This document shows positions 1 to 55,863 of a stretch of 55,863 bases of DNA, in pieces. The position numbers were made by a program, and so were the translations under genes. The stretch lies in assembly GCA_002687735.1 (NCBI GenBank), contig NZBD01000016.1, positions 1 through 55,863 of the forward strand, in the 5' to 3' direction. Numbering within the stretch: position 1 is the stretch's first letter; each line of letters opens with the position of its first letter. The notes beneath the pieces were generated by a model. That model searched no databases and was not told where the DNA came from. It saw only the letters and a list, made by a program, of their open reading frames with translations. This stretch comes from Candidatus Iainarchaeum sp. GTDB lineage: Archaea; Iainarchaeota; Iainarchaeia; Iainarchaeales; Iainarchaeaceae.

Positions 1-1
1 T

Positions 2-502
2 GCTTCAGGACCGCTTGTAAAGTTTTTTGCAAAGAAAAAACTCAAGAATCTTGTTATTGTTTCCCCTGATGTGGGTTCATCAAAAAGAGCAAGAGCTTAC
101 GCAAAAAGATTAGGCGGATCACTGGCAATTATTGATAAAAGAAGATCAAAACCAAACCAAAGTGAAGTAATGCATCTGATCGGAGACGTTAAAGGAAAAA
201 CAGCAGTTATAGTCGATGATGAAATTAACACCGGAGGAACAATTGTTAATGCAGCACAAGCAGTAATGGATAAAGGTGCAAAAGAAGTTTATGGGATGGC
301 TTCACATGCAGTGTTTGCAGGAAATTGTCTGGAAAAAATTGAAAAAAGTGCGTTCAAAGAACTAATTGTTACTAACAGCATTCCTTTGAAAAAGAAAACA
401 AAAAAAATAACTGTTGTTTCAGTAGCATCTTTACTTGCTGAAGCAATCAGATGCACTAATGAAAATAAATCCATTTCAAAACTACTTAATCCGGTTAAGT
501 GA
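2..502 (+). CDS. prs: ribose-phosphate pyrophosphokinase (PRPP synthetase), C-terminal part; 5' end is outside the window
   Basis: Frame is open from base 2. Translation VIVSPDVGSSKRARAYAKRLG...AVIVDDEINTGGTIVNAA contains the PRPP-binding loop typical of Prs. Confidence 0.9.
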   Translation, partial: ASGPLVKFFAKKKLKNLVIVSPDVGSSKRARAYAKRLGGSLAIIDKRRSKPNQSEVMHLIGDVKGKTAVIVDDEINTGGTIVNAAQAVMDKGAKEVYGMASHAVFAGNCLEKIEKSAFKELIVTNSIPLKKKTKKITVVSVASLLAEAIRCTNENKSISKLLNPVK

Positions 503-537
503 TTTTTTTGGGTTGGCTCTCAAGACTTCTTGGAGAA

Positions 538-1011
538 ATGCCGGAAGAAACAAAATACAAACCAACAACCTCATTTAAAGTAAAAGATGGAAACAGTGTT
601 CAGGTTACAAATCAGCCGGTTAAAAATTATCAAAGTAAAGATTCAAAACAGATTTTTGTCAATAAGTACAGAAAGAAGGATGCTGATAAAATAATTAAGG
701 AAACTCCAAATCCATTAGAAGCTTTATTCTCAAACACTCACTCAATAAACAGTTTAGAAGATTTAATGAAAAGCATGAATTCTGCAGATAAAGAATCCAT
801 TAACAAGACAAAAGAAGAACTCTCCGGAATACTATCAAAACTCGTAATGGGAGCACTGATCTTTTTTGTACTCATACTAGGTTCAGTTACCTTCCTTACA
901 GGATATGACTTTGGATATATGTTCTCCATAATATTTTGGATCTTTTTTATTATAGTTTTCTCAGCAGGCAAGAAAAAAGTGCGAAAAAGTTTAACTGATT
1001 CACGTAAATAA
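538..1011 (+). CDS. hypothetical membrane protein (hydrophilic N-terminal part, two C-terminal TM helices)
   Basis: ORF 499-1011. The internal ATG at 538 is preceded by GGAGA. C-terminal hydrophobic stretches are LVMGALIFFVLILGSVTFL and FSIIFWIFFIIVF. No family recognised. Confidence 0.5.
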   Translation: MPEETKYKPTTSFKVKDGNSVQVTNQPVKNYQSKDSKQIFVNKYRKKDADKIIKETPNPLEALFSNTHSINSLEDLMKSMNSADKESINKTKEELSGILSKLVMGALIFFVLILGSVTFLTGYDFGYMFSIIFWIFFIIVFSAGKKKVRKSLTDSRK

Positions 1012-1071
1012 CTTTAGAACTATGCAAAGTGTTAGAAAACCATTTATATAAGAAAGACCCCAATACAAATC

Positions 1072-1190
1072 GAGGAAAAGAAATGAGAAACCTCTATTAT
1101 GGTTGTTTGGGATCAGGCTCACTCGGCGTATAGAGAAAAACAATAAGCTAAGATTGTTTTGTGATCCCAAACACCTCACTCTGACTTTTA
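1072..1190 (+). ncRNA. candidate structured small RNA (unknown family)
   Basis: A TATA-like TTTATATA sits at about 1044-1050. An 11-bp long-range helix GTTTGGGATCA (1105-1115) / TGATCCCAAAC (1162-1172) encloses an 8-bp hairpin AAAACAAT (1137-1144) / ATTGTTTT (1153-1160). A T-run follows at about 1187-1196. Only a spurious antisense ORF overlaps. Confidence 0.3.
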
Positions 1191-1241
1191 ATTTCAACTA
1201 TTTTGAATCTTTAGTCTTTTTGCTAACAATTTCAAAACCTG

Positions 1242-1249
1242 TTTATAAA
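1242..1249 (+). promoter_or_regulatory. TATA-like box (TTTATAAA) about 25 nt upstream of the ATG at 1270; suggests a leaderless mRNA
   Basis: Sequence and spacing match the archaeal TATA position. The same arrangement recurs before many genes in this window. Confidence 0.45.
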
Positions 1250-1269
1250 TCCCCGTACACAGTTTGTGC

Positions 1270-2424
1270 ATGAAGAAGTTTTTGATTTTAATTGGATTGG
1301 CATTGCTGCTAACTTTAGCACAAATGAATATAGCTTTTGCAGCACAAAGCGATGGTTATGTTCACAAGAACCATTACTATGCAGTTTCTTTTGACGGAGA
1401 AGGAGACGCAATAGTCAGGGCTCAGATTGATATTGAAAATACTTTGAACCAGCCCCGAAAATGGGTAGATTTAGAAATTCCCGGACAGGTTGTTATTTAC
1501 AAAGCAGTACAGGAAAGTCCTGTGAGAAGCCCTGTTGAATATTCAAAAACCCTTACTTCCAACGCAACCATTCTTCATCTTGAATTAAAAGAATCAATTC
1601 CAATGAATTCTCAAGGCACTATAGTTTTGTTTTACAAAATCCCAAGGTATGCTAAGAGAGATTTGGTTGGGAACTATAATTTTGATTTTAAAACAATAAT
1701 TGATAAGGATGCTATTCTGATTGAAAATCTGAGAGTAGCTGTGAATGTTCAGGAAGGATTATTTATGAAAGGCGGAGAAGCTAAAGTTGACTACAAACCA
1801 AACATTGGTTTTATGGGGGAAATGGCAATGTCCAAGACAATGGATGTAAGCATTGAATCCCCTTATTACAGAGATTATTATTACAGCATAAGAAACGCCC
1901 AGGGTTTGGTTAAAACTGCAAGGAATTTAGATCCATTTGAAAGTTTTCATGTGAAAGGAAATTACGGAGAAAACTGGTTAGCACTTTATTTCTTTGATTT
2001 AATCGCTGGGATTATTGGAGCTGCAGTTTTGATTGTTGTTTCAGTATTAGGGTTTAGACAAATTACAAAAGTATTTAAAACAAAAAACACAACAAAAGGA
2101 AAAGGAAACGATTATGTTCAAAGCGCTCTTGTTGCTTTTGGTTCTGCGATAGCAATTGTGATAACTAATGTAGTTTTGTTTTTCACAGCAGTAATTGTGA
2201 GTGAATTTAGCTATTCGCTTCAATGGATTGTACTACTTATTGGTTTGCTTGGAATTTTGGTGTCGTTTGGCTTGTTATTTTTACCAAGTCTTTATGTTTC
2301 CTCAAAAAAAGGAATTATTCAGGGAGCTTTGGTGTTTTTCTTAACCATATTTTTCCTAATAGCAATAAGTATTTTCCTCGGAATCGCTTATACTGTGCTT
2401 TTTCCGCCTAGAATCTACTATTAG
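1270..2424 (+). CDS. hypothetical secreted/membrane protein (signal peptide, ~240 aa extracytoplasmic domain, several C-terminal TM helices)
   Basis: ORF 1264-2424. The ATG at 1270 gives MKKFLILIGLALLLTLAQMNIAFA. The C-terminal part holds 4-5 hydrophobic helices. Confidence 0.7.
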   Translation: MKKFLILIGLALLLTLAQMNIAFAAQSDGYVHKNHYYAVSFDGEGDAIVRAQIDIENTLNQPRKWVDLEIPGQVVIYKAVQESPVRSPVEYSKTLTSNATILHLELKESIPMNSQGTIVLFYKIPRYAKRDLVGNYNFDFKTIIDKDAILIENLRVAVNVQEGLFMKGGEAKVDYKPNIGFMGEMAMSKTMDVSIESPYYRDYYYSIRNAQGLVKTARNLDPFESFHVKGNYGENWLALYFFDLIAGIIGAAVLIVVSVLGFRQITKVFKTKNTTKGKGNDYVQSALVAFGSAIAIVITNVVLFFTAVIVSEFSYSLQWIVLLIGLLGILVSFGLLFLPSLYVSSKKGIIQGALVFFLTIFFLIAISIFLGIAYTVLFPPRIYY

Positions 2425-2557
2425 ATTTATTTTGGAAAATCGGTAATTTATTATATTTCAAAAGCACTAATATTAATGATACACAATTTAGGATTTTTTT
2501 AACACGGATTCTCTCTGAATAAAAGAAATTTTGAAAGTGAATAAAGAGGTGATAAGA

Positions 2558-2668
2558 ATGATACAATTCAATTATTGTACAGAATGCCACGAGGTATTCG
2601 AAGTTAATAGTGTTGATTCAGCACAAGTAATCAGTGGCGCTCATAAAAGTTTCTGTAATAACAAGTAA
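2558..2668 (+). CDS. small (36 aa) Cys/His-rich protein, possible zinc ribbon; absent from the >=60 aa ORF track
   Basis: A GAGGTGA Shine-Dalgarno-like site lies 7 nt upstream of the ATG. Translation is MIQFNYCTECHEVFEVNSVDSAQVISGAHKSFCNNK (CxxCH...H...C). Confidence 0.4.
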   Translation: MIQFNYCTECHEVFEVNSVDSAQVISGAHKSFCNNK

Positions 2669-3838
2669 CTAATTTTTCCTCAATCTCTTGAGGACTTCAT
2701 TTACAACTTTGTCGCTGTAATTTTTCTCCTGCATAACATGAATCAGATCTTCCTTAGAATAATCATGAGCCTTATCTTTCAGCAAATCCATTAGCTTTTC
2801 AACCTGGTTTGTTTCACTTGCGGTTAAAGCACCCATTATTGGTTTGGGTTGCACTTGTTGAACAGGACGTTCAATTGGTTGTGCGGATCTGTTTTGAACA
2901 GCATCTCTTCTTCTATTAACTTCTTGACTTTGGTTTGAAGAGCTTTGGCTTGGAATGGAAACTTCACTGGATTTTGATGTGCTTGAAGAAGCCTGATTTT
3001 TTAATTGAGCATAAATACTCGGCATTAGGAAAATTGAAAACATCCCTAAAACCGGACCCATAATTGCATTTGAAAAAAGCGTTGAAATAATCCCCCCTAT
3101 AAAAGGACTCAAAAGTCCCCCAGCACCAAACTGAAGAACCAGAGCAATAATCATAATCGGAATACTTACAACAATCAAAAGTATGCCAACTAACAATGCA
3201 GCAACAAAAATAGAAGGAACATTTCCTTTTCCAAGATCCCAAGCTTCATGAAGCGTATCAAAAATCCCCTGATCTTTATGAAGAAAAATTGAAGCACTTA
3301 AACTTAATCTTAGCGCATTATAATAAATCAAAATAATATAAGGAAGACCGAAAAGTAAAGCAATAAGATTCAAAGTAAGAAAAACTGGGCTTATGAACGC
3401 ACCAACAACTCCGATAAGCATTAAAAAGAATAAACCTAAGAAATAGAATTTCCATTTTTTATGATACCACGAGGTTAAAGCAATTATTGCTGAAAAAATT
3501 TCTAAAAATATTAATTTAATTAGTTTTCCAATTGTGAAAGGCGCAGTTTGAAAACCCACAATCTGAAGGGCTCTGACTTGAGCAAGCAGAGTTAAGTACA
3601 CGTATAAGAAAGCATAAATCAGCACTCCTGGAATCAGAATAACCGCCAAAAGTAATGTGTCAGAAGGATTGATAGTTGTGGAACCTCCTTCAATTGAATA
3701 GCCAAGCAAAAAAGTGAGGCCATAAGTTGCACTAATAAAAACAAAAGACAAAATAATTATTGAAAATAAGTATTTCAAAATCTTGGCGTCTTTAAACCAC
3801 AAAGTAAAACAATTACTTACAATTTTACCATAATCCAT
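2669..3838 (-). CDS. polytopic membrane protein with Ser/Gln-rich linker and small helical C-terminal domain; function unknown
   Basis: 389 aa ORF with about 7-8 hydrophobic helices, followed by SSSTSKSSEVSIPSQSSSNQSQ and a charged C-terminal tail. Confidence 0.7.
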   Translation of the reverse strand: MDYGKIVSNCFTLWFKDAKILKYLFSIIILSFVFISATYGLTFLLGYSIEGGSTTINPSDTLLLAVILIPGVLIYAFLYVYLTLLAQVRALQIVGFQTAPFTIGKLIKLIFLEIFSAIIALTSWYHKKWKFYFLGLFFLMLIGVVGAFISPVFLTLNLIALLFGLPYIILIYYNALRLSLSASIFLHKDQGIFDTLHEAWDLGKGNVPSIFVAALLVGILLIVVSIPIMIIALVLQFGAGGLLSPFIGGIISTLFSNAIMGPVLGMFSIFLMPSIYAQLKNQASSSTSKSSEVSIPSQSSSNQSQEVNRRRDAVQNRSAQPIERPVQQVQPKPIMGALTASETNQVEKLMDLLKDKAHDYSKEDLIHVMQEKNYSDKVVNEVLKRLRKN

Positions 3839-3955
3839 TTAAACCAAAAATATGAAGGATTTCAAGCTATTTAAAGGTTTCGAGGAATTTAATTTACTTT
3901 GAATTGTAAAGAAGAGTTATTTTAAAGCAGGAAAAGAATAGTTCTTTTGGTTTGA

Positions 3956-5035
3956 ATGAAAGAACTAACAATATTACTAGCGGGAATGATTTTCCTGTTC
4001 GGATGTACATCAGGGGTAACCAATGATCCTGCAAATGATAGCCAAACAGGAATTACACAACCACAAACTCCAGAAACACCAGAAACAAATGGATCTGGAT
4101 CAGAGGAGGAATCAAACGTGCCTTCTAATATTTTTCAGTATGATGATTTAAGCGATAATGAAATCAGAGAAACTAATGGAATAAAACATTTGGTTCCGCT
4201 GGAAAATATTCATGCTGGTTGCTTTGGAATGGATTGTATTCCAAGTATTGATAATCCGAAATTTGAATCAGCAGCAAAAGGAAACGAGTGGTTGCAGGAT
4301 GATGATATTATTCTCGGAGTAGAATACAAAGGAGTGAAAAGAGCTTATCCTTTAGGAATTTTAAACTGGCACGAAATTGTTAATGATACAATTGCAGGAG
4401 ACCCGATTGTGATTACTTACTGCCCCCTTTGTGCAACAGGTTTGGCTTTTGAAAGAACATTAAATGGAGAAGCAGTTGAGTTTGGAGTCAGCGGGAAGCT
4501 TTACAATTCAGATTTAGTAATGTATGACAGGAAAACTGAAACTTATTGGGAACAAATAAGCGGAACAGCAATAGTGGGAACTTTAACCGGGCAAAGATTA
4601 AATCGGATTCCTATTGAAACTGCTTTGTGGGGGGACTGGTTAGAAAAATATCCAGATACAGAGGTTCTCTCAAGGGAAACCGGAGAGATAAGAGATTATG
4701 CAAATTATCCTTATGGAGATTATCAAGAAAGCAGGTCGGTTTTCTTTCCGATTGATAATGAAGATGACCGGCTTCATGAAAAAACAATTGTACACGGAAT
4801 AGAACTGAACAACCAATACAAGGCTTATGTTGATGATGCAATTGAAAAAGGAGAAATTGTAAAGGAAGAATTTTCTGGTTCAACTATTGAGGTTGAAAAA
4901 GATTCAATCACCGACGGAGTAAGAGCGTTTATTCTTGATGCAAACGGAGAAAGGCAAACTGAACTTGTTACTGTTAGAAGTTTCTGGTTTGCATGGTTTT
5001 CATTCCACCCGCAGACTGAGTTGTACGAAGGCTGA
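3956..5035 (+). CDS. DUF3179-family lipoprotein
   Basis: Lipobox-like LLAGMIFLFGCTSG. The core DCIPSIDNPKF...RAYPLGILNWHEIVND...ITYCPLCATG...SGKLYNSDLVMYDRKTETYWEQ resembles DUF3179 proteins by eye. Confidence 0.75.
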   Translation: MKELTILLAGMIFLFGCTSGVTNDPANDSQTGITQPQTPETPETNGSGSEEESNVPSNIFQYDDLSDNEIRETNGIKHLVPLENIHAGCFGMDCIPSIDNPKFESAAKGNEWLQDDDIILGVEYKGVKRAYPLGILNWHEIVNDTIAGDPIVITYCPLCATGLAFERTLNGEAVEFGVSGKLYNSDLVMYDRKTETYWEQISGTAIVGTLTGQRLNRIPIETALWGDWLEKYPDTEVLSRETGEIRDYANYPYGDYQESRSVFFPIDNEDDRLHEKTIVHGIELNNQYKAYVDDAIEKGEIVKEEFSGSTIEVEKDSITDGVRAFILDANGERQTELVTVRSFWFAWFSFHPQTELYEG

Positions 5036-5065
5036 TTAATATAGGAAAAGCAACAATATTTTTTT

Positions 5066-5674
5066 ATGACAAGAATTAAACGTTCCAAATGGACACAGCA
5101 AGAACTAAGAGCAAAAAGAAGAACACTTGTCAAAGAAAGAGATTGTTTAATATGGAGACAACAATTACTTGACAAATTAAAATCTGTAAAAAAATCTAAA
5201 GGACTTACCATGGATTTTCCAAGTAGCATAGAAGGAGATCCGACTTACGCATATTTAAAAGCCAGATTATTACACAATGGAAAACCTATAATTGAAACTG
5301 GTAATTATATTAAACGAGAGCAAGGAAAAGTAATTTTAGAAATAAGTGAAGTCCAAGGTCTTGAGTCTTCTACGGAAGATAGAAAAAGTATCTTAAAAAA
5401 AACCGGAGATCCAGCAAGTGTTAATTTGGTTCAAATGGTAATAGATGCAGCATATAAAACAGGAATTGATAGCGTCAAATTGCAAGACATTGAACAAACA
5501 AACTCATATAAAAACCCCCTATTTAAAAATAGACCCAAACTTTTAAGAGAAAAAAAATTAACAGCTGAAATAAATAGAAGACAAATAGCAATGAGACATT
5601 TGTACAATATTATCAAAAGTCGTTGCGGTTTTAAGAAAAAAAGTGGTGAATTTTTTGTGATAAATTTTCCATAA
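5066..5674 (+). CDS. hypothetical basic protein (orphan)
   Basis: 202 aa ORF with a Lys/Arg-rich N-terminus, MTRIKRSKWTQQELRAKRRTL. No recognisable motif. Confidence 0.55.
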   Translation: MTRIKRSKWTQQELRAKRRTLVKERDCLIWRQQLLDKLKSVKKSKGLTMDFPSSIEGDPTYAYLKARLLHNGKPIIETGNYIKREQGKVILEISEVQGLESSTEDRKSILKKTGDPASVNLVQMVIDAAYKTGIDSVKLQDIEQTNSYKNPLFKNRPKLLREKKLTAEINRRQIAMRHLYNIIKSRCGFKKKSGEFFVINFP

Positions 5675-5898
5675 AATTGGGTCAAAGAAACAATTAAATA
5701 CTCTTAGCTGGCTAATTATTAGTACTGGTAAAGTAAATTTCGGATTTTTATAAAGACCTTATTCTCAAATTTTTTCTCGATTTTTGATTCTTGTAATAAT
5801 GTTTAAATACTTCCTCTAACCTAACATTAATCTGTTTTTAGAATTTTTAAAAAAAATTTAAGACAAAATTTTACATTAGACATGAGTGGGGATTTTGA

Positions 5899-7602
5899 AT
5901 GGATGAGAAGTTTTTAGGAAAAATGGCAGACAAAAGTAGTGAAGAACATTACTCGCCATTTCCTGAAGGATATAAAATTGGAAAAACCAAATATGTTATT
6001 ATTACAGGGTCTGTAATCAGCGGAATTGGAAAAGGAATCTTCTCATCAGCTCTTGGAAAAACACTTCAGGATAGAGGATTAAAAGTTGCACCAATAAAAG
6101 TTGAAGCTTACCTTAATGCTGACTCTGGAACACTAAGCCCTTACAGACACGGAGAAGTTTTTGTGCTGGATGATGGCACAGAAACCGACATGGATCTTGG
6201 GAGTTATGAACGATTTTTAAATATGAAACTTACAAAAGATAATTTTACAACTCATGGTCAAATTTACCAGAAACTTATTGAAAAAGAAAGAACCGGAGAT
6301 TATCACGGAAGAGATGTGCAGTACATCCCTCATGTTACCGGAGAAGCAAAATACGTTCTAAGAAATCTTGCAGTAAAAAGCAAGGCAGATATTGTTCTTG
6401 TGGAAATCGGCGGAACTGTCGGAGACTTTGAAAATTTATTTGCAATGGAATCAGCTAGACAGATGATTTATGAGGAGGGTTCTGAAAATGTTTGCCTTGT
6501 TAATCTTACTTATATTGTCGAACCTAATCATTTAGGAGAATTCAAAAGCAAAGCAGCACAGCTTGGTTTAAGGGAATTGATGAGGCTTGGTCTGCAACCT
6601 GACTTAATTGTATGCAGAAGCCAACACCCAGTTACTGAAACAATAAAAGAAAAAATTTCCCTGAATGCCAATGTTCCGATTGAAAAAGTATTCAACACGT
6701 ATGATGTTGGAAACATTTACGAATTACCTTTATCATTCAGAGAACAAGGGATTGATGAAGCAATAATGAAAGTTCTTGGTTGGAACGACAAGTACAAAGC
6801 AAACGGAAGTAAAAGTCTCAAAGAATGGACTGATAAAAATATTGTGAAAAAGAAAGGAGAAATCACAATAGGAATAGCCGGAAAATACACAGGAACAAGT
6901 GACACTTACATAAGTATTGTGAAAGCATTAGAACATTGTTCAACCAAATTGAAAGCTAATGTTAATGTTAAATGGATTGAAACAACAGAAATTGAAAAAG
7001 GAAAAACAACAGCTGAAGCAGAACTCAAAGATGTTGATGGTTTGATAATCCCTGGAGGATTTGGAACAAGAGGAATCGAAGGAAAAATAGCATGTGCTAA
7101 GTACGTAAGAGAAAAAGACATACCATTCCTTGGAATTTGTTACGGATTTCAGATGGCCGTTGTTGAATTCGCAAGGAATGTTTGCGGAATAAAAGGCGCT
7201 TCCACTGAAGAAGTAAAAAAAGACGATAATACTAATGTTATTTGCATTCTTCCTGAACAGGAAGAAGTAAAGGATTTAGGCGGAACATTAAGATTAGGCG
7301 GATTTGATATTAAACTCAAAAAAGATACCAAAGCTTGGGAACTTTATGGAAAAAAAGATTCTGCCAGGGAAAGGTTCAGGCACAGGTTTAATGTTAATAC
7401 AAAATTCATTGATAAATTAGAGAAATGCGGGTTGATATTTTCAGGAATGGCTCCTGAAAAAAGAATCATGCAGATTCTGGAACTAAAAGACCATCCGTTC
7501 TTTATAGGAATTCAATATCATGCTGAGTTTACTTCAAGGCCATTAAATCCTAACCCGGTTTATCTCGGTTTAGTGAAAGCGGCTATTAAAAATAAGAAAT
7601 AA
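5899..7602 (+). CDS. pyrG: CTP synthase
   Basis: N-terminal synthetase motif YVIITGSVISGIGKG. The C-terminal glutamine amidotransferase has GICYGFQ and YHAEF. GTGGGGA lies upstream of the ATG. Confidence 0.95.
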   Translation: MDEKFLGKMADKSSEEHYSPFPEGYKIGKTKYVIITGSVISGIGKGIFSSALGKTLQDRGLKVAPIKVEAYLNADSGTLSPYRHGEVFVLDDGTETDMDLGSYERFLNMKLTKDNFTTHGQIYQKLIEKERTGDYHGRDVQYIPHVTGEAKYVLRNLAVKSKADIVLVEIGGTVGDFENLFAMESARQMIYEEGSENVCLVNLTYIVEPNHLGEFKSKAAQLGLRELMRLGLQPDLIVCRSQHPVTETIKEKISLNANVPIEKVFNTYDVGNIYELPLSFREQGIDEAIMKVLGWNDKYKANGSKSLKEWTDKNIVKKKGEITIGIAGKYTGTSDTYISIVKALEHCSTKLKANVNVKWIETTEIEKGKTTAEAELKDVDGLIIPGGFGTRGIEGKIACAKYVREKDIPFLGICYGFQMAVVEFARNVCGIKGASTEEVKKDDNTNVICILPEQEEVKDLGGTLRLGGFDIKLKKDTKAWELYGKKDSARERFRHRFNVNTKFIDKLEKCGLIFSGMAPEKRIMQILELKDHPFFIGIQYHAEFTSRPLNPNPVYLGLVKAAIKNKK

Positions 7603-7614
7603 TTTTAAAAATTA

Positions 7615-8550
7615 CTATTCTTCCTCTTCTTCTTCCTCTTTGAAAGCCCACTTGTTTCCGCCTGAAAGAATTTCTTCAGCTACTTCATTGTCTTCCTTAG
7701 AAAGAGGCAAACCATGCTCGTCTTTTTTCTCAGGTGAATAAATTGAATCAAGTTTTGGCAATCTGTCCTTTGCAATAAATGCAACAATTCCAAGAACAAC
7801 AACAATTACAATAAATGCAATTGGTAAAGCTAAATCTTTTGTTAAATTAAAGAAACCTGTTATAGGAGAATTTTTCTGAGCTTCTTCCTCAGCTAGTCTT
7901 GCTGCTTCCTCATCAGCAATTCTTTGTTGTTCTACTCCTTCCAGAGAAGCAATTCTTTGTTCAAAAGAACTTGTTGTTGAACTTAAAGAACTCGATGTTG
8001 AATCAACCTTTGATGAAACTGAAGAAACCTCATTGCTTAATGAAGAAACACTTGAATCAAGAGAATTTGCCTTTGCTTCTGTTGCATTAAGTTTGTCCCA
8101 AAAACCCTTGAAGTCCGCTTCCAGACCACTCAGCTTTTGGTCATACTCTCCGAGTTTACTTTCAACTTTGGTATCAACACTTGCAAGGATTTCAGATTCA
8201 TTAGGAAGATTTATTGCAGTTACATCTTTTGAATCAGAATTAACAGTTATTGTGTGAGTTCCCTCGCTTAAACCAACGTGATAAACAACTAAATCGTTCC
8301 CGAACATGTAAGCATTGGAAACATTAGGAGAAAATGCTTTGTAAATAACATCTCCACTAGAAAAAACTTCCGCAACTTTCGAACCATCAATTTCAACAGT
8401 GGCAGTTGAACCGAAACCAATATCAGCACTAAAACCCCATGAAACATTATTTGGAATTGTGGAAGGTGCATCAATTGAAACAGCACTGGTTATACCAGCA
8501 AAGCCAATTGTTAGTAAAAAAATTAACCCAAAAAGTAAACTCTTTCTCAT
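7615..8550 (-). CDS. surface protein: signal peptide, beta-rich domain, Ser-rich coiled coil, TM anchor, acidic (poly-Glu) cytoplasmic tail
   Basis: ORF 7615-8610. The likely start is MRKSLLFGLIFLL at 8550, with TTTATTAATA about 30 nt upstream. The C-terminus reads ...SPITGFFNLTKDLALPIAFIVIVVVLGIVAFIA...EEEEEEE. Confidence 0.7.
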   Translation of the reverse strand: MRKSLLFGLIFLLTIGFAGITSAVSIDAPSTIPNNVSWGFSADIGFGSTATVEIDGSKVAEVFSSGDVIYKAFSPNVSNAYMFGNDLVVYHVGLSEGTHTITVNSDSKDVTAINLPNESEILASVDTKVESKLGEYDQKLSGLEADFKGFWDKLNATEAKANSLDSSVSSLSNEVSSVSSKVDSTSSSLSSTTSSFEQRIASLEGVEQQRIADEEAARLAEEEAQKNSPITGFFNLTKDLALPIAFIVIVVVLGIVAFIAKDRLPKLDSIYSPEKKDEHGLPLSKEDNEVAEEILSGGNKWAFKEEEEEEE

Positions 8551-8631
8551 GCATACAATAAATTCACGGTTATTAATAAACTTTTTCCAATGGACGGGTA
8601 TTTTTAACAAGAACTATTCCTCAGTATAAAT

Positions 8632-9783
8632 ATGCTTGAAAGAGTAAAGCTCAAAGATAAGGAAATAGTTCTTTTGGGCACTGCACACATTTCTCAGGAA
8701 AGCGTAAATGATGTCAAAAAGGCTATTGAAAAAGAAAAGCCTGATGTTGTTGGAGTAGAACTCGATTTACAAAGGTTCAAGCAGCTTAAACAGGGAAATA
8801 AATGGCAGAATACTAATATCGGAAAAATAATCGGTTCAGGACAAACTTACTTATTCTTGCTCACATTATTGCTTTCTAATATTCAAAGAAGTTTAGGGCA
8901 GAAAATAGGAATGAAGCCCGGAATGGAAATGATTGAAGCAATCAAAAGCGCTGAAGAAAACATGCTTCCGATTGTACTATTGGATAGAGAAGTTAACATT
9001 ACTCTGAAAAGAGCTATACAAAAAATGAGCTTTCGTGAAAAACTAAAATTGTTTTTTTCAATTGTTTCAGGTTTTTTCGGAGATGAAAATGTTAAAGTTA
9101 CCAGTGAAAGCATTGAAAAATTAAAACAAAAAGATGTTATGACTCAGCTGATGCAGCAGCTTTCAAAAGAAATGCCTTCAATCAAAGAAGTTCTTGTTGA
9201 TGAACGGGATGCGTTTATTGCAAACAGCATTACAAAAAGCCCGGGAAAAAAAGTTCTTGCAGTTGTAGGAGCCGGACATTTAGAAGGAATAAAAAAATTA
9301 TTGGGAAAGCCTGTTAACATTGCAGAAATTTCAAAAGTTAAAAAAGGAAAAGGATATATGAAAATTTTTGCATTCATAATTCCTTTACTTTTCATTGCAT
9401 CCCTTGCGTACTTATTTTTTACCAAAGGAACTGAGGTAACATTAACAGCAATTCTTTTCTGGTTCTTAGCAAATGGAATACTTTCCTCATTAGGAGTTCT
9501 GATTGCAAGAGGCCACCCTGTATCTATAATAACCGCATTTTTAGCCGCTCCGTTAACCAGCTTACATCCTTTCTTAGCAGCAGGCTGGGTTGCCGGTTTT
9601 GTTGAAGCAAAAATGAAAAACCCGAAAGTAAAGGATTTTGAAAACCTGAGAAATTTAAATTCTTTGGGGGATTTTACACAAAATCAGGTAACAAGAATTC
9701 TTCTTGTGGTTGCACTTGCGAATTTAGGATCAACTTTAGGAACAATAGTTGCATTTCCGCTGATTGCAAGCTTGTTAGGCTAA
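8632..9783 (+). CDS. TraB/PrgY (GumN-like) family protein with C-terminal membrane domain
   Basis: N-terminal LLGTAHISQESVNDVKKAIEKEKPDVVGVELD and VVGAGHLEGI are typical of the TraB family. The C-terminal part has 4 TM helices. Confidence 0.85.
   Translation: MLERVKLKDKEIVLLGTAHISQESVNDVKKAIEKEKPDVVGVELDLQRFKQLKQGNKWQNTNIGKIIGSGQTYLFLLTLLLSNIQRSLGQKIGMKPGMEMIEAIKSAEENMLPIVLLDREVNITLKRAIQKMSFREKLKLFFSIVSGFFGDENVKVTSESIEKLKQKDVMTQLMQQLSKEMPSIKEVLVDERDAFIANSITKSPGKKVLAVVGAGHLEGIKKLLGKPVNIAEISKVKKGKGYMKIFAFIIPLLFIASLAYLFFTKGTEVTLTAILFWFLANGILSSLGVLIARGHPVSIITAFLAAPLTSLHPFLAAGWVAGFVEAKMKNPKVKDFENLRNLNSLGDFTQNQVTRILLVVALANLGSTLGTIVAFPLIASLLG
9739..9783 (+). repeat. copy 1 of a 45-nt direct repeat (the genuine 3' end of the TraB-family gene)
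   Basis: GGAACAATAGTTGCATTTCCGCTGATTGCAAGCTTGTTAGGCTAA encodes GTIVAFPLIASLLG*. Confidence 0.9.
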
Positions 9784-9804
9784 GGTTTTTGATCAAACTT
9801 CCAA

Positions 9805-9850
9805 GCAGAATCTTTTGATTCTGCGTGCCACGCAAAACTAAAAGTTTTGC
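9805..9850 (+). terminator. two back-to-back perfect hairpins joined by a short palindrome, downstream of the TraB-family gene
   Basis: GCAGAATC-TTTT-GATTCTGC (9805-9824), GCGTG-C-CACGC (9823-9833), GCAAAAC-TAAAA-GTTTTGC (9832-9850). Confidence 0.45.
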
Positions 9851-9872
9851 TAGGTTTTTCTAAAAAGTTTGT

Positions 9873-9917
9873 GGAACAATAGTTGCGTTTCCGCTGATTG
9901 CTTCTTTGCTAGGGTAA
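9873..9917 (+). pseudogene. copy 2 of the 45-nt repeat: orphan, diverged duplicate of the TraB-family 3' end (14 codons plus stop)
   Basis: GGAACAATAGTTGCGTTTCCGCTGATTGCTTCTTTGCTAGGGTAA also translates to GTIVAFPLIASLLG*. It differs from copy 1 at 7 nucleotides, all synonymous. Confidence 0.85.
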
Positions 9918-9955
9918 AAGATTTGTTTTTATTTCCAAAGAGGTACTAAGTTATA

Positions 9956-10369
9956 ATGCCTAAAAAACCAAAACAACAAAAAAGAGGTTCAGACGGCCCT
10001 ACAAAGGTACACGGGTTTTTTTCACAAACTTATGCTAAAGCGCATGCTGAAAACGAACAAAGAAGCGAGAAACTAACGGAGATGGTTGCTGCACTTAAGA
10101 AAGCAACAAAACCTGGAGAAAGAGCATCTATTTTAAGAAAACGGATAACCTTTGCACAGCAAAACCTGTCCTCAGGAAGACTTCTAAAAAATAATGCAAC
10201 AAGATTACTTAAGCAGTATAGATCAGAACTAAGTCCTGGAGTTGCGGAGCTATTAGAACAAGTAGAAAAACACGAAGCAGACTTTGTTAAAATACTGGAA
10301 GAACAAATTACTGAACTTAAAAAAAGTTTACAAATGGAAATTACAAGACATCAAGCAGAGCAGAACTAA
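9956..10369 (+). CDS. hypothetical basic coiled-coil protein (orphan)
   Basis: 137 aa ORF starting MPKKPKQQKRG, with AGAGGT upstream. No recognisable family. Confidence 0.5.
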   Translation: MPKKPKQQKRGSDGPTKVHGFFSQTYAKAHAENEQRSEKLTEMVAALKKATKPGERASILRKRITFAQQNLSSGRLLKNNATRLLKQYRSELSPGVAELLEQVEKHEADFVKILEEQITELKKSLQMEITRHQAEQN

Positions 10370-10999
10370 TCATTTCTTCAAATAAGGCAGAACATTTCCT
10401 TTTTGTTCGGCTTCTTTAATTAGTTTTTTTGCGAAAAGCATTCTCTGGATTGAACCAATAAATGCAATAACCGCGATTAACCATAATGCAATTTCTAATA
10501 TTTTCAAATTAAAAAAATCCAAAGAAAAAATTGAAAGGAAAATTCCAGCAAGGAGTAAAAGCATTCTTTCAGAGTGTTCTCCTAAAGCAGGCCAATCGCG
10601 ATTATCCGTAATAATCACTAATGCAACCCTTGGTTTTGCATAACTATTCAAAAGAGAAAATGCAAGAGCAAAAATAGCTGCTAAAGGATGTAAAAAAGCC
10701 GTTCCAAGGAAAAGAATTATCTCAACTAATTTGTCAATCATTGTTTCGAAATAGTTTCCAAACAAAGAATCCTTTTTCTGAAGCCTTGCCACTGAACCAT
10801 CAAACATATCAATTGAAACAGCAAATAACGCGATTATAAAAGATTCTAAAAATTGCCCCTGAATAATAAAAAAAGCAGCAATTATAGCTAGTAAGGGACC
10901 TAGTAAAGTAAACAAAGTAGGGGGAAATTTGATAGCCGCAAAAGGCTTTGCAACAGCCTCAGTAAAGGCTTTTGTATGAGGTCTTAGTGATCCTAGCAT
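10370..10999 (-). CDS. CDP-alcohol phosphatidyltransferase family protein (archaeal phospholipid head-group synthase type)
   Basis: Contains the family's DxxDGxxAR core, DMFDGSVARL...G...D. The protein is polytopic, 209 aa. Confidence 0.8.
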   Translation of the reverse strand: MLGSLRPHTKAFTEAVAKPFAAIKFPPTLFTLLGPLLAIIAAFFIIQGQFLESFIIALFAVSIDMFDGSVARLQKKDSLFGNYFETMIDKLVEIILFLGTAFLHPLAAIFALAFSLLNSYAKPRVALVIITDNRDWPALGEHSERMLLLLAGIFLSIFSLDFFNLKILEIALWLIAVIAFIGSIQRMLFAKKLIKEAEQKGNVLPYLKK

Positions 11000-11076
11000 G
11001 GAATTACCTTTATTATTACATTATATAATAATGATCAATATAAAAGAAATATAATATACTAATAACAGGGATTCAC

Positions 11077-12291
11077 ATGATTTCAGAAAAAATTCGGGAA
11101 GATTTTCCGGTTCTGCAGAATAACAAAGGGCTTATTTACTTTGATAGCGCAGCCACCTCTTTGAAACCAATTCAGGTTATCGAGGCAACTAATAATTATT
11201 ACAAAAACCTCGGAGCTAATGTGCACAGAGGAAATCACCATCTTTCACAACAAGCTACGCAGCTTTATGAGGAATCAAGAAAAGAAGCTGCAAAATTTAT
11301 CAAAGCAAAAGAAGAGGAATTGGTTTTCACAAGGAATGCAACCGAAAGCATTAATGCAATTGCAACTGGTCTGGAAAGGCAGAATTATTTTTCTGAAGGA
11401 GATGAAATTGTAATAAGTGCACTGGAACATCACGCGAATATTGTTCCATGGCAGGAGCTTTGCAAAAGAACAGGAAGCGTTCTTAAAATTGCTGAACTTA
11501 ATGAGGATTTTACATTAAATATGCAGGATCTGCAGGAAAAGGTTTCCGGAAAAACAAAACTTGTTTCAGTAGCGCATGCATCCAATACAGTTGCAACAAT
11601 TTTTCCGGTAAAGGAAATTGGAAAGATTGCTCACGAGAATAATGCTTTGTTTTTGATTGATGCAGCACAAAGCGTTCCGCATTTTGAAGTGAATGCAAAA
11701 AAGATCAACGCGGATTTTTTGGTTATTAGTTCGCATAAAATGTTAGGCCCAACAGGAGTTGGTTGTCTTTATGGAAAAAAAGATTTGCTTGAGGAAATGC
11801 CGCCTTATAATTACGGCGGAAGCATGATTTCAAAAGTCACTTACGAAAATACAGAATGGGCCTCTTTGCCGGAAAAGTTTGAAGCCGGAACAATGCCTAT
11901 AGCAGAGGTTATTGGTTTTGGGGAAGCTGTTAGATATTTGAAAAAACTCGGAATGGAAAATGTTCACGAGCATGAGAAAAAACTTTTGAATCATTGCATT
12001 GAAAAAATGAAAGAAATTGACAGAGTAAAAATGTACTGTCCACAGGATGCAGAAAATCAGGGAGGCATTGTTTTATTCGGGGTTAAAGGAATTGATGCAG
12101 TTGATTTGGGGGTTGCTCTTGATGAGAGCAAAAACATAGCTACCAGAAGCGGAATGCATTGCGCAGAACCAATAGTGAGCAGCTTAAATCCTAAAGGTTT
12201 AGGGAGAGCCAGCTTTTATTTGTACAATACTATTGAAGAAATCGATACCTTTGTTGATGAGGTCACCGCCATATCAAAAGCATTCAAGTAA
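11077..12291 (+). CDS. sufS: cysteine desulfurase, SufS/CsdA-like class V aminotransferase
   Basis: HHANIVPWQ, the PLP lysine in SSHKMLGPTGVG, and the catalytic Cys in RSGMHCAEP. Confidence 0.9.
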   Translation: MISEKIREDFPVLQNNKGLIYFDSAATSLKPIQVIEATNNYYKNLGANVHRGNHHLSQQATQLYEESRKEAAKFIKAKEEELVFTRNATESINAIATGLERQNYFSEGDEIVISALEHHANIVPWQELCKRTGSVLKIAELNEDFTLNMQDLQEKVSGKTKLVSVAHASNTVATIFPVKEIGKIAHENNALFLIDAAQSVPHFEVNAKKINADFLVISSHKMLGPTGVGCLYGKKDLLEEMPPYNYGGSMISKVTYENTEWASLPEKFEAGTMPIAEVIGFGEAVRYLKKLGMENVHEHEKKLLNHCIEKMKEIDRVKMYCPQDAENQGGIVLFGVKGIDAVDLGVALDESKNIATRSGMHCAEPIVSSLNPKGLGRASFYLYNTIEEIDTFVDEVTAISKAFK

Positions 12292-12475
12292 AATGCAACT
12301 TAGCATCAGAATTCTTGATTTTGCATTTGCTAAAATGCCTCAAAAAAGCCGAGAAAGCTTTTTAAACCATTCTTAGGGAGATTTCATTATAACAGAAAAA
12401 ATAAGAAAAATGCCCGAAAATTTGCCGACAAAACTCAGGCAAAACAGGGATCAAAAATTTAAAGGATGAGAAAAA

Positions 12476-12745
12476 TTGAAAAAAATAAAGAAGACCTTTA
12501 CTACTGAAGAAAAGAAAGGAATGAGAAAATTTTCTTATGTACTTGTACTACTCAAAATGACCACTGGAATGCTGTTTCTGATTTTACTTTTAATTCTCGG
12601 AGTCAGATTCGAAGTCATAAGTCTTATCCAGGCATTAATCATTACACTCGGAACTTTAGTGATTATTTATTTTATACTGCCTTTAATGGCGACAAAGGTT
12701 TTTGATTCAATTGCAATTATACCAACAAAAGAGGTTACAAAATGA
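12476..12745 (+). CDS. small membrane protein translationally coupled to atpH (start uncertain: TTG at 12476 or ATG at 12521)
   Basis: 2-3 hydrophobic helices. Its stop overlaps the atpH start (ATGA at 12742-12745). Confidence 0.5.
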   Translation: MKKIKKTFTTEEKKGMRKFSYVLVLLKMTTGMLFLILLLILGVRFEVISLIQALIITLGTLVIIYFILPLMATKVFDSIAIIPTKEVTK

Positions 12746-13059
12746 GTGAACAGGAATTTGTAAAACAAATAACAAAAATAAAAGATGCAGAAAAAGAAAA
12801 AGAAAAATTAATGCAGGAAGCCAACAAAAAAGCAGATAAAGTGATTTCAGGCGCACAAGCAGAATCAAAGAAAATCCTTGAAAAAGCAAGAGAAGAGGCT
12901 TCTGTACTAGAACAGGAAATAATTGATACAGGAAGAAAAGAGATTGAAAAAGAGGAAAACAAAATTATTTCTAAAGCCGAAGGAGAGGCTGAGAAAATTC
13001 TTTCAACAAAATTATCAAAAACAGTTGTAAAAAAAATTAGCGAGAAACTATTAAAGTGA
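12742..13059 (+). CDS. atpH: A-type ATP synthase subunit H
   Basis: 105 aa charged coiled coil (AEKEKEKLMQEANKKADKVISGAQAESKKILEKAREEA) in first position of the canonical HIKECFABD operon. GAGGT lies 8 nt upstream. Confidence 0.8.
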   Translation: MSEQEFVKQITKIKDAEKEKEKLMQEANKKADKVISGAQAESKKILEKAREEASVLEQEIIDTGRKEIEKEENKIISKAEGEAEKILSTKLSKTVVKKISEKLLK

Positions 13060-13065
13060 AAAAAA

Positions 13066-14949
13066 ATGTTTTGGCCGGCAAAAATGTCAAAGGTTAGGTT
13101 AATTGGTTTGAAATCCAATTTGAAAAAAACCATTGAGACATTGGAAGAGTACGGGGGAGTAGAAATTAAAAAACTCTCATCTAAAGAAATTGAAAATTCA
13201 AAACCATTGGAAGAGAACGCTTCAATTGTTGCAAAACTCGTGAAAACAGAGGCAATTTTAAATTCTTTAGAAAAAAGAGAGGTTACAGCAAGGATAAGAG
13301 TGAATGATTTGAAAGATTTTTCAAAAGAAAAAAACTTTGGAAAAATAGAAAAACAATTAGAAAAAACAATTGAACAAATCGATGAAATTAATAACAAAAT
13401 AGAAATATTGAAAGATGAAAAAGTCACACTCAAAATGTTTGCTCACTTCGATATTGATTTTTCGCGTTTTAATACAGAATCTATTGAATTAGTAGCCGGA
13501 ACAGTTAGCAGGGGAAACACTTCAGCATTAGAATCTGCTTTGAAAGGGCATGCTAATTTCACAAGAAAACCAACAGATAAAGAAAAATTACTTTACTTAA
13601 TTGCATTTGAAAAAAATTCTTTTAACAAAGATTTTAGCTCTTTGGGCCTTGATAAAATCCAGATACCAAGCATTAAAACAAAACCTAAAGCAGAGTTAAA
13701 TAAAGTTGATAAAAAAATCAGTGAATTAAATAGGGAGAAAACTGGTTTGCAAAAAGAATTAGATGAAATCTCTAATAAAAATTACTCTAATTTAACAGCA
13801 TTAAAAGAGTATTTAGAGGCAGAATCAGCAAAAGCGTCTCTTCCGGAGAGTTTTTTGGGAACAGAACATTCATTCATTTTAGAAGGGTATTTGCCTGAAA
13901 AGAACTTTGAAAAATTCAATAAATTCATAAAAGAAAAATTCGGAAAAAGAACTTATATTCAGTACTTTTCCAGTGAAACCCTTGAAAAAAATCACGAACT
14001 TGCTCCGACACTGACAGAACATTCTCCTTTAGTAAAACCATTCGAGGATTTAGTGAAATTTGTTTCTGTTTCAAAATCAAATGAATTAGATACTACAATG
14101 ATTTTCCTTGTTTTTTTCCCGGTCTTTTACGGAATGATTGTGGGTGATTTTGTTTATGGAATTATTTCATTTTTAATGGCTAAAGCTATTTTAGGAAAGT
14201 TCCCGACAGGAATTATGAATTCTGTTTCAAAAGTCTGGATATGGGGAAGCATTCCAACAATGATTTTCGGATTAATCTTTGATGAATTTGCAGGGTTTTC
14301 ACACCACGCAATTTTTGAATTAATCGGAATCCACGGAATACACCTTTACCACGGATATGAAAGATTACACAATATTGAATTTATATTAGCGGCATCACTA
14401 TTACTAGGTGTTTTCACAATGGCAATTGGTTTCTTACTGGGTTTTATTAATGCAGCAAAACACGGAGACAGAAAACACGCTCTTGCAAAACTAGGTTGGT
14501 TTGGAGTTGTTTTATTCGGAACAATTTTAATAACAACTCTGATGTTTCAGACATTCCCGCAGGAATACATACTGCCGACAGGAATCTTGTTTGGAATTTC
14601 CATAATACCTATTATTTTGGCGGAAGGGGTTATTGGTTTATTGGAAATACCAACAGCAGCAGGTAATATTTTATCATTTGCAAGGATTTTAGCGGTTGGA
14701 TTAGTAGGGGTGGTTATTGCATCACTATTGAATGATTTATCATTCCCTGGTATTGACAAAGGATTATTGTTGATTATTTTCTTGCCGCTTTATATTTTCG
14801 GACATTTGTTCAATGCATTCTTAGCAATGTTTGAAGCATTAATACAAGGAGCAAGGTTAAACTTTGTGGAATTTTATTCAAAATTCCATGAGGGCGGAGG
14901 ACAGGAATTTGTTCCTTTTAAATTTGAAAAAAAATATTTCAAAGATTAA
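13066..14949 (+). CDS. atpI: A-type ATP synthase subunit I (a-subunit homolog)
   Basis: 627 aa with a soluble coiled-coil N-terminal half and a polytopic C-terminal half (ILSFARILAVGL motif region). Operon position fits. Confidence 0.9.
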   Translation: MFWPAKMSKVRLIGLKSNLKKTIETLEEYGGVEIKKLSSKEIENSKPLEENASIVAKLVKTEAILNSLEKREVTARIRVNDLKDFSKEKNFGKIEKQLEKTIEQIDEINNKIEILKDEKVTLKMFAHFDIDFSRFNTESIELVAGTVSRGNTSALESALKGHANFTRKPTDKEKLLYLIAFEKNSFNKDFSSLGLDKIQIPSIKTKPKAELNKVDKKISELNREKTGLQKELDEISNKNYSNLTALKEYLEAESAKASLPESFLGTEHSFILEGYLPEKNFEKFNKFIKEKFGKRTYIQYFSSETLEKNHELAPTLTEHSPLVKPFEDLVKFVSVSKSNELDTTMIFLVFFPVFYGMIVGDFVYGIISFLMAKAILGKFPTGIMNSVSKVWIWGSIPTMIFGLIFDEFAGFSHHAIFELIGIHGIHLYHGYERLHNIEFILAASLLLGVFTMAIGFLLGFINAAKHGDRKHALAKLGWFGVVLFGTILITTLMFQTFPQEYILPTGILFGISIIPIILAEGVIGLLEIPTAAGNILSFARILAVGLVGVVIASLLNDLSFPGIDKGLLLIIFLPLYIFGHLFNAFLAMFEALIQGARLNFVEFYSKFHEGGGQEFVPFKFEKKYFKD

Positions 14950-14974
14950 AACAAAAAACGGAGGTGTAAAAAAA

Positions 14975-15235
14975 ATGGCATTAATAGAAGCAACAGCAGG
15001 AATAGCAATTGCATCAAGTATAGCTATTTTCGGCGGAGCAATCGGAACTGCTATGGCACAATCTGCAATAGGAACAGCTGCAATGGGAGTTATAGCTGAA
15101 AAACCAGAGCAAGCCGGAAAATTAATTATTTGGATTGCAATTCCGGAAACAATCGTAATCTTCGGATTCGTAATAGCAATATTGCTAGCATTAAGCGTTG
15201 GTGGCGGTGCTGAAGTAGCAGCCGCTGCTGCCTAA
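14975..15235 (+). CDS. atpK: A-type ATP synthase proteolipid subunit K (c subunit, single hairpin)
   Basis: The ATG at 14975 follows GGAGGTG. The 86 aa protein is Gly/Ala-rich with two helices and a conserved Glu in IPETIVIFG. Confidence 0.9.
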   Translation: MALIEATAGIAIASSIAIFGGAIGTAMAQSAIGTAAMGVIAEKPEQAGKLIIWIAIPETIVIFGFVIAILLALSVGGGAEVAAAAA

Positions 15236-15260
15236 TTAGGCAATAACAGAGGTAATAAAA

Positions 15261-15818
15261 ATGGGTTTTGAAAATATTAAAGAAAACCTCTTACAAGAGG
15301 CAAAAAGAGAAGAAAAAAGGATACTGGGAGAAGCAGAAAAAGAAGCTTCCTCTATTATCAATCAGGCTAAAGAACAGGCTGGAAAGATAAAAACAGAGGA
15401 AAAGAAAAAAGCTTCAGAAGCTGTGGAAAGAGACAGACATGAGAAGATCAGCGCTGCAAAACTAAAATCAAATAAAATTATTAGTGATGCACGCAATAAA
15501 CTCGCTGATTATTCCTTGGATGAAATCTGGAATGATTTCAAAGAATCTCCAAAGAAAAAAGGATACTCTGTATTTTTGAAAAAACAAATAAAAGACGCGG
15601 AAAAACAACTTGGAAAAAATACTATTGTAACAATTAATTCAAGCGATTCTAACACAGTGAAAAAGTATTCCAAAAATATTCAAAAAGCAGGTATTTCCGG
15701 AGGCGCAATCATTTCAACAAAAGATAAAAATGTGAGCATTGATTCATCCCTTGAATCAATATTCGAAAATAACAGAGAAGAAATCAGAGGAACAGTTTTC
15801 AAAGAATTGTTTAGGTGA
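15261..15818 (+). CDS. atpE: A-type ATP synthase subunit E
   Basis: 185 aa with a long N-terminal charged helix and a globular C-terminal part. Operon position fits. Confidence 0.85.
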   Translation: MGFENIKENLLQEAKREEKRILGEAEKEASSIINQAKEQAGKIKTEEKKKASEAVERDRHEKISAAKLKSNKIISDARNKLADYSLDEIWNDFKESPKKKGYSVFLKKQIKDAEKQLGKNTIVTINSSDSNTVKKYSKNIQKAGISGGAIISTKDKNVSIDSSLESIFENNREEIRGTVFKELFR

Positions 15819-16882
15819 AAAAAATGATTAGGATTGTTTTAAGAGCACTTGAATTCGGGTACGTAAATGCCAGGGTGAAAGCAATGAAACAAGGGCTGTT
15901 AGGAGAAAAAGAAGTAAACTCCATGATTGAATCAAATAGTGTAAACGAAATTTACGCTATTCTTGAAAAATCGCAGTACCGCGAAGATTTAGTAGCAAGT
16001 GCTTTGGAGGACAGGACAATTGCAGATCAAATAGAATTTGCAACCACTAAAAACTTTTCAAGAACACTGCAAAAAATAATTAAATTTGTTCCGAAAAATT
16101 TTGAACACGAACTAATAGAGTTGTTTGAAAAATATGAGGTAAATAATATGAAAACAATTCTTATTAGTAAACATTTAGGGGAAGATAAGGAAAAAATAGA
16201 ACCATTAATCATGGATTCGACAATTATCAGTAAAGGAAGAATGAATAAAATTCTAGAAGCTAAAACAGTGAAAGAAGTAGTAGGCTTATTAGGGGAAATA
16301 GTTTACGGAAAAGTTTTGGAAAAACCATTAAAAGTATATGAAAAAGATAATGAAATTTCATCTTTGTTATTTACACTGGATGAATATTATTATTCAAAAC
16401 TTCCTGCAATGGCAGAAAATAAATCAGGAGATGAAAGAATCATTCTGAAAATGTTAAAATCTCAGGCAGATGTTAAAAACATTTCAAATATTTGCAGAGG
16501 TAAGAAAGATGATTTACCAGTTGAAAAATTACACAAAATGTTAATAGAATCAGGAAATCTTTCCAAAGAAGTTTTAAAGAAAGCATGCGCGGCTAAAAAC
16601 GTGGAAGATGCGGCAAAAGTTTTTGAGAAAAATTATGCTCTTTCCAAACCAATCGAAGAATACAAAAAAACAGATTCTTTGATTCCGATTGAACTGGAGC
16701 TGGAGAGGAACATAGCTAAAAAAGGCCTAAAAGTGCTTAGAAACAGTGTTTTATCAATTGGAACAGTAGCAGGGTTTTTGCTTTTAAAAGAGGAAGAAAT
16801 CAGCAATATCAGGAAAATAGTACGGAGCAAAGAATTCAATGTTCCGAATGAACAAATCAAGGAGATGGCAGTAATAGTTTAG
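15815..16882 (+). CDS. atpC: A-type ATP synthase subunit C (V-type d homolog); start at GTG 15815 or ATG 15824
   Basis: 355 aa helical protein in the expected operon position. It overlaps the atpE stop. Confidence 0.85.
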   Translation: MKKMIRIVLRALEFGYVNARVKAMKQGLLGEKEVNSMIESNSVNEIYAILEKSQYREDLVASALEDRTIADQIEFATTKNFSRTLQKIIKFVPKNFEHELIELFEKYEVNNMKTILISKHLGEDKEKIEPLIMDSTIISKGRMNKILEAKTVKEVVGLLGEIVYGKVLEKPLKVYEKDNEISSLLFTLDEYYYSKLPAMAENKSGDERIILKMLKSQADVKNISNICRGKKDDLPVEKLHKMLIESGNLSKEVLKKACAAKNVEDAAKVFEKNYALSKPIEEYKKTDSLIPIELELERNIAKKGLKVLRNSVLSIGTVAGFLLLKEEEISNIRKIVRSKEFNVPNEQIKEMAVIV

Positions 16883-16890
16883 GTGTTAGA

Positions 16891-17211
16891 ATGGATAAAC
16901 AAAATATTATAGTTGTGGGAGACGGACCAACCTGCACTGGTTTCAGGTTAGCCGGTGTTGAGAATGTGTTTCCAAAAGAAGGAAAAGAAGCAGAGGAAAA
17001 AGTCCGTGAATTATTAGGCGAGGAAAGCACAGGGATACTAATCATTAACGAAAAAATATTGGAAAACATTGATTGGAAATTAAAAAATAAAATAGAGAAA
17101 ATTGCGAAACCAGTTGTTATCACAATTCCGGATAAAAACGGACCAATGGAACAAGGAGATTCTTTAAACGCAATGATAAAAAGAGCACTAGGATTTGATT
17201 TAGCAAAATGA
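16891..17211 (+). CDS. atpF: A-type ATP synthase subunit F
   Basis: 106 aa with IIVVGDGPTCTGFRLAGV, typical of subunit F. Confidence 0.9.
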   Translation: MDKQNIIVVGDGPTCTGFRLAGVENVFPKEGKEAEEKVRELLGEESTGILIINEKILENIDWKLKNKIEKIAKPVVITIPDKNGPMEQGDSLNAMIKRALGFDLAK

Positions 17212-17232
17212 TACTTAAGAGGTGAACAAAAA

Positions 17233-19002
17233 ATGGCAGAATTATTGAAAATCGTAGGTCCGGTTGTAATCGGAGAAAAAATGGCTGGAGCCAAAATGTA
17301 CGACGTTGTAAAAGTCGGAAAAGAAAAACTAATAGGAGAAATAATTAAACTTGATGGAGACAAAGCAACCATACAGGTTTACGAGGATACATCAGGATTA
17401 ACTCCTGGAGAAAAAATAGAAAACACAAACCAAGCACTAAGTGTTGAATTAGGACCGGGGTTGTTAGAATCTATTTATGACGGAATACAAAGACCGCTAA
17501 AATCTATTCATGAATTAACAGGGGATTTTATTGGAAGAGGAGTTGTTGCAAATGCAATTGACAGAAATAAAAAATGGGAATTTGTCCCGGTAAAAAAGAA
17601 AGGAGATAAAGTTTCAGACGGAGATATTATTGGAACAGTACAGGAAACAGAAATAATTGAACACAAAATAATGGTTCCGCACGGAATGGAAGGAACTATT
17701 GATGAAATTAAAAAAGGAAAGTTTAATGTAGAGGAAACTGTTTGCGTAATTAAAGAGGGTTCCAAAAAAAACAATGTTCAGTTAATGCAAAAATGGGAAG
17801 TTAGGAGACCAAGACCAAATAATGAAAAACTGGCTCCAAACACACCATTAGTTACTGGTCAAAGAATTTTAGATACTTTTTTCCCGGTTTCAAAAGGAGG
17901 AGCTGCGGCAATTCCGGGACCGTTTGGTTCGGGAAAAACAGTTACTCAGCAATCACTGGCAAAGTGGAGTGACTCGCAAATAATTGTTTACATTGGATGC
18001 GGAGAACGCGGGAATGAAATGACCGAGGTTTTAAAAGAATTCCCGGAACTAATCGATCCAAAAACCAAAAAACCAATGATACAAAGAACTGTGTTAATTG
18101 CAAACACATCTAATATGCCGGTTGCAGCAAGAGAAGCAAGTGTTTACACAGGAATTACTATTGCTGAATACTACAGGGATATGGGTTATGATGTCTCTTT
18201 AATGGCTGACTCAACAAGTAGATGGGCAGAAGCAATGAGGGAAATATCAGGGCGTTTAGAAGAAATGCCCGGAGAAGAAGGTTATCCGCCTTATTTGGCA
18301 AGGAGATTAGCAGAATTCTATGAAAGAGCAGGAAGAATAATTTGTAAAGGATCTCCTGAAAGATACGGAGCTATTTCTGTTATCGGAGCAGTTAGTCCTC
18401 CGGGAGGAGATATTTCAGAACCTGTATCACAAAACACTTTAAGAGTTACAAAAGTGTTCTGGGCCTTGGATGCTAAGTTAGCACAAAGAAGACACTTTCC
18501 GGCAATCAACTGGCTTAAGAGTTATTCTTTGTACACAAACTCATTAGATGCAACTTATGGAAATACTGTTGCAGCTGATTGGGCGGAAAACAGGAACAAA
18601 GCAATGACTTTGTTGCAAAAAGAATCAGAGTTACAGGAAATTGTTCAATTAGTTGGACCTGATGCTCTTCCTGAAAAAGAACAGGCAATTCTTGATGTGA
18701 CAAAAATGCTGAGAGAAGATTTTTTACAGCAAAATGCTTACAGCGATGTGGATGCATATGCGTCATTGAACAAACAATACAAAATGCTGAAAGTAATTCT
18801 GAAATTCTATGATAAAACAGTTGATGCTCTGGATCTTGGAGTGCAATTAAAAGTAGTAATTGGTTTGAAAGTCAGAAACAATATTGCAAGGATGAAAGAA
18901 ATAGCTGAAAAAGAATTCAACAAAAAAAGTGCCGAAATAATGAGCGAGATTGATGCTGAATTCAGCAAGATAGTTAAAAGTCAAAAGGAAGTGGTAGCAT
19001 GA
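17233..19002 (+). CDS. atpA: A-type ATP synthase catalytic subunit A (no intein)
   Basis: Walker A motif GPFGSGKT. The 589 aa length is normal for an intein-free AtpA. Confidence 0.97.
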
Positions 19003-20378
19003 TGAAAGAATACCAAACAGTAACAAATGTTGAAGGACCATTAGTGTTCGTGGAAAAAGTTGATAACGTTGGTTACAATGAAATAGTTGAAATAAAACTT
19101 CCAAACGGAGAAAAAAGAAAAGGACAGGTACTTGATACTTCAAAAGGACACGCAGTAATTCAAATATTTGGATCAACAACAGGTTTGGATGTTGAAAAAA
19201 CTAAAGTAAAGTTTTTAGGAGAAACAATGAAACTCGGAGTATCAGAGGAGATGCTTGGAAGAGCTTTCACTGGTTTAGGAGAACCAAGAGATAATGGCGC
19301 ACCAATAGTTTCTGATAAAAAAATTGATATTATTGGAGCTGCAATAAATCCGATTGCAAGAGAACAACCAACAAATTTTATTCAAACAGGAGTAAGTACA
19401 ATTGATTGTTTGAACACTCTTGTTAGAGGACAAAAACTACCAATCTTTTCAGGTTCGGGTTTGCCGCACAATGATCTGGCAGTGCAAATTGCAAGACAGG
19501 CAAAAGTAAAAGATCAAAAAGAAGGGTTTGCAGTTGTGTTTGCAGCAGTTGGAATAACACACGAAGAAGCAAACTTTTTCATGAAAGATTTTGAAAGAAC
19601 AGGTGCTTTGGATAGAAGTGTTTTGTTTTTGAATCTGGCTGATGATCCGAGTGTTGAAAGGTTAATTGCACCTAGAATGGCATTAACAACAGCAGAGTAT
19701 TTGGCTTTTGAAAAAGGCATGCACGTACTGGTCATTATTACTGACATGACTAATTATTGTGAAGCTTTGAGAGAGATTGCAGGAGCAAGAAAAGAAGTGC
19801 CTGGAAGAAGAGGTTATCCGGGGTACACTTACACTGATCTTTCAACTATTTATGAAAGAGCAGGAGTAATCAAAGGCAAGAAAGGCAGTATTACACAAAT
19901 ACCAATTCTTTCAATGCCAAGTGATGATATAACCCACCCAATCCCGGATCTAACAGGGTATATTACTGAGGGACAGATTGTTGTCGGAAGAGAATTGTAT
20001 AGAAAAGGAATTTATGCGCCGATAGATGTTCTTCCGTGTTTGTCCAGGTTAATGAATCTTGGAATTGGCCCTGGAAAAACAAGGGACGACCACAAAGGAG
20101 TTGCTGATCAGCTTTACTCTGCTTATGCAAGAGGCCGGGACTTAAGAAGCTTGAGTGCGGTTGTTGGAGAAGAAGCTCTAACAGAAATTGATAGAAAGTA
20201 CTTGAAATTTTCTGATGAGTTTGAAAAGAAATTCATTACTCAGGGAAAAGAAGAAGACAGGACAATTGAACAAAGTCTTGATCTTGGCTGGAAGTTAATG
20301 GCAATACTTCCGGAAGAAGAATTAAAGAGAGTAAAATTAGAACACCTTGAGAAGTACGGGAAAAAACACAGGAAATGA
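18999..20378 (+). CDS. atpB: A-type ATP synthase subunit B
   Basis: 459 aa typical non-catalytic B subunit ([22 protein letters not shown]). It overlaps the atpA stop. Confidence 0.97.
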
Positions 20379-20382
20379 TTTC

Positions 20383-21018
20383 ATGGCAGATGATATTAAG
20401 ACTACAAGGCTTGAATTAATTGAAACAAGAAGCAAAATAAAGTTAGCTGAAAAAGGCCACAATCTTTTGAAGCAGAAAAGGGATGTTCTTGTTTTAGAGT
20501 TTTTCAAAATAATGAAAGAAGCTCAGGATTTGAGAAGTAGTCTTAATGATCAAATATCAAAAGCATTTAGTTCATTAGCAATGGCACAAGCTTACCACGG
20601 AATTATAGAAGTAGAAAACATTTCCATGAGTACTAAAAAAGCCCCTGGGGTTTTAGTTGAATCAAAAAATGTTATGGGAGTACAAATCCCAAATATTACA
20701 GGAGAGTATGTTGCTAAAACTATTCAGGAACGTGGTTATTCTTTACAGGGAAGTTCAGCTAAAATTGATGAGGCTTCTTCTTCTTTCGAAAAAAGTTTAG
20801 AAGTAATAATCAAACTCGCTGAAACTGAAAATGCTTTGAAAAAACTTATTAAGGAAATTGAAAAAACCAAAAGAAGAGTAAATGCACTGGATTATGTAAT
20901 GATTCCTAATCTGAAAAGCACTGAAAAGTATATTGTTTTGCGCTTAGAAGAAATGGAAAGAGAACAATTCATTTCCTTAAAAACAATCAAAGCAAAACTA
21001 GAACAAGAACATACTTAA
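20383..21018 (+). CDS. atpD: A-type ATP synthase subunit D
   Basis: The ATG at 20383 gives MADDIKTTRLELIETRSKIKLAEKGHNLLKQKRDVL, the conserved subunit D N-terminus. Confidence 0.9.
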   Translation: MADDIKTTRLELIETRSKIKLAEKGHNLLKQKRDVLVLEFFKIMKEAQDLRSSLNDQISKAFSSLAMAQAYHGIIEVENISMSTKKAPGVLVESKNVMGVQIPNITGEYVAKTIQERGYSLQGSSAKIDEASSSFEKSLEVIIKLAETENALKKLIKEIEKTKRRVNALDYVMIPNLKSTEKYIVLRLEEMEREQFISLKTIKAKLEQEHT

Positions 21019-21047
21019 TTATTTCAAAACATCAGGGCATGAATACT

Positions 21048-21407
21048 CTAAATCAACTGCGCAACAAAAATTGCTACTAACCCCTGCACTGTGCTTATGA
21101 AAACAAATTTATCTTTTAGTGCTTTACTGTTTTCAACAAAAGTCAGGGTTGCTACTTTTGTTAAGTAATAAAGACCAAGGGTTTTTGCACCAAACAAAAT
21201 TACTCCTGTAAGTGATCCCCAGCTTTCCCAAACCCAGACTGTGAAAATCATTACTAAAAGAATCAGGAAAGGTTTTCTTCCTTCAAAAACAAAATGTACA
21301 AAAGCAGCAAATCCAAAAAGAAAGAACAAATTATGTAGCAATAAATCTACTAAAAAACCAAAATTTAATGAAAAAATCGCAATAATACTTTCAAAAAGCG
21401 CATCCAT
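21048..21407 (-). CDS. small membrane protein (ORF track extends to 21509; the ATG at 21407 is the preferred start)
   Basis: MDALFESIIAIFSLNFGFLVDLLL... has 3-4 TM helices. The upstream part of the tracked ORF overlaps a more membrane-like 45-aa ORF in another frame. Confidence 0.55.
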   Translation of the reverse strand: MDALFESIIAIFSLNFGFLVDLLLHNLFFLFGFAAFVHFVFEGRKPFLILLVMIFTVWVWESWGSLTGVILFGAKTLGLYYLTKVATLTFVENSKALKDKFVFISTVQGLVAIFVAQLI

Positions 21408-21411
21408 ACTA

Positions 21412-21549
21412 TCACAACCTGTTCCAGAAAACCTCGCCATTAACCAGCATATAAGTAACAAGCACACCAAACCAGGAGAAGGTCGCTTCTTGGAAAATAC
21501 CAATGCCAAAGAGAGGTAACACTAACACAAATGCATAGAACCCAGTCAT
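21412..21549 (-). CDS. possible 45-aa two-helix membrane peptide ending 4 nt upstream of the next ATG
   Basis: Own translation: MTGFYAFVLVLPLFGIGIFQEATFSWFGVLVTYMLVNGEVFWNRL*. It is below the ORF-track size cutoff. Confidence 0.3.
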   Translation of the reverse strand: MTGFYAFVLVLPLFGIGIFQEATFSWFGVLVTYMLVNGEVFWNRL

Positions 21550-21626
21550 TATGATCAGCGAATCTACCAATGCTTTGAATACTAAACCCACATAATATAC
21601 TTATTTCAGGCAATTATTGGCAGTTT

Positions 21627-21642
21627 AGTGACAAATGTCACT
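21627..21642. promoter_or_regulatory. perfect palindrome AGTGACA-AA-TGTCACT upstream of the HTH_10 regulator promoter (candidate operator)
   Basis: 7-bp arms located about 35 nt upstream of the TATA-like box at 21673-21680. Confidence 0.4.
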
Positions 21643-21672
21643 TTTAATCACTAATTCACGTTAAAAGTTAAC

Positions 21673-21680
21673 TATAAATA
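21673..21680 (+). promoter_or_regulatory. TATA-like box TATAAATA about 27 nt upstream of the ATG at 21703
   Basis: Sequence and spacing. Confidence 0.45.
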
Positions 21681-21702
21681 TGGGTTTTGCAGTAATTGTA
21701 AT

Positions 21703-22371
21703 ATGAAGGAAGTTACTATTGGAGTTTACCATCAGGACTGTTGGGGTTCTGGTTCTGCAGAAAAATTTGAGAACAGTGTGGCTGTTGAGAAAGGGCCAAT
21801 TATTGTTACCAAAGCACCTAACGGAGAAAGCAGAGTTGACTGTACAATGGATGTCAGGTTTGCAGATAACAAAGAAAGAGACAGTTACCTCAAATACACT
21901 AAAGAACACCCTTTGATTAAGAAATCAAATGTTATTTACAAAACAGATGCAAGAGCAATTGTTGCTGTTGGATGGGAAGGTTCAACAAGTTACGGTTCAG
22001 TAATGAATAAAGATTGTGTTTACACAGCACCTATTACTCAGGAAAAAGGCGGTTATGAAACTCACACTATTTTAACCAAGAAACCAAAAGACTTGAAAAA
22101 TATTTTAAATGAACTTGAAAGTTTAGGCGAAGTAAAAATAATGAAAATAAAAAACAATATTGAAACCGATAACCCTTATTCTTTAACTAATAAACAAGCA
22201 CAAGCTTTGAGAGTTGCAAGAGCTTCAGGTTATTACTCCTGGCCAAGAAATATTGGTTTGCAGGAATTAGCAGAATCTGTTGGAATGAGCAGAAGGGGTT
22301 TCCAAGAGAACCTTAGAAAAGCAGAAGCAAAAGTATTTCCTGAATTTCTGAATAAAGAAATTGGTTTGTGA
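21703..22371 (+). CDS. HTH_10 (bacterio-opsin-activator-type HTH) transcriptional regulator
   Basis: C-terminal LTNKQAQALRVARASGYYSWPRNIGLQELAESVGMSRRGFQENLRKAEAKVF matches the archaeal HTH_10 pattern. Confidence 0.75.
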   Translation: MKEVTIGVYHQDCWGSGSAEKFENSVAVEKGPIIVTKAPNGESRVDCTMDVRFADNKERDSYLKYTKEHPLIKKSNVIYKTDARAIVAVGWEGSTSYGSVMNKDCVYTAPITQEKGGYETHTILTKKPKDLKNILNELESLGEVKIMKIKNNIETDNPYSLTNKQAQALRVARASGYYSWPRNIGLQELAESVGMSRRGFQENLRKAEAKVFPEFLNKEIGL

Positions 22372-22381
22372 TTTTACAAAA

Positions 22382-22849
22382 CTACTTTTTTACGTCTTCA
22401 ATTGAAATTTCGTCCACATTCTCAAGGATTTCTTTTGTCTTGATTTTCATTAAATGGTTTGGATCTCCGCCACCGCAGAAAATCTCTTCTTTTTCAACAA
22501 CAGCTTTATCAATAAAAGTTTTTATGCCATAAATTGATATTGGGGGAACTCCTCCAACCTCATAACCGGTTATTCTTAGAACTTCCTCCGGTTCTGCTAA
22601 ACGCACATCCTTAACTTTTAAAATTTCTTTTATTTTCTGAAAATCTATTTTGTTTTTCCCCAAAAGAATCACAAGCAATGGTTCTTCATCAGAATCAATT
22701 AAAACAATAGATTTTGCAGCAGCTTCAGGATCATCAACCTGTGCTGCCGCTTTTACCGCAGTATGGACTTCGCCAGTGCACTGAATAATCTCAGCACTTA
22801 ATTTATTAGTTTTTATAAAATCTTGCAGCATTTTTGTATTTTGCAACAA
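22382..22849 (-). CDS. YbaK/ProX-like aminoacyl-tRNA deacylase domain protein
   Basis: 155 aa with KSIVL...GYEVGGVPPI, typical of YbaK/EbsC trans-editing domains. Confidence 0.75.
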   Translation of the reverse strand: MLQNTKMLQDFIKTNKLSAEIIQCTGEVHTAVKAAAQVDDPEAAAKSIVLIDSDEEPLLVILLGKNKIDFQKIKEILKVKDVRLAEPEEVLRITGYEVGGVPPISIYGIKTFIDKAVVEKEEIFCGGGDPNHLMKIKTKEILENVDEISIEDVKK

Positions 22850-22861
22850 GGTGTTTATTAA

Positions 22862-23182
22862 TTATTCAGTGAAAAACGAAAACCCTTCTTCTTTTATCTT
22901 TTTGACGAATTCTTCATCAGAACCAAATTGTTTTCTTTTAGCAAGAATTCTTTCAACACCAATATTAGTTAGTATATCATTAGTTCCGCGAGCCCCTAAT
23001 TCGGAAATCATTGATTTGAGTAATAGTTTACCAACTTTAGAACCAAATTTTTCGCCTAGTTGAGCAATAAATTTTTGTCTTTCTATTTTTATCGATTCAG
23101 GTTCAAGAGCTTTTCTTCTCTCCAATTGTTTTCTCAACGCACGTTGTTCAGGAGTAGCTTTGTGTTTTCTTCTTTCATGCAT
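22862..23182 (-). CDS. hypothetical basic protein (orphan)
   Basis: ORF 22862-23200. The likely start MHERRKHKATPEQRALRKQL has a T-rich TATA-like element about 27 nt upstream. Confidence 0.5.
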   Translation of the reverse strand: MHERRKHKATPEQRALRKQLERRKALEPESIKIERQKFIAQLGEKFGSKVGKLLLKSMISELGARGTNDILTNIGVERILAKRKQFGSDEEFVKKIKEEGFSFFTE

Positions 23183-23218
23183 TTGAAATAACAAGAACAT
23201 TGAAAAATAAAAAGGAGA

Positions 23219-23248
23219 GCATTAAAGCCCTGCATTTTTCTTAAGCTC
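23219..23248 (-). pseudogene. orphan duplicate of the metK 3' end (…ELKKNAGL* plus 5 nt past the stop)
   Basis: GCATTAAAGCCCTGCATTTTTCTTAAGCTC matches 24266-24295 at 28 of 30 positions. Its reverse complement translates to GVEGELKKNAGL*, versus [11 protein letters not shown] in the real metK. Confidence 0.8.
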
Positions 23249-24265
23249 GCCTTCTACACCCAAACCAAAAGAAAACTATTTATTTGACCTGAACGCTTAT
23301 AACTACGATATAATGCATGCTAAGAGAAATGTGAGAACAAGAGGCAAAGGCTATTTTGCAAGAGAAAAAACAGCTCTCGCTCAAGTTCGAAGGCAGCAGT
23401 TCATTGCAAGAACAGGAGAATTAATTCTTGCTCAAACCGGAAGAAAAAGAATCTCAATTGGTTTTTTGGAGAGTTTGCCGAGAACAAGAAAAGAAATTGA
23501 AGCCGAACTTAGAAATCGTTCAAAAACAAAAGTTACAGAGACAAAAAGACAAATTGTAACAGAAAAGCACGGGGAAGAATTATTAGAAATACTTACGATT
23601 GTAAGGAAAGCAAATTTGGCAGCAATTTCACGTGCAGAAAAAGCTCTTGAAATACCTCCAAAAAGACGGACACAGCAAAAGCAAAGAGCAATTAATGCTA
23701 AATTAAAATCTAATCCTAAAATCAAAGATATGTGTTCAAAACTATTAGAAATAATAAAAAATGAACCTGATTACCCTTCCGAAAAAATAAGGAGGAATGA
23801 CATGGGCCTTTTGGAATTATTAATAAAAGGCATATCAGCAAACAGATTTATTGGAAGTGAAGAAGCAACAAAAAAAGCAATAAACACAAGATTAGAAAAA
23901 GCAAAAGGCAGTCAAGAAAAAAATATTCAGATCAAAAGAGCTGATGCTTACAAAAGAACTCTAGAAACACTTGGAAACAGACAGCAACTAACCCCAAGAG
24001 ATTTAGCACGGCTTTACACTGATTTACTCGAAAGCGGACAAATTGCTTCGGAAAGAAAAGCCGGAGTAACCGACACAGGAAACAGAATCGCAAAAACGGA
24101 AATAGAATTTAGAAGAACCACTTCTGAATTTATTGATTGGAAAAATGAAAGTAGTTGGACTTCTAGAGATTTTAAAAAAGTAGCTCTAAAAGCTGAACTT
24201 AGAGGATTTACATTGCCCCCAAGCATCGCAAAGCATTTACCGCCAAGAAAAAATAAAAAATAAGG
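23249..24265. mobile_element. ~1 kb segment bracketed by 30-bp direct repeats of the metK 3' end; possible integrated or inserted DNA carrying one ORF
   Basis: Direct repeats at 23219-23248 and 24266-24295. The sole cargo is the 316-aa ORF with its own TATA-like box. No recombinase was recognised. Confidence 0.3.
23313..24263 (+). CDS. hypothetical basic, helical 316-aa protein (orphan; cargo of the repeat-bracketed segment)
   Basis: Long ORF, Lys/Arg-rich at both termini (MHAKRNVRTRGKG...LPPRKNKK), convergent with metK. Confidence 0.6.
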   Translation: MHAKRNVRTRGKGYFAREKTALAQVRRQQFIARTGELILAQTGRKRISIGFLESLPRTRKEIEAELRNRSKTKVTETKRQIVTEKHGEELLEILTIVRKANLAAISRAEKALEIPPKRRTQQKQRAINAKLKSNPKIKDMCSKLLEIIKNEPDYPSEKIRRNDMGLLELLIKGISANRFIGSEEATKKAINTRLEKAKGSQEKNIQIKRADAYKRTLETLGNRQQLTPRDLARLYTDLLESGQIASERKAGVTDTGNRIAKTEIEFRRTTSEFIDWKNESSWTSRDFKKVALKAELRGFTLPPSIAKHLPPRKNKK

Positions 24266-24268
24266 GCA

Positions 24269-25435
24269 TTAAAGCCCTGCATCTTTCTTAAGTTCATCTG
24301 CCTTGTCGGTTTTTTCCCAGGTGAAATCAGGATCGTCTCTGCCAAAGTGACCATACGCAGCTGTTTTCTGGAATATTGGCCTTCTTAGGTTTAGTTCCTC
24401 AATTATTTGAGATGGTTTAAGCTTGAAATGCTTTTTCACAAGCTCCTCAATCTTTTCCTCTTCGATTTTGTTGGTGCCTTTGCAGTCAACCAAAACAGAA
24501 ACAGGATCAGCCACACCAATAGCATAAGCTAATTCAACCTCACACTTATCAGCTAAGCCTGCAGCAACAATATTTTTTGCAATATACCTAGCTAAATAAG
24601 TTGCTGAACGATCAACCTTTGAAGGATCCTTTCCTGAAAAACAACCCCCGCCATGAGCACCTTGGCCTCCATAAGTATCTACAATTATTTTTCTTCCGGT
24701 TAAGCCGGCATCCGCGACAGGCCCACCCACAATAAACGCACCGGTAGGATTAATGTGATACTTAGTATTATCATCAACCCAATCAGCAACAACAGGCTTG
24801 ACCACTTTCTCAATAATTTCCTTCTCAATCTGGTCATGGCTTACTTTTGAATCATGCTGTGTGGAAATAACCACAGTATCAACTCTAACCGGTTTTCCAT
24901 TATTGTATTCAACAGTAACCTGACTCTTACCATCAGGCCTTACCCAGTCAAGGGTTTTGTTCTTTCTGACCTCAGCCAGTTTCATTGTTAACTTATGAGC
25001 TAAAGTTATTGGCAAAGGCATTAGCTCAGGAGTCTCATTAGTAGCATAACCAAACATCATTCCCTGATCTCCGGCCCCCTGTTCCTCATGCAGACCTTTG
25101 CCCTCATCAACACCCTGAGCTATGTCAGGACTTTGTTCTGAAAGAGAAATTAAAACAGAGCAGGCATCAGAATCAAAACCATACTCTGGTTTATCGTAAC
25201 CTATTTGCCTTATTGTTTCTCGTGCAACGTTCTGTACATCAACATACGTTTTGGTTGTCACTTCTCCAAAAACAAGAATCAAACCTGTTTTGGTTGAAGT
25301 TTCAATTCCAGCCCTTGTATTAGGGTCTTCTTTGATCATTGCATCCAAAATTGCGTCGCTTATCTGATCGCACATTTTATCTGGGTGCCCCTCAGTTACT
25401 GACTCGGATGTAAAAAAATGTTTTTCTTTACTCAT
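24269..25435 (-). CDS. metK: S-adenosylmethionine synthetase, bacterial/eukaryotic-type MetK
   Basis: [34 protein letters not shown] and [25 protein letters not shown]. The ATG at 25435 is preceded by GGAGGT. Confidence 0.95.
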
Positions 25436-25505
25436 AAGCAAAAACCTCCAAATTATGTTTTATAATGCAAAGCACAGAAAGGTTTAATAATAATTTCTAC
25501 TGTTA

Positions 25506-25523
25506 TTATTCTTATAAGAATAA
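25506..25523. promoter_or_regulatory. perfect 18-bp palindrome TTATTCTTATAAGAATAA, 8 nt upstream of the XRE-CBS regulator start (operator and/or TATA region)
   Basis: Self-complementary sequence in the divergent metK / regulator intergenic region. Confidence 0.4.
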
Positions 25524-25530
25524 GTGATGT

Positions 25531-26100
25531 ATGATGCTGCCAGAATTGAGTGAAATCAAGCACCAGAGAAAAAAATTAGATTTAACACAAACTGAATTGG
25601 CAAAAGAAACAAGAGTAAGCCAATCGTTGATAGCAAAAATTGAAGCAGGAAGCATTGTTCCTTCTTACTCAAATGCAAAGAAACTGTTTGATTTTTTTGA
25701 AACAATAAAAAAGAAACACGAAGCCAAAGCATCTGAATTTATGATCTATAAAGTTCTGAGTGTGAAACCTGATTCAACAGTAAAGTCGGCAATTAAAGCA
25801 ATGGAAAAATATTCTGTTTCACAATTGCCCGTAATTGAGGAAGGAAAAAATTTGGGGACTATTTCTGAGAAAAATGTTCTGGAGGAAATAAATAATTCTG
25901 AAGAAGGAAATGTACTTGAAAAAAAAGTTTCAGAAGTCATGGGGGAAGCTATGCCGCAAATTACTGAAAATACCCCTTTTGATGTTGTTTCTTCTATAAT
26001 GGGACATTCTTCCGGGGTTTTGGTTACAAAACATGGAAAGATTATCGGGATTATAACCAAGGCTGATTTGCTGAAATCGGTTGTTTCTAATAAGCATTAA
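25531..26100 (+). CDS. XRE-type HTH plus CBS-pair domain regulator
   Basis: LTQTELAKETRVSQSLIAKIEAG is an HTH_3-like segment. It is followed by two CBS-like repeats (VKSAIKAMEKYSVSQLPVIEE...; ...GVLVTKHGKIIGIITKADLL). Confidence 0.8.
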   Translation: MMLPELSEIKHQRKKLDLTQTELAKETRVSQSLIAKIEAGSIVPSYSNAKKLFDFFETIKKKHEAKASEFMIYKVLSVKPDSTVKSAIKAMEKYSVSQLPVIEEGKNLGTISEKNVLEEINNSEEGNVLEKKVSEVMGEAMPQITENTPFDVVSSIMGHSSGVLVTKHGKIIGIITKADLLKSVVSNKH

Positions 26101-26137
26101 TTAAAGTAATATACTAGAGAAACTCAGCAAAACGATA

Positions 26138-26148
26138 TTTTTATAAAA
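26138..26148 (+). promoter_or_regulatory. TATA-like TTTTTATAAAA upstream of the surface-protein operon
   Basis: It is the only strong TATA-like element between 26101 and 26201. It implies a ~30-nt 5' UTR before the TTG start at 26202. Confidence 0.35.
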
Positions 26149-26201
26149 GGCTTCATGTCACTACTTAATAGTAACGAATTAATTTGTCGGGGTTTAGTTA
26201 A

Positions 26202-29200
26202 TTGAATTTCAAAAACATTTTTGCAATATTATTCGCAGTACTTTTTTTGGTTAGCTTTGCGGCTAGCGCACATGCAGATGTTATTACAGTTACAGAATCT
26301 ATACCAGGAAGAAATTATGAGTTAGATCACAGTTTTCTTGATAACGATCCTGTAAGTCAAAGTATTACAGCTTACTGTCCTGACAACTATGAAATTGTTA
26401 CAGGGAATTGTGAAAGCGATTATCTGCGTTCATTCGGATCATTAAGAGAAGATATTGATTCTTTTGCTGATTCAGTAACCTGCACATATAGAATTGATTT
26501 CCCTTGGGCTTGCGGAGACGCTTTCCAGATTGTTTGTCCGTATATAGAAGCAACTGCTGTTTGTGAGTCTGATGGCACTAATGGCGGAAGCGAAACTAAT
26601 AACCCTCCAACTTTGTTCGGGTTGCCTAATGTAAGTGTTGAGGAAAATTCAGGATTAAACTCAGATTTGATAGACCTCTGGGATTATGTGGATGATGAAG
26701 ATTTTGATTATGAAATTAACTTTAGAATACTCGCTGAATCAAACTCAGGATTAGTTGATTGCATAATAGAAAATAACAGATACTTAAGCTGTTCTGTTGA
26801 AAGATCAGATTTAGGATCAAGCGCAGTTACAATAGAAGCAGAGGATACTTACGGAGCAACAGATATTGATTCTTTCACTGTTAGTGTTACCTCAGACAAT
26901 GATGATCCAAACCTTAGCGGAATTCCAACTGTTTATGTTGCTGAAAATGATGGTTTTCAGGACAATGTAATTGATCTTCACAATTATGTTTTTGATAATC
27001 AGGATTCAGATTCAGAATTAGATTTTGATATTACTAACCAAACAAACACAGGATTAATTTTTTGCGAAATAGACCAGGACAGGTACATTGACTGCGATGA
27101 TCCCGCAACTGACCAAACAGGAACAAACACAATCACTGTAAGAGTAACAGATACAGACGGAGCAACAGATACAGACTCTTTCAGAGTAGAAGTAATAGCG
27201 GATGACACTAACGAGGCACCTGTATTAAGCGGCATTCCTAATGTTGATTTAGATGAAAATGACGGCGCACAGGATAACCTGATTGATTTGTATGCTTATG
27301 CTTTTGATAACGAAGATTCTGAGTCAGAATTAACATTTGATATTATAGCCAATAGCGATTCAGGTTTGATTTATTGTGATATTGATCAGGACAGATACAT
27401 TGACTGCGACCCTCCTAGGTTTGATAGTTCAGGAAGCAATACAATTACTGTAGAGGTAACCGACACAGATGGGTTAAGCGATACTGATTCATTCATTATA
27501 ATTGTAAACGATATTTTTGATGATCCGAATGATACACCTACAATAAGCGGTCTGCCAAACCTTTCAATAGAGGAAAATGCAGGAGCAAGAAACAACTGGA
27601 TTGACCTTCACTCATATGCTTTCGATCAGGAAGATTCTGATTCAGAACTTGATTTCAGGATTTCTAACCAGAACAACACAAGCCTTATTTTCTGCTCAAT
27701 AGACCAAGACAGGTACTTTGAGTGTGAAGCTCCAAGAGATGATTATACAGGAACAAGCACAATTACAATAGAAGTGGAAGACCAGCAGGGAGCAACAGAT
27801 TCGGATACTTTTACAATAGAAGTTGTTGCACAGGACTCAGGAGTATGCTCAGATATTGATATTGATACAAGAACAATATTCATTGATGAGGATGATTCAG
27901 AAACAATAAGATTTGATATTAGGAATCTGGGCGATGATGACTTTAGGTTGTTTGATGTGGACGTAGATGTTACAAACAACAGCAGTTTTTTAGATGCAAG
28001 AGACACTGACTTTGATACATTTATCAGAGAAGATGGGGAAGGAGAAGTGGAAATAAGGTTAGAAAGTTTTAATGTTTCAAGCGACAGAGAAGCAACAGTC
28101 AGAGTAAGAATAAGAGGAGAATTTGATAATGGAAACAGTTGTAGCTTTTCAGATATTGAAGAATCATTCAGAGTATGGATTGATAATGAAGGATCAAGTG
28201 GGTCTGGAAGCGGAAGCAATTCTTGTTCAGATATTGATTTTAAACAAAGAACTGTTTCAATGGATGAATCTGATAGAGAAACATTCAGGTTTGATGTTGA
28301 AAACAATGGAAATGATGATTTCAGAATTACTGATGTTGATGTTACAGAAACCAGCTCCTATTTGAGTATTGTTGACTTTGATGACAGAGGCACAATAAGA
28401 GACAATGATGAACTTGCACTTGAAATAGAACTAAGAAGTAATAATGTTTCAAGCGACAGAACAGCAACTGTTTACGTTGATTTAAGAGGAGAGTTTGATG
28501 ATGGGAGAAGCTGTAGCTTCTCACAAATCGGCAGGGAATCATTCAGGGTTGAAATTGAGAACTCTGGTTCAGGAAGCAGCAACATCTGTAATGATATTGA
28601 AATTGATGCTTCAGATGTTACAATAGCAGAAGATAGTTCAAGAACAAAAATAATCAGAATAAAGAATGAAAACAACAGAAGTTTTGATGTTGATAATATT
28701 ACTGTTTCAGAAAGTAATTCTTACTTTAACATCAGTATAAGAGATGAACCTGAAAGGATCTCGGCTAATGATGAGGAAGAACTGGAAATTAGAATATACA
28801 CAAATAATGTTTCAAGAGATAAGAGCGGAGATGTTGAAATAAGAGTTTCAGGAGAATTCAGTAACGGAGTTAATTGTTCAAGCTCTAGAATAACAGAAGA
28901 ATTTAGGGTTACTGTTGATAACAGAGGATCAGGAAGCTCAGACGATGATGATCGGGATGATGAAGACTTTGATGGTTCAGTAAAGATAGATTTTTCAAAC
29001 AACTTTGCAATCTTAGAAGAAGGCCAGACTAAAAACATTAATGTTACAATCAAAAATGGTTTGGACAACAGACAATGTTTTGATTTAAGTTCTAATGATA
29101 CACCCGTATTCAGCACTTCCCTGTCAAGCACAGAGATCTGTGTTTCAGAAAATGGATCAGAAACAATAAGCATGAGCATAACGGGCAGAAACTCAGGAAC

Positions 29201-29693
29201 AGATAATGTTAGGTTTGAAGCAGAGTATGATGGTATTTCAAAGATTAAATTTGTAAGTGTAGAGGTTTTAGGAGATGAGATTATAGGAGAAAGACCACGG
29301 ATAAGTGTTCCTGATGATTCGGAAGAGCTTTTCAGGGATAATGAAATAATCATCACAAACACAGGGCCAGAATTAAGGAACGTTACAATAAGAGCATTGA
29401 ATGCACCCGAAGGAGTTAATATTGAGGAAGTTCAACTAAGCAGGTGGGAACCAGGAGAAACCCTAGGAATAGAGGTTGATATAGAACCCGGTTTTGATGA
29501 TGTTGTTAGCATTACTCTGAGTATTAGCTCAGATTCAGGTTCAATTGGGGTTCCGGTAGAATTTAAGGCAAGTGAAGGACAAGGATTTACAGGATTAGTT
29601 GGATTAGCAACAACCGCAGGAATGGCCATTGGATTAATTATACTTATAGTTTTGGCTATACTGGGCATTTTAAGCGTATTTTCAAGGAAATAG
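26202..29693 (+). CDS. giant modular surface protein 1 (1163 aa): signal peptide, Cys-rich head, 4 cadherin-like repeats, 3 Cys-bracketed beta-sandwich repeats, 2 further Ig-like modules, C-terminal GFTG motif plus TM plus short basic tail
   Basis: The TTG start gives MNFKNIFAILFAVLFLVSFAASAHA. The internal repeat architecture was read directly from the translation. The C-terminus is ...GQGFTGLVGLATTAGMAIGLIILIVLAILGILSVFSRK. Confidence 0.85.
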   Translation: MNFKNIFAILFAVLFLVSFAASAHADVITVTESIPGRNYELDHSFLDNDPVSQSITAYCPDNYEIVTGNCESDYLRSFGSLREDIDSFADSVTCTYRIDFPWACGDAFQIVCPYIEATAVCESDGTNGGSETNNPPTLFGLPNVSVEENSGLNSDLIDLWDYVDDEDFDYEINFRILAESNSGLVDCIIENNRYLSCSVERSDLGSSAVTIEAEDTYGATDIDSFTVSVTSDNDDPNLSGIPTVYVAENDGFQDNVIDLHNYVFDNQDSDSELDFDITNQTNTGLIFCEIDQDRYIDCDDPATDQTGTNTITVRVTDTDGATDTDSFRVEVIADDTNEAPVLSGIPNVDLDENDGAQDNLIDLYAYAFDNEDSESELTFDIIANSDSGLIYCDIDQDRYIDCDPPRFDSSGSNTITVEVTDTDGLSDTDSFIIIVNDIFDDPNDTPTISGLPNLSIEENAGARNNWIDLHSYAFDQEDSDSELDFRISNQNNTSLIFCSIDQDRYFECEAPRDDYTGTSTITIEVEDQQGATDSDTFTIEVVAQDSGVCSDIDIDTRTIFIDEDDSETIRFDIRNLGDDDFRLFDVDVDVTNNSSFLDARDTDFDTFIREDGEGEVEIRLESFNVSSDREATVRVRIRGEFDNGNSCSFSDIEESFRVWIDNEGSSGSGSGSNSCSDIDFKQRTVSMDESDRETFRFDVENNGNDDFRITDVDVTETSSYLSIVDFDDRGTIRDNDELALEIELRSNNVSSDRTATVYVDLRGEFDDGRSCSFSQIGRESFRVEIENSGSGSSNICNDIEIDASDVTIAEDSSRTKIIRIKNENNRSFDVDNITVSESNSYFNISIRDEPERISANDEEELEIRIYTNNVSRDKSGDVEIRVSGEFSNGVNCSSSRITEEFRVTVDNRGSGSSDDDDRDDEDFDGSVKIDFSNNFAILEEGQTKNINVTIKNGLDNRQCFDLSSNDTPVFSTSLSSTEICVSENGSETISMSITGRNSGTDNVRFEAEYDGISKIKFVSVEVLGDEIIGERPRISVPDDSEELFRDNEIIITNTGPELRNVTIRALNAPEGVNIEEVQLSRWEPGETLGIEVDIEPGFDDVVSITLSISSDSGSIGVPVEFKASEGQGFTGLVGLATTAGMAIGLIILIVLAILGILSVFSRK
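26601..27836 (+). repeat. four tandem ~100-106 aa (about 310 bp) coding repeats, acidic cadherin-like / Ig-like modules
   Basis: The recurring pattern is P-x-[LI]-SG[IL]PN[VL]-x-[VLI]-x-EN-x-G...IDL-x-x-Y-x-FD-x-[EQ]DS[DE]SEL-x-F...DQDRY[IF][DE]C...G[ST]NTITV-x-V-TD-x-DG-x-[TS]D[TS]DSF. Units start near aa 134, 236, 339 and 445. Confidence 0.85.
27843..28940 (+). repeat. three tandem ~120-126 aa (about 370 bp) coding repeats joined by Gly-Ser linkers
   Basis: Each unit starts x-C-[SN]-DI[DE] and ends ...NVS[SR]D[RK]...[RV][GS]GEF[DS][ND]G-x-[SN]C[S]-x-S...FRV-x-[IV][DE]N-x-GSGS. Units start at aa 548, 674 and 795. Confidence 0.85.
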
Positions 29694-29775
29694 GGCCTTT
29701 TTAAACAAAGAAACATTTATATATGAGCTAAGCAGCAATAGATATAACAAAGTCGAGTGAACAAGTGAACTTATT

Positions 29776-30591
29776 ATGAAGTTTTGGGGAACTTTAATTT
29801 TGGTATTAGCATTGCTCCTATCAACTGGAGCATCAGCTTTTGTAAATAGCCTAGAGAACACAATCAGTGTGGGAGAAAGCGCTTACGAATTATCCTACAC
29901 AGTTGAAAACACCTCAAACATCAGACAGCCACTTACAGTTGATTACGATCTGCCAACCTATTTTGAAATTATTAAACAACCAAATTATGTTAACGCAAAC
30001 TCAACACAGGAAATTGTTGTGAAGATTTTACCACAGCAAGGTTTTGAGGGAACAACTTACACCGGAATGATTTCTATTAATCTTGGCGGAAACAGGGCAG
30101 AAAAAAGAGTTAGTATTTCATACTTAAGAGAAAATAACTGTGTTGTTGAAAGAGAGGTTTCACTAATCGAAAATAAGGTCAGAATTACACTTGAAAATAA
30201 TTCTTACAAAGACAAAACAATCAAATTAAGCGAAGTTAGGAACTTACCAAATGATTGGGCTATTACAAGCACAAGTTTTGTTCTGAATGGATTTGAAAAG
30301 AATACTTACGAACTTGAATTGCAGAAAGGAAGTTCTTTTGACGGAACACTAGAATTTGTATTTGAATGTCAAGGCAATTTATTCACAAACAAAGTAGAAG
30401 TAGAACATGAGGGAAACGATTTTACAGGATTTGCAATTATAGGAAGCGCTCTTGAAAGTGTTGATTCCGAATTAATTATTGATATTTTCTTAGTTATCAT
30501 AGCAGCAATTCTGTTGATAGCTTTTATCGCAAGACTGGTAAGAATTTTGAATTCGGGCGGAAAACAGACAAAAATCGAGGTGGACCAATGA
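29776..30591 (+). CDS. surface protein 2 (271 aa): signal peptide, two beta-sandwich-like modules, DFTGF motif, TM anchor
   Basis: N-terminus MKFWGTLILVLALLLSTGASA. C-terminus ...EGNDFTGFAIIGSALESVDSELIIDIFLVIIAAILLIAFIARL. The stop overlaps the next start (ATGA). Confidence 0.8.
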   Translation: MKFWGTLILVLALLLSTGASAFVNSLENTISVGESAYELSYTVENTSNIRQPLTVDYDLPTYFEIIKQPNYVNANSTQEIVVKILPQQGFEGTTYTGMISINLGGNRAEKRVSISYLRENNCVVEREVSLIENKVRITLENNSYKDKTIKLSEVRNLPNDWAITSTSFVLNGFEKNTYELELQKGSSFDGTLEFVFECQGNLFTNKVEVEHEGNDFTGFAIIGSALESVDSELIIDIFLVIIAAILLIAFIARLVRILNSGGKQTKIEVDQ

Positions 30592-32759
30592 ACTTTTTGA
30601 AACACGCAATGTTCGCAATAACATTAATCTTAATTTCAATGACCGCAATGGCAGTAACAACTCCGGAAATTGAAGGAGTTCCAGATATTACTATTCCAAT
30701 GAATGCTGAACCACTTGTGAAATTTGTTGACCTAAGAGATTATGCAAGAGATGATTTTTCAAGTGCAGGAAATTTGTTTTACAGAATACAAAACGAATCT
30801 AATGTAAACTTAGTTGATTGTTTTATAGAAGACGATTATTATGTTAGTTGTGAAGCTCCAAAGAGAGGAGTTTTAGGAACAAACACAATTACAGTTCAGG
30901 CTGTTAACTCAAAAGGAACCGCAGACAGCGATGAGTTTAATGTAAAAGTTTTTTCAGATGCTTTGCCTGAAGATGTTATTTTTTCAGTTGACAGGGACAA
31001 AGTAGTAATTGAACCAAATGATTCAATCAATGTTGTTCTTACAATAGAAAACCAGTTTCCTGAAAGAAAATGCTTTGAACTTTATTCAGAACTTGACAAT
31101 AATGAAAGGGACGATATAAGAGCTACTCCTGCAAAGGACAGTTTTTGTCTTAACGGAAACGAAAGAACAAGCTTGTCAATGACTATAACGAGTTTTGATG
31201 ATGCGAGAGTAGATCTTTATGATGTTGATGTAATTCTTGATTATGGTCAAGGAAGCAGAGAATTAAGCGTAGATGTGGAAATTGTTGATTTAGAGGAACC
31301 ACTAGAACTTTTCAGAACCAGCGATTATTATGTTTGCAGAACTCCTTACACACAGGAAATCGGAATAAGACTTGAAAACAATTCAAGCAGATATCAGGAG
31401 ATTTCTTTAAACGCAGAACACGAATTGTTACTGCCAGAGTTTGAATATTTTGTAACAAGGTTAGCTGCAAATGCTTATGATGAAATGGTTATGAGAATTC
31501 ATGTTAATCAGACAACTGCATTAACTGATTATACAATACCAGTTTTCATCAGAAGCGAAAATTATTTTGTTGAAAGAGATATTAAAATCAGGTTAATTGA
31601 CTGTGAGGATAATGCTTTTGATCTTGATGTTACTCCAAACGAACAAAGAATTGAAAGAGGAGACAGAGAATTTTACACAGTAATCCTTACAAGTGTTGAT
31701 GATGAGGCACAGGATGTAAGGTTAAGTGTTGATAGTGATCTTCCAACATCACTTGAAAGATATGATGTTTACCTACCCGCTTATGGCGAAGTTAAACTTG
31801 ATTTGGAAGTCAGAGCAAGAGAAAGCGATGATGACGGAACACACAGAATTAAAGTTACAGCATGGAATAGTAAAGAAACTGAAGAAGAAACTGTAAAAGC
31901 AATAGTTGAATCTGAACACATACTTGAAATGATTATAGAAAATAATGATTTTGATGCAAGGATTTGTTCAGCAACCAGCGGACAGGTTTTTGAGGCAAGG
32001 ATCCTGAATAAAGGAGACTTTGATGAAACAGTTACACTTACACTTGCATACGTACCCGAGTCCGTACAAGCGGTACTCTCCGAGGATGAAATTGATATAG
32101 AGGCAGGGGGAGAGAAAATCGTGTACGTATTCATAAACCCTTCATTCGGAACACCATTAGGAAACTACACCTTAACATTGATAGCTGAATCAGACAATGA
32201 TGAACTAAGAGAACAGCTAAGGTTTAAGGTTGTAGAAGCAGAACAAAACGCAATCGAGGGAGTAATTGAAATAACTTCATACCCAAGAGAAGTTGTTCTT
32301 GTTCCGGGTGAGGAAAAATTACTTAGCTTTACAATAAAGAACTCACTTTCAGGAAGAATGGATAATGTAAGATTAAGATTTTTCGGAGCAAATAACGGAG
32401 TTACTGTTTTCCCAATGAGCTTAGGTTCATTAGAAGGAGGAGAAAGCATTACAGTTAACAGAAAAATAAAGGCTTCTGAATCAGTATCTGAAAAAGTGTA
32501 TGATTCAGTGATAGAGGTTAGGGCTGATGGTTATGTAACCACGGTTCCAATGAGGATTAAAATTACAGAAACTCCAGAAGAAGAAATTGACGAAGAAGCC
32601 GGTTTACTGGCAGGATTCGCTGTTTTAGGAGGAGGAGAGATAATTCTCGGAGGAGTTATAATTATAATACTTCTCTTAGCAATAATAGTAGTGTTGTCAC
32701 TACTTAACAGTAACGAATCAAAAGGGGCAGAGTATTTAACAGAAAACAGAGGAGCATAA
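30588..32759 (+). CDS. surface protein 3 (723 aa): signal peptide, one cadherin-like module, ~5 CARDB/NEW3-like beta-sandwich modules, LAGFAVLG motif, TM anchor
   Basis: GAGGTG lies 6 nt upstream. The N-terminal module (aa 24-121) is homologous to the protein 1 repeats (NTITVQAVNSKGTADSDEF). The module RKCFELYSEL...FCLNGNERTSLSMTITS parallels RQCFDLSSND...ICVSENGSETISMSITG in protein 1. Confidence 0.85.
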   Translation: MNFLKHAMFAITLILISMTAMAVTTPEIEGVPDITIPMNAEPLVKFVDLRDYARDDFSSAGNLFYRIQNESNVNLVDCFIEDDYYVSCEAPKRGVLGTNTITVQAVNSKGTADSDEFNVKVFSDALPEDVIFSVDRDKVVIEPNDSINVVLTIENQFPERKCFELYSELDNNERDDIRATPAKDSFCLNGNERTSLSMTITSFDDARVDLYDVDVILDYGQGSRELSVDVEIVDLEEPLELFRTSDYYVCRTPYTQEIGIRLENNSSRYQEISLNAEHELLLPEFEYFVTRLAANAYDEMVMRIHVNQTTALTDYTIPVFIRSENYFVERDIKIRLIDCEDNAFDLDVTPNEQRIERGDREFYTVILTSVDDEAQDVRLSVDSDLPTSLERYDVYLPAYGEVKLDLEVRARESDDDGTHRIKVTAWNSKETEEETVKAIVESEHILEMIIENNDFDARICSATSGQVFEARILNKGDFDETVTLTLAYVPESVQAVLSEDEIDIEAGGEKIVYVFINPSFGTPLGNYTLTLIAESDNDELREQLRFKVVEAEQNAIEGVIEITSYPREVVLVPGEEKLLSFTIKNSLSGRMDNVRLRFFGANNGVTVFPMSLGSLEGGESITVNRKIKASESVSEKVYDSVIEVRADGYVTTVPMRIKITETPEEEIDEEAGLLAGFAVLGGGEIILGGVIIIILLLAIIVVLSLLNSNESKGAEYLTENRGA

Positions 32760-32763
32760 CAAC

Positions 32764-35700
32764 ATGGATTACAAAATATTACTAGCAGGACTATTACTAC
32801 TTATTTTTGGAGTCTACGCTCACAGTGCTGATGTTTCAGGTACTTGTGGAGATGACTCTCTTCAGTGTGAAATTTCATTAAACAATATGGAACTTTGTAA
32901 CAATTCAACAGTTACAGAAACTTATGATGCTTACTTTAACGGAGAATATTCACAGTGGTTTAATGTAATTCCAAATCAGGTTACATTAGCACCTGGTGAA
33001 TGTACAGACCTGAAAGTTTATACGGTTGCAAACTGTTATGCAGACCCTGGATTTTACACAGCAAATTTAATTATTCAGGATGGAGAAACTTTATCAGTTA
33101 CTTGTTCACTTGATTTAAGACAAGGGCACTTTGTTGATATTGAAGTTGAACCTTACAGCCAGAACGCAACTCAGTGTGAGGAAAAAGTTTACGATTTAAT
33201 TGTTACAAACAACACAATTGTTCCAAACCAACAGATTGAAAGAGTAGATTTAAGCATTAGCGGAATTCCTGAATCTTGGTATGTTTTGGAAGAAGAAAGA
33301 ATTCTTGTTGAAAAAGGCTATCCTGAAACAGTAAAATTAAGAGTTCAGGCGCCTTGTGATGCAGATTTTGGAGCTTATGATTTTACCGCAAGAGCAACTC
33401 TTCCAAACCCTAACTTTTATGATGAGGATGACGGAGAATATGTTCTTGATCAGGGTCAGTCAATTCAGGTTTTGTTAGAAACAGGTTTTGATGCAAGAGT
33501 ACATGATGCTTGTTTAGAAATTCCAACAGAAGGAAAAATAACTTTAATTAACAACGGAATGCTTTCAGACAACCTAAAACTTACTCTTGAGGGATCAGGC
33601 TTCGCAAGACTTGATAAAACTCAGGTATCTTTAAGTTCAGGAGAAGAAGAAACAATAACAGTTGATTTCCTGCAAACAATTATTGCACCCGGAGAATATG
33701 ACTTTACACTTAGAGTTGAAAGCACAGTATTTGATTATTCAACAACCAAGACTTTTACCTCAAACCTTCAGGATTGTTTCAATGTAGAAGTAATAAAATT
33801 AGAAGGAGAAAGCAATGTTTGTGTGGAAGATGACCCAGTCTACAGATTCAGGGTTACAAACAACAAAGTAATGGCTGTTGATCTTGATATAAGCATTGAA
33901 GGAATCGAAGCTGACCTTGACAGAACAAATATTCTTGTTGAGCCTGGCGAATCAGAAGAGTTTGAAGCTTTACTTGATGTTAGCGATTTAGCAAGAGAAG
34001 CAAGAGTAAGCAAAACAGATCTTGCAGTTGAGATAATCATTGATACCTCAGGTTCAATGGTTGAAAGAATCAACGGAGACACCAAGATGGAGATTGCTAA
34101 AACATCAATAATTAACTTAGTAAACAACATCAACGAAGTTGACCTTGGATTAAGAGTATTAGGACAGGGAGAACTTTGTGAGGACTCAGAATTATTGGTT
34201 GGAGTAGATAAACTTGATATCGCAAGAATTACGGATGAAGTTTCAGAACTAAACCCAAAAGGAAAAACTCCTTTGACTCAGGCACTAAGAGCCAGTATAG
34301 AGGACTTCCCGGAAGCTAAAGAAAAAGCAGTAATTCTTGTAAGTGATGGAAAAGAAACATGTGAAGGAAACATAAGTGAAACAGCAAGAGAATTAGCTTC
34401 ACAAGGAGTAATTGTTTACTCGGTTGGATTTGACATTGATGAGGAAGGACAAGAACAGTTAAGGGAAATTTCAAGCAGAACCGGAGGCAAATACTTCGAT
34501 GCAAGAAACCCAGAGGAACTTGTTGATGTTTTACAGAAAATCTCACAAGAACTTGATATTGTTCCAAGCAATGAAGGAAAAAGAACTTTCACTTTGAACC
34601 TTGATTCAGAGAACTTTTCTTATGAAAAAGATTTCAGTTTAACAATCAGCGATTGTTACAACGCAACAATGGTTGCACCGGAACTTAACTTATGTTCAGG
34701 AGTAACCAAAAGCGATGTTGTAACCTTAGTGAACCTTGGTTCAGAAACACAGGAATTTGATATTAACATTGAACCTAACTGGATTGAAATACCAGGAACA
34801 GTTACAATTGAACCAAACAGCGAAGCAATAATTCCACTAACTGCAGTAGTTCCGGAAGATGCAAGCGAAGATTCATACACAATAAGCGCAGTATCAGGAA
34901 CCATTAGGTTAAATCAGGAAAAGAACATTAATTATCTTTCAAGCGCAAGCTGCTTTGGAATTGATATGATATTGTTAGAGCCAACTCTTAATGCAGCAAC
35001 ATGTGAAGGAAAGAAACAAACCTTAATCATAGAAAACAGAGGAGTTGTTGAGCAAGAGGTTACAATAACCGCTGACAAACCTTATGTGGAAATTGTTGAA
35101 AGTGTTATTACTGTTGCACCAGGGGAAAGAAAAGAAGTTAACTTCTTTGTAAGTCCTCCATTTGACTTGCCTGAAACAACATTCATAAACATAACTGCAG
35201 AAACAGAAAGAGGTTTCAAAACAAGTGCTCAGATCAAGTTAATGGTTTTCGGAAACCAGGAATCATTTGGTTTGGGAGAAGTTGATGTAAGGGTAAGAGA
35301 CCTTAACATTACTGAAGTTGAAGGACTTGAACATGATCTGGAAGTAGTGTTTGATATTTACAATGATTCAAACAGAACACTGGAAGTATTCAATGTAACT
35401 TCACTTGATTATAATGCAGTTGTTCAGCTGGATAAAAGATTCATACAGGCAAAAAGAACAGTCATGGCAAGAATGTTAATAGACCTTCCTGATGAATTCA
35501 CTTCAAGAACAATAACTGTCCCAATAAGAATGGAAACAGACGAGGGCACTTACACAAGAAACATTGTGTTTTCTTACGAGGAATCTGAAGATGATGAACC
35601 AACACAGGGAGAAGTTGATGAGCCAATCAGCGTCGGAACTGGATTGTTTAGTTTAGCAACATTATCAACAGCATTACTTGGAGCACTTATAATAATTGTT

Positions 35701-35928
35701 ATTGGTTTGGTTGTTTACTCTGCTTACAGAGCAGTACAGCAAGAACCTGAAGAAAAACCAAAAGAAGATGAAGGCACTAAAGCTGCAAAGGCAAAATTGG
35801 CCGAAGTTAAAACTAAGAAAGGTTCAAAGAAAGCTGCGACCAAAGGTGCTAAAAAGCCAGCAAAAACAGCTAAAAAGCCGGTTAAAAAAACCAAAAAGTC
35901 AGCTAAGAAAAAAGGTAAAAAGAAATAA
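32764..35928 (+). CDS. surface protein 4 (1054 aa): signal peptide, multiple beta-sandwich modules, central vWA domain with intact MIDAS, TM anchor, 66-aa Lys/Ala/Pro-rich cytoplasmic tail
   Basis: The vWA domain spans about aa 419-595 (nt 34018-34548), with DTSGS at 34042-34056 plus the downstream T (KGKTPLT) and D (LVSDGK). The TM helix is LLGALIIIVIGLVVYSAY. The tail is KAAKAKLAEVKTKKGSKKAATKGAKKPAKTAKKPVKKTKKSAKKKGKKK. Confidence 0.88.
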   Translation: MDYKILLAGLLLLIFGVYAHSADVSGTCGDDSLQCEISLNNMELCNNSTVTETYDAYFNGEYSQWFNVIPNQVTLAPGECTDLKVYTVANCYADPGFYTANLIIQDGETLSVTCSLDLRQGHFVDIEVEPYSQNATQCEEKVYDLIVTNNTIVPNQQIERVDLSISGIPESWYVLEEERILVEKGYPETVKLRVQAPCDADFGAYDFTARATLPNPNFYDEDDGEYVLDQGQSIQVLLETGFDARVHDACLEIPTEGKITLINNGMLSDNLKLTLEGSGFARLDKTQVSLSSGEEETITVDFLQTIIAPGEYDFTLRVESTVFDYSTTKTFTSNLQDCFNVEVIKLEGESNVCVEDDPVYRFRVTNNKVMAVDLDISIEGIEADLDRTNILVEPGESEEFEALLDVSDLAREARVSKTDLAVEIIIDTSGSMVERINGDTKMEIAKTSIINLVNNINEVDLGLRVLGQGELCEDSELLVGVDKLDIARITDEVSELNPKGKTPLTQALRASIEDFPEAKEKAVILVSDGKETCEGNISETARELASQGVIVYSVGFDIDEEGQEQLREISSRTGGKYFDARNPEELVDVLQKISQELDIVPSNEGKRTFTLNLDSENFSYEKDFSLTISDCYNATMVAPELNLCSGVTKSDVVTLVNLGSETQEFDINIEPNWIEIPGTVTIEPNSEAIIPLTAVVPEDASEDSYTISAVSGTIRLNQEKNINYLSSASCFGIDMILLEPTLNAATCEGKKQTLIIENRGVVEQEVTITADKPYVEIVESVITVAPGERKEVNFFVSPPFDLPETTFINITAETERGFKTSAQIKLMVFGNQESFGLGEVDVRVRDLNITEVEGLEHDLEVVFDIYNDSNRTLEVFNVTSLDYNAVVQLDKRFIQAKRTVMARMLIDLPDEFTSRTITVPIRMETDEGTYTRNIVFSYEESEDDEPTQGEVDEPISVGTGLFSLATLSTALLGALIIIVIGLVVYSAYRAVQQEPEEKPKEDEGTKAAKAKLAEVKTKKGSKKAATKGAKKPAKTAKKPVKKTKKSAKKKGKKK

Positions 35929-35935
35929 ATAAATT

Positions 35936-36598
35936 CTATTTTTTCCCATTTAAATAAAAGTAGTTGGCCACAAAAGGACTATTAATTAAAAGAGCCTTTT
36001 CCTGGTCTTCTGATCCTTTTTCCTGATTCAAAAACAGCATTACACTGTTTTTATCAAATACCACAAATCTTGAACTTAAGCTTGGTTTTGAAATTACCTT
36101 CACACCTTTACTTGTTAAAGAGGCCAGTTTTTTATCAAAATAGCCTTTTTTTCTCTTCAAACCAGACTCTGAAGAGCAGATTAGCACGTTTTCTTTGGTG
36201 TTTTCTAGCTGTTCTGCTATTTTTGAGTAAATATTACGTCTTCCCTCTACTACCCAGGCAGAATCACTAAAATCAGCTTCAATATTGGCTTTTTGCTCGA
36301 GAGTTTTAGCTATAACTTTGAATTCTTCCAGGTTTTTATCAAGCTCTTTTTGCTTAGTTTCAGAAACAGATTCTACTGCTGTAAGCGGTTTTACAACACG
36401 GAATTCTATGGGTTTGGAAGCACTTCTTGTAACAAAACCTTTTTTTTCAAGGGAAAAAAGCACATCATAAACCCTTGCTCTCGGAATGTTTGAGGATTTA
36501 CTTACAAAAACAGCACTGGCCTTACTATTGTCTAAAAGGGCATTGTAAGCGCGTGCTTCATACTCGTTTAAGCCAAGTTTTTTTATACTCTCAATCAT
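35936..36598 (-). CDS. TrmB-family transcriptional regulator
   Basis: N-terminal LGLNEYEARAYNALLDNSKASAVFVSKSSNIPRARVYDVLFSLEKKGFV is the TrmB winged-helix signature. Confidence 0.85.
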   Translation of the reverse strand: MIESIKKLGLNEYEARAYNALLDNSKASAVFVSKSSNIPRARVYDVLFSLEKKGFVTRSASKPIEFRVVKPLTAVESVSETKQKELDKNLEEFKVIAKTLEQKANIEADFSDSAWVVEGRRNIYSKIAEQLENTKENVLICSSESGLKRKKGYFDKKLASLTSKGVKVISKPSLSSRFVVFDKNSVMLFLNQEKGSEDQEKALLINSPFVANYFYLNGKK

Positions 36599-36681
36599 GC
36601 AATTACAAGGAAAAAGTACTATAAAAGATTTTTCTTGGATATGAAACTCAGGTTTAAATAGAATGAAATTGTTCTATTTTT

Positions 36682-36888
36682 ATGGTTCTTAGAAAAATAT
36701 CAAATGCAGTTAATCGGCTTGCCAATTGGGCGGGTGAAAAAAGAAGACCAGCGTATGAAAAAAAGCTCACAAGAGCCACAGAAATTTATGAAGAGGCAGT
36801 AGTAAGAGGAAACACCGAAAAATATTCTAGAGAAGAGATTGAACAGGCAACAAGAATAGTTGAACAAGCAAGAAAGAAACCACAATAA
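36682..36888 (+). CDS. small hypothetical helical protein (68 aa)
   Basis: ORF with TATA-like GTTTAAATAG about 25 nt upstream of the ATG. No family recognised. Confidence 0.4.
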   Translation: MVLRKISNAVNRLANWAGEKRRPAYEKKLTRATEIYEEAVVRGNTEKYSREEIEQATRIVEQARKKPQ

Positions 36889-36955
36889 ATAATTTTACAT
36901 ATCTTATTTGTTTCCAATAGCACAGAATAAAAACAATTCCTAATTATATCTTTAC

Positions 36956-38155
36956 ATGAAAAAAGTTGAACCTGCAAAAGCAACAGAAAATGTAAGGCAC
37001 GCAATCAGAGATTTGGTTCCGATAGCGGAAGAAGTTGATGCTTCAGGAAAAGAAATCACATACCTTAACATAGGCGATCCGATTGTTTATGATTTCAGAA
37101 CTCCTGAACATTTATGGGAAGCAATTAATTCCGACCGCAGAAAATGTGAAGGTTATGCAAACGCAATCGGCAGCCATGATACAAGACAGGCAGTAGCTGA
37201 TTACGCAAACAGAATGGGTGCAAAAAACATTTCAAATAAAGACGCAATAATTTTTGTGGGCGGTTCTGAAGCAATAATACTTTCCCTTCAAGCTTTAATG
37301 AATCCCGGAGAAAATATTCTTGTACCAAGGCCAGGTTATTCAGTTTACAATGGCGAACTTAATTATTTGGGTTGTGAACACAACGAATATGACCTAGATG
37401 AAGAAAATGAATGGCAGATAGATATTGAAACAATGAGAAAAAGCATAAATGAAAAAACAAAAGGTATTGTAATAATTAACCCTAACAATCCAACAGGTTC
37501 GGTTCTAACAAGAAAAAATCTCAAAGAAACAATTGACCTTGCAGGAGAATTTGACTTACCTATTTTCTCAGATGAAACTTATGATCAGATAATTTATGAT
37601 GATGCTGAATTTGTTTCTGCAGCCTCACTTTCAAATGACATTCCAATAATAAGTCTCGGAAGCATTTCCAAAACACATTTGGCTCCAGGTTTCAGAGGAG
37701 GCTGGTTGTATAAACAAGATCCTAACGGAGCATTGGATGATTACTTTGCAGCAATACAAAAATTATGCAGATTAAGGCTTACTAATGTAGCCCCTACTCA
37801 AGCCGCAATTAAAGCAGCACTTAATGGCCCGCAAGACGGGGTTAAGGAAATGGTAAAAAAATTACAACCACGAAGAGATCTCACTTATAAAAGACTTAAT
37901 GAAATTGAAGGTTTAAGCTGTGACAAACCCAAAGGAGCTTTTTATGCTTTCCCAAAAATAGATTTACCGGTTAAGTCAGATAAGGAATTTGTGCTTTCAC
38001 TTCTCAGAGAAAAAGGAGTTCTTGTAGTATATGGTTCTGGCTTTGGTCAAAAAGAAGGAACTAATCATTTTAGAATAGTGTTCTTACCTCCAGAAGAAAC
38101 ACTAAACACGGCTTTTGATAAGATAGAAGAGTTCATTAAGGAAAATTATTCATAA
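36956..38155 (+). CDS. class I/II PLP-dependent aminotransferase (alanine/aspartate aminotransferase-like)
   Basis: NPNNPTG and the PLP-lysine region SISKTHLAPGFRGGW. Length 399 aa. Confidence 0.88.
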   Translation: MKKVEPAKATENVRHAIRDLVPIAEEVDASGKEITYLNIGDPIVYDFRTPEHLWEAINSDRRKCEGYANAIGSHDTRQAVADYANRMGAKNISNKDAIIFVGGSEAIILSLQALMNPGENILVPRPGYSVYNGELNYLGCEHNEYDLDEENEWQIDIETMRKSINEKTKGIVIINPNNPTGSVLTRKNLKETIDLAGEFDLPIFSDETYDQIIYDDAEFVSAASLSNDIPIISLGSISKTHLAPGFRGGWLYKQDPNGALDDYFAAIQKLCRLRLTNVAPTQAAIKAALNGPQDGVKEMVKKLQPRRDLTYKRLNEIEGLSCDKPKGAFYAFPKIDLPVKSDKEFVLSLLREKGVLVVYGSGFGQKEGTNHFRIVFLPPEETLNTAFDKIEEFIKENYS

Positions 38156-38214
38156 AAATTTTTAGAAAAAAAACTGAGAAAAAGTATTTAAACACTAAAG
38201 TAGTATAGTGTTAT

Positions 38215-38328
38215 TGCGTATTGGGAGTTAAGGGGGTAAGCTACACTGCGCTTGGTTTGTACTAACTTCAGAAAACAGTTTTGAAGTTGCAGATCCCTGG
38301 CTTGCCTCTTTCACATTTACTGGTTTTT
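38215..38328 (+). ncRNA. candidate structured small RNA or leader (unknown family)
   Basis: A TATA-like TATTTAAA sits at about 38185-38192. The predicted fold has a 9-bp helix GGGGTAAGC (38233-38241) / GCTTGCCTC (38300-38308, 2 G:U pairs), an inner CTGC/GCAG helix and a 10-bp hairpin at 38264-38288. It ends in GGTTTTT at 38322-38328. A second TATA-like box follows, before the protease gene. Confidence 0.3.
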
Positions 38329-38372
38329 AACATACAAGAACTATTATTAAAACTAAACAACGTAATCATACT

Positions 38373-39104
38373 ATGAATAAAATAGCTGTGCTGAGTTTGG
38401 TAATTCTCCTTGTAGCAGGAATGGTGTTAGCCCTTCCGGAACAAGCTAATCCTAAAGCAGACAAAGGCCCTATTGAAAAAATCACTTTTATCCATTACAA
38501 AAAAGGCCATGCAAAACCTCCTTGGGCAGGAGGAGGAAATGATAAAAGCAAAGTAACTTGTTATGCATTCTTATCAAAAGGTGCAAAGTGGAAAACAACT
38601 GAAAACTTTTTAATTAACCCAACTAATTCACAAGGTTTGAGCGAATCATTAATTGTAAATTCAACCAATGCAGGAATCAATGAATGGGATTCAGAAGTTA
38701 CGTTTGATGTTTTTGGAACAGGATCAGTTGATTATACTGCTTCTTATAACAACGGAGACTATGACGGCATAAACACTCTTTCATTTGGAGACATTAATAA
38801 ATTAGGAGCAATCGGAGTAACAACAGTATGGGGTTACTTTAGCGGAAAACCATCAACAAGAGAATTATTAGAATGGGACATGCTTCTTGATGAAGTTGAC
38901 TTTGACTGGGGAAACAATGATGCTAACAAAATGGATGTTCAGAACATTATTACTCACGAATTAGGACATTCAGCCGGAATGAGCGATCTTTATGAAGCCG
39001 GATGCAATGATGAAACTATGTATGGTTACTCAAACGAAGGCGAAACTTCAAAAAGAGACCTTAATTCTGGAGATATTGAAGGAATCCAGAAGCTTTACAA
39101 ATAA
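38373..39104 (+). CDS. secreted metzincin-type zinc metalloprotease (HExxHxxGxxD variant, Met-turn present)
   Basis: Signal peptide MNKIAVLSLVILLVAGMVLA. Active site HELGHSAGMSDLY, followed by ETMYGY. Confidence 0.8.
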   Translation: MNKIAVLSLVILLVAGMVLALPEQANPKADKGPIEKITFIHYKKGHAKPPWAGGGNDKSKVTCYAFLSKGAKWKTTENFLINPTNSQGLSESLIVNSTNAGINEWDSEVTFDVFGTGSVDYTASYNNGDYDGINTLSFGDINKLGAIGVTTVWGYFSGKPSTRELLEWDMLLDEVDFDWGNNDANKMDVQNIITHELGHSAGMSDLYEAGCNDETMYGYSNEGETSKRDLNSGDIEGIQKLYK

Positions 39105-39143
39105 ACGAAACATTATAATATAACTAAAAACCTAAAATTTAAG

Positions 39144-39854
39144 ATGTCTTCAAATAAAGCATTAAATAAATCAATTATAATTATCCTGCTCTTTGTATTT
39201 TCTATTATTGCATTTTATACAGGTTATAGTAAACAATCCGGAACTCTTGAACCAGACATGGTTTTTGAGGTTCTTTCATTCAGTGATTTTGCACATTCAA
39301 TTGATGAACTAAATAAAGTTGCAGCACTAGCAGGAATAGGACTTATTGCATTAGCTTTTTTATCAGGCCCACTATCCAGACTTTGGCCAAAAACATGCGC
39401 ATGGTTGCTTCCAACAAGAAAATATGTAGGAATTGGAGGATTTATTCTTGCAGCTCTTCATTCAATTTATGCGATAATTATTTTTTACGATTTAGATTTA
39501 AACCAAATACTTTTAGAAAACCCCCATGCATTAGCAATAATTTTAGGAATAATAGCCATACTAATTTTTGCATTAATAACATTTACTTCTACTAAAAAAG
39601 CAGTTAAGCAAATGGGCTATTCAAAATGGAAAACTATCCAAACAACAGGATATGTAGCTCTTTTACTTGCAGTTATTCATTTTATCCTTTTAGAAACAAA
39701 ACCTGAAATAGGCCTTAGTGTGAGACCCTATGGATTGCTTTTCCTTGCTATAGCAATTATTGCACTAGCAATGAAAGGACTAATGATTTTGATCCAAAGC
39801 CCTGAAAAGAAAAGTTATGAGGAACACATTGGCGAATCAAAGAAAAAGAAGTAG
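39144..39854 (+). CDS. polytopic membrane protein, ferric-reductase-like (YedZ/MsrQ-type) transmembrane domain suspected
   Basis: Six hydrophobic helices with conserved-looking His residues (FILAALHSIYAII, LLLAVIHFILLE). The assignment is by eye only. Confidence 0.5.
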   Translation: MSSNKALNKSIIIILLFVFSIIAFYTGYSKQSGTLEPDMVFEVLSFSDFAHSIDELNKVAALAGIGLIALAFLSGPLSRLWPKTCAWLLPTRKYVGIGGFILAALHSIYAIIIFYDLDLNQILLENPHALAIILGIIAILIFALITFTSTKKAVKQMGYSKWKTIQTTGYVALLLAVIHFILLETKPEIGLSVRPYGLLFLAIAIIALAMKGLMILIQSPEKKSYEEHIGESKKKK

Positions 39855-39944
39855 TCTCCTCAAAAAATACTGCATTATAGCTATTACTGATAAACGCTGA
39901 ACTTTTAAAGCTTCTCAGAGCTAATTTTCAGTGCCAAACTAATG

Positions 39945-39994
39945 CTTTTTCTTTTGGCAAAGCTTTTCTTTTTCACGAAAAAGAAAAGGTTTAG
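39945..39994 (+). promoter_or_regulatory. conserved tRNA-Ser upstream module, copy 1 (motif CTTTTTCTTTTGGCAAAGC plus 11-bp hairpin CTTTTCTTTTT-CACG-AAAAAGAAAAG)
   Basis: Near-identical module at 43785-43839. It abuts tRNA-Ser(GGA). Confidence 0.5.
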
Positions 39995-40078
39995 GCGGTG
40001 ATGGCAGAGTGGTCAAATGCGCACGCTTGGAAAGCGTGTTTCTTCACGGGAGCGGGGGTTCAAATCCCTCTCACCGCG
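39995..40078 (+). tRNA. tRNA-Ser (anticodon GGA), type II with long variable arm; no encoded CCA
   Basis: Hand-folded cloverleaf. Acceptor stem GCGGTGA/TCACCGC, anticodon stem CACGC/GCGTG with loop TTGGAAA, T-arm GGGGG-TTCAAAT-CCCTC. Confidence 0.9.
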
Positions 40079-40081
40079 TAT

Positions 40082-41293
40082 TTATTTTTTCTCCAACACA
40101 AACACTTTATCATTTTCCCTTACTCTTTCAGAAACTTTTATTCCTACTTTTTGGGATTTTTTAGCTCGTTTAAGTTCAGTGTGATTAATCTGCATAGAAG
40201 TTAAATCCTGTTCTAAAAACGTAGTGGCACCCTCAAAAACAATTTTATCACTAATTGAAATATTTTCAATTAGCTTTACCTCAGCCACCCCTGCTTTTGC
40301 ATAATACTTTTTTACTGTTCCAACCATAACTTTTCTTTGGGTTTGTTTGCTTCCTTGCTTATCAGTTAAATCATTTTTATCAGGCTTGCGGAGAAAAAAC
40401 CCTGTTGAAAAGCCTCTGTTGAAAACCTTTGAAAGTTCTTTGTCCCAAACAATTATTTTCTTTTTTGAAAAAGTTTTGTCAAACACAGAATCAATTGCTT
40501 CTCTATAACATTTAGTTACCGCAACAACATAATCGCTTGGCTTTGTTCTTCCTTCGATTTTTAAGGAAGAAACTCCGGAAGCAATTATTTTATCCAAAAA
40601 CTCAATTGTTTTCATATCCTTTGGGGAAAGAATTGTGTCTCCTCTAATTTCAAGTTCCTTTTTTTCAGAACCCTTATGACCGTCAAAAAAATACGCACGC
40701 CTGCAAACCTGCAGACATTCCCCCTTGTTGGCACTTTTTCCAAAAAGCTCATGGCTCATAAAGCATCTTCCAGAAACAGCAATGCACATTGCACCATGAA
40801 CAAAAATTTCTACTTCAATTCCCAGATTTTTTGCATTTTTAGTAATTTTATTTATCTGATCTAATGAAAGTTCTCTTGCTAAAACAATTCTTTCAGCACC
40901 AAGATCTTTGTATTGCTGTAATGCAATTGAATTTCCAATGCTTGCCTGAGTGCTTATGTGAGGCTCTAATTTTAGTTTTTTTACAATTGAAAGAACACCC
41001 AAATCAGAACAAATTACCGCATCGACTTTTGCTTTTTTTGCCTGTACAAGAACTTTTTCCATTTCCTTCATTTCTTCTTCAAACACAACAGTATTCAAGG
41101 CCAAATAACCTTTCACTTTATTTTCACGGAGATAACTCATTAGCTTTTTCAGTTCAGATGTTTTAAAATTGGTTCCAAGGTCACGCATATTGAAGCCTTT
41201 AACCCCAAAATAAACAGCATCAGCACCGTTCTTTACCGCAGCAATTGCACAAGAGAAGTTTGCTACACCCACCAATAATTCTGGTTTTTCCAT
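40082..41293 (-). CDS. peptidase U32 family protein
   Basis: The N-terminus PELLVGVANFSCAIAAVKNGADAVYFGVKGFNMR and overall 403 aa length match the U32 (collagenase-like / RNA hydroxylation) family. Confidence 0.85.
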   Translation of the reverse strand: MEKPELLVGVANFSCAIAAVKNGADAVYFGVKGFNMRDLGTNFKTSELKKLMSYLRENKVKGYLALNTVVFEEEMKEMEKVLVQAKKAKVDAVICSDLGVLSIVKKLKLEPHISTQASIGNSIALQQYKDLGAERIVLARELSLDQINKITKNAKNLGIEVEIFVHGAMCIAVSGRCFMSHELFGKSANKGECLQVCRRAYFFDGHKGSEKKELEIRGDTILSPKDMKTIEFLDKIIASGVSSLKIEGRTKPSDYVVAVTKCYREAIDSVFDKTFSKKKIIVWDKELSKVFNRGFSTGFFLRKPDKNDLTDKQGSKQTQRKVMVGTVKKYYAKAGVAEVKLIENISISDKIVFEGATTFLEQDLTSMQINHTELKRAKKSQKVGIKVSERVRENDKVFVLEKK

Positions 41294-41335
41294 AACTAAG
41301 AAGCGTTAGGAAAGAATTAAAAAAAGAAAAAGAGG

Positions 41336-41357
41336 TTAAATGGCATACGCCATTTAA
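41336..41357 (-). terminator. 9-bp hairpin TTAAATGGC-ATAC-GCCATTTAA overlapping the pilin-like gene stop, followed by a T-rich tract on the minus strand
   Basis: Perfect inverted repeat. On the minus strand it is followed by CCTCTTTTTCTTTTTTT. Confidence 0.5.
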
Positions 41358-41803
41358 CTGCAAATTCCAACTAATGGTTTAGATCCTGTTTGTTTAGCAG
41401 CTACCAAACCATTCTGCACAGTGTATGTTAATACAATATCATACTGATATACATCCCCTGCTGTACAGGTTACGTCTGTATCTGTGAATGTTGTCTGGCC
41501 GCCTACAGCAATATTAACATCTGCAAGACCAAGTGCTAATCCGTCAACAGAAATATCGTCAATCTGAATCTTATCAGTTGTCTGATTTCTGAGGATAAAA
41601 TCTATGTTTGTACCGTCATTGTCCCATTGGGTTATTGCTAATGGGCTTGTTGATTGCCAGTACGCTCTACTTTGCTGCTCAGTAATCTGGGTTCCTAATC
41701 CTGGGAACCAACCCATTACTCCTGCAACAACCAAAGCAACAACAATAATAACTGCCAAAATGATCAGATATTCTGTTGTTCCTTGTCCCTTTTTTTCAAT
41801 CAT
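41354..41803 (-). CDS. archaeal type IV pilin-like protein with class III signal peptide
   Basis: GAGGTG lies upstream of the ATG at 41803. The sequence MIEKKGQGTTEYLIILAVIIVVALVVAG has the KKG/Q processing-site pattern with Glu at +5. Confidence 0.7.
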   Translation of the reverse strand: MIEKKGQGTTEYLIILAVIIVVALVVAGVMGWFPGLGTQITEQQSRAYWQSTSPLAITQWDNDGTNIDFILRNQTTDKIQIDDISVDGLALGLADVNIAVGGQTTFTDTDVTCTAGDVYQYDIVLTYTVQNGLVAAKQTGSKPLVGICS

Positions 41804-41922
41804 ATTTTGTTTCACCTCACTACTCCAAAACTAATTGGGAAAACTTGTAGGATTAAGCTATTATTCCTTATAAAGGTTACTCCGTTAAAAGGCCAAAAAC
41901 TGGCCCAAAAAGGCATTTGCTA

Positions 41923-43008
41923 CTATAAAAACAACAAAAGAAGCAACCCATAATCTTGTAAAGTACCTGCAATCCCGCCATTCTCTATTGTAACTCTTCT
42001 TATTACCGCACCTGGAACATATGCATTGATATACGCTTTAGTGCCATGCTGAACAGCATGCCTAAAATGAATGTCCTCTATCCTAATTGTATCTGTTTTA
42101 TCAGATGGATTTTGAGATCTAACAATAGCATTTAGACCAATCTCAATAATTGGTTTTGCTCCTGTTCCATAAGCACCCATAAAAGTCCCGTGCGGAAGAT
42201 TAAACTTGTCACTATCAGCAATACTCCAAGAATCTCCTCTTTTCAACAGCAATTTCTGTAGTGAAGGTCCGGCAGCTATTATTTGACTCCTAGCTCCGCT
42301 AAGAGTCTGAAAAGGCTCTGCTTCAGTTCCGGGATTAGAATCATTCCCGCTATTAGCAACATAATAAACCGGCCCGCTGAAAGCATCAACAGTAATTTGA
42401 GTTGAGGTTGAAGCAGACAGTCCTATTGAATCAGTTACGGTTAATGTAACAGTATAAGTTCCATCATTATCAAAACGATGAGCAACAAGCATACCCTCAT
42501 CAGTTTGAGAATCCGCAGAACCACTATCACCAAAATCCCAAGCATACTCAACAACCTCTGCACCACCAGCAGCACTGGATTCAATTCCGGAAAACAGCAA
42601 AGTCAGAGGTGCAACCATCAGAACATCAGGATAGTAAATATCAGGGTTTGGAGGTTCTCCTGATGCAATGCACACTCCTGATGAATGGCCAAAGTCACAG
42701 CAATAACCAAAAGTTTCTTCCCCTCCATTACAAATACAGGTTTCTGTAATCGCCGCATCAATTGTACACTGAGGAATAATAATCTCCGGACAATCCCCAA
42801 AAAAAGTAGATATTAAAATTAAATCTTCTATACCAACTGTACCGCTGTTATCAACATCTGACTTTGGATCCTGGCCGCCCCAATGCTTGACAATATTAAC
42901 CAGATCAAAAATATCCACCCTATTATCCCCAGTAATATCTTCACATTCGGCTGCAAAAGCCATAGAAGAAAAGCTTAGCATAAATAACAAAAGAATTACT
43001 TTTTTCAC
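41923..43008 (-). CDS. secreted dockerin - Cys-rich linker - PKD - (short) beta-helix N-terminal segment protein
   Basis: Signal peptide MKKVILLLFMLSFSSMAFA. The dockerin duplicate is DITGDNRVDIFDLVNIV...DVDNSGTVGIEDLILIS. The PKD domain is WDFGDSGSA...HRFDNDGTYTVTLTVTDS. Then YYVANSGNDSNPGTEAEPFQTL follows, typical of the start of right-handed beta-helix domains. Confidence 0.75.
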   Translation of the reverse strand: MKKVILLLFMLSFSSMAFAAECEDITGDNRVDIFDLVNIVKHWGGQDPKSDVDNSGTVGIEDLILISTFFGDCPEIIIPQCTIDAAITETCICNGGEETFGYCCDFGHSSGVCIASGEPPNPDIYYPDVLMVAPLTLLFSGIESSAAGGAEVVEYAWDFGDSGSADSQTDEGMLVAHRFDNDGTYTVTLTVTDSIGLSASTSTQITVDAFSGPVYYVANSGNDSNPGTEAEPFQTLSGARSQIIAAGPSLQKLLLKRGDSWSIADSDKFNLPHGTFMGAYGTGAKPIIEIGLNAIVRSQNPSDKTDTIRIEDIHFRHAVQHGTKAYINAYVPGAVIRRVTIENGGIAGTLQDYGLLLLLFL

Positions 43009-43105
43009 ACATTAAAAACGCTTAAATAGTATAAAATTATATCTGATTGTTACAAATCAATACTTTAATAGAAGTATTTTAAACAGGCAATAACAACAAT
43101 TATAC

Positions 43106-43756
43106 ATGGTTAAAATAGCAGCCTCAGTTCTGAATGCTGATTTCTCAAAATGGCAGGAATGGCTTCCAAAATTAGAGGAAGCAAAAGTTGATAGAATCCA
43201 ATGGGATATAATGGATAACAAATATGTTCCGAATAATGGAGTGGATAAAAAGTGGCTGGCTGAATTGAGAAATCACACAAAAATATTTTTTGAATCACAC
43301 CACATGGTTAAAAAACCAGAAGAGCAAGTAACCGAGTTTGCAGAAATGGGAAGCAACATGTTTATTTTCCATATTGAAACAACAAGCGAACCATTAAAAC
43401 TTATTGAAAAAATTGAAGAACACGGAATGAAAGTAGGAATAGCAGTAAATAATCAAACTCCTGTTGAAAAGATTTTTCCTTATTTGGATAAAGTTGATCT
43501 TGCTTTAGTGATGACTGTGGAAGCTGGTTTTGGAGGGCAAAGTTTTGTTGAAAAAAACCTTGAAAAAGTAAAAGCACTCAGAAAAAAGATCGATTCTGAA
43601 AAACTTGATTGTAAAATAGAGGTTGATGGCGGAATTGACGCAAAAACAGGAGCATTATGCGTTGCTTCTGGAGTTGATGTACTAGTATCAGGTTCCGGTA
43701 TATTCAAACACCCAAAAGGCATTGCAGAAGCCGTAAAAGAGCTCCATAAATCCTAA
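43106..43756 (+). CDS. rpe: ribulose-phosphate 3-epimerase
   Basis: DIMDNKYVPN, HHMV and EVDGGI motifs. Length 216 aa. Confidence 0.92.
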   Translation: MVKIAASVLNADFSKWQEWLPKLEEAKVDRIQWDIMDNKYVPNNGVDKKWLAELRNHTKIFFESHHMVKKPEEQVTEFAEMGSNMFIFHIETTSEPLKLIEKIEEHGMKVGIAVNNQTPVEKIFPYLDKVDLALVMTVEAGFGGQSFVEKNLEKVKALRKKIDSEKLDCKIEVDGGIDAKTGALCVASGVDVLVSGSGIFKHPKGIAEAVKELHKS

Positions 43757-43784
43757 TGTGAGGCTTTTTAACCTTATTTGGGTT

Positions 43785-43839
43785 CTTTTTCTTTTGGTAC
43801 AGCTTTTATTTTTCTTCTCAAGAAAAAGAAAAGGTGTGA
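43785..43839 (+). promoter_or_regulatory. conserved tRNA-Ser upstream module, copy 2
   Basis: CTTTTTCTTTTGGTACAGCTTTTATTTTTCTTCTCAAGAAAAAGAAAAGGTGTGA aligns with 39945-39994. Confidence 0.5.
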
Positions 43840-43923
43840 GCGGAGATGGCGGAGTGGTCTAACGCGCCTGCCTTGAGAGCAGGTGAGCTTCGGCTCGCGG
43901 GGGTTCGAATCCCTCTCTCCGCG
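43840..43923 (+). tRNA. tRNA-Ser (anticodon TGA), type II; no encoded CCA
   Basis: Acceptor stem GCGGAGA/TCTCCGC, anticodon stem CCTGC/GCAGG with loop CTTGAGA, variable arm TGAGCTTCGGCTCGC, T-arm GGGGG-TTCGAAT-CCCTC. Confidence 0.9.
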
Positions 43924-44020
43924 TACCAGCAAGCCCGCTGGTGTAGGGCGTGCACCTTCGGTAGCACTTGCGGCTGTGTGGTACGCTAACGTCCAACCAA
44001 TTGCAAAACAATTGGTTATA
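43924..44020. ncRNA. GC-rich structured element A adjacent to tRNA-Ser(UGA); strand unresolved
   Basis: Hairpins at 43950-43967 and 43995-44017. It shares three sub-modules with element B (49559-49680), including compensatory stem changes. Confidence 0.4.
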
Positions 44021-44035
44021 AATTAAGAATTTATG

Positions 44036-44054
44036 CTTTTTCTTTTGGTACAGC
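44036..44054 (+). repeat. orphan third copy of the 19-nt tRNA-upstream motif CTTTTTCTTTTGGTACAGC (identical to 43785-43803)
   Basis: Perfect 19/19 direct repeat, 251 bp downstream of copy 2. No tRNA follows it. Confidence 0.8.
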
Positions 44055-44058
44055 AGAG

Positions 44059-44403
44059 CTATCTTCTTCTAGATCTAGGGACATTTCCAATTGCTTTTCT
44101 CGCAGCCTTGGAACGTACACTCTGTTCCTTAACGCCCTTTTTTCCAACAGTAACTATTGACCGCGCATTACGATTTTTTCTGCCTGAACGGCCAAGTCGC
44201 ATATCGCTTTTTTTTATCATTTTTCTTTCAATCAAATAATCTGCTTTTTTCCGCAATTCAGTATCAGTCATTGCAATACCATGTTCAGACAGCCAATCAG
44301 CAATCATTGGAATTGTATGAGTTTTATGCAAACGAATTATAGGTCCATAAATGGGATGCTTATCAAACTCAATATACCTTTGAGTATACACCTTCTTGAC
44401 CAT
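44059..44403 (-). CDS. hypothetical protein with compact N-terminal domain and Arg/Lys-rich tail (orphan)
   Basis: 114 aa ORF ending ...GRSGRKNRNARSIVTVGKKGVKEQSVRSKAARKAIGNVPRSRRR. Confidence 0.5.
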   Translation of the reverse strand: MVKKVYTQRYIEFDKHPIYGPIIRLHKTHTIPMIADWLSEHGIAMTDTELRKKADYLIERKMIKKSDMRLGRSGRKNRNARSIVTVGKKGVKEQSVRSKAARKAIGNVPRSRRR

Positions 44404-44503
44404 AAAATATACATAAAAAAAGTAGTATTTAATACCTGTCTAAAAAATAAAAACTCATTATTACCGCACATTTAAAATGCTTTTGGAAGCGAAATGTGAT
44501 TGT

Positions 44504-45070
44504 ATGAAAGCGCTCGTACTGGTTTTAGGTTTGATTCTAATTGTTTCTGGTTGTACACAGCAGGCACAAGAGCAAAGTGATTTGGATGACGGCCAATCAC
44601 TTGTATCAATTGAAAACAGCGAAGTTTTAGAGGGGGTTAATGAAATGGCAGTTGAAAACGGAGATACAATAAAAGTAGAATATGTGGGAACTTTCCCGGA
44701 CACTGGTGAAGAGTTTGATAAGAGCGAAGGAAGAGGGCCATTAGAGTTTGTTGTTGGTACTGGAATGATGATTAAAGGATTTGATGCAGCAGTTGTTGGA
44801 ATGGCACTTAACGAAGAGAAAACAGTTCAGATTCCTCCTGAGGATGCTTATGGAAAATCTGGAGAAGGGCAGACTGTTGAGGTGCCTGTTGAACAAATAC
44901 AAACAGGAGAAGAAGAAATTGCAGTAGGAACTTCTGTATTTTCAAGCAATGGCCAGCAGGGGAAAGTAACAGCAATAACTGACGGTGTTGCAACAGTAAT
45001 GTTTGAACATGCATTAGCGGGAAAAACATTACAATTCTGGATTAAAGTGGTAGACATCCAAAAGGGTTAA
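44504..45070 (+). CDS. FKBP-type peptidyl-prolyl isomerase, SlyD-like with insert-in-flap domain, carrying a lipoprotein-type signal peptide
   Basis: The ATG at 44504 gives MKALVLVLGLILIVSGCTQQ. The FKBP core is VEYVGTFPDTGEEFDKS...GMMIKGFDAAVVGM. The C-terminal part is EHALAGKTLQFWIKVVDI. A TATA-like box lies about 33 nt upstream. Confidence 0.85.
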   Translation: MKALVLVLGLILIVSGCTQQAQEQSDLDDGQSLVSIENSEVLEGVNEMAVENGDTIKVEYVGTFPDTGEEFDKSEGRGPLEFVVGTGMMIKGFDAAVVGMALNEEKTVQIPPEDAYGKSGEGQTVEVPVEQIQTGEEEIAVGTSVFSSNGQQGKVTAITDGVATVMFEHALAGKTLQFWIKVVDIQKG

Positions 45071-45102
45071 AATCACTTTTCTACTAATTTTTTTAGATAA
45101 AA

Positions 45103-45513
45103 ATGACTGAATGTGTTTTTTGCAAAATAGGCAAGGGGGAAATTACCCCCAAAAAAATTTACGAAGACCAAAATATAATAGCTTTTTTGGATATTTTTCC
45201 GGCAGCAAAAGGACACTCTTTAGTGATTCCAAAAAAACATTACGCTACTTTGCTTGACATTCCTGAAATGGAACTGAAAGAATTAATTCAGATTGTTCAA
45301 AAAGTTGGGGCTGCAGTAATGAAAGCAACTCAAGCAGATGGTTTTAATGTTTTACAGAATAATAAAGAAGCAGCCGGGCAAGCTGTACCGCATTTACACT
45401 TTCACATTATCCCCCGATTTAAAGATGATGGTTTGAAGCTTGCTTTAGGTTCAAAGCAAAGTGAAGAAAAGGAACTTGTGCATTGGGAAAGTCTAATCAA
45501 AGAACACATTTAA
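45103..45513 (+). CDS. HIT-family (histidine triad) nucleotide hydrolase
   Basis: CVFCKI... and the histidine triad HLHFHIIPR. Confidence 0.9.
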   Translation: MTECVFCKIGKGEITPKKIYEDQNIIAFLDIFPAAKGHSLVIPKKHYATLLDIPEMELKELIQIVQKVGAAVMKATQADGFNVLQNNKEAAGQAVPHLHFHIIPRFKDDGLKLALGSKQSEEKELVHWESLIKEHI

Positions 45514-45659
45514 TGATAAGCAATTGTTCTGTTTAATTTTTTTTCAACAGGTTTAGCACCGCTTCCATAATGTTCATGAATAATATGGTTTTCAGCTTCC
45601 TTTCTGGCATAGAGCATACTTACTCCAAATTTCTTTCCGCAAACAGGACACATATACAT
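45510..45659 (-). CDS. small (49 aa) C2H2-like zinc-finger protein
   Basis: GGGAGGT lies upstream of the ATG at 45659. The sequence is MYMCPVCGKKFGVSMLYARKEAENHIIHEHYG. The ORF track shows a longer 65-aa version. Confidence 0.55.
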   Translation of the reverse strand: MYMCPVCGKKFGVSMLYARKEAENHIIHEHYGSGAKPVEKKLNRTIAYH

Positions 45660-45780
45660 CTCACTACCTCCCTTCTCAGGAGGTTCCAAAATCAGCAAAT
45701 TAACCAAACTAATGATAATCTATTCTTTTTCCATCACCATGAGGCGAGGGTTTAAATTTGAAAAAATCCTTTTGAATAAA

Positions 45781-47166
45781 ATGCCCCAAAAAGCAATAGA
45801 GGACACAGGCACAAGAACAAGACTAAATAAAGCAATAAGTCTTAAAGAAGCAACTATTTATGGGATAGGAGTAATTCTCGGGGCAGGAATTTATGCTCTT
45901 TTAGGAGAGGCTTCAGGAATCGCAGGAAATGCAACCTGGCTTTCGTTTGTAATAGGTGCAATAATAGCTTCCTTTACTGCATTGAGTTATGCGGAACTGA
46001 GTTCTATTTTTCCAAGGGCAGCAGCAGAATTTGTTTATGTGAAAAATTCAACAGGATCATTCTTTCTTGCATTCATTGTTGAGTATATTGTTTTTCTTTC
46101 ATTAATTTTTAGTGCAGCGGCGGTATCATTCGGTTTTGGAGGCTACTTAAACAGCTTGGTCGGAAGCAATATTCTTTACACTGCAGCAGTTGTGATTATT
46201 TTACTTTCAATACTGAATTTTAAAGGAATTAAAGAATCTGCAAGGTTCAACATTATTTCAACATTTGTCGAGGTTGGAGGATTGGTACTCATCATTCTTC
46301 TCGGATTAAGTTTTGTCGGAAGTGTTGATTATTTTGAGGTTCCGAACGGAGTGAGCGGAGCAACAGATCTGGGAGAATTATTCATTCCAATTTTTGGAGC
46401 AACCGTGTTAGTGTTTTTTGCGTACCAAGGTTTTGAGGAATTGGCAAACCTTACAGAAGAAACACAGGAGTCAAAGAAAAATATTCCAAAAGCAATGCTT
46501 ATAGCATTGGCAATAACCACAATCCTTTACATACTTGTTTCAATAGTAGCGGTTAGCGTGGTTAATTATGCTGAGCTTGCAGAAAGTGCCGCACCCCTTG
46601 CAATGATTGCTGAAAGAGCAGGGGGATCTGGAATGGGGCAATTGCTTGGATTAATAGCATTGTTCGCAACAGCAAACACTGTTCTGATTTTGCTGATTTC
46701 TTCATCAAGAATGCTTTACGGAATGTCAGCACAGGGAGCAATTCCAAAATTATTTTCAGAGGTGCATGAAAAAACAAAAACCCCGATGTTTTCAATTGCA
46801 TTCTCAGCAATAATTGCAATAATATTCCTTGTCTTTGTGAATGACCTGAGAGATTTAGCAATGTTAACCAACATGGCTATATTTTTGAGTTTCTTTTCGG
46901 TTAATGCATCACTTATTTTAATCAGATTTTCAAAGAAAAAGTATGAAGCTGGTTTCAGGGCTCCGTTCAATATTGGAAAGCTTCCAATAACCGCTGTTCT
47001 GGGTTGCCTGTCAAGTTTGATAATGCTGCCACAGCTATTACAGCCAATGATCATTTTAGGAATCGAGCTCCCGATAATACTTTTTGGAGGACTGATAATG
47101 GTTCTGGGAATCCCGGTTTATTACTTTGGAAAAAGCAGACAAATAGACCCAATACTTGGCAAATAA
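45781..47166 (+). CDS. APC-superfamily amino acid permease
   Basis: 12-TM architecture with GIGVILGAGIYALLGEA near the N-terminus. The ATG at 45781 is the preferred start. Confidence 0.88.
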   Translation: MPQKAIEDTGTRTRLNKAISLKEATIYGIGVILGAGIYALLGEASGIAGNATWLSFVIGAIIASFTALSYAELSSIFPRAAAEFVYVKNSTGSFFLAFIVEYIVFLSLIFSAAAVSFGFGGYLNSLVGSNILYTAAVVIILLSILNFKGIKESARFNIISTFVEVGGLVLIILLGLSFVGSVDYFEVPNGVSGATDLGELFIPIFGATVLVFFAYQGFEELANLTEETQESKKNIPKAMLIALAITTILYILVSIVAVSVVNYAELAESAAPLAMIAERAGGSGMGQLLGLIALFATANTVLILLISSSRMLYGMSAQGAIPKLFSEVHEKTKTPMFSIAFSAIIAIIFLVFVNDLRDLAMLTNMAIFLSFFSVNASLILIRFSKKKYEAGFRAPFNIGKLPITAVLGCLSSLIMLPQLLQPMIILGIELPIILFGGLIMVLGIPVYYFGKSRQIDPILGK

Positions 47167-47210
47167 GCAGATAGTAAGTAATTTATACTTCTCCAGAGTT
47201 GATTTTATTC

Positions 47211-48146
47211 ATGGATGAAAAGATGCAAAAAACATTAGTAAATGTACTTATCCTTGTTGTGTTATTGTTTGGATTATTAGTTGTGCTTATTTTTACAGGA
47301 ATACTTGGATGCAACAGTGTTCCTTTTGGTTGTGATGCATATTACACTATTTTGAAAGGCGGACAACCTTCAATACTAATTGCTTACGGAGCAAATGGTT
47401 TAGGGAATTATGAAAAACTTGAAGCTGTTTTAAGCGACAGAAGCCTTGTGAATGCGAGAGCAAGGGCAATGAGCATTGATAAGCTATCGCAGGGAAACGT
47501 AAATGATTTTGATTTGATAATAGTGGAGGAGGCAAAACAGATATGCTCTGACAAACTCAAAATGTTCCAGAATTATGTAATCAAGGGAGGCCGCTTAATC
47601 TGGACTGCAGATGCAGGAACTGAATTATGTGAAGAGGATTCTTATTTGTTAGAATCAGAAAGGGAAGTTGATGGTGAAGAAGTTCCTATTGGACCTTGGG
47701 CAAGAAGAGATGGCTCCAAACAACTTTCTTTTGACGAATTTTTAGGGGTAAATTTCAAGGGGAATGTTTGTGACTTAACAGAATGTACTCCGGGAGAGGA
47801 AATTGGCAGAATAGAAGTTCTGGATGATGAACATAAATTAACTTATGGTTTAAGCCCTTCAATCCCTTACTCTGGAAACTTTTCAGTTGTAAAAACAAAC
47901 AGTTCAGGAACAACAACAATTGTATCAATAATAGATTATGGATTTGACTTTTTAGCAACACCAAGCGGACAGCCATGGTTAAGCGAGGAAAGAACTAACT
48001 TTGGCAAAAACCTTCCGTTCATTATTACAAGCGGTGTCGGGGAAAGGGTTGCTTATTACGCCGCACCAATAGAAAGCTTTGTGGAAGGAGAACAACCATA
48101 CAAAGCAATGATAGAACAATTGTATTATGGGATGTTATATAATTAG
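47211..48146 (+). CDS. hypothetical N-terminally anchored extracytoplasmic protein
   Basis: One TM helix (LVNVLILVVLLFGLLVVLIFTGIL) followed by a ~270 aa soluble domain. No motif recognised. Confidence 0.6.
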   Translation: MDEKMQKTLVNVLILVVLLFGLLVVLIFTGILGCNSVPFGCDAYYTILKGGQPSILIAYGANGLGNYEKLEAVLSDRSLVNARARAMSIDKLSQGNVNDFDLIIVEEAKQICSDKLKMFQNYVIKGGRLIWTADAGTELCEEDSYLLESEREVDGEEVPIGPWARRDGSKQLSFDEFLGVNFKGNVCDLTECTPGEEIGRIEVLDDEHKLTYGLSPSIPYSGNFSVVKTNSSGTTTIVSIIDYGFDFLATPSGQPWLSEERTNFGKNLPFIITSGVGERVAYYAAPIESFVEGEQPYKAMIEQLYYGMLYN

Positions 48147-48155
48147 TGAATTATT

Positions 48156-48623
48156 ATGGTACATTTCAGAATTATTTCAAAAGTTAGAGAGAAACTTTTG
48201 AAAATAAAAAAAGATTTAGATAAAAGACAGCCAATACATGAAGCTCATGCAACTGCCAAAGGAAAAGATCCCCTTTTTGTTAAAACTCTATTTTTTATTA
48301 GCAGGGAAGGAAGATCACATAGAGTAATAATTAATGAAGCTTTAAATCAAGCAGGAATTGATCCGCAAAACCCAAGAAATAAAAAAACTGTTAGAACAGT
48401 TCATGATATTGCACAGGAACTTGGAAAAATAGATGCGCTTAAAAGGGATGGATTAATTTCTGAAGAAGAATATGAAAACGGACTTTTAGAAAATAATCAA
48501 AAATTTAAAGAATTACTAACTCCATTAATCGGGAAAAACGGAATCACAAAATTCAGAGAATATATAATTTCATTTTTTGAAATAAAAAGGCAATTACCAT
48601 TACACGAAAACAGACAAAATTAG
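48156..48623 (+). CDS. hypothetical basic protein (orphan)
   Basis: 155 aa ORF tightly packed between neighbouring genes. No recognisable family. Confidence 0.5.
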   Translation: MVHFRIISKVREKLLKIKKDLDKRQPIHEAHATAKGKDPLFVKTLFFISREGRSHRVIINEALNQAGIDPQNPRNKKTVRTVHDIAQELGKIDALKRDGLISEEEYENGLLENNQKFKELLTPLIGKNGITKFREYIISFFEIKRQLPLHENRQN

Positions 48624-48625
48624 AA

Positions 48626-49417
48626 TTATTTTTTCTTTCCGCCCATTTTTTCAAAAGCTCTGAGTACCTCTAATGGAACTGCAAACACAACAGTATTACT
48701 TTGATCAGAACTCAGATCATTAAGAGTGTTTAAAGTTCTTAAGTGCATTGCACCAGCGGAAGCACTAAGTGTTTTTGCTGCTTTGGCAAGATTATTGGAA
48801 GCAACAACTTCCCCCTCAGCTTTAATAATAACAGCTCTTTTTTCTCTTTCAGCTTCAGCCTGCTTAGCCATTACTCTTTTCATATCCTGAGGCAGTTCAA
48901 CATCCTGCATTTTAATATTAGTAATGTCAATTCCCCAAGCATCAGTTTCAACATCAACCAATTTTTTTATCTGGGAACCTATTTCTTCTCTTTTTGTAAG
49001 AACAGTATCAAGGGTTGATGCACCCACAATATCCCTCAAAGCAGTCTGAGCTAACTGTGCAGTTGCAAAAATATAATCTTGAATATCCAGAACAGCCTTT
49101 GCAGGATCTTTAACTTTGAAATAAATAACCGCATTAATATTAACCGGAACATTATCCTTAGTCATAACCTCTTGTTTTGGAACATCAATTGTTTTGATCC
49201 TGATATCTACCTTCCTATAACCCTGAATAATAGGAATAAGGAAATTAACCCCCGGATTCATGATCCCGGCATATTTACCAAGAGTGAATTTTACTCCTCT
49301 TTCATACTGAATTATAATTCTTACAAAAAGTACAACAAAACCAACTAACAGAACAACCAGCCAGAAACCGCTGAAAAGAATAAACCCTATCGTCCCTAAA
49401 ACATCTAAAGCCATCAA
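48626..49417 (-). CDS. SPFH/band-7 (stomatin/prohibitin-like) membrane protein
   Basis: N-terminal TM helix, then IIQYERGVKFTLGKY...DVPKQEVMTKDNVPVNINAVIYFKV...AEAEREKRAVIIKAEGE. Confidence 0.9.
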   Translation of the reverse strand: MMALDVLGTIGFILFSGFWLVVLLVGFVVLFVRIIIQYERGVKFTLGKYAGIMNPGVNFLIPIIQGYRKVDIRIKTIDVPKQEVMTKDNVPVNINAVIYFKVKDPAKAVLDIQDYIFATAQLAQTALRDIVGASTLDTVLTKREEIGSQIKKLVDVETDAWGIDITNIKMQDVELPQDMKRVMAKQAEAEREKRAVIIKAEGEVVASNNLAKAAKTLSASAGAMHLRTLNTLNDLSSDQSNTVVFAVPLEVLRAFEKMGGKKK

Positions 49418-49443
49418 ATCACTACTATTATTGTGTTACAAGC

Positions 49444-49453
49444 ATATTTAAAA
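49444..49453 (+). promoter_or_regulatory. TATA-like ATATTTAAAA about 35 nt upstream of tRNA-Arg
   Basis: Sequence and spacing. Confidence 0.45.
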
Positions 49454-49483
49454 GTTTGTCCATAGCCAATTCCTAACGTGTAT

Positions 49484-49558
49484 GGATCCGTAGCTCAGCC
49501 TGGATAGAGCATCTGCCTTCTAAGCAGAGGGTCGCGAGTTCGAATCTCGCCGGGTCCG
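49484..49558 (+). tRNA. tRNA-Arg (anticodon TCT); no encoded CCA
   Basis: Acceptor stem GGATCCG/CGGGTCC, D-arm GCTC-AGCCTGGATA-GAGC, anticodon stem TCTGC/GCAGA with loop CTTCTAA, T-arm GCGAG-TTCGAAT-CTCGC. Confidence 0.92.
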
Positions 49559-49680
49559 CTCTCCGTTTGCGTCCGGAGGTAACGCAGAGGTCCAACCCCT
49601 TGTTTGCAAGGGGTTATAACGCGACAAATGAATCTGTCCTACCGAAGGTGGACGCGTACCCCACAGCCGCAACTGTGGCT
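49559..49680. ncRNA. GC-rich structured element B between tRNA-Arg(UCU) and the argS promoter
   Basis: Hairpins at 49594-49615, 49636-49653 and 49661-49678. It is homologous to element A. Confidence 0.4.
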
Positions 49681-49727
49681 TTCTAAAAGCATTAAATAGC
49701 TAATTACACTCAATATAAGTGATAAAA

Positions 49728-51419
49728 ATGGATTTCAGAAAAGAATTATTAAAAGCACTTTCAAAAGCAGGAATCAAAAAACCTGAAGAATTACTGGAGC
49801 AGCCGCCACAAAGAGAAATGGGAGATTATGCTTTACCCTGCTTTAGGCTTACAAAAGAATTCAAAAAAAGCCCTAACGAAATCGCTTCTGACTTTAAAGA
49901 AAAAATCAAGCTTCCGAAAGCATTTACAAAAGCAGAAGCCAAAGGCCCTTATTTAAATTTCTTTTTAGACGAAAAAACTTTCGCAAAAAACACAATTGAA
50001 AAAATTCTCAAAGAAAAAAACGCGTATGGTTTGGAAAAAAAGAAAGGCCCGAAAATAATTGTGGAATATTGTCAGGCAAACCCGATGAAAGCATTCCATA
50101 TAGGACACATAAGAAACATTTGTTTAGGAGAATCGATTTCCAGAATTTTTGAAGCAAGCGGAGTAAACGTTTCAAGAGTTAATTACGGCGGGGATGTTGG
50201 ACCGCATGTAAGCAAAACACTTTATGCTTATCAGAATCTGAACAAGAAAAAAATACCTGAAAAAATAGAAGAAAAAGGAGCATGGTTAGGAAACCTTTAT
50301 ACCCAGGGAGCCAAAGCAGTAAAGGAAAACCCTGAATTAGAACAAAAAATGCGGGACATGGTTGTTGAGTTAGAGGCAGGAAACAAAAAACTTGTGAAAG
50401 ACTGGGAAAAACTCAGAAAAATGAGTTTAGGTTATTTTGATACGATTTATGACAGCCTGAACACTAAATTTGATAATATTATTCTTGAAAGCGAAGTTGA
50501 AAAAGAAGGGATAAAAATTGCAAAACAACTCCAAAAAGAAAAATTTGCATATGAAGATGAGGGAGCATTACTTGTTGATCTTACAAAATATAACCTTGAA
50601 AAATTCCTAGTGTTAAAAAGTGACGGAGCAGCCCTTTACTCAACTAAGGATATGGCTTTAGCAAAGATGAAAAAGCAAAAGCTCAAAGCAGACAAAACCT
50701 ACAATGTGGTTGGTTCTGAACAAAAGTTTTATTTCCAACAGCTTATCAAAACAATATCCTTAATGAACAAAAAGAAAAACGAGTTCTGTGAAACAAAACA
50801 TGTTTCTTATGAGCTCGTAAGATTAGAAGGTGGCAAGATGGCTTCACGAGAAGGAAACGTGATTACTTATGCTGAATTATTTAACACGATTTTTGAAAAA
50901 ACTTACAAAGAAACAAAATCCCGTCACAAAGACTGGAGTGAAAAGAAAATCTCAGAAAACGCAAAACAAATAGGTTTAGCAGCAATCAAATTCGGAATGT
51001 TGGGACATGACAAGAACAAAGTTATTATTTTCAACTGGGAAAAAGCAACAAGTCTAGAAGGGGAAACAGGACCGTTTATACAGTATAGTTATGCAAGGGC
51101 AAAAAGCATCTTAAAAAAAGCTAAAAAAACAAAACCAGGATCATTCAGTTTAACCCATGAAAAAGAAAAAGGGCTTGTGTCAATTTTAGCAAATTATGAA
51201 AATAAAGTAAAAGAAGCAAAAGACAGTATAAGCCCGCACAAAATCGCTTATTATCTTATTGAATTGGCTTCAGCATTCAATTCTTTTTACCATGAAGTAA
51301 GGGTTCTGGATGCAGAAGAAAAACTTATAGGGGACAGGGTTGCTTTAGTTGAATCGGTATCTCAAGTATTGCAAAATGGGATGGATTTGCTTAACATTAA
51401 AGCCATTGATGAAATGTAA
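49728..51419 (+). CDS. argS: arginyl-tRNA synthetase
   Basis: HIGH-type motif NPMKAFHIGHIRN, KMSK-equivalent GKMASREGN, and a C-terminal anticodon-binding domain. TATA-like GCATTAAATAG lies about 35 nt upstream of the ATG at 49728. Confidence 0.93.
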   Translation: MDFRKELLKALSKAGIKKPEELLEQPPQREMGDYALPCFRLTKEFKKSPNEIASDFKEKIKLPKAFTKAEAKGPYLNFFLDEKTFAKNTIEKILKEKNAYGLEKKKGPKIIVEYCQANPMKAFHIGHIRNICLGESISRIFEASGVNVSRVNYGGDVGPHVSKTLYAYQNLNKKKIPEKIEEKGAWLGNLYTQGAKAVKENPELEQKMRDMVVELEAGNKKLVKDWEKLRKMSLGYFDTIYDSLNTKFDNIILESEVEKEGIKIAKQLQKEKFAYEDEGALLVDLTKYNLEKFLVLKSDGAALYSTKDMALAKMKKQKLKADKTYNVVGSEQKFYFQQLIKTISLMNKKKNEFCETKHVSYELVRLEGGKMASREGNVITYAELFNTIFEKTYKETKSRHKDWSEKKISENAKQIGLAAIKFGMLGHDKNKVIIFNWEKATSLEGETGPFIQYSYARAKSILKKAKKTKPGSFSLTHEKEKGLVSILANYENKVKEAKDSISPHKIAYYLIELASAFNSFYHEVRVLDAEEKLIGDRVALVESVSQVLQNGMDLLNIKAIDEM

Positions 51420-51452
51420 GGCACTTAAATTAATTTCTACTGCATTTATATT

Positions 51453-53138
51453 ATGGGCGATAGCTTCAAAAAAGAGTTGACTGATCTTAAAAAAACAATA
51501 AGAAAGTTCCATCCTAAAGCAGACCTATCCATGGTGGAAGAAGCATTCTACTTTTCAAAAAATGCCCACGAAAAACAGTTCAGAGCATCAGGAAAACCTT
51601 ATTTTACACACCCTTTAGAAGTAGCAAAAATACTTGCGGGAGAAGGCCTTGATAAAGTAATTATAAGTGCAACACTTTTACATGATGTTATTGAGGACAC
51701 AAAAGCAAGTAGAAAAGAAATTGAATCTCTTTTTGGAAAAAAAGTATCCGCTCTGGTGGAAGGAGTAACAAAACTCGACATGTTGTCATTTAAGTCAAGA
51801 CAGGAGTACTCAACAGCTGCAATAATAAAAACAATAATTGCTGCATCCAAAGACCTGAGAGTATTAGTGATAAAAATATTTGACAAACTCCATAATATGA
51901 GAACAATTAAATATTTGCCAAAAGAAAAACAAAGAAGAATAGCAAGTGATATTCTCAGCATTTATGTTCCGCTTATCCATAAATTAGGTATGCATGAAGT
52001 AAAATATGAGTTGGAAGAAATTTCATTCAAAATTTTAGAACCAAAAAAATACAAAAAACTGAAAAGACTTATTACTAAGGAAAGAAAAAAGAAATTAAAA
52101 GAAGTTTATAAAGCTGCAGAAATTTTAAAGAAAAAATTCCAGAAAGAAAAATGGGAATTTTCACACGAAACAAAATCTATCTACTCACATTATTCAAAAA
52201 TAGTTGGAAAAAACAAAGAAATCAGCGAACTAAACGATTATGCAATACTTAAAATATTTGTAAAAAACAAGTATGACTGTTATACTGCAATGGGTAAAAT
52301 ACACTCATTATTCAAACCTATACCTTATAAAATCAAAGATTTTATTGCAATACCAGAATACGGCATTTACAAAGCATTACACTCACAAGTCATCGGGCCA
52401 ATGAAAAAACCACTTAAAATTTATATAATAACAAGAGAACTTGATGATATTGGTGAAAAGGGAATTGTGAGTTACTTAAAAAATAACCAGCTAGAAGAGT
52501 TCAATAAATTTTCAGAATCATTGCCAAAGCTAAAAACCCCTTCTATTAAAAATAATAAACAACTGGCTGAAACAATGGATCTGGAGTTTCACAATAATAC
52601 AATGCTTGTATTTACAACTAAAGGAGAATCACTGACTCTCCCTCCAGAATCAACAGCCCTTGATTTTTCATACTTTACAAATGAAAAAAATTCATATAAA
52701 GCATCTGCAGCAAAAATAAACGGAAAATTAGTCCCCTTATGGAAGCAACTTAACACTGGAGACCGAGTAAAAATACTTTACTCTAATACAAGCCACCTTA
52801 ACTCTAGTTGGCTTAGTTTTGTTAATTCAGACAAATCAAAAAACTTTATAATGCATCAACTGGAAAAGAAACGAAAATCCAGTAAGAAAACGGGGGAAAT
52901 TGCAAGAATAAGAATAGAGGCTATTGACAGACCAAAATTAATAATGGATCAAATAATAATTTTAGCAAAAAATGGTTTGGACATAGAAACATCAATCTCA
53001 AGAATGAACGAAGATAGCACTACTTGTTATTCAGAATTTTTTATCAGAGATAAAAATATTAAAAATCTTCAAAAAGTAGTTCAGCAGCTCAAAGAATTAA
53101 AGGAAACTCTAAACGTTAACTTATCCTACACTAAATAA
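51453..53138 (+). CDS. long RelA/SpoT homolog (HD hydrolase - synthetase-like - TGS - ACT); synthetase motifs look degenerate
   Basis: The HD domain GKPYFTHPLEVAKIL...LLHDVIEDT...DKLHNMRT resembles bacterial Rel closely. The synthetase-like region is ETKSIYSHYSKI...DYAILKIFV...YKALHS...LKIYIITRE. The TGS-like region is MLVFTTKGESLTLPPESTALDF. Confidence 0.85.
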   Translation: MGDSFKKELTDLKKTIRKFHPKADLSMVEEAFYFSKNAHEKQFRASGKPYFTHPLEVAKILAGEGLDKVIISATLLHDVIEDTKASRKEIESLFGKKVSALVEGVTKLDMLSFKSRQEYSTAAIIKTIIAASKDLRVLVIKIFDKLHNMRTIKYLPKEKQRRIASDILSIYVPLIHKLGMHEVKYELEEISFKILEPKKYKKLKRLITKERKKKLKEVYKAAEILKKKFQKEKWEFSHETKSIYSHYSKIVGKNKEISELNDYAILKIFVKNKYDCYTAMGKIHSLFKPIPYKIKDFIAIPEYGIYKALHSQVIGPMKKPLKIYIITRELDDIGEKGIVSYLKNNQLEEFNKFSESLPKLKTPSIKNNKQLAETMDLEFHNNTMLVFTTKGESLTLPPESTALDFSYFTNEKNSYKASAAKINGKLVPLWKQLNTGDRVKILYSNTSHLNSSWLSFVNSDKSKNFIMHQLEKKRKSSKKTGEIARIRIEAIDRPKLIMDQIIILAKNGLDIETSISRMNEDSTTCYSEFFIRDKNIKNLQKVVQQLKELKETLNVNLSYTK

Positions 53139-53139
53139 T

Positions 53140-55833
53140 TTATTCAACTAACAAAGCAGGTTTCATAGGAAAAGCCTTGTTGGCTTTCTCTTTATTATCT
53201 GTCTTATCTGCAGACACTACTATTGCTTCTGCTCCAAGCTCTTTTGAAAGCAAATCAACAGACCCTGAAAGAAGCTTAAACTCATCAACTTTATCTAATG
53301 ATTTCAAATCATGAAATTTTTGCAAAACAGGTTTTAAGAAAGTCTGGGCTTCTTTTGCATGTTTTTTAGCATCAGGAATACCCATAGCTAATTTCATTGC
53401 ATCACTAAACTCTGGCTTTTCCTTTTTTGAAAGAATTTTTTCAAAAACATTCCACTTCCAAGAAGCTGCAACAAATACAGTAACCTTTTTTGGTTTTGCT
53501 ATTTTTGCCAGATTCTTAATATTATTAACATCAGCCTTGATACCTTGAATCATTTTTTCAGTGGCTTCCGCTTCCTTATCAATACTTTTTTCATCAAACT
53601 CTGGCCAGGATTGTACAGAAACTAATCCTTTTTCTCCAATTAACCTATAAAGTTCTTCTGCTAAATGAGGCGCAAAAGGAACAAGAAGTTTTGAAATTGA
53701 ATTTAATGAAAATCCTAAAACATTTGAATCTATTTTTTCCTGCTTTCCAACAAAATTCACAAGCTCCATTATAGAACCAATTGCATAATTGAATTTATAC
53801 TCCTGAATTAACTTAGAAATTTTCTTAATAGTGCTGTGAGTTTTGCTCAAAACAAGTCTGTCACTTATTGAAAGTTTTTTTCCTGGTTTTTTATTTGAAA
53901 TATTTTTTGCATTAGCCTCAAAAACTGAATAAATTTTCTGCAAAAATTTGTGGGTTGACTCAACACCCTTATCAGTCCAGTCCATTTCACTTTCAGGAGC
54001 AGAAGCAAACAGAATGAAAACCCTTATAGTATCAGGACCAAACTTTTGCATTATTTCACTCGGATCAACAGTATTTCCCAAAGATTTTGACATTTTGGCT
54101 CCGCCCTTAAGAACCATTCCCTGAGTTAAGAGTCTTTTGAAAGGTTCATCAAACTTCACAAGACCTTCATCTCTCAGAACTTTGGTGAAAAATCTGGCAT
54201 AAAGCAAATGCAGAATAGCATGCTCTATACCCCCAATGTACTGATCTACAGGCATCCAATATTGAGCAGATTTTTTATCAAAAGGCAGGTTTGTTTCCTT
54301 TGGGGAAGTAAACCTCAAAAAGTACCAGGAAGAATCAACAAAAGTGTCCATAGTGTCAGTATCTCTTCTTGCTTTTGCTCCGCAATTAGGACAATCAGCA
54401 TTAACAAAATGCTTCACAGTTTCCAATGGGTTTCCACCTGTATTGAAATCTGCTTCCTTTGAATCAGGGAGCTTTACAGGTAAATCTTTTTCAGGAACAG
54501 GAACAGTGCCGCACTTATCACAATAAATAATTGGAATTGGCGTTCCCCAAAATCTTTGTCTTGAGATAAGCCAGTCCCTTAATTTATAATTAGTTGTAAT
54601 TTTTCCGAATTTTTTCTTTTTTAACCATTTAGCTATTTTTGGCAAAGCTTTTTTGTTATCCATTCCGCTGAATTCTCCAGAATCAAAAAGAATTCCATCA
54701 TCAGTAAACGCATCCTGATAATCATCCGGACTTATTGGTTTTCCATCCTTACTTATAACAAATTTCAAAGGCAAGTCATACTTTCTCGCAAATCTGAAAT
54801 CTCTTTTATCATGCGCATCACACATTACAATTCCAGAACCGTACATCAGAGCAAAGTTTGAAACAAAAATAGGAACTTTTTCTCCGTTAACCGGATTGAT
54901 AGCATATTTTCCTGTAAAAACCCCTTCCTTTTCCTTTTCTTCATTCTGCCTATCAACCATACTTTGTTTTTTAACACTTGCAATAAATTCTCGTACCTGT
55001 TCTTCAAGACCGGTTCCTTTAACTAATTCAGGAATCATAGGATGTTCAGGAGCTATTGCTAAAAAAGTTACACTAAAAATAGTGTCACATCTTGTTGTAT
55101 AAGTAGGTAAAATTTTATCGGTTCCATCAAGCTTAAAATGAATGTCTACTCCTTCACTTTTCCCAATCCAGTTTTTTTGCATTGTTTTTACTCTTTCGGG
55201 CCACTCATCAAGTTTTTCCAAATCTTTAAGCAACTCATCAGCATAATCGGTTATTTTGAAAAACCATTGTTCTAAATCTTTTTCAATAATCTCTGTGTCT
55301 GCGTGACGCCAGCATTTTCCATCAACAACCTGTTCATTAGCAAGAACAGTATTGCATTTACCGCACCAATTTACAGGAGATTTTTTTTTATAAGCTAAAC
55401 CTTTCTCAAGCATCTTTAAGAAAATCCACTGATTCCATTTGTAATACTCAGGAACACAAGTGGCTATTTTTCTGTTCCAGTCATAACTGTAACCAAGTTC
55501 TTTCATCTGACTAACCATGTCATCCATTCTCTGGAAAGTCCATTCTTTTGGATCAGCATTATTATCAATTGCCGCATTTTCAGCAGGCAGGCCAAAAGCA
55601 TCAAAACCTGTGGGATACAGAACATTGTGGCCTTTCATTTTCATGAAACGCGCTATACAGTCCCCAATAGAGTAGTTCCTAGCGTGTCCCATATGGAGCT
55701 TTCCGGAAGGGTATGGAAACATCTCTAATACATAGTACTTTTTCTTCTTGGAATCCGCATCAGAGGCGAAAATTCCTTCCTTCTCCCATACTTTCTGCCA
55801 CTTCTTAGCAACCTTGTTCAGATCAATTTGCAT
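53140..55833 (-). CDS. leuS: leucyl-tRNA synthetase, bacterial-type architecture
   Basis: [57 protein letters not shown] aligns by eye with bacterial LeuS. KMSKS motif is present. Length 897 aa. Confidence 0.95.
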
Positions 55834-55863
55834 GATAGAATCACTCTTTGGAACGTTTTTAAA

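Follow-up and report, generated by a model that had tools for sequence, protein, structure and literature searches.

A silently diverged duplicate of a TraB-family gene end flanking a small hairpin element in DPANN archaea

In the 55,863-nt stretch of archaeal DNA analyzed here (the window), the last 14 codons and the stop codon of a TraB-family gene are present twice, in copies that differ only at synonymous sites and that enclose one copy of a dispersed hairpin element. The same duplication occurs in a sister species, and neutral decay of the spare copy is rejected. From these observations we infer how the insertion arose and how the TraB locus recombined afterwards. The explanation that we favor, with confidence a little short of even, is a single insertion of the element with a 45-bp target duplication, followed by recombination of the occupied allele with diverged, live TraB ends.

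The window belongs to a 552-kb bin that is 63% complete (G000), and its close relatives are named Candidatus Diapherotrites archaeon, a DPANN lineage. Synteny with the same-genus genomes G002 and G005 is kept at 80-86% nucleotide identity. G000 and G005, the sister species, are both metagenome bins and were binned independently. DPANN genomes are among the most compact cellular genomes, yet they carry families of tiny non-coding inserts, and the TraB locus offers a rare view of one such insert in two species.

Two copies of a gene end and the spacer between them

The features of the locus, with c1 and c2 denoting the upstream and downstream copies of the gene end, are as follows.

8632-9783, + strand: TraB/PrgY/GumN-family gene, 383 aa, ending with c1 (ORF list; Pfam PF01963, E 3.4e-37)
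9739-9783, + strand: c1, the live last 14 codons and TAA of this gene (in the gene's frame; peptide matching orthologue C-termini)
9784-9800, no strand: left arm of the element, GGTTTTTGATCAAACTT (T5 run directly after the stop codon; identical in G005)
9801-9854, no strand: 54-nt core, with hairpin 1 (9805-9824), a GC-rich linker (9823-9833), hairpin 2 (9832-9850) and TAGG
9855-9872, no strand: right arm, TTTTTCTAAAAAGTTTGT (pairs with the left arm, CAAACTT/AAGTTTG)
9873-9917, + strand: c2, a spare copy of the last 14 codons and TAA (the TraB gene cannot translate it: frame +2, TAA upstream, no start)
9956-10369, + strand: orphan ORF, 137 aa, between c2 and the convergent gene (context only, outside the duplication)
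10370-10999, - strand: convergent gene of the CDP-alcohol phosphatidyltransferase family (Pfam PF01066; synteny)

Orthologues of the TraB-family gene were found in 37 of 41 relatives. By direct reading, c1 is GGAACAATAGTTGCATTTCCGCTGATTGCAAGCTTGTTAGGCTAA and c2 is GGAACAATAGTTGCGTTTCCGCTGATTGCTTCTTTGCTAGGGTAA, and the translation of both is GTIVAFPLIASLLG*. A first-pass annotation of the window had reported that this 45-nt gene end recurs 134 nt downstream with an unchanged peptide, and the sequence agrees: the copies lie 134 nt apart from start to start, are separated by an 89-nt spacer and differ at 7 of 45 nucleotides (GCA/GCG, GCA/GCT, AGC/TCT, TTA/CTA and GGC/GGG), including the serine switch it had pointed to, which changes three nucleotides. 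The frame of c2 is +2 relative to c1. A TAA at 9861-9863 lies in frame with c2, 9 nt upstream of it, and there is no start codon between this TAA and c2.

The pair stands out from its surroundings. A fully degenerate back-translation pattern matches two sites in the 55.9-kb window, c1 and c2, against zero expected (100 shuffles), and a third copy of the gene end was found neither in the window nor in the 552-kb genome. In a scan of this whole genome, the pair ranked clearest among nearby duplicated peptides. The longest exact words common to c1 and c2 are 14 nt. Antisense coding was considered as a cause of the third-position pattern and ruled out, since the copies give identical peptides only in the sense TraB frame and in no antisense frame.

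No ORF is present in the spacer, whether in the 89 nt of G000 or in the 35 nt found in G005. The three abutting palindromes described earlier were recovered at 9805-9824, 9823-9833 and 9832-9850. Together the arms make up a hairpin motif that has runs of T on either strand, and their pairing, which constitutes the inverted-repeat ends, extends over 7 bp in G000 and 10 bp in G005. Folding energies of the spacer are below those of shuffled sequences (z-scores of -4.0 for the + strand and -5.5 for the - strand), and hairpin 2 followed by TAGGTTTTTC is predicted to be terminator-like. The Rfam 15 search gave no match for the element (the best hit reached 20.6 bits, below the cut-off of 41, with E 1.7).

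The spot 3' of the TraB gene is variable in content among relatives. In the single-copy relatives G004 and G003, only 1-3 nt separate the stop codons of TraB and the convergent gene. The orphan 137-aa ORF of G000 is missing there and in G005, and in all three genomes the TraB end abuts the convergent gene. Homologues of this ORF were absent from 40 relatives except for one chance-level match, and no Pfam family scored above the cut-off. The same spot holds, in G002, a gene for a HicA toxin (E 1.6e-13) and a partner that is weakly HicB-like, and, in L072, an unrelated ORF without homology to that of G000. A decayed relic of the convergent gene's end beside c2 was also considered and dropped, as the alignment was not significant. 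The earlier proposal that the downstream genes are integrated cargo does not hold, since G005 has the same duplication without the cargo.

A dispersed element family and the sister-species locus

The spacer is one copy of a dispersed, structured, non-coding element, which we call E. Members of the family consist of arms, hairpin 1, a GNGCC linker, hairpin 2 (CGCAAAAC..GTTTTGC) and TAGG, and the spacer fits this architecture. The whole spacer has full-length homologues, 73-84% identical, in distant families within the order. Homologous cores with compensated stems are present in 11 or more further genomes of the order, and many of its genomes contain exact 16-18-nt matches to the right arm. Within G000 the core occurs once, and the arm motif has a second site on another contig (C7). 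The arm motif also turns up within long introns of the tRNA genes for Tyr, Ser and Arg, immediately downstream of tRNA 3' ends and of the stop codons of other genes, and in tandem in G004. Of the nine pairs in hairpin 2, four carry compensatory double changes, and all nine remain intact. Hairpin 1 pairs perfectly in every copy with differing sequence, for example GCAGAATC/GATTCTGC, GTAAAACC/GGTTTTAC and GCAAAGC/GCTTTGC; this covariation was read from the sequences themselves, the MAFFT alignment being out of register.

Other copies of E adjoin tRNA genes or sit within them as part of an intron, and some are found at gene ends. Several are flanked by target duplications, which range from 11 to 52 bp. 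One copy lies between 52-nt repeats that include a tRNA 3' end, the spare of which has a changed T-loop sequence, and another has a flanking target repeat of about 40 nt. At a gene start, the repeat is 16 nt as aligned and about 24 nt by eye, and the spare lacks the ATG. A second, GC-rich hairpin family, with 12 copies in G000, likewise duplicates its targets at gene boundaries; one of its copies gives the duplicated gene end KDKEISGN*, in which 3 of 27 nucleotides differ, all silently. Because other copies of E and this second family duplicate their targets too, the TraB structure belongs to a general class of small inserts that fold into hairpins, sit at the boundaries of genes and tRNAs and are accompanied by long duplications of the target.

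The arm hairpin of the tRNA-Tyr intron is a variant of the TraB arm sequence and is near-identical in the orthologous introns of G000 and G005. Its loop differs, with a nested hairpin in G005 that is not present in G000. Evidently, the arms are constrained and their loops gain and lose modules.

The TraB gene of G005, 89% identical to that of G000 at the amino-acid level, has the layout c1, 35-nt spacer, c2. This spacer consists of both arms of the G000 element, with the 54-nt core missing at its exact boundaries. All 35 arm nucleotides are the same in the two species, both junctions are identical, and both G005 copies encode GTIVAFPLIASLLG*. Arm identity alone is not evidence of recent transfer, because the arms of the tRNA-Tyr intron are also near-identical between species.

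A second copy of the TraB gene end was found in 3 of the 32 TraB loci examined. The junction pattern is restricted to G000 and G005 among 196 genomes of the order, and viral and metagenome contigs lacked it. Single-copy, "empty" sites are seen in G002, G004, G003, G014 and L072. The third duplicated locus, in G001, arose independently: 28 nt of the gene end are repeated in tandem without an insert, and the spare copy has decayed through one 1-nt insertion and one Ser-to-Pro change. This duplicate indicates that the TraB-end site has been struck repeatedly and that relics there can decay.

For G000 and G005, the data favor a single original insertion, given the identical junctions, the constrained arms and a slightly higher similarity of the two genomes across the region. 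The duplicated structure thus probably predates their split. The first-pass annotation had set against its own reading an ancient, conserved two-copy structure with a function; two copies with identical junctions in G005 bear out the structural side of this case, which holds in that part only. Closer relatives by TraB protein were sought in a metagenome scan, where identities did not exceed 60%, and in the protein database, where only matches of 90, 89 and 81% were found. No donor lineage with E at TraB turned up in any collection searched, and among 30 relatives E was never found directly after TraB without a duplication, a possible donor state.

Site-specific integration of the attL/attR type, suggested in the first-pass annotation, is not borne out, as only the dispersed 89-nt non-coding hairpin element lies between the copies and no recombinase or integrase gene is present there, either in these 89 nt or in the 35 nt of G005. 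The genome-wide search, which covered Y1 transposase, Cas1 and reverse transcriptase, had no hits in six genomes of the genus. A free or viral form of the element or att site was not found either. The sole viral match of the core motif falls within a long ORF on a viral contig rich in GC, has no flanking similarity to the element and was read as chance.

The pair might still derive from a larger integrative element that carried an integrase and later lost its body by deletion, so that attL, 89 bp and attR were left. Repeats of 45 bp at gene 3' ends are typical att sites of archaeal integrated elements and are also known from e14 and phage 21 in icd, and the locus is indeed variable, with the hicA/hicB-like pair in G002 and the orphan ORF in G000. 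However, what separates the copies is a complete family member of a kind found as such at many other sites, the same exact deletion end points would be needed in two species, and a remnant would drift, which is rejected by the tests described below. We consider such an origin very improbable.

Divergence of the copies and its explanation

The four copies in the two species were compared over their 45 nt, with the following numbers of differences.

c1 and c2 in G000: 7, all silent
c1 and c2 in G005: 9, all silent
c1 of G000 and c1 of G005: 11, all silent
c2 of G000 and c2 of G005: 6, all silent

All 33 of these pairwise nucleotide differences are synonymous, and the divergence between c1 and c2 is as large as that between species. 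It is unevenly distributed, with 0-3 differences in the first 29 nt, which are near-invariant across the four copies, and 5-8 in the last 16 nt, which are saturated at synonymous sites, as in orthologues generally.

These numbers were evaluated against neutral drift, with the divergence at four-fold sites of the remaining TraB sequence, 0.378 between G000 and G005, as reference rate. If c2 had been neutral since the species split, 17 differences would be expected and 6 are observed (P 2.8e-4). When six random changes were introduced, the peptide and stop were kept in 73 of 200,000 trials. Under duplication by each genome of its own end, followed by drift of the spare, the probability that all differing codons are silent is 0.022 for G000 and 0.0047 for G005, or about 1e-4 jointly. 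A neutral relic is rejected for c2.

The rejection of neutral drift implies that both copies carry a history of live gene ends. This is what the first-pass annotation had proposed from G000, on the grounds that a dead, drifting duplicate does not fit; the proposal gains from the joint P of about 1e-4 and the between-species P of about 3e-4, and is strengthened by G005. Plain target duplication with drift that is synonymous by chance, or an assembly artefact, might be entertained for G000 alone, where P is only about 0.02, and both genomes are metagenome bins. The combined probabilities just given stand against chance. Against an artefact, two species that were binned independently show the same structure with spacers of unequal length, and the longest exact shared words, 14 nt, are too short for assembler joins. 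Chance or artefact is an extremely improbable explanation.

Alternatively, the duplication could be ancient, with c2 under purifying selection through putative expression. This is the statistically cleanest fit to 33 synonymous differences out of 33 and to a c1-c2 divergence on the between-species scale, and two species share the structure. Two routes of expression can be envisaged. In the first, ribosomes would leave the message at the Gly codon that precedes the stop, skip the hairpin element and resume at the GGA with which c2 opens, giving a product that reads ...ASLLG and then TIVAFPLIASLLG. The layout of Gly codon, stop, stable hairpin and GGA resembles that of T4 gene 60 and the mitochondrial "byp" elements. 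In the second, the element and one repeat would be removed from part of the DNA or RNA molecules.

Several observations speak against selection on an expressed c2. The c2 copy is out of frame, preceded by TAA and without a start. For bypassing, the take-off codon GGC in G000 mismatches the landing codon GGA, although GGG/GGA in G005 would be compatible, and the gap is 92 nt in G000 and 38 nt in G005. If c1 were joined to c2 by splicing or by deletion, the protein would be unchanged, and no need for c2 would arise. An archaeal bulge-helix-bulge intron was rejected as well: the search, which recovered the tRNA-Tyr intron as a positive control, gave 13 hits at TraB compared with 10 in shuffles, none of which joins c1 to c2 or is common to both species, and Rfam offered no match. 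Selection on c2 through its expression is improbable in our view.

A mosaic signal is directly observed at the locus. Informative sites among G000, G002 and G005 are strongly clustered along it (275 runs against 331 expected, P < 0.0005), and within c1 there is a switch from sites shared by G000 and G005 to seven consecutive sites shared by G000 and G002. This clustering, together with the switch, makes recombination among the three lineages at c1 plausible. The copy nearest to the empty-site sequence of G002 is c1 in G000 (7 differences against 11) and c2 in G005 (9 against 14), and these nearest-neighbor relations shift with the chosen outgroup. No clear foreign recombination tract was detected in the convergent gene beside c2 of G005.

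In the favored explanation, E, comprising the arms and the two-hairpin core (89 nt), would have inserted at the boundary between TraB and the convergent gene and duplicated 45 bp of target. The upstream copy c1 would complete the gene and c2 would stay behind as a spare. Such an insertion would be tolerated because the convergent genes are only 1-3 nt apart and the duplication keeps both of them whole. All occupied alleles, i.e., those of G000 and G005, would descend from one insertion event, which would account for their identical junctions. Homologous recombination would then have let the occupied allele exchange sequence with the live TraB ends that diverged lineages carry, either by transfer of the occupied patch into unoccupied alleles, by replacement from unoccupied alleles, or by both. 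Crossovers would fall inside the 45-bp duplicated segment, of which the first 29 nt would provide an island of near-identity. As a result, c1 and c2 of one genome would represent live ends from different lineages, and both having been live, no selection on the spare would be needed. The allelic recombination with an imprecise end that had been suggested earlier is retained only in this modified form, as recombination between occupied and unoccupied alleles of diverged lineages.

Some properties of the data delimit this model. There are two occupied genomes, a few dozen nucleotides carry the recombination history, and the last 16 nt are too saturated for assigning copy origins. Crossovers would have to occur no more than tens of nucleotides away from the element, and the searches made found neither a donor nor an insertion enzyme. 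An ancient duplication with both copies under purifying selection, taken without a mechanism, fits equally well and is statistically simpler.

A different possibility is that the element and a re-coded copy of the gene end form a mobile patch that entered the orthologous sites of G000 and G005 independently, in a homology-guided or site-specific manner, which would be the attL/attR idea in miniature. Variable crossovers would explain why the copy nearer to G002 is c1 in one species and c2 in the other, and the site has been struck repeatedly within the genus. However, this outgroup signal is weak and reverses with other outgroups. Furthermore, there is no recombinase gene between the copies, Cas1, Y1 transposase and reverse transcriptase are missing from the genus, a double-stranded circle of 80-134 nt is physically unlikely, and no free or viral form was found. 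The family also targets many sites, each with its own duplication, so that the first duplication must have been made from the target. Independent entry is accordingly unlikely, if less so than selection on an expressed c2.

The mini-element and the adjoining gene-end copy may together act as a recombinase-free, homology-guided mobile patch that is passed among diverged DPANN lineages from one orthologous site to another, with occupied and empty states alternating. We regard this as possible but rather doubtful. If true, the spare gene end would repeatedly become live and so stay coding, and a previously undescribed mode of persistence of selfish DNA in ultra-compact genomes would be at hand, which would also seed tRNA introns.

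Relation to known systems

Among described phenomena, insertion with long target duplication (ILTD) comes closest; it was reported by Nobusato, Furuta and Kobayashi for bacterial restriction-modification genes, with kilobase inserts and an unknown mechanism (PMC2853133). As in ILTD, the insert lacks a mobility gene, is flanked by a direct target duplication of at least 30 bp that is a single copy at the empty site of relatives, and the duplication can overlap a gene 3' end (PMC2853133). At TraB, the duplication is 45 bp, G002, G004, G003, G014 and L072 have a single copy, and the insert contains no ORF. The repeats in ILTD are nearly identical, whereas in the DPANN archaeon they surround an 89-nt non-coding repeat and differ at 16% of sites, all synonymously. 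The long target duplication keeps both abutting genes intact. A spare end that does not decay points to frequent recombination over tens of nucleotides between diverged lineages, or else to an unrecognized use of the spare.

Element E resembles MITEs, REP elements and Rickettsia palindromic elements in being a small, dispersed, non-coding hairpin with inverted-repeat ends that is located at gene boundaries, is often a terminator and has no transposase of its own. MITEs differ in their short duplications of 2-10 bp and their cognate IS transposase, whereas for E the duplications are 45 bp here and 11-52 bp elsewhere, and no cognate enzyme was found in the search for Y1 transposase, Cas1 and reverse transcriptase. 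Copies of E are present inside tRNA introns as well.

The co-occurrence of two gene ends has a precedent in e14 and phage 21 in icd of E. coli, where the two ends show mainly synonymous differences and each evolved as a live end; the first-pass annotation had reasoned in the same way. These elements and the archaeal tRNA-targeting integrases, however, involve kilobases of DNA encoding an integrase, and at TraB there are 35-89 nt without any gene. Translational bypass in T4 gene 60 and the mitochondrial "byp" elements shares with TraB the order of Gly codon, stop, stable hairpin and Gly codon. In this case the TraB gene is complete before the hairpin, the codons of G000 mismatch and the gap length is not conserved.

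In archaea, tRNA genes gain introns, also by "intron transposition", and are disrupted by mobile elements (PMC3293823); Fujishima et al. reportedly described such cases too. The element at TraB is similar in that the same short structured sequences occur in tRNA introns and elsewhere and tRNA fragments lie beside insertions. It differs in that the TraB host is protein-coding and contains no splicing motif. The presence of the arm hairpin, and in related genomes also of the core, inside tRNA introns connects the insert at TraB to the question of how archaeal tRNA introns originate.

Duplicated gene ends in the own genome and in a relative

Gene ends that occur twice were also found at other places in the genome to which the window belongs.

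Contig C15, 55881-55968, minus strand, outside the window: duplicated gene end KDKEISGN*
Window 23203-23248 and 24250-24295: duplicate pair of the metK 3' end (ELKKDAGL*)

On C15, a 214-aa gene has the C-terminus ...KDKEISGN*, and a GC-rich spacer of 60 nt separates it from a second in-frame KDKEISGN* downstream. Only silent differences, at 3 of 27 nt, distinguish the two copies, and the spacer ends with a dispersed hairpin, CCCACAGCCGCAACTGTGG. The metK copies lie about 1 kb apart with an orphan gene between them. Because the spare copy carries an Asp-to-Asn change in addition to one silent change, the metK relic is not purely synonymous.

In the related genome G001 (contig C62, locus L099), 28 nt of the TraB 3' end are repeated in tandem, without an insert, just after the TraB stop codon, and this duplicate shows a single 1-nt insertion as well as a Ser-to-Pro substitution. 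It either marks the footprint of an element since lost or arose as an insert-free duplication.

Gene content near the TraB boundary

Window 9956-10369: orphan 137-aa ORF, Lys/Glu-rich, between the spare TraB gene end and the convergent CDP-alcohol phosphatidyltransferase-family gene
G002 locus L003, 1066-1495: hicB-like/hicA toxin-antitoxin pair at the TraB/convergent-gene boundary

For the 137-aa ORF, no counterpart was found in 40 relatives and no family match was obtained. In G002, the hicA stop codon lies 2 nt from that of TraB. In both G002 and G005, a segment of about 2.9 kb separates the CTP synthase gene from the 331-aa surface-protein-like gene; this segment is absent from the window at 7606-7617.

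Hairpin families and tRNA genes

The second, GC-rich hairpin family is present at 49660-49678 of the window and at 11 other sites in the genome, each unit consisting of a variable hairpin followed by CCCACAGCCGCAACTGTGG. Several copies are directly adjoined by tRNA 3' ends, and several are flanked by gene-boundary duplications of 16-19 nt (C8:13988, C1:11742 and C15:108940).

C2:24568-24724, own genome: tRNA-Tyr
C2:43526-43637, own genome: tRNA-Arg GCG

Within the genus, the tRNA-Tyr intron is between 45 and 120 nt long (own genome and loci L102-L105), with nested hairpins gained and lost in its loop among species. Of the five species read, four carry in this intron the arm hairpin, i.e., the paired arms of the 89-nt element between the TraB gene-end copies, and archaeal transcription termination might be expected at the T5-T7 runs of the intronic hairpin. 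Downstream of a gene in G004 (contig C35, L050/L077), the arm hairpin forms a tandem array of three units with a 48-nt period.

Follow-up and report, generated by a model that had tools for sequence, protein, structure and literature searches.

Gram-positive sortase-assembled pilus clusters encode tip adhesins, such as RrgA, GBS104 and SpaC, together with backbone and base pilins. In Myxococcus, CglB and CglD are described as bacterial "integrin-like" VWA adhesins (PMC9946355; bioRxiv 10.1101/2023.10.19.562135). For archaeal surfaces, the protein SLP_Mh shows that S-layers can occur on DPANN cells (bioRxiv 10.1101/2021.04.28.441871). Published binding sites of TrmB-family regulators include TACT-N3-AGTA in Pyrococcus and TACT-N7-8-GAGTA in Halobacterium, as well as the TGM site TATCAC-N5-GTGATA, and TrmB sites located downstream of the TATA box act as repressor sites (PMC4158304). 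Here, we compare these systems with a locus in a 55,863-nt stretch of DNA from Candidatus Iainarchaeum sp. (the window), which encodes four surface proteins, P1 to P4, and includes the following features.

24269-25441, minus strand: metK, divergent from the XRE-CBS gene
25531..26100, plus strand: gene for an XRE-HTH regulator with two CBS domains (Pfam)
26128..26148, plus strand: putative P1 promoter, a BRE-like purine run followed by a TATA-like box, TTTTTATAAAA (read from the sequence)
26157..26175, no strand assigned: palindrome copy 1, GTCACTACTTAATAGTAAC, core CACT-N7-AGTA, over the predicted P1 transcription start
26202-29693, plus strand: P1, ORF of 1163 aa with a TTG start
26598..27824, plus strand: four tandem cadherin-like repeats of P1, aa 133-541 (self-comparison; Pfam Big_9 and He_PIG)
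29698..29749, plus strand: P1-P2 spacer, putative promoter of P2-P3-P4 (spacer comparison)
29776-30591, plus strand: P2, ORF of 271 aa
30490..30540, plus strand: transmembrane (TM) helix of P2, aa 239-255, the best-conserved stretch of the P2 family
30588-32759, plus strand: P3, ORF of 723 aa
32696..32714, no strand assigned: palindrome copy 2, GTCACTACTTAACAGTAAC, within the 3' end of the P3 coding sequence
32764-35928, plus strand: P4, ORF of 1054 aa
34021..34554, plus strand: VWA domain of P4, aa 420-597 (Pfam, alignment and model)
35737..35925, plus strand: cytoplasmic tail of P4, an acidic stretch followed by a lysine-rich end, KKPAKTAKKPVKKTKKSAKKKGKKK
35936..36598, minus strand: trmB, TrmB-family regulator of 220 aa, convergent with P4 across a 7-nt gap

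The initial annotation had the gene structure right: the four ORFs are co-oriented and have exactly these coordinates and lengths, and both the 4-nt ATGA overlap of P2 and P3 (30588-30591) and the 4-nt gap between P3 and P4 (32760-32763) can be read directly off the sequence. Its description of the proteins as giant was too strong for products of 271 to 1163 aa. Also in agreement with it, each protein has a signal-peptide-like N terminus, stacked β-sandwiches and a single C-terminal TM helix. Hydropathy identified one N-terminal hydrophobic segment per protein, ending in AxA-like sites (AHA, ASA, AMA and AHS), and one C-terminal TM segment, and AlphaFold2 models of P3 and P4 reproduced the sandwich stacks. 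We propose, with a probability of roughly 0.6, that P1 to P4 form an Iainarchaeota-specific, paralogous and cation-dependent surface or adhesion complex, with P1 and P4 under the control of TrmB.

The domain plan of P4 comprises a signal peptide, four Ig-like domains, a VWA domain, three further Ig-like domains, a TM helix (aa 969-991) and a cytoplasmic tail. Residues 424-590 matched the VWA profile (PF00092; E = 8e-12; 46.1 bits against a cut-off of 23.8) and a second one, VWA_2 (PF13519; E = 2e-8; 35.3 bits against a cut-off of 27). The initial annotation had missed this domain. Its MIDAS residues are D427-x-S429-x-S431, T502 and D528; across 27 family sequences, D427, S429, S431 and D528 never vary, and T502 is kept in at least 90%. 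Many cysteines are likewise invariant in the P4 family. The AlphaFold2 model (pLDDT 76.8) showed seven β-sandwiches, a TM helix and, at aa 420-597, the VWA fold with its Rossmann-like alternation of strands and helices, the nearest solved structures being VWA domains of the BatA/BatB type (4rck and 3ibs). The cytoplasmic tail is disordered in the model, and K plus R make up on average 0.38 of the last 30 residues of P4 in the 27 family members.

P1 comprises a signal peptide, a Cys-rich N-terminal domain, four cadherin-like repeats, three copies of a further "B" unit (aa 546-665, 669-790 and 793-910), two Ig-like units and a TM anchor. The cadherin-like repeats (aa 133-229, 233-335, 337-443 and 444-541) are 46-65% identical, with D-x-N-D/E-x-P linkers and acidic DTDGxxD loops, and two Pfam families exceeded their cut-offs in P1 (He_PIG, 33.3 bits against 24; Big_9, 33.3 bits against 23.6). 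The linkers D-D-T-N-E-A-P and D-P-N-D-T-P resemble DxNDNxP, and the cadherin profile PF00028 had no match in P1 to P4 in a Pfam search; "cadherin-like" is a fair label, and plain "cadherin" would go too far. P3 comprises a signal peptide, six β-sandwich domains, of which the first is cadherin-like, and a TM helix (aa 688-706); its AlphaFold2 model (pLDDT 81) recovered all six domains and the helix. As the initial annotation had stated, P1 and P3 share two units: the cadherin-like one (aa 26-121 in P3; 32% identity; score of 151, compared to 34 +/- 6 on average after shuffling) and a CF[DE]L...SM[ST]IT unit (aa 915-1020 in P1 and aa 140-201 in P3; score of 75 against 32 +/- 5 for shuffled sequences). 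P1 is a variable accessory paralog of P3, with orthologs of 602-1344 aa and a repeat number that differs between species.

P2 has a signal peptide, two Ig-like domains and a TM helix with an invariant LLIAFIAR motif, i.e., eight consecutive invariant residues across 15 sequences of only 35-85% overall identity. Conservation in this helix is 0.89 versus 0.54 in the ectodomain, and its synonymous codon identity is ordinary (0.44 versus 0.42), so the constraint acts on the protein. The TM regions of P1, P3 and P4 are likewise conserved, and a pre-TM motif, [TSA]-G-[LF], is shared. P1 and P3 can be aligned over most of their length (blastp, 3e-23), aa 318-713 of P3 match aa 615-998 of P4 with an hhalign probability of 99.2, and the C-terminal part of P2 matches aa 503-710 of P3 with a probability of 90. 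Judged by these alignments, all four proteins are paralogs, which bears out the earlier suggestion that the cluster grew by internal duplication. The D+E content is 17.5-22% in P1, P3 and P4 and 12.5% in P2, and N-X-S/T sequons are 2- to 3.5-fold denser in P1 to P4 than in other ORFs of the window, both in keeping with surface proteins. Foldseek searches with the models matched nothing more specific than generic arrays of Ig domains, at TM-scores no higher than about 0.36, and structure therefore adds no functional assignment. Apart from the P4 VWA domain, profile and structure searches agreed with the initial annotation that P1 to P4 have no characterized homolog beyond generic domains. The search for a characterized S-layer or adhesin family in which to place them came out negative, and the cluster therefore stays uncharacterized.

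Full-length P4 was found in 26 species-level loci, and all of those with a named lineage belong to Iainarchaeota/Diapherotrites, as does every named relative, in line with the DPANN origin that the initial annotation had suspected; the remaining P4 matches are bacterial proteins that align to the VWA domain only. The cluster occurs in no group other than Iainarchaeota (Diapherotrites), whose loci are strongly syntenic, in the order metK, XRE-CBS, [P1], P2, P3, P4, trmB and aminotransferase, so that the synteny expected in relatives is present and includes both regulators. This synteny could in part reflect general collinearity inside one phylum rather than functional linkage. Wherever a locus has room for it, P2 directly precedes P3, including in L086 and L087, which lack P4, and the pair with its 4-nt overlap persists in distant lineages without P4 and trmB. 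P1 is absent from L022-L024 and L032. P2-P3 is the oldest core, P4 and trmB were added at the level of a clade, and P1 is an accessory that varies.

An alternative hypothesis, which we consider rather unlikely, is that P1 to P4 are the S-layer or main coat of Iainarchaeota, in which P3 forms a constitutive lattice with P2 as its membrane stalk partner in a structural, not adhesive, role, and P4 and P1 are lattice-associated components. The cluster occurs throughout the sampled lineage in one conserved locus beside housekeeping genes, P2 is preceded by a consensus-like BRE/TATA and is translationally coupled to P3, and the proteins are acidic, rich in sequons, built of six Ig-like domains and anchored at the C terminus. 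Such a domain plan resembles that of the S-layer glycoprotein of Haloferax volcanii, and the two proteins of SlaA/SlaB are arranged in a similar way. That the surface of most DPANN phyla is uncharacterized also counts for a coat (bioRxiv 10.1101/2021.04.28.441871). However, the S-layer models PF05123 and PF05124 and those of NCBIfam gave no match at E <= 0.1, the AlphaFold2 models are elongated rods, and the presence of operator-like elements at P1 and P4 suggests that these two genes, at least, are expressed conditionally.

The initial annotation had considered a host-attachment or cell-cell contact system plausible; on this reading, the locus would encode an apparatus dedicated to such contacts in a DPANN episymbiont. 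The adhesion-type domain content that it assumed is present, in the form of the MIDAS-VWA domain and the cadherin-like repeats, although VWA and cadherin-like folds have nonadhesive roles too. P1 to P4 evolve fast relative to metK, and both the rapid divergence of the ectodomains and the variable length and repeat number of P1 would be expected of proteins that interact with a partner. Against this, P4, which carries the binding domain, evolves more slowly than the other three, and its MIDAS and many of its cysteines are invariant, unlike in a receptor in an arms race, and the P2-P3 core occurs in distant lineages without a recognizable adhesion domain. In addition, a review (PMC6349945) reports the argument that Candidatus Iainarchaeum andersonii could live on its own. 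We therefore regard a dedicated attachment apparatus as improbable and retain the broader reading of a surface or adhesion complex.

Gene synteny and promoter elements suggest how such a complex might be expressed. The initial annotation had treated the cluster as a four-gene operon. The P2-P3-P4 junctions are tight, whereas the 82-nt P1-P2 spacer holds a conserved putative promoter of its own: a T-run after the P1 stop (29698-29702), a BRE/TATA (AGAAACA TTTATATA, 29709-29723) and two further conserved elements, GCAGCAAT at 29732-29739 and ATATAACA at 29742-29749. Read by eye, a TATA-like box is recognizable in about 14 of the 17 such spacers compared, and roughly half of the spacers also have the GCASCAAT and ATATAACA elements further downstream. 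Upstream of P1, a TTTAAATA-type box lies 8 nt before a palindrome in 6/7 orthologous regions. Since P1 and P2-P3-P4 each have a conserved BRE/TATA, a single four-gene operon is unlikely, and the two units are probably transcribed from separate promoters, with a conserved operator-like site preceding P4 as well.

This operator-like site is a 19-nt palindrome, YACT-N7-AGTR, a candidate site of the TrmB type that occurs twice at the cluster and is similar to the published sites TACT-N3-AGTA and TACT-N7-8-GAGTA. Copy 1 lies 8 nt past the TATA box and hence across the predicted P1 start site; copy 2 falls in the P3 codons for S-L-L-N-S-N and precedes the P4 ATG by 50 nt. With at most three mismatches, the window contains two matches against 0.09 expected, and across 431 kb of Iainarchaeota loci all 22 near-exact copies (22/22) are at these two positions, at both of which the generalized YACT-N7-AGTR is about 55-fold enriched. 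The last 120 nt of P3 contain it in 17/27 loci, versus 0.31 expected. Synonymous codon identity at copy 2 is 0.92, compared to a P3 gene mean of 0.47 (sd 0.11), and ranks at the top of 152 windows; the maximum elsewhere is 0.55 in P2 and 0.63 in P4.

The trmB product passes the winged-HTH TrmB profile (PF01978; aa 6-71; 3e-21; 75.4 bits against a cut-off of 25.6), and Pfam thus bore out both regulator calls of the initial annotation, TrmB and XRE-CBS. Its sugar-binding domain is weak (PF11495; E = 0.014; 15.1 bits against a cut-off of 22.2), the NCBIfam TrmB equivalog models all scored well under threshold (63 against 650, for example), and it has 220 aa compared to about 340 for sugar-sensing TrmB/TrmBL1; by these profiles and its length, it appears to be without a full sugar-binding domain. 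The gene adjoins P4 in most loci. Copy 2 is present in 16/19 loci with an adjacent trmB and in 1/7 without (Fisher p = 0.002, with loci uncorrected for phylogeny), the exceptions being L017, with the motif and without an adjacent trmB, and L020 and L024, with trmB and without copy 2. The promoter region of trmB in the window has no copy of the palindrome. Indirectly, the form, position and enrichment of the motif and this co-occurrence make the TrmB-family protein a candidate binder of the palindrome.

It has to be asked whether the four genes could instead be tandem duplicates without joint function, the 19-27-nt element being a relic of duplication or an RNA-level signal and not an operator. 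All four proteins are paralogs, the likeness of the two motif copies reaches past the palindrome (TGTCACTACTTAAYAGTAACRAATYA), and copy 1 can be read as MSLLNSNE, the same peptide as in the P3 tail, as expected of a relic. However, copy 1 is kept in noncoding DNA of loci whose P4 proteins are just 44-64% identical, and a relic would have diverged over that distance. The arms co-vary in L018 and L026, so that the palindrome is kept and the peptide reading is lost, and in L018 copy 1 is a perfect 8-3-8 palindrome. As for an RNA signal, the hairpin in the window is weak (-1.8 kcal/mol; z = -0.3) and is not formed at copy 2, and the predicted P1 start falls inside the element, so a transcript would carry only half of it. 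The P2-P3-P4 order is fixed across the lineage, with overlapping or near-overlapping junctions, which argues for co-function. Duplicates without joint function and with a vestigial element are thus a doubtful explanation, and an operator within a functional complex remains our preferred one.

The second regulator is better explained by its other neighbor. The initial annotation had listed XRE-CBS as one of two regulators flanking the cluster; it is probably not the regulator of the cluster. The gene is paired divergently with metK in all loci, including the inverted pair of L013 and L086 and L087, which lack P4 and TrmB; in L017, the pair is absent next to the cluster. Because the pairing persists when inverted or without P4 and TrmB, XRE-CBS is likelier a metK regulator and probably belongs to metK, not to the surface-protein cluster.

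We favor a cation-dependent surface or adhesion complex of the cell envelope, in which P1 to P4 would be type I membrane glycoproteins, exported by the Sec pathway and held by their C-terminal TM helix, each projecting a rod of immunoglobulin-like domains from the cell. From TM conservation and gene coupling, P2 and P3 probably form a heteromer, an ancient and translationally coupled core joined through TM and juxtamembrane segments. P4 would contribute the MIDAS-VWA domain, for ligand binding via a divalent cation, and a polybasic cytoplasmic tail, and P1 a variable number of cadherin-like, probably Ca2+-binding, repeats. P1 would have a promoter to itself, and a second promoter would serve P2-P3-P4. 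The TrmB-family protein probably represses or otherwise modulates P1 and P4, the genes with adhesion domains.

Of the known systems, sortase-assembled pilus clusters likewise encode several paralogous surface proteins with Ig-like domains, each of which begins with a signal peptide and ends in a hydrophobic segment and basic residues; one member, here P4, has a MIDAS-VWA domain within an Ig-like stalk. In contrast to the hosts of such pili, this organism is an archaeon without a cell wall; no LPxTG-type motif ([LIV][PA].[TSA]G, as a regular expression) was matched in P1 to P4, and a Pfam scan of ten membrane or secreted ORFs of the window found no sortase. Moreover, the length and conservation of the P4 cytoplasmic tail speak against cleavage at the C terminus. 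Archaeosortase processing finds no more support: no signal exceeded its cut-off in the C-terminal 55-66 aa of P1 to P4 (E <= 10), the lone match, PEF-CTERM, reached 12.4 bits against a cut-off of 23 and covered the TM helix alone, no PGF motif and thus no PGF-CTERM signal was found near the C termini, and no archaeosortase was present among the same ten ORFs.

Like Haloferax volcanii csg, Sulfolobus SlaA/SlaB and Micrarchaeota SLP_Mh, P1 to P4 are acidic and sequon-rich, start with a signal peptide, consist of Ig-like arrays and are anchored in the membrane at the C terminus, and they share the two-gene, large-plus-small arrangement of archaeal S-layer systems. Unlike in S-layer genes, there is a VWA domain and a predicted regulated promoter, both atypical, and the profiles S_layer_N (PF05123) and S_layer_C (PF05124) were among those without a match. 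Closest to the P4 VWA domain are the BatA/BatB-type bacterial proteins (4rck, 3ibs and 4jdu; profile E of 5e-11 to 2e-6), and bacterial VWA domains are 30-41% identical to P4 at aa ~400-610. Only this domain is common to both, as Bat proteins have no Ig-like arrays and a poorly defined function, which suggests that a bacterial-type VWA domain may have been inserted into a P3-like paralog to give P4.

With integrins and CglB/CglD, P4 shares a MIDAS-VWA domain among β-sandwich domains in a type I membrane protein or surface adhesin; these bind ligand through the cation, and the same is proposed for P4. As in integrin α/β, the conserved TM segments suggest heteromeric assembly, and a cytoplasmic tail is present. 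However, only the VWA fold is common (NCBIfam CglB, E = 0.0027, far below cut-off), P1 to P4 have no β-propeller, EGF or PSI domains, and signaling would be hypothetical. For the putative regulation, known TrmB targets are genes of sugar transport and metabolism rather than surface-protein genes, known operators differ from the candidate copy inside the P3 coding sequence, and known repressors from this short regulator with its weakly detectable sugar-binding domain. The locus nonetheless resembles TrmB systems in that the regulator gene adjoins its putative target cluster and in that a YACT/AGTR-armed inverted repeat lies downstream of the BRE/TATA, across the predicted start site.

The surface-protein cluster consists of four co-oriented genes, and the ORF list places them exactly where the initial annotation had put them:

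26202-29693, + strand, P1, 1163 aa, TTG start
29776-30591, + strand, P2, 271 aa
30588-32759, + strand, P3, 723 aa
32764-35928, + strand, P4, 1054 aa

The junctions are as tight as claimed, with ATGA shared by the P2 stop and the P3 start and a gap of 4 bases between P3 and P4. Each protein has one hydrophobic segment at either end, in agreement with the proposed N-terminal signal and single C-terminal anchor; the first ends in an AxA-type site, and the second is strongly hydrophobic and followed by basic residues. P1, P3, and P4 are acidic (D+E = 17.5-22%) and P2 is not (12.5%). Because the other proteins of the window are not unusually acidic, halophily was rejected as the cause and acidity is regarded as a surface-protein trait. 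N-X-S/T sequons are 2-3.5 times denser in P1-P4 than in other window ORFs. Growth of the cluster by duplication is borne out by blast and profile alignments, in which all four proteins are paralogous: P1 and P3 can be aligned across ~700 residues (3e-23), the final third of P4 corresponds to the C-terminal half of P3, with juxtamembrane and transmembrane (TM) segments included (hhalign probability 99.2, E 1.5e-19), and P2 resembles the last two P3 domains plus the TM helix (probability 90). Both modules said to be shared by P1 and P3 are indeed present in each. The cadherin-like unit occurs in four copies in P1 (46-65% identity), with D-x-N-D/E-x-P linkers, and in one copy in P3 (32% identity; score 151 compared to 34 ± 6 for shuffles), and the CF[DE]L...SM[ST]IT unit is common to aa 915-1020 of P1 and aa 140-201 of P3. 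A third repeated unit has three copies in P1. The AlphaFold2 model of P3 comprises six β-sandwiches and a TM helix (pLDDT 81).

P4 holds a VWA domain (aa 424-590; Pfam 8e-12) that was absent from the initial annotation. Residues of its metal-ion-dependent adhesion site (MIDAS), D427-x-S429-x-S431, T502, and D528, are invariant or nearly so across 27 family members, and the nearest solved structures are BatA/BatB-type bacterial VWA domains. In the AlphaFold2 model (mean pLDDT 76.8), four β-sandwiches are followed by the VWA fold, three more β-sandwiches, a TM helix (aa 969-991), and a disordered tail. This cytoplasmic tail (35737-35925) starts out acidic and turns strongly polybasic in a run of KKPAKK-type repeats that recalls histone H1. 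The composition of the tail, not its sequence, is kept family-wide; its partner could be membrane lipids, nucleic acid, or a cytoskeletal protein.

The TM helix is the most conserved part of P2, with eight consecutive residues (LLIAFIAR) invariant in 15 sequences whose ectodomains are ~40% identical. The helix contains GCAGCAAT, as does the P2 promoter, and we therefore considered a DNA-level element. However, synonymous codon identity at the helix is ordinary (0.44 compared to a gene mean of 0.42), which places the constraint on the peptide. P1, P3, and P4 are likewise well conserved in their TM and juxtamembrane segments. From this pattern of conservation, we infer specific intramembrane contacts, i.e., a putative heteromeric complex.

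Of the proposed four-gene operon, the contiguity of P2-P3-P4 stands, but a single P1-P4 unit probably does not. In the P1-P2 spacer, a T-run and a conserved BRE/TATA are followed by conserved GCASCAAT and ATATAACA. P1 is therefore likely to be a transcription unit by itself and P2-P3-P4 another, P4 having an additional control point ahead of it. In the P2 promoter region (29709-29749), GCAGCAAT (29732-29739) and ATATAACA lie past the consensus BRE/TATA and recur in related P1-P2 spacers, where they could be a promoter-proximal or initiator element or a second operator. At the other end of the cluster, P4 and trmB are convergent with 0-10 nt between their stops in many loci (35929-35935 in the window; also L009, L014, L020, L022, L024, and L028 from other genomes), leaving no room for separate terminators, and the 3' ends of the two transcripts therefore probably overlap.

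A palindromic element occurs in two copies:

26157-26175, palindrome copy 1, non-coding, before P1 (GTCACTACTTAATAGTAAC)
32696-32714, palindrome copy 2, in the P3 coding sequence, 50 nt before the P4 start (GTCACTACTTAACAGTAAC)

Copy 2 is a 19-nt imperfect palindrome. The peptide LSLLNSN, just past the P3 TM helix, reflects constraint at the DNA level: the codons TCA CTA CTT AAC AGT AAC are identical among loci whose P3 proteins are 32-56% identical, and synonymous codon identity at copy 2 reaches 0.92, compared to 0.47 ± 0.11 across P3 and maxima elsewhere of 0.55 in P2 and 0.63 in P4. Copies 1 and 2 are the only matches in the window at ≤3 mismatches (0.09 expected), and all palindrome matches in the window and 26 related loci (22/22 in 431 kb) fall at these two positions. 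The generalized core, YACT-N7-AGTR, occurs 45 times in 467 kb, with 17 occurrences within the terminal 120 nt of P3 (0.31 expected) and 10 in the P1 start region (0.19 expected). In two related loci (L018 and L026), the arms have changed together, so that a perfect palindrome is kept and the peptide reading is lost. Upstream of P1, the palindrome sits a constant 8 nt after a TTTAAATA-type box. Since the archaeal TATA box is usually centered near -26, copy 1 would lie across the P1 start site, covering roughly -14 to +5 of the predicted start. A reading as an RNA hairpin was rejected, as the hairpin in the window is weak and the predicted start site lies inside the element. An upstream ORF of 16 codons (26155-26205; MSLLNSNELICRGLVN), whose TGA stop overlaps the P1 TTG start, repeats the peptide found after the P3 TM helix. 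It was rejected as a real leader because the peptide reading is lost in L018; its ATG probably lies upstream of the transcription start, and the ORF is probably a by-product of the palindrome.

Both flanking regulators were confirmed by Pfam, one an XRE-HTH protein with two CBS domains (25531-26100, + strand) and the other a TrmB-family protein (35936-36598, - strand) with a winged-HTH domain and no convincing sugar-binding domain. Sites of TrmB-family repressors include TACT-N3-AGTA, TATCAC-N5-GTGATA, and TACT-N7-8-GAGTA and, when repressing, lie downstream of BRE/TATA and over the start site (PMC4158304). The palindrome matches them in form and position. Copy 2 is present in 16 of the 19 loci with trmB beside P4, compared to 1 of 7 without, both P4-less loci being among the seven (Fisher p = 0.002, ignoring phylogeny). 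On the strength of site form, position, and co-occurrence, we provisionally assign the palindrome to the adjacent short TrmB-family protein as its candidate owner. Further YACT-N7-AGTR copies lie 5 nt upstream of the trmB start in L012 (12886) and upstream of P2 in L020 (6311) and L031 (6144), which hints at possible autoregulation and lineage-specific rewiring of site-bearing cluster genes. Autoregulation at the window's own trmB promoter was rejected, as no motif copy was found there; a copy at trmB is present in L012 only.

The XRE-CBS protein, by comparison, is probably not a regulator of the cluster, being the divergent partner of metK in every arrangement, including an inverted pair (L013); in the window, metK (24269-25441, - strand) and the XRE-CBS gene are 89 nt apart. 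SAM and other adenosyl compounds are common ligands of CBS pairs, and the protein is therefore more likely a metK regulator. MetK itself is of the bacterial/eukaryotic type, with S-AdoMet_synt N, M, and C domains in its orthologs, and in L002 the metK/XRE-CBS pair adjoins homocysteine-biosynthesis genes (HcyBio, NIL-ferredoxin). The conserved pairing and this neighborhood suggest a SAM-responsive regulator of methionine/SAM metabolism.

Word-indexed homology searches returned full-length relatives of P4 (n = 28) and relatives of P3 (n = 17) and P2 (~15), named, where a name was given, only as "Diapherotrites archaeon" or "archaeon." When one genome per GTDB species was scanned, full-length P4 turned up in 26 loci; those with lineage names are all Iainarchaeota/Diapherotrites, including Ca. 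Iainarchaeum andersonii and the complete genome GW2011_AR10, and the remaining matches consist solely of bacterial VWA domains. An exhaustive profile search revealed more P3 relatives than the indexed one had implied, with 241 cluster representatives at E ≤ 1e-30. The conserved synteny that the initial annotation had proposed to look for was found: mapped with family HMMs on related loci, the order metK(-), XRE-CBS(+), [P1], P2, P3, P4, trmB(-), aminotransferase(+) is fixed, and P2-P3-P4 adjoin wherever the contig permits. This fixed order, together with palindrome conservation in non-coding DNA and the covariation of its arms, makes it improbable that the genes are unrelated tandem duplicates carrying a relic motif. 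P1 is absent from 4 loci and is 602-1344 aa long elsewhere, trmB is missing beside P4 in 5 loci, and in L017 the cluster is present without metK, XRE-CBS, or trmB. The loci of two distant P3 relatives (L086 and L087) have metK, XRE-CBS, and a 4-nt overlap between P2-like and P3-like genes, with no P4 or trmB. The history of the cluster is therefore layered: P2-P3 is an ancient translationally coupled pair, P4 and trmB arrived jointly in one large clade, and P1 is a later, variable paralog. Identity is 69-76% throughout for metK, compared to 23-56% for P3, 25-48% for P2, 26-48% for P1, and 34-64% for P4; the surface proteins are fast-evolving relative to metK, and P4 is the slowest of the four.

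Surface-protein content flanking the core differs by lineage. In L001, the most distant P4-bearing locus examined, P1 is replaced by an 878-aa gene on the opposite strand (3863-6499, -), and beyond trmB (14653-23087, -) lie three more large secreted proteins (1204, 610, and >1240 aa) with faint SpaA, Big_1, and CarboxypepD_reg matches. L086 (10181-13304, -) and L087 (9923-12266, -) have a conserved opposite-strand secreted set in the post-P3 position (~500 aa and ~190-207 aa; no Pfam matches), which may be a functional P4 replacement or unrelated. Elsewhere in the window, an ORF of 153 aa (41354-41815, - strand) has an N-terminus like an archaeal type IV pilin (class III) signal (MKQNMIEKKGQGTTEYLIILAVII...) and adjoins a secreted 361-aa protein (41923-43008, - strand) with a PKD domain (Pfam 1.7e-15); the two may belong to another surface structure, of the pilus type. 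A secreted matrixin-like metallopeptidase (38373-39104, + strand; Peptidase_M10, 1.5e-7) is encoded downstream of the aminotransferase gene and, directly past it, a six-TM ferric-reductase-like membrane protein (39144-39854, + strand).

We propose, with a probability of roughly 0.6 for the composite as a whole, that P1-P4 are exported by Sec, glycosylated, and retained by their C-terminal helices, projecting as rods of 2 (P2), 6 (P3), 8 (P4), and about 10 (P1) domains. P2 and P3 would be produced at a constant ratio and associate within the membrane, the MIDAS site of P4 would bind an acidic ligand through a bridging cation, and P1 would display Ca2+-type cadherin-like repeats. Both genes with adhesion modules are preceded by the palindrome, which suggests that TrmB may place adhesiveness under conditional control. 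The general claim, that the cluster encodes a surface complex specific to the lineage and built from paralogous Ig-like membrane proteins, is on much firmer ground than these specifics. A purely structural S-layer would explain why the cluster is ubiquitous in the lineage, and would suit its strong promoter and domain plan. However, such a role sits awkwardly with regulated promoters, and the S-layer Pfam and NCBIfam domains, the only testable mark of membership, were sought in P1-P4 and not found; we consider it rather unlikely. Host attachment, to which the domain types would be suited, seems doubtful in a lineage that may be free-living. Beyond the regulated adhesive complex that we favor, one may speculate, at long odds, that the Iainarchaeota cell surface is a heteromeric integrin-like receptor or coat. 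In it, three to four paralogous single-pass proteins would assemble through sequence-specific TM helices (the invariant LLIAFIAR of P2) and bind ligands or one another through the MIDAS-VWA domain and Ca2+-dependent cadherin-like repeats. P4 would couple the complex to the cell interior by its polybasic tail, and a TrmB-type repressor would switch the adhesive subunits, with one operator inside the coding sequence of the preceding gene. If true, archaea would have an envelope or adhesion system of a type not described before, and also a clear case of one sequence serving both as coding sequence and as operator.

To our knowledge, Iainarchaeota have no member in pure culture, and their envelope and surface biology is undescribed, as in most DPANN phyla. 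The best current candidates for major Iainarchaeota surface proteins come from this locus: P2 and P3 as a conserved pair, the MIDAS-VWA protein, and the cadherin-like protein, which is variable. They could be targeted with antibodies and by metaproteomics, assigned in cryo-ET, and expressed heterologously. The candidate link between a short TrmB-family protein and the 19-nt palindrome would carry TrmB regulation beyond sugar metabolism to surface proteins. Six codons frozen at the nucleotide level in P3 are a clean example of overlapping coding and regulatory constraint, and a caution that "conserved peptide motifs" in compact genomes may reflect constraint on DNA. Multidomain Ig/VWA surface proteins are of a known kind; what is new here is the protein-level invariance of the P2 TM helix and a candidate TrmB-type operator within coding sequence. 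The cluster, whose function we infer, is useful for DPANN cell biology and involves no categorically new mechanism.

Searches for known families agreed with the earlier view that no characterized homolog exists, the only families shared by sequence being VWA (BatA/BatB-like) and generic Ig. PDB sequence and profile searches with P1, P2, and P3 gave no meaningful match. Foldseek searches of the PDB with the P3 and P4 models returned only generic Ig/ASH-domain arrays at TM-scores of ≤ ~0.36 (ciliary central-apparatus proteins, complement and macroglobulin MG domains), and these model-based matches carry no functional information on P3 or P4. No paper tying Diapherotrites or Iainarchaeota to VWA or surface proteins was found in the literature searched. 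P1-P4 have in common [TSA]-G-[LF] directly before the TM helix, because they are paralogs. Known C-terminal sorting signals (PGF-, PEF-, and VPXXXP-CTERM and LPxTG) were tested in all four and rejected, none being found, and a Pfam scan of ten membrane and secreted window ORFs matched no sortase or archaeosortase. The conserved P4 tail argues against C-terminal cleavage. By architecture, P1-P4 come closest to the pilus clusters of Gram-positive bacteria, which have VWA tip adhesins, to MIDAS adhesins of integrin-like type, and to archaeal S-layer proteins built as Ig arrays.

Follow-up and report, generated by a model that had tools for sequence, protein, structure and literature searches.

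Two GC-rich elements that begin directly after tRNA genes of the marine DPANN archaeon Candidatus Iainarchaeum sp. are members of a cassette family that has apparently not been described before. Its folded cassettes are composed of a hairpin, a probable pseudoknot and a second hairpin, and are found in tRNA trailers, next to tRNA fragments and in tRNA introns. Both lie within the stretch of 55,863 nucleotides that was analysed in full and is referred to here as the window. The cassettes are homologous to one another, their stems covary, their distribution among relatives is patchy and they turn over between close relatives. In agreement with the initial annotation, which could assign them to no known RNA family, Rfam 15 recognises three tRNAs alone at the gathering thresholds, and nothing within A or B at E<=10 (39800-50000); a single sub-threshold match, to sX4 (17.7 bits, gathering score 70), extends from the tRNA over the first 30 nt of A. 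Neither ARAGORN nor RF00005 detects a tRNA-like gene in 43924-44021 or 49560-49680.

Element A follows tRNA-Ser(UGA) (43840..43923, plus strand; ARAGORN and Rfam RF00005, 61.8 bits), which has no encoded CCA, and element B follows tRNA-Arg(UCU) (49484..49558/9, plus strand; Rfam, 68 bits), with argS directly downstream and ArgRS domains within 49719-51419. The GC content is 0.62-0.66 across 43850-43999 and 0.56-0.61 across 49500-49649, against 0.35 for the whole window. The third tRNA of the window, Ser-GGA (39995-40078), carries no cassette and has an immediate T-run as its terminator. Downstream of A lies the T-rich motif CTTTTTCTTTTGGTACAGC (44036..44054, plus strand; repeat families D2/D3), which probably serves the tRNA-Ser-A unit as an oligo-T terminator; it is also found upstream of the tRNA promoters at 39945 and 43785, and downstream of cassettes in the related loci L128, L133 and L144. 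Both elements are overlapped by mechanical minus-strand ORFs of 50 aa each (43859-44011 and 49520-49672). An ORF at 44059-44403 on the minus strand has no similarity to the ORFs that follow tRNA-Ser in L002 and no Pfam match.

The initial annotation had described A and B as homologous, structured GC-rich islands that share three modules, H, X and Y, and the homology is borne out far beyond chance. The pattern GTCCAACC-N-GGTTATAA, which flanks H, matches twice in the window (43991-44021 and 49590-49619) versus not once in 100 shuffles. The compensated differences in H (AA/TT to CC/GG) are present as claimed, and H is a truly covarying hairpin whose inner stem differs and yet stays complementary in 12 distinct copies. 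The X core CTACCGAAGGTG occurs exactly at 43953 on the minus strand and at 49639 on the plus strand, with its compensated difference (G3-C16 to C3-G16) likewise in place; X folds as a hairpin of its own, as two differences keep the intramolecular pairs and would break the intermolecular pairs between A and B. The Y 19-mer has two matches, on opposite strands and with one mismatch, where none is expected, and was also recovered as inverted repeat I12 (22 nt, 91%). The view of H, X and Y as three equivalent, permuted modules is not supported: relatives show Y to be part of the first hairpin of a unit. The complete unit in L128 and L134 reads CCACAG UUGCGG CUGUGG GGU-CGC-AAC GUCC-H-AUAA, and since Y there comprises the loop, 3' strand and downstream strand, A can be read as two fused units that meet at X, and X'Y' of B as an inverted partial unit. 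Absent from the initial annotation were the hairpin S1 directly after each tRNA and the complementarity of its loop to the segment that follows.

Element A is, on this reading, a composite in which an S1/S2 module is followed by the X hairpin and then by what is left of a second unit, its 3' part with H at the end. Its S1 (ACCAGC / GCUGGU, loop AAGCCC; 43925..43942, plus strand), predicted by the MFE fold, begins 2 nt past the discriminator base, and the same loop recurs with different but complementary stems in L128a, L131, L137 and L002 fragment 3. The putative S2 strand GGGC (43946..43949, plus strand) is complementary to GCCC of the S1 loop, as judged by the loop-to-downstream test on 17 units, and could form either a pseudoknot or an alternative helix. 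The X hairpin (GUGC-ACC-UUC-GGU-A-GCAC; 43950..43967, plus strand) would be a small independent cassette joining the two units; identical or near-identical copies occur in the L126 tRNA leader and inside the RNase P RNA gene of L003. Y plus UAAC (UUGCGG CUGUGU GGUACGC UAAC; 43968..43990, plus strand) belongs to a 5'-truncated second unit, of which it supplies the loop, the 3' strand and the downstream strand, and this region matches the complete unit behind tRNA-Ser(UGA) of L128 at 29/31 positions. The H module (43991..44021, plus strand) consists of GUCC, a 9-bp hairpin (43995-44003 / 44009-44017, loop CAAAA) and AUAA.

Element B consists of one complete unit (49559-49619) followed by an inverted partial unit that equals X'Y'. 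In the complete unit S1 (CUCCG / CGGAG, loop UUUGCGUC; 49561..49578, plus strand) matches the covarying S1 of alignment A1, the S2 strand ACGCAGA (49582..49588, plus strand) is complementary to UUUGCGU of the S1 loop in a predicted 7-bp helix, and the H module (49590..49619, plus strand) contains GUCC, the hairpin 49594-49602 / 49607-49615 and AUAA. The inverted partial unit (49636..49679, minus strand), in minus-strand reading, carries CCACAG UUGCGG CUGUGG GGUACGC and the X hairpin GUCCACCUUCGGUAGGAC.

The order within a unit, as it can be read from the sequences, is S1 hairpin, S2, conserved linker, G(U/G)CC, H, AUAA and a U-rich tract. S1 starts 1-2 nt past the discriminator base in A and B and in L003, L128 (at two tRNAs), L131, L142, L144 and L126. 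Across 12 distinct aligned units from relatives of Candidatus Iainarchaeum, 89.7% of the pairing cells are complementary versus 71.6% in shuffled alignments (0/500) and 34-41% when the partners are slid; changes on both sides of a pair are seen for 6/6 S1 pairs and 5/10 H pairs, and RNAalifold independently predicts an identical S1 and H. Covariation across the 12 units is strong for S1 and H and moderate for S2. For the latter, the summed helix length between loop and downstream strand is 87, whereas shuffles average 62.9 and reach at most 77 (0/2000), the test set being 17 units with 4-5 independent loop types. The helix between the S1 loop and the downstream strand is a probable pseudoknot, or else an alternative helix; the S1-S2 linker is variable (GUA, UC, GUGC, AAGG) and, at 2-5 nt, short for a true pseudoknot across an S1 of 5-7 bp.

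A covariance model, R1, was built to capture the S1 hairpin, the loop-to-downstream complementarity and the G(U/G)CC-hairpin-AUAA module. It matches A at 43962-44024 (62.7 bits) and B at 49560-49622 (67.5 bits), both of which are in its seed alignment and match by construction; these are its two copies per 56 kb of window, both at tRNAs. A minus-strand match over the inverted partial unit of B is weak (49611-49679, 19.1 bits, E 0.12). Independent members are L142 3122-3185 (54 bits), the minus strand of L133 (49 bits), the L126 copy that forms an intron within tRNA-Ser(UGA) (38 bits, E 5e-6) and the second units of L128 (36 and 33 bits). The flanks of H, ACGUCCAACC and GGUUAUAA, are strictly conserved, an invariance that is partly by construction, 7 of the 12 aligned units having been retrieved with a pattern that fixes them. 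The linker region is 29/31 identical between genomes of 35% and 49% GC in which the interior of the H stem has been swapped for other complementary sequence, a contrast that we read as selection. The initial annotation had taken compensation to argue for selection on RNA or DNA cruciform structure; because the stems are almost purely Watson-Crick (174 Watson-Crick, 2 G-U and 5 A-C pairs; G-U 2/189), the compensatory changes point neither to a particular strand nor to RNA over DNA.

Searches of relatives extend the family well beyond trailers. Copies are not confined to sites adjacent to a tRNA, a point absent from the initial annotation: they also occur in introns, beside tRNA fragments, standing alone and, rarely, inverted. 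Homologous copies interrupt tRNAs in L126, L122 and L002, the interrupted tRNAs being confirmed by Rfam matches that span 157-164 nt, and 26 nt of the L126 intron (UCCGAGCUGCUCCUCGGAAGGGAGCA), within the S1/S2 module, are identical to a tRNA-Ser trailer in L142. These anticodon-loop insertions occur in tRNA-Ser and tRNA-Arg, are GC-rich and non-coding, are patchy among close relatives, and keep S1/S2 and a hairpin without the GUCC and AUAA flanks. Among three relatives, only L003 has a tRNA-Arg trailer consisting of S1/S2 and H; the orthologous tRNA-Arg has none in L001 (ArgRS 90% identical) and L002 (88%). Fragments of tRNA 3' ends (11-24 nt) lie directly upstream of cassettes in L002 (three), L128 (two), L133 and L142. 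Copies without an intact tRNA are found in L142 (at 3122-3185) and L137/L140, the stand-alone L140 copy having a TATA-like TTTATAT upstream, and second units in L128 and L133 come with their own promoter copy. Inverted copies occur in L133, L137/L140 and the window (49636-49679), that of L137 flanked by a 27-nt direct repeat, and about 16/19 copies point the same way as the tRNA or tRNA fragment beside them. Of 15 metagenome matches, four (L135, L141, L146 and L147) were dropped as their stems are not complementary. A scan of genome contigs with GTCCAACC-N(11-19)-GGTTATAA was unspecific, giving >118 chance matches in bacteria, and its sole genuine match was L077, on the L002 contig ('Candidatus Iainarchaeum archaeon').

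We tentatively favour the explanation that A and B are dispensable, mobile, self-folding GC-rich cassettes that live in the tRNA transcription units of Iainarchaeum-like DPANN archaea, are co-transcribed with the tRNA and are taken off by its normal processing, the end of the transcript being marked by H-AUAA-U. Dispensability is argued from the tRNA-Arg of L001 and L002 and the tRNA-Ser(GGA) of the window, all without a trailer. What we infer of the transcription, the processing enzymes and the role of the cassette is that the window copies would be transcribed as 3' trailers of their tRNAs and would fold on themselves into S1, S2 (either in pseudoknot form or as an alternative helix) and the closing hairpin H with G(U/G)CC and AUAA at its feet, followed by R-UUU. 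RNase Z, the ordinary 3'-processing enzyme, would cut the trailer at the discriminator base, and where a cassette sits at tRNA position 37/38 the splicing endonuclease would excise it as an ordinary intron. From one close relative to another, cassettes would come and go, fuse and invert, and they would move together with tRNA 3'-end segments, which are hot spots of recombination and integration. Selection may keep the cassette tightly self-paired and in this way leave tRNA folding undisturbed, and H-AUAA-U would probably mark and protect the 3' end of the primary transcript. Several observations speak against this explanation: the near absence of G-U pairs leaves the proposed structure untied to plus-strand RNA as opposed to DNA, there are inverted copies and copies without an intact tRNA, and flanks so strictly conserved suggest a partner that recognises them specifically, on which a passive-passenger model is silent.

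The scarcity of G-U pairs also makes DNA-level hairpin elements a serious rival, to which we assign a limited but real chance. S1, H and X would then be single-strand or cruciform DNA hairpins for a recombinase or transposase, and the cassettes would be either miniature integrative elements whose att core is the 3' end of the tRNA, or IS200/IS605-like palindrome-associated elements whose conserved feet are G(U/G)CC and ATAA. The fragments of tRNA 3' ends that precede cassettes in L002, L128, L133 and L142, the direct repeat around the inverted L137 copy, the occurrence of both orientations, the almost purely Watson-Crick stems and the differing presence among close relatives all fit this reading, as does the DNA downstream of tRNA-Ser(UGA), a hot spot at which relatives carry variable genes. 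Relatives share with the tRNA-gene integration sites of archaeal and bacterial integrative elements, whose att cores are tRNA 3' ends, the repeated tRNA ends and the variable cargo beside the same tRNA. However, the 3' end of each host tRNA is present in the window as a single copy, Pfam detected neither an integrase nor a Y1/HUH transposase among the scanned neighbours of A and B, the precomputed annotations of the loci retrieved from relatives, those with repeated tRNA fragments included, list none either, and a cassette measures 60-70 nt and occurs also as an intron. REP and palindrome-associated elements likewise combine a conserved tetranucleotide 5' of a palindrome with an interior that varies yet stays complementary, as does the integron attC site, whose inverse core RYYYAAC is matched by GTCCAAC. 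GTTATAA nevertheless misses GTTRRRY at two positions, the module has 30 nt instead of the >=55 nt of attC and no IntI was seen; there are just two copies per 56 kb, both at tRNAs, no Y1/HUH transposase (REP, IS200/IS605) in about 250 kb of related loci, and such elements leave S1/S2 unexplained. The interleaved S1/S2 complementarity has no obvious role in DNA, the anticodon-loop copies sit precisely at the site of spliceable introns, and the predominant co-orientation with the tRNA also speaks against such elements. Among 2.9 million viral contigs the H pattern has no match, while 5 X and 18 Y matches all lie in coding or chance contexts without extended similarity.

Somewhat less probable is a family of trans-acting small RNAs that would use tRNA promoters and processing, with the conserved, single-stranded ACG(U/G)CCAA segment and the hairpin foot as a protein- or RNA-binding site. 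Small RNAs are known from tRNA precursors, such as plant tRNA-snoRNA dicistrons, the box C/D RNA of the archaeal tRNA-Trp intron and bacterial 3' external transcribed spacer RNAs, and these resemble the cassette in being structured RNAs (for the cassette, by prediction) that enzymes of tRNA processing release from a trailer or intron. Nuclease-resistant small RNAs are usually built with structure at the 5' end, here S1/S2, and with a hairpin at the 3' end; the linker and flanks are very conserved across genomes of different GC content, and the promoter-like sequences of the L140 copy and the L128 and L133 second units fit this reading. The cassette differs in being dispensable in close relatives and in lacking a guide-like conserved loop: neither a C box (RUGAUGA) nor a D box (CUGA) is present in A or B, C/D Rfam matches lie elsewhere and far below threshold (E<=10), and no H/ACA boxes were seen by eye. 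The loops of H and the stem sequences of the cassette are not conserved, A is retained although it is a broken two-unit fusion, and in the window the exact matches to the complement of conserved GGUUGGACG are the elements themselves, with one-mismatch matches at chance level.

It is improbable that H-AUAA-U alone is functional, as a 3'-end formation or termination signal for the archaeal RNA polymerase and aCPSF1, and that the remainder is debris. R-UUU(U) directly follows AUAA in 9/13 units tabulated by eye, with a stronger T-run within ~30 nt, the conserved flanks hug the hairpin foot as they do in the histone mRNA stem-loop signal, and it is the intron copies that lose GUCC and AUAA. Yet oligo-T is sufficient for archaeal termination, as in the immediate T-run of Ser-GGA, the H module of B runs on into CGCGAC and a further GC-rich stretch of 60 nt, and S1 covaries as strongly as H. 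Nor does H fit a bacterial-type intrinsic terminator, in which the U tract comes straight after the GC-rich hairpin: AUAA intervenes, and what comes behind it is R-UUU in most copies but CGCGAC in B.

A small self-cleaving ribozyme that would release the 3' end of the tRNA, or else its own termini, independently of RNase Z is highly unlikely. The cassette abuts a cleavage site both as trailer and as intron, and its topology recalls the pistol ribozyme (RF02679), in which the loop of a 5' hairpin, here of ~6 nt, pairs with a downstream strand before another hairpin. It has, though, no P2 helix, no long conserved linker (2-5 nt, variable, after S1) and no conserved catalytic nucleotides, with few conserved nucleotides of any kind outside the helices; no ribozyme family, RF02679 included, matches even at E<=10, and an HDV-like fold, a nested double pseudoknot whose P2 3' strand comes behind P4, is incompatible with the strand order, as only 6-8 nt separate the S1 strands and the 3' strand of S2 precedes H. 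X and Y of A are complementary to X' and Y' of B on the same strand, but a trans duplex between the two elements, which would recall the flanks of Nanoarchaeum split-tRNA halves, can be set aside as contradicted by the substitution pattern: the X differences give two mismatches in an A:B duplex, the X-Y order blocks one continuous duplex, both tRNAs are complete and full length, and relatives carry one element without the other.

A further reading, which we consider possible but doubtful, is that a single RNA-shaped family moves between three sites at tRNA genes, namely 3' trailer, 5' leader and canonical intron position. Were it so, archaeal tRNA introns could originate in the transcribed flanks of tRNA genes or pass into them, and the mover would recognise conserved hairpin feet and tRNA cleavage sites, be it by processing and ligation enzymes acting in reverse on RNA or by a dedicated recombinase. 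This bears on the old question of how archaeal tRNA introns originated and spread and what connects them with the leader and trailer sequences of split and permuted tRNA genes, for which the cassette, with its 26-nt identity between intron and trailer across genomes and its fast turnover in close relatives, offers a traceable object of intron gain and loss. As passive cargo it would be a modest curiosity; if the hairpin feet are recognition sites of a processing or recombination enzyme, they would point to new machinery. In either case a covarying structured RNA (or DNA) motif missing from Rfam is added from a barely studied DPANN lineage.

Transposition of introns between tRNA genes has been proposed for archaeal bulge-helix-bulge introns in Thermoproteales, and the patchy cassettes in the anticodon loops of tRNA-Ser and tRNA-Arg of relatives are like these. 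Searches of the literature on tRNA introns and pseudoknots in DPANN archaea and on tRNA introns in Diapherotrites gave no account of comparable elements, and we know of no S1/S2-plus-hairpin architecture described as common to tRNA introns. Unlike such introns, A and B interrupt no tRNA and start past the discriminator base of complete tRNAs; by inspection, no bulge-helix-bulge, with its two 3-nt bulges around a 4-bp helix, was found at their borders or at the junction of tRNA and trailer, and H is a continuous stem of 9-10 bp. Pairing of the leader GGUG with the trailer UACC in A gives a 3x1 internal loop instead of the motif and competes with S1. In L127, what seemed to be a tRNA intron encoding a LAGLIDADG protein is in fact a neighbouring gene, and the tRNA-Leu at that locus carries a short intron only.

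The GC-rich elements A and B, which follow tRNA-Ser(UGA) and tRNA-Arg(UCU), are members of a real, covarying and apparently undescribed family of cassettes attached to tRNA genes in a DPANN lineage; the literature searched contains no account of it. The source contig stems from a marine (TARA) metagenome, and the proteins near the elements, including arginyl-tRNA synthetase (ArgRS), ribulose-phosphate 3-epimerase and a RelA/SpoT-like protein, have their nearest relatives among archaea assembled from metagenomes, under the labels 'archaeon', 'Candidatus Diapherotrites' or 'Candidatus Iainarchaeum'. The window's tRNA-Ser(GGA) (39995-40078), tRNA-Ser(UGA) (43840-43923) and tRNA-Arg(UCU) (49484-49558) all lie on the plus strand, do not encode CCA and are preceded at ~30 nt by TATA-like AT-rich boxes. 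GC content is 0.35 across the window, 0.62-0.66 over the tRNA-Ser(UGA) gene with ~100 nt downstream and 0.56-0.61 over tRNA-Arg and its trailer; tRNA-Ser(GGA) has a T-run immediately 3' and no cassette trailer.

All the sequence features listed for A and B in the initial annotation are present where it had placed them. The flanks of its hairpin module H, GTCCAACC-N-GGTTATAA, occur twice in the window and not once in 100 shuffles; the 19-nt module Y occurs twice, on opposite strands and with one mismatch (0 expected), and the 12-nt core of module X matches exactly on opposite strands. Rfam searches returned tRNAs as the sole matches, whether run with gathering thresholds or with a cut-off of E<=10. 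The elements had been seen correctly but parsed wrongly, as relatives reveal a different unit from the H, X and Y modules. Syntenic loci were fetched via two proteins and 15 more via a DNA pattern for H, and the common plan was read from the tRNA-Arg loci of three relatives (L001-L003) and tRNA-Ser trailers in four others (L128, L131, L142 and L144). Following the discriminator base and 1-2 nt, the unit comprises a hairpin S1 (stem 5-7 bp, loop 6-8 nt), a linker of 2-5 nt, a segment S2 complementary to the S1 loop, a conserved short linker R-A-S, G(U/G)CC, the hairpin H (AACC, 5-7 variable bp, a loop of 3-5 nt and GGUU) and AUAA, usually followed by R-UUU.

Element B contains one complete unit (49559-49619), in which S1 has the stem CUCCG/CGGAG, the loop UUUGCGU pairs with ACGCAGA as S2, and H spans 49590-49619. 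The X and Y copies of B had been described as inverted, and so they are, but they constitute a partial second unit (49636-49679) that reads CCACAG UUGCGG CUGUGG GGUACGC and then the X hairpin on the minus strand, where the covariance model introduced below gives a weak match (19 bits, E 0.12). Element A joins three fused pieces, namely an S1/S2 module (ACCAGC AAGCCC GCUGGU GUA GGGC; 43925-43949), the X hairpin (43950-43967) and the 3' portion of another unit (UUGCGG CUGUGU GGUACGC UAAC GUCC-H-AUAA; 43968-44021). The last has lost its 5' stem strand, and the complete version is found after tRNA-Ser(UGA) in L128 and also in L134.

The structure S1 + S2 + H was tested on an alignment of 12 distinct units, in which 89.7% of cells form standard pairs compared to 71.6% in shuffles (0/500 reach the observed value) and 34-41% once the pairing partners are shifted 1-3 columns out of register. 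Changes on both sides occur in all six S1 pairs and in five of the ten H pairs, the other five being invariant. Pairing in the S2 helix reaches 80.6%; its GC/GC core does not vary, and three of its pairs covary. RNAalifold predicted S1 and H independently of our structure. Seven of the 12 units were fetched by a pattern that fixes the H flanks, so the invariance of the flank columns is in part a product of retrieval; the units that came from synteny (A, B, L002, L003 and two from L128) have the same flanks with one G/U difference, and the flanks differ in L131 and one L128 unit. Across 17 units, introns included, which rest on just 4-5 independent loop types, the longest helices between loop and downstream segment sum to 87 (shuffles: mean 62.9, max 77; 0/2000). 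S1 and S2 may instead be alternative helices, since a genuine pseudoknot would call for a longer linker between them.

A covariance model of S1 and H, searched over 256 kb of related DNA, recovered the seeds and new members, and found just two copies in the window. New members include a second copy in L142 (54 bits), preceded by a protein gene and a fragment resembling an acceptor, an inverted copy in L133 (49 bits) that abuts a tRNA fragment, second units in L128 (36 and 33 bits) and the tRNA-Ser(UGA) intron of L126 (38 bits, E 5e-6), which shares 26 identical nt with the tRNA-Ser trailer of L142. In the tRNA-Ser(GGA) intron of L122 the S1 loop is again CUGCUC, GAGCAG lies downstream and a hairpin follows, and the tRNA-Arg intron of L002 has S1 CCUUG/CAAGG, the loop CAGAAU and AUUCUG downstream; Rfam matches 157-164 nt long confirm these interrupted tRNAs. 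Elsewhere what precedes the cassette is a tRNA 3'-end fragment of 11-24 nt and no whole tRNA (three in L002, two in L128, one each in L133 and L142). The family is not confined to sites beside tRNAs, and its interest lies in the link between introns and trailers.

Turnover is rapid at the orthologous tRNA-Arg: L001 (ArgRS 90% identical) has no trailer, L002 (88%) has a ~87-nt intron and no trailer, and the trailer of L003 (77%) consists of the first hairpin and H only. Such rapid gain, loss, fusion and inversion among close relatives show the cassette to be dispensable and evolutionarily mobile.

The likeliest reading is that the cassette is made as RNA within the pre-tRNA and removed by normal processing. 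This reading is favoured by the position of S1 1-2 nt past the tRNA processing site in trailers and introns alike, by the co-orientation of ~16/19 copies with the tRNA, and by the T-rich motif CTTTTTCTTTTGGTACAGC after A and after cassettes elsewhere. By established pathways, trailers would be cut by RNase Z and introns by the splicing endonuclease; because the fold is GC-rich and self-contained while the genome is AT-rich, the passenger would not disturb tRNA folding, and the transcript 3' end may be set and shielded by the conserved foot of H together with AUAA-R-UUU. Two genomes with GC contents of 35% and 49%, whose neighbouring epimerases are just 71% identical, agree at 29/31 positions in the linker region, and the interior of the H stem is wholly replaced between them; together these argue for more than passive tolerance, and the foot of the hairpin is probably recognised by some factor.

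Hairpins in DNA fit the covariation as well as RNA does, because the helices are almost purely Watson-Crick (174 such pairs, 2 G-U and 5 A-C). The fragments of tRNA 3' ends, a 27-nt direct repeat around the inverted cassette of L137 and the variable gene cargo downstream of tRNA-Ser(UGA) are the expected products of site-specific recombination acting on tRNA genes; in the window, however, tRNA ends are not duplicated, and neither an integrase nor a transposase is among the proteins scanned near A and B. As for known systems, the family resembles the tRNA introns of archaea and tRNA-linked small RNAs in its behaviour, but the window copies follow complete tRNAs and do not interrupt them as bulge-helix-bulge introns do, no such motif being seen at their borders by inspection, and they lack the defining features of box C/D RNAs, split-tRNA flanks, pistol and HDV-like ribozymes, intrinsic terminators, attC sites and integrase att sites.

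The genes directly 3' of tRNA-Ser(UGA) change from one relative to the next: an orphan ORF of 114 aa in the window (44059-44403, minus strand), an AAA_15 ATPase island with a ParE-like pair in L002 (1-2300), a two-ORF pair in L122 (10981-11431) and an H+-pyrophosphatase in L131 (4550-6598); the region looks like an insertion hot spot. The motif CTTTTTCTTTTGGTACAGC (39945-39974, 43785-43814 and 44036-44065) lies at gene ends and just 5' of tRNA promoters, is kept in relatives with 49% GC and forms a 19-nt direct repeat flanking tRNA-Ser(UGA) and A. In L128 (3597-3843, 11434-11577), L002 (1711-1782), L133 (1060-1229) and L142 (~8090-8160, minus strand) the first cassette is followed by a copy of the promoter region that belongs to the tRNA itself, then by TTCTGGA or TTCGGAT (a degenerate T loop) with the T-stem and acceptor 3' strands, and mostly by a second cassette. 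This junction is common to the Ser-GGA and Ser-UGA paralogues, and it is accounted for neither by simple duplication followed by deletion nor by an att core.

Further copies of the X hairpin lie in the 5' leader of a tRNA-Ser (L126) and, as GTCCTACCGAAGGTGGAC, within the RNase P RNA gene of L003 (10927-11234, minus strand; X at 11167-11184). The RNase P RNAs of L001 and L002 lack it, which gives the impression that in L003 a functional RNA has acquired a small hairpin cassette by insertion. The relatives' tRNA genes have long GC-rich, hairpin-filled 5' leaders (L142 8460-8560 and 7190-7240, minus strand; L002 5638-5711; L126 4085-4144), whereas the leaders of the window's three tRNAs are AT-rich. 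X-like hairpins of the form GU(G/C)C-CAUY-GAA-RAUG-G(G/C)AC recur in these leaders and fill the long ones of L142. A second, AT-rich tRNA intron family (L122 17110-17195; L131 13300-13370; L133 880-950) shares CGUUAACGG(A/G)AAAGAAA and long complementary U-rich and A-rich arms; some relatives have it in their tRNA-Arg(UCU), and the window's tRNA-Arg lacks it. In four related genomes tRNA-Arg(UCU) lies directly 5' of, and co-oriented with, the ArgRS gene (window 49484-51419; L001 3761-6195; L002 9776-11692; L003 4-1921), with a conserved AAAGCATTAAATA box between them. RelA/SpoT-type proteins are uncommon among archaea; the one encoded at 51453-53138 (HD_4, RelA_SpoT and TGS domains) is kept beside ArgRS in all relatives.
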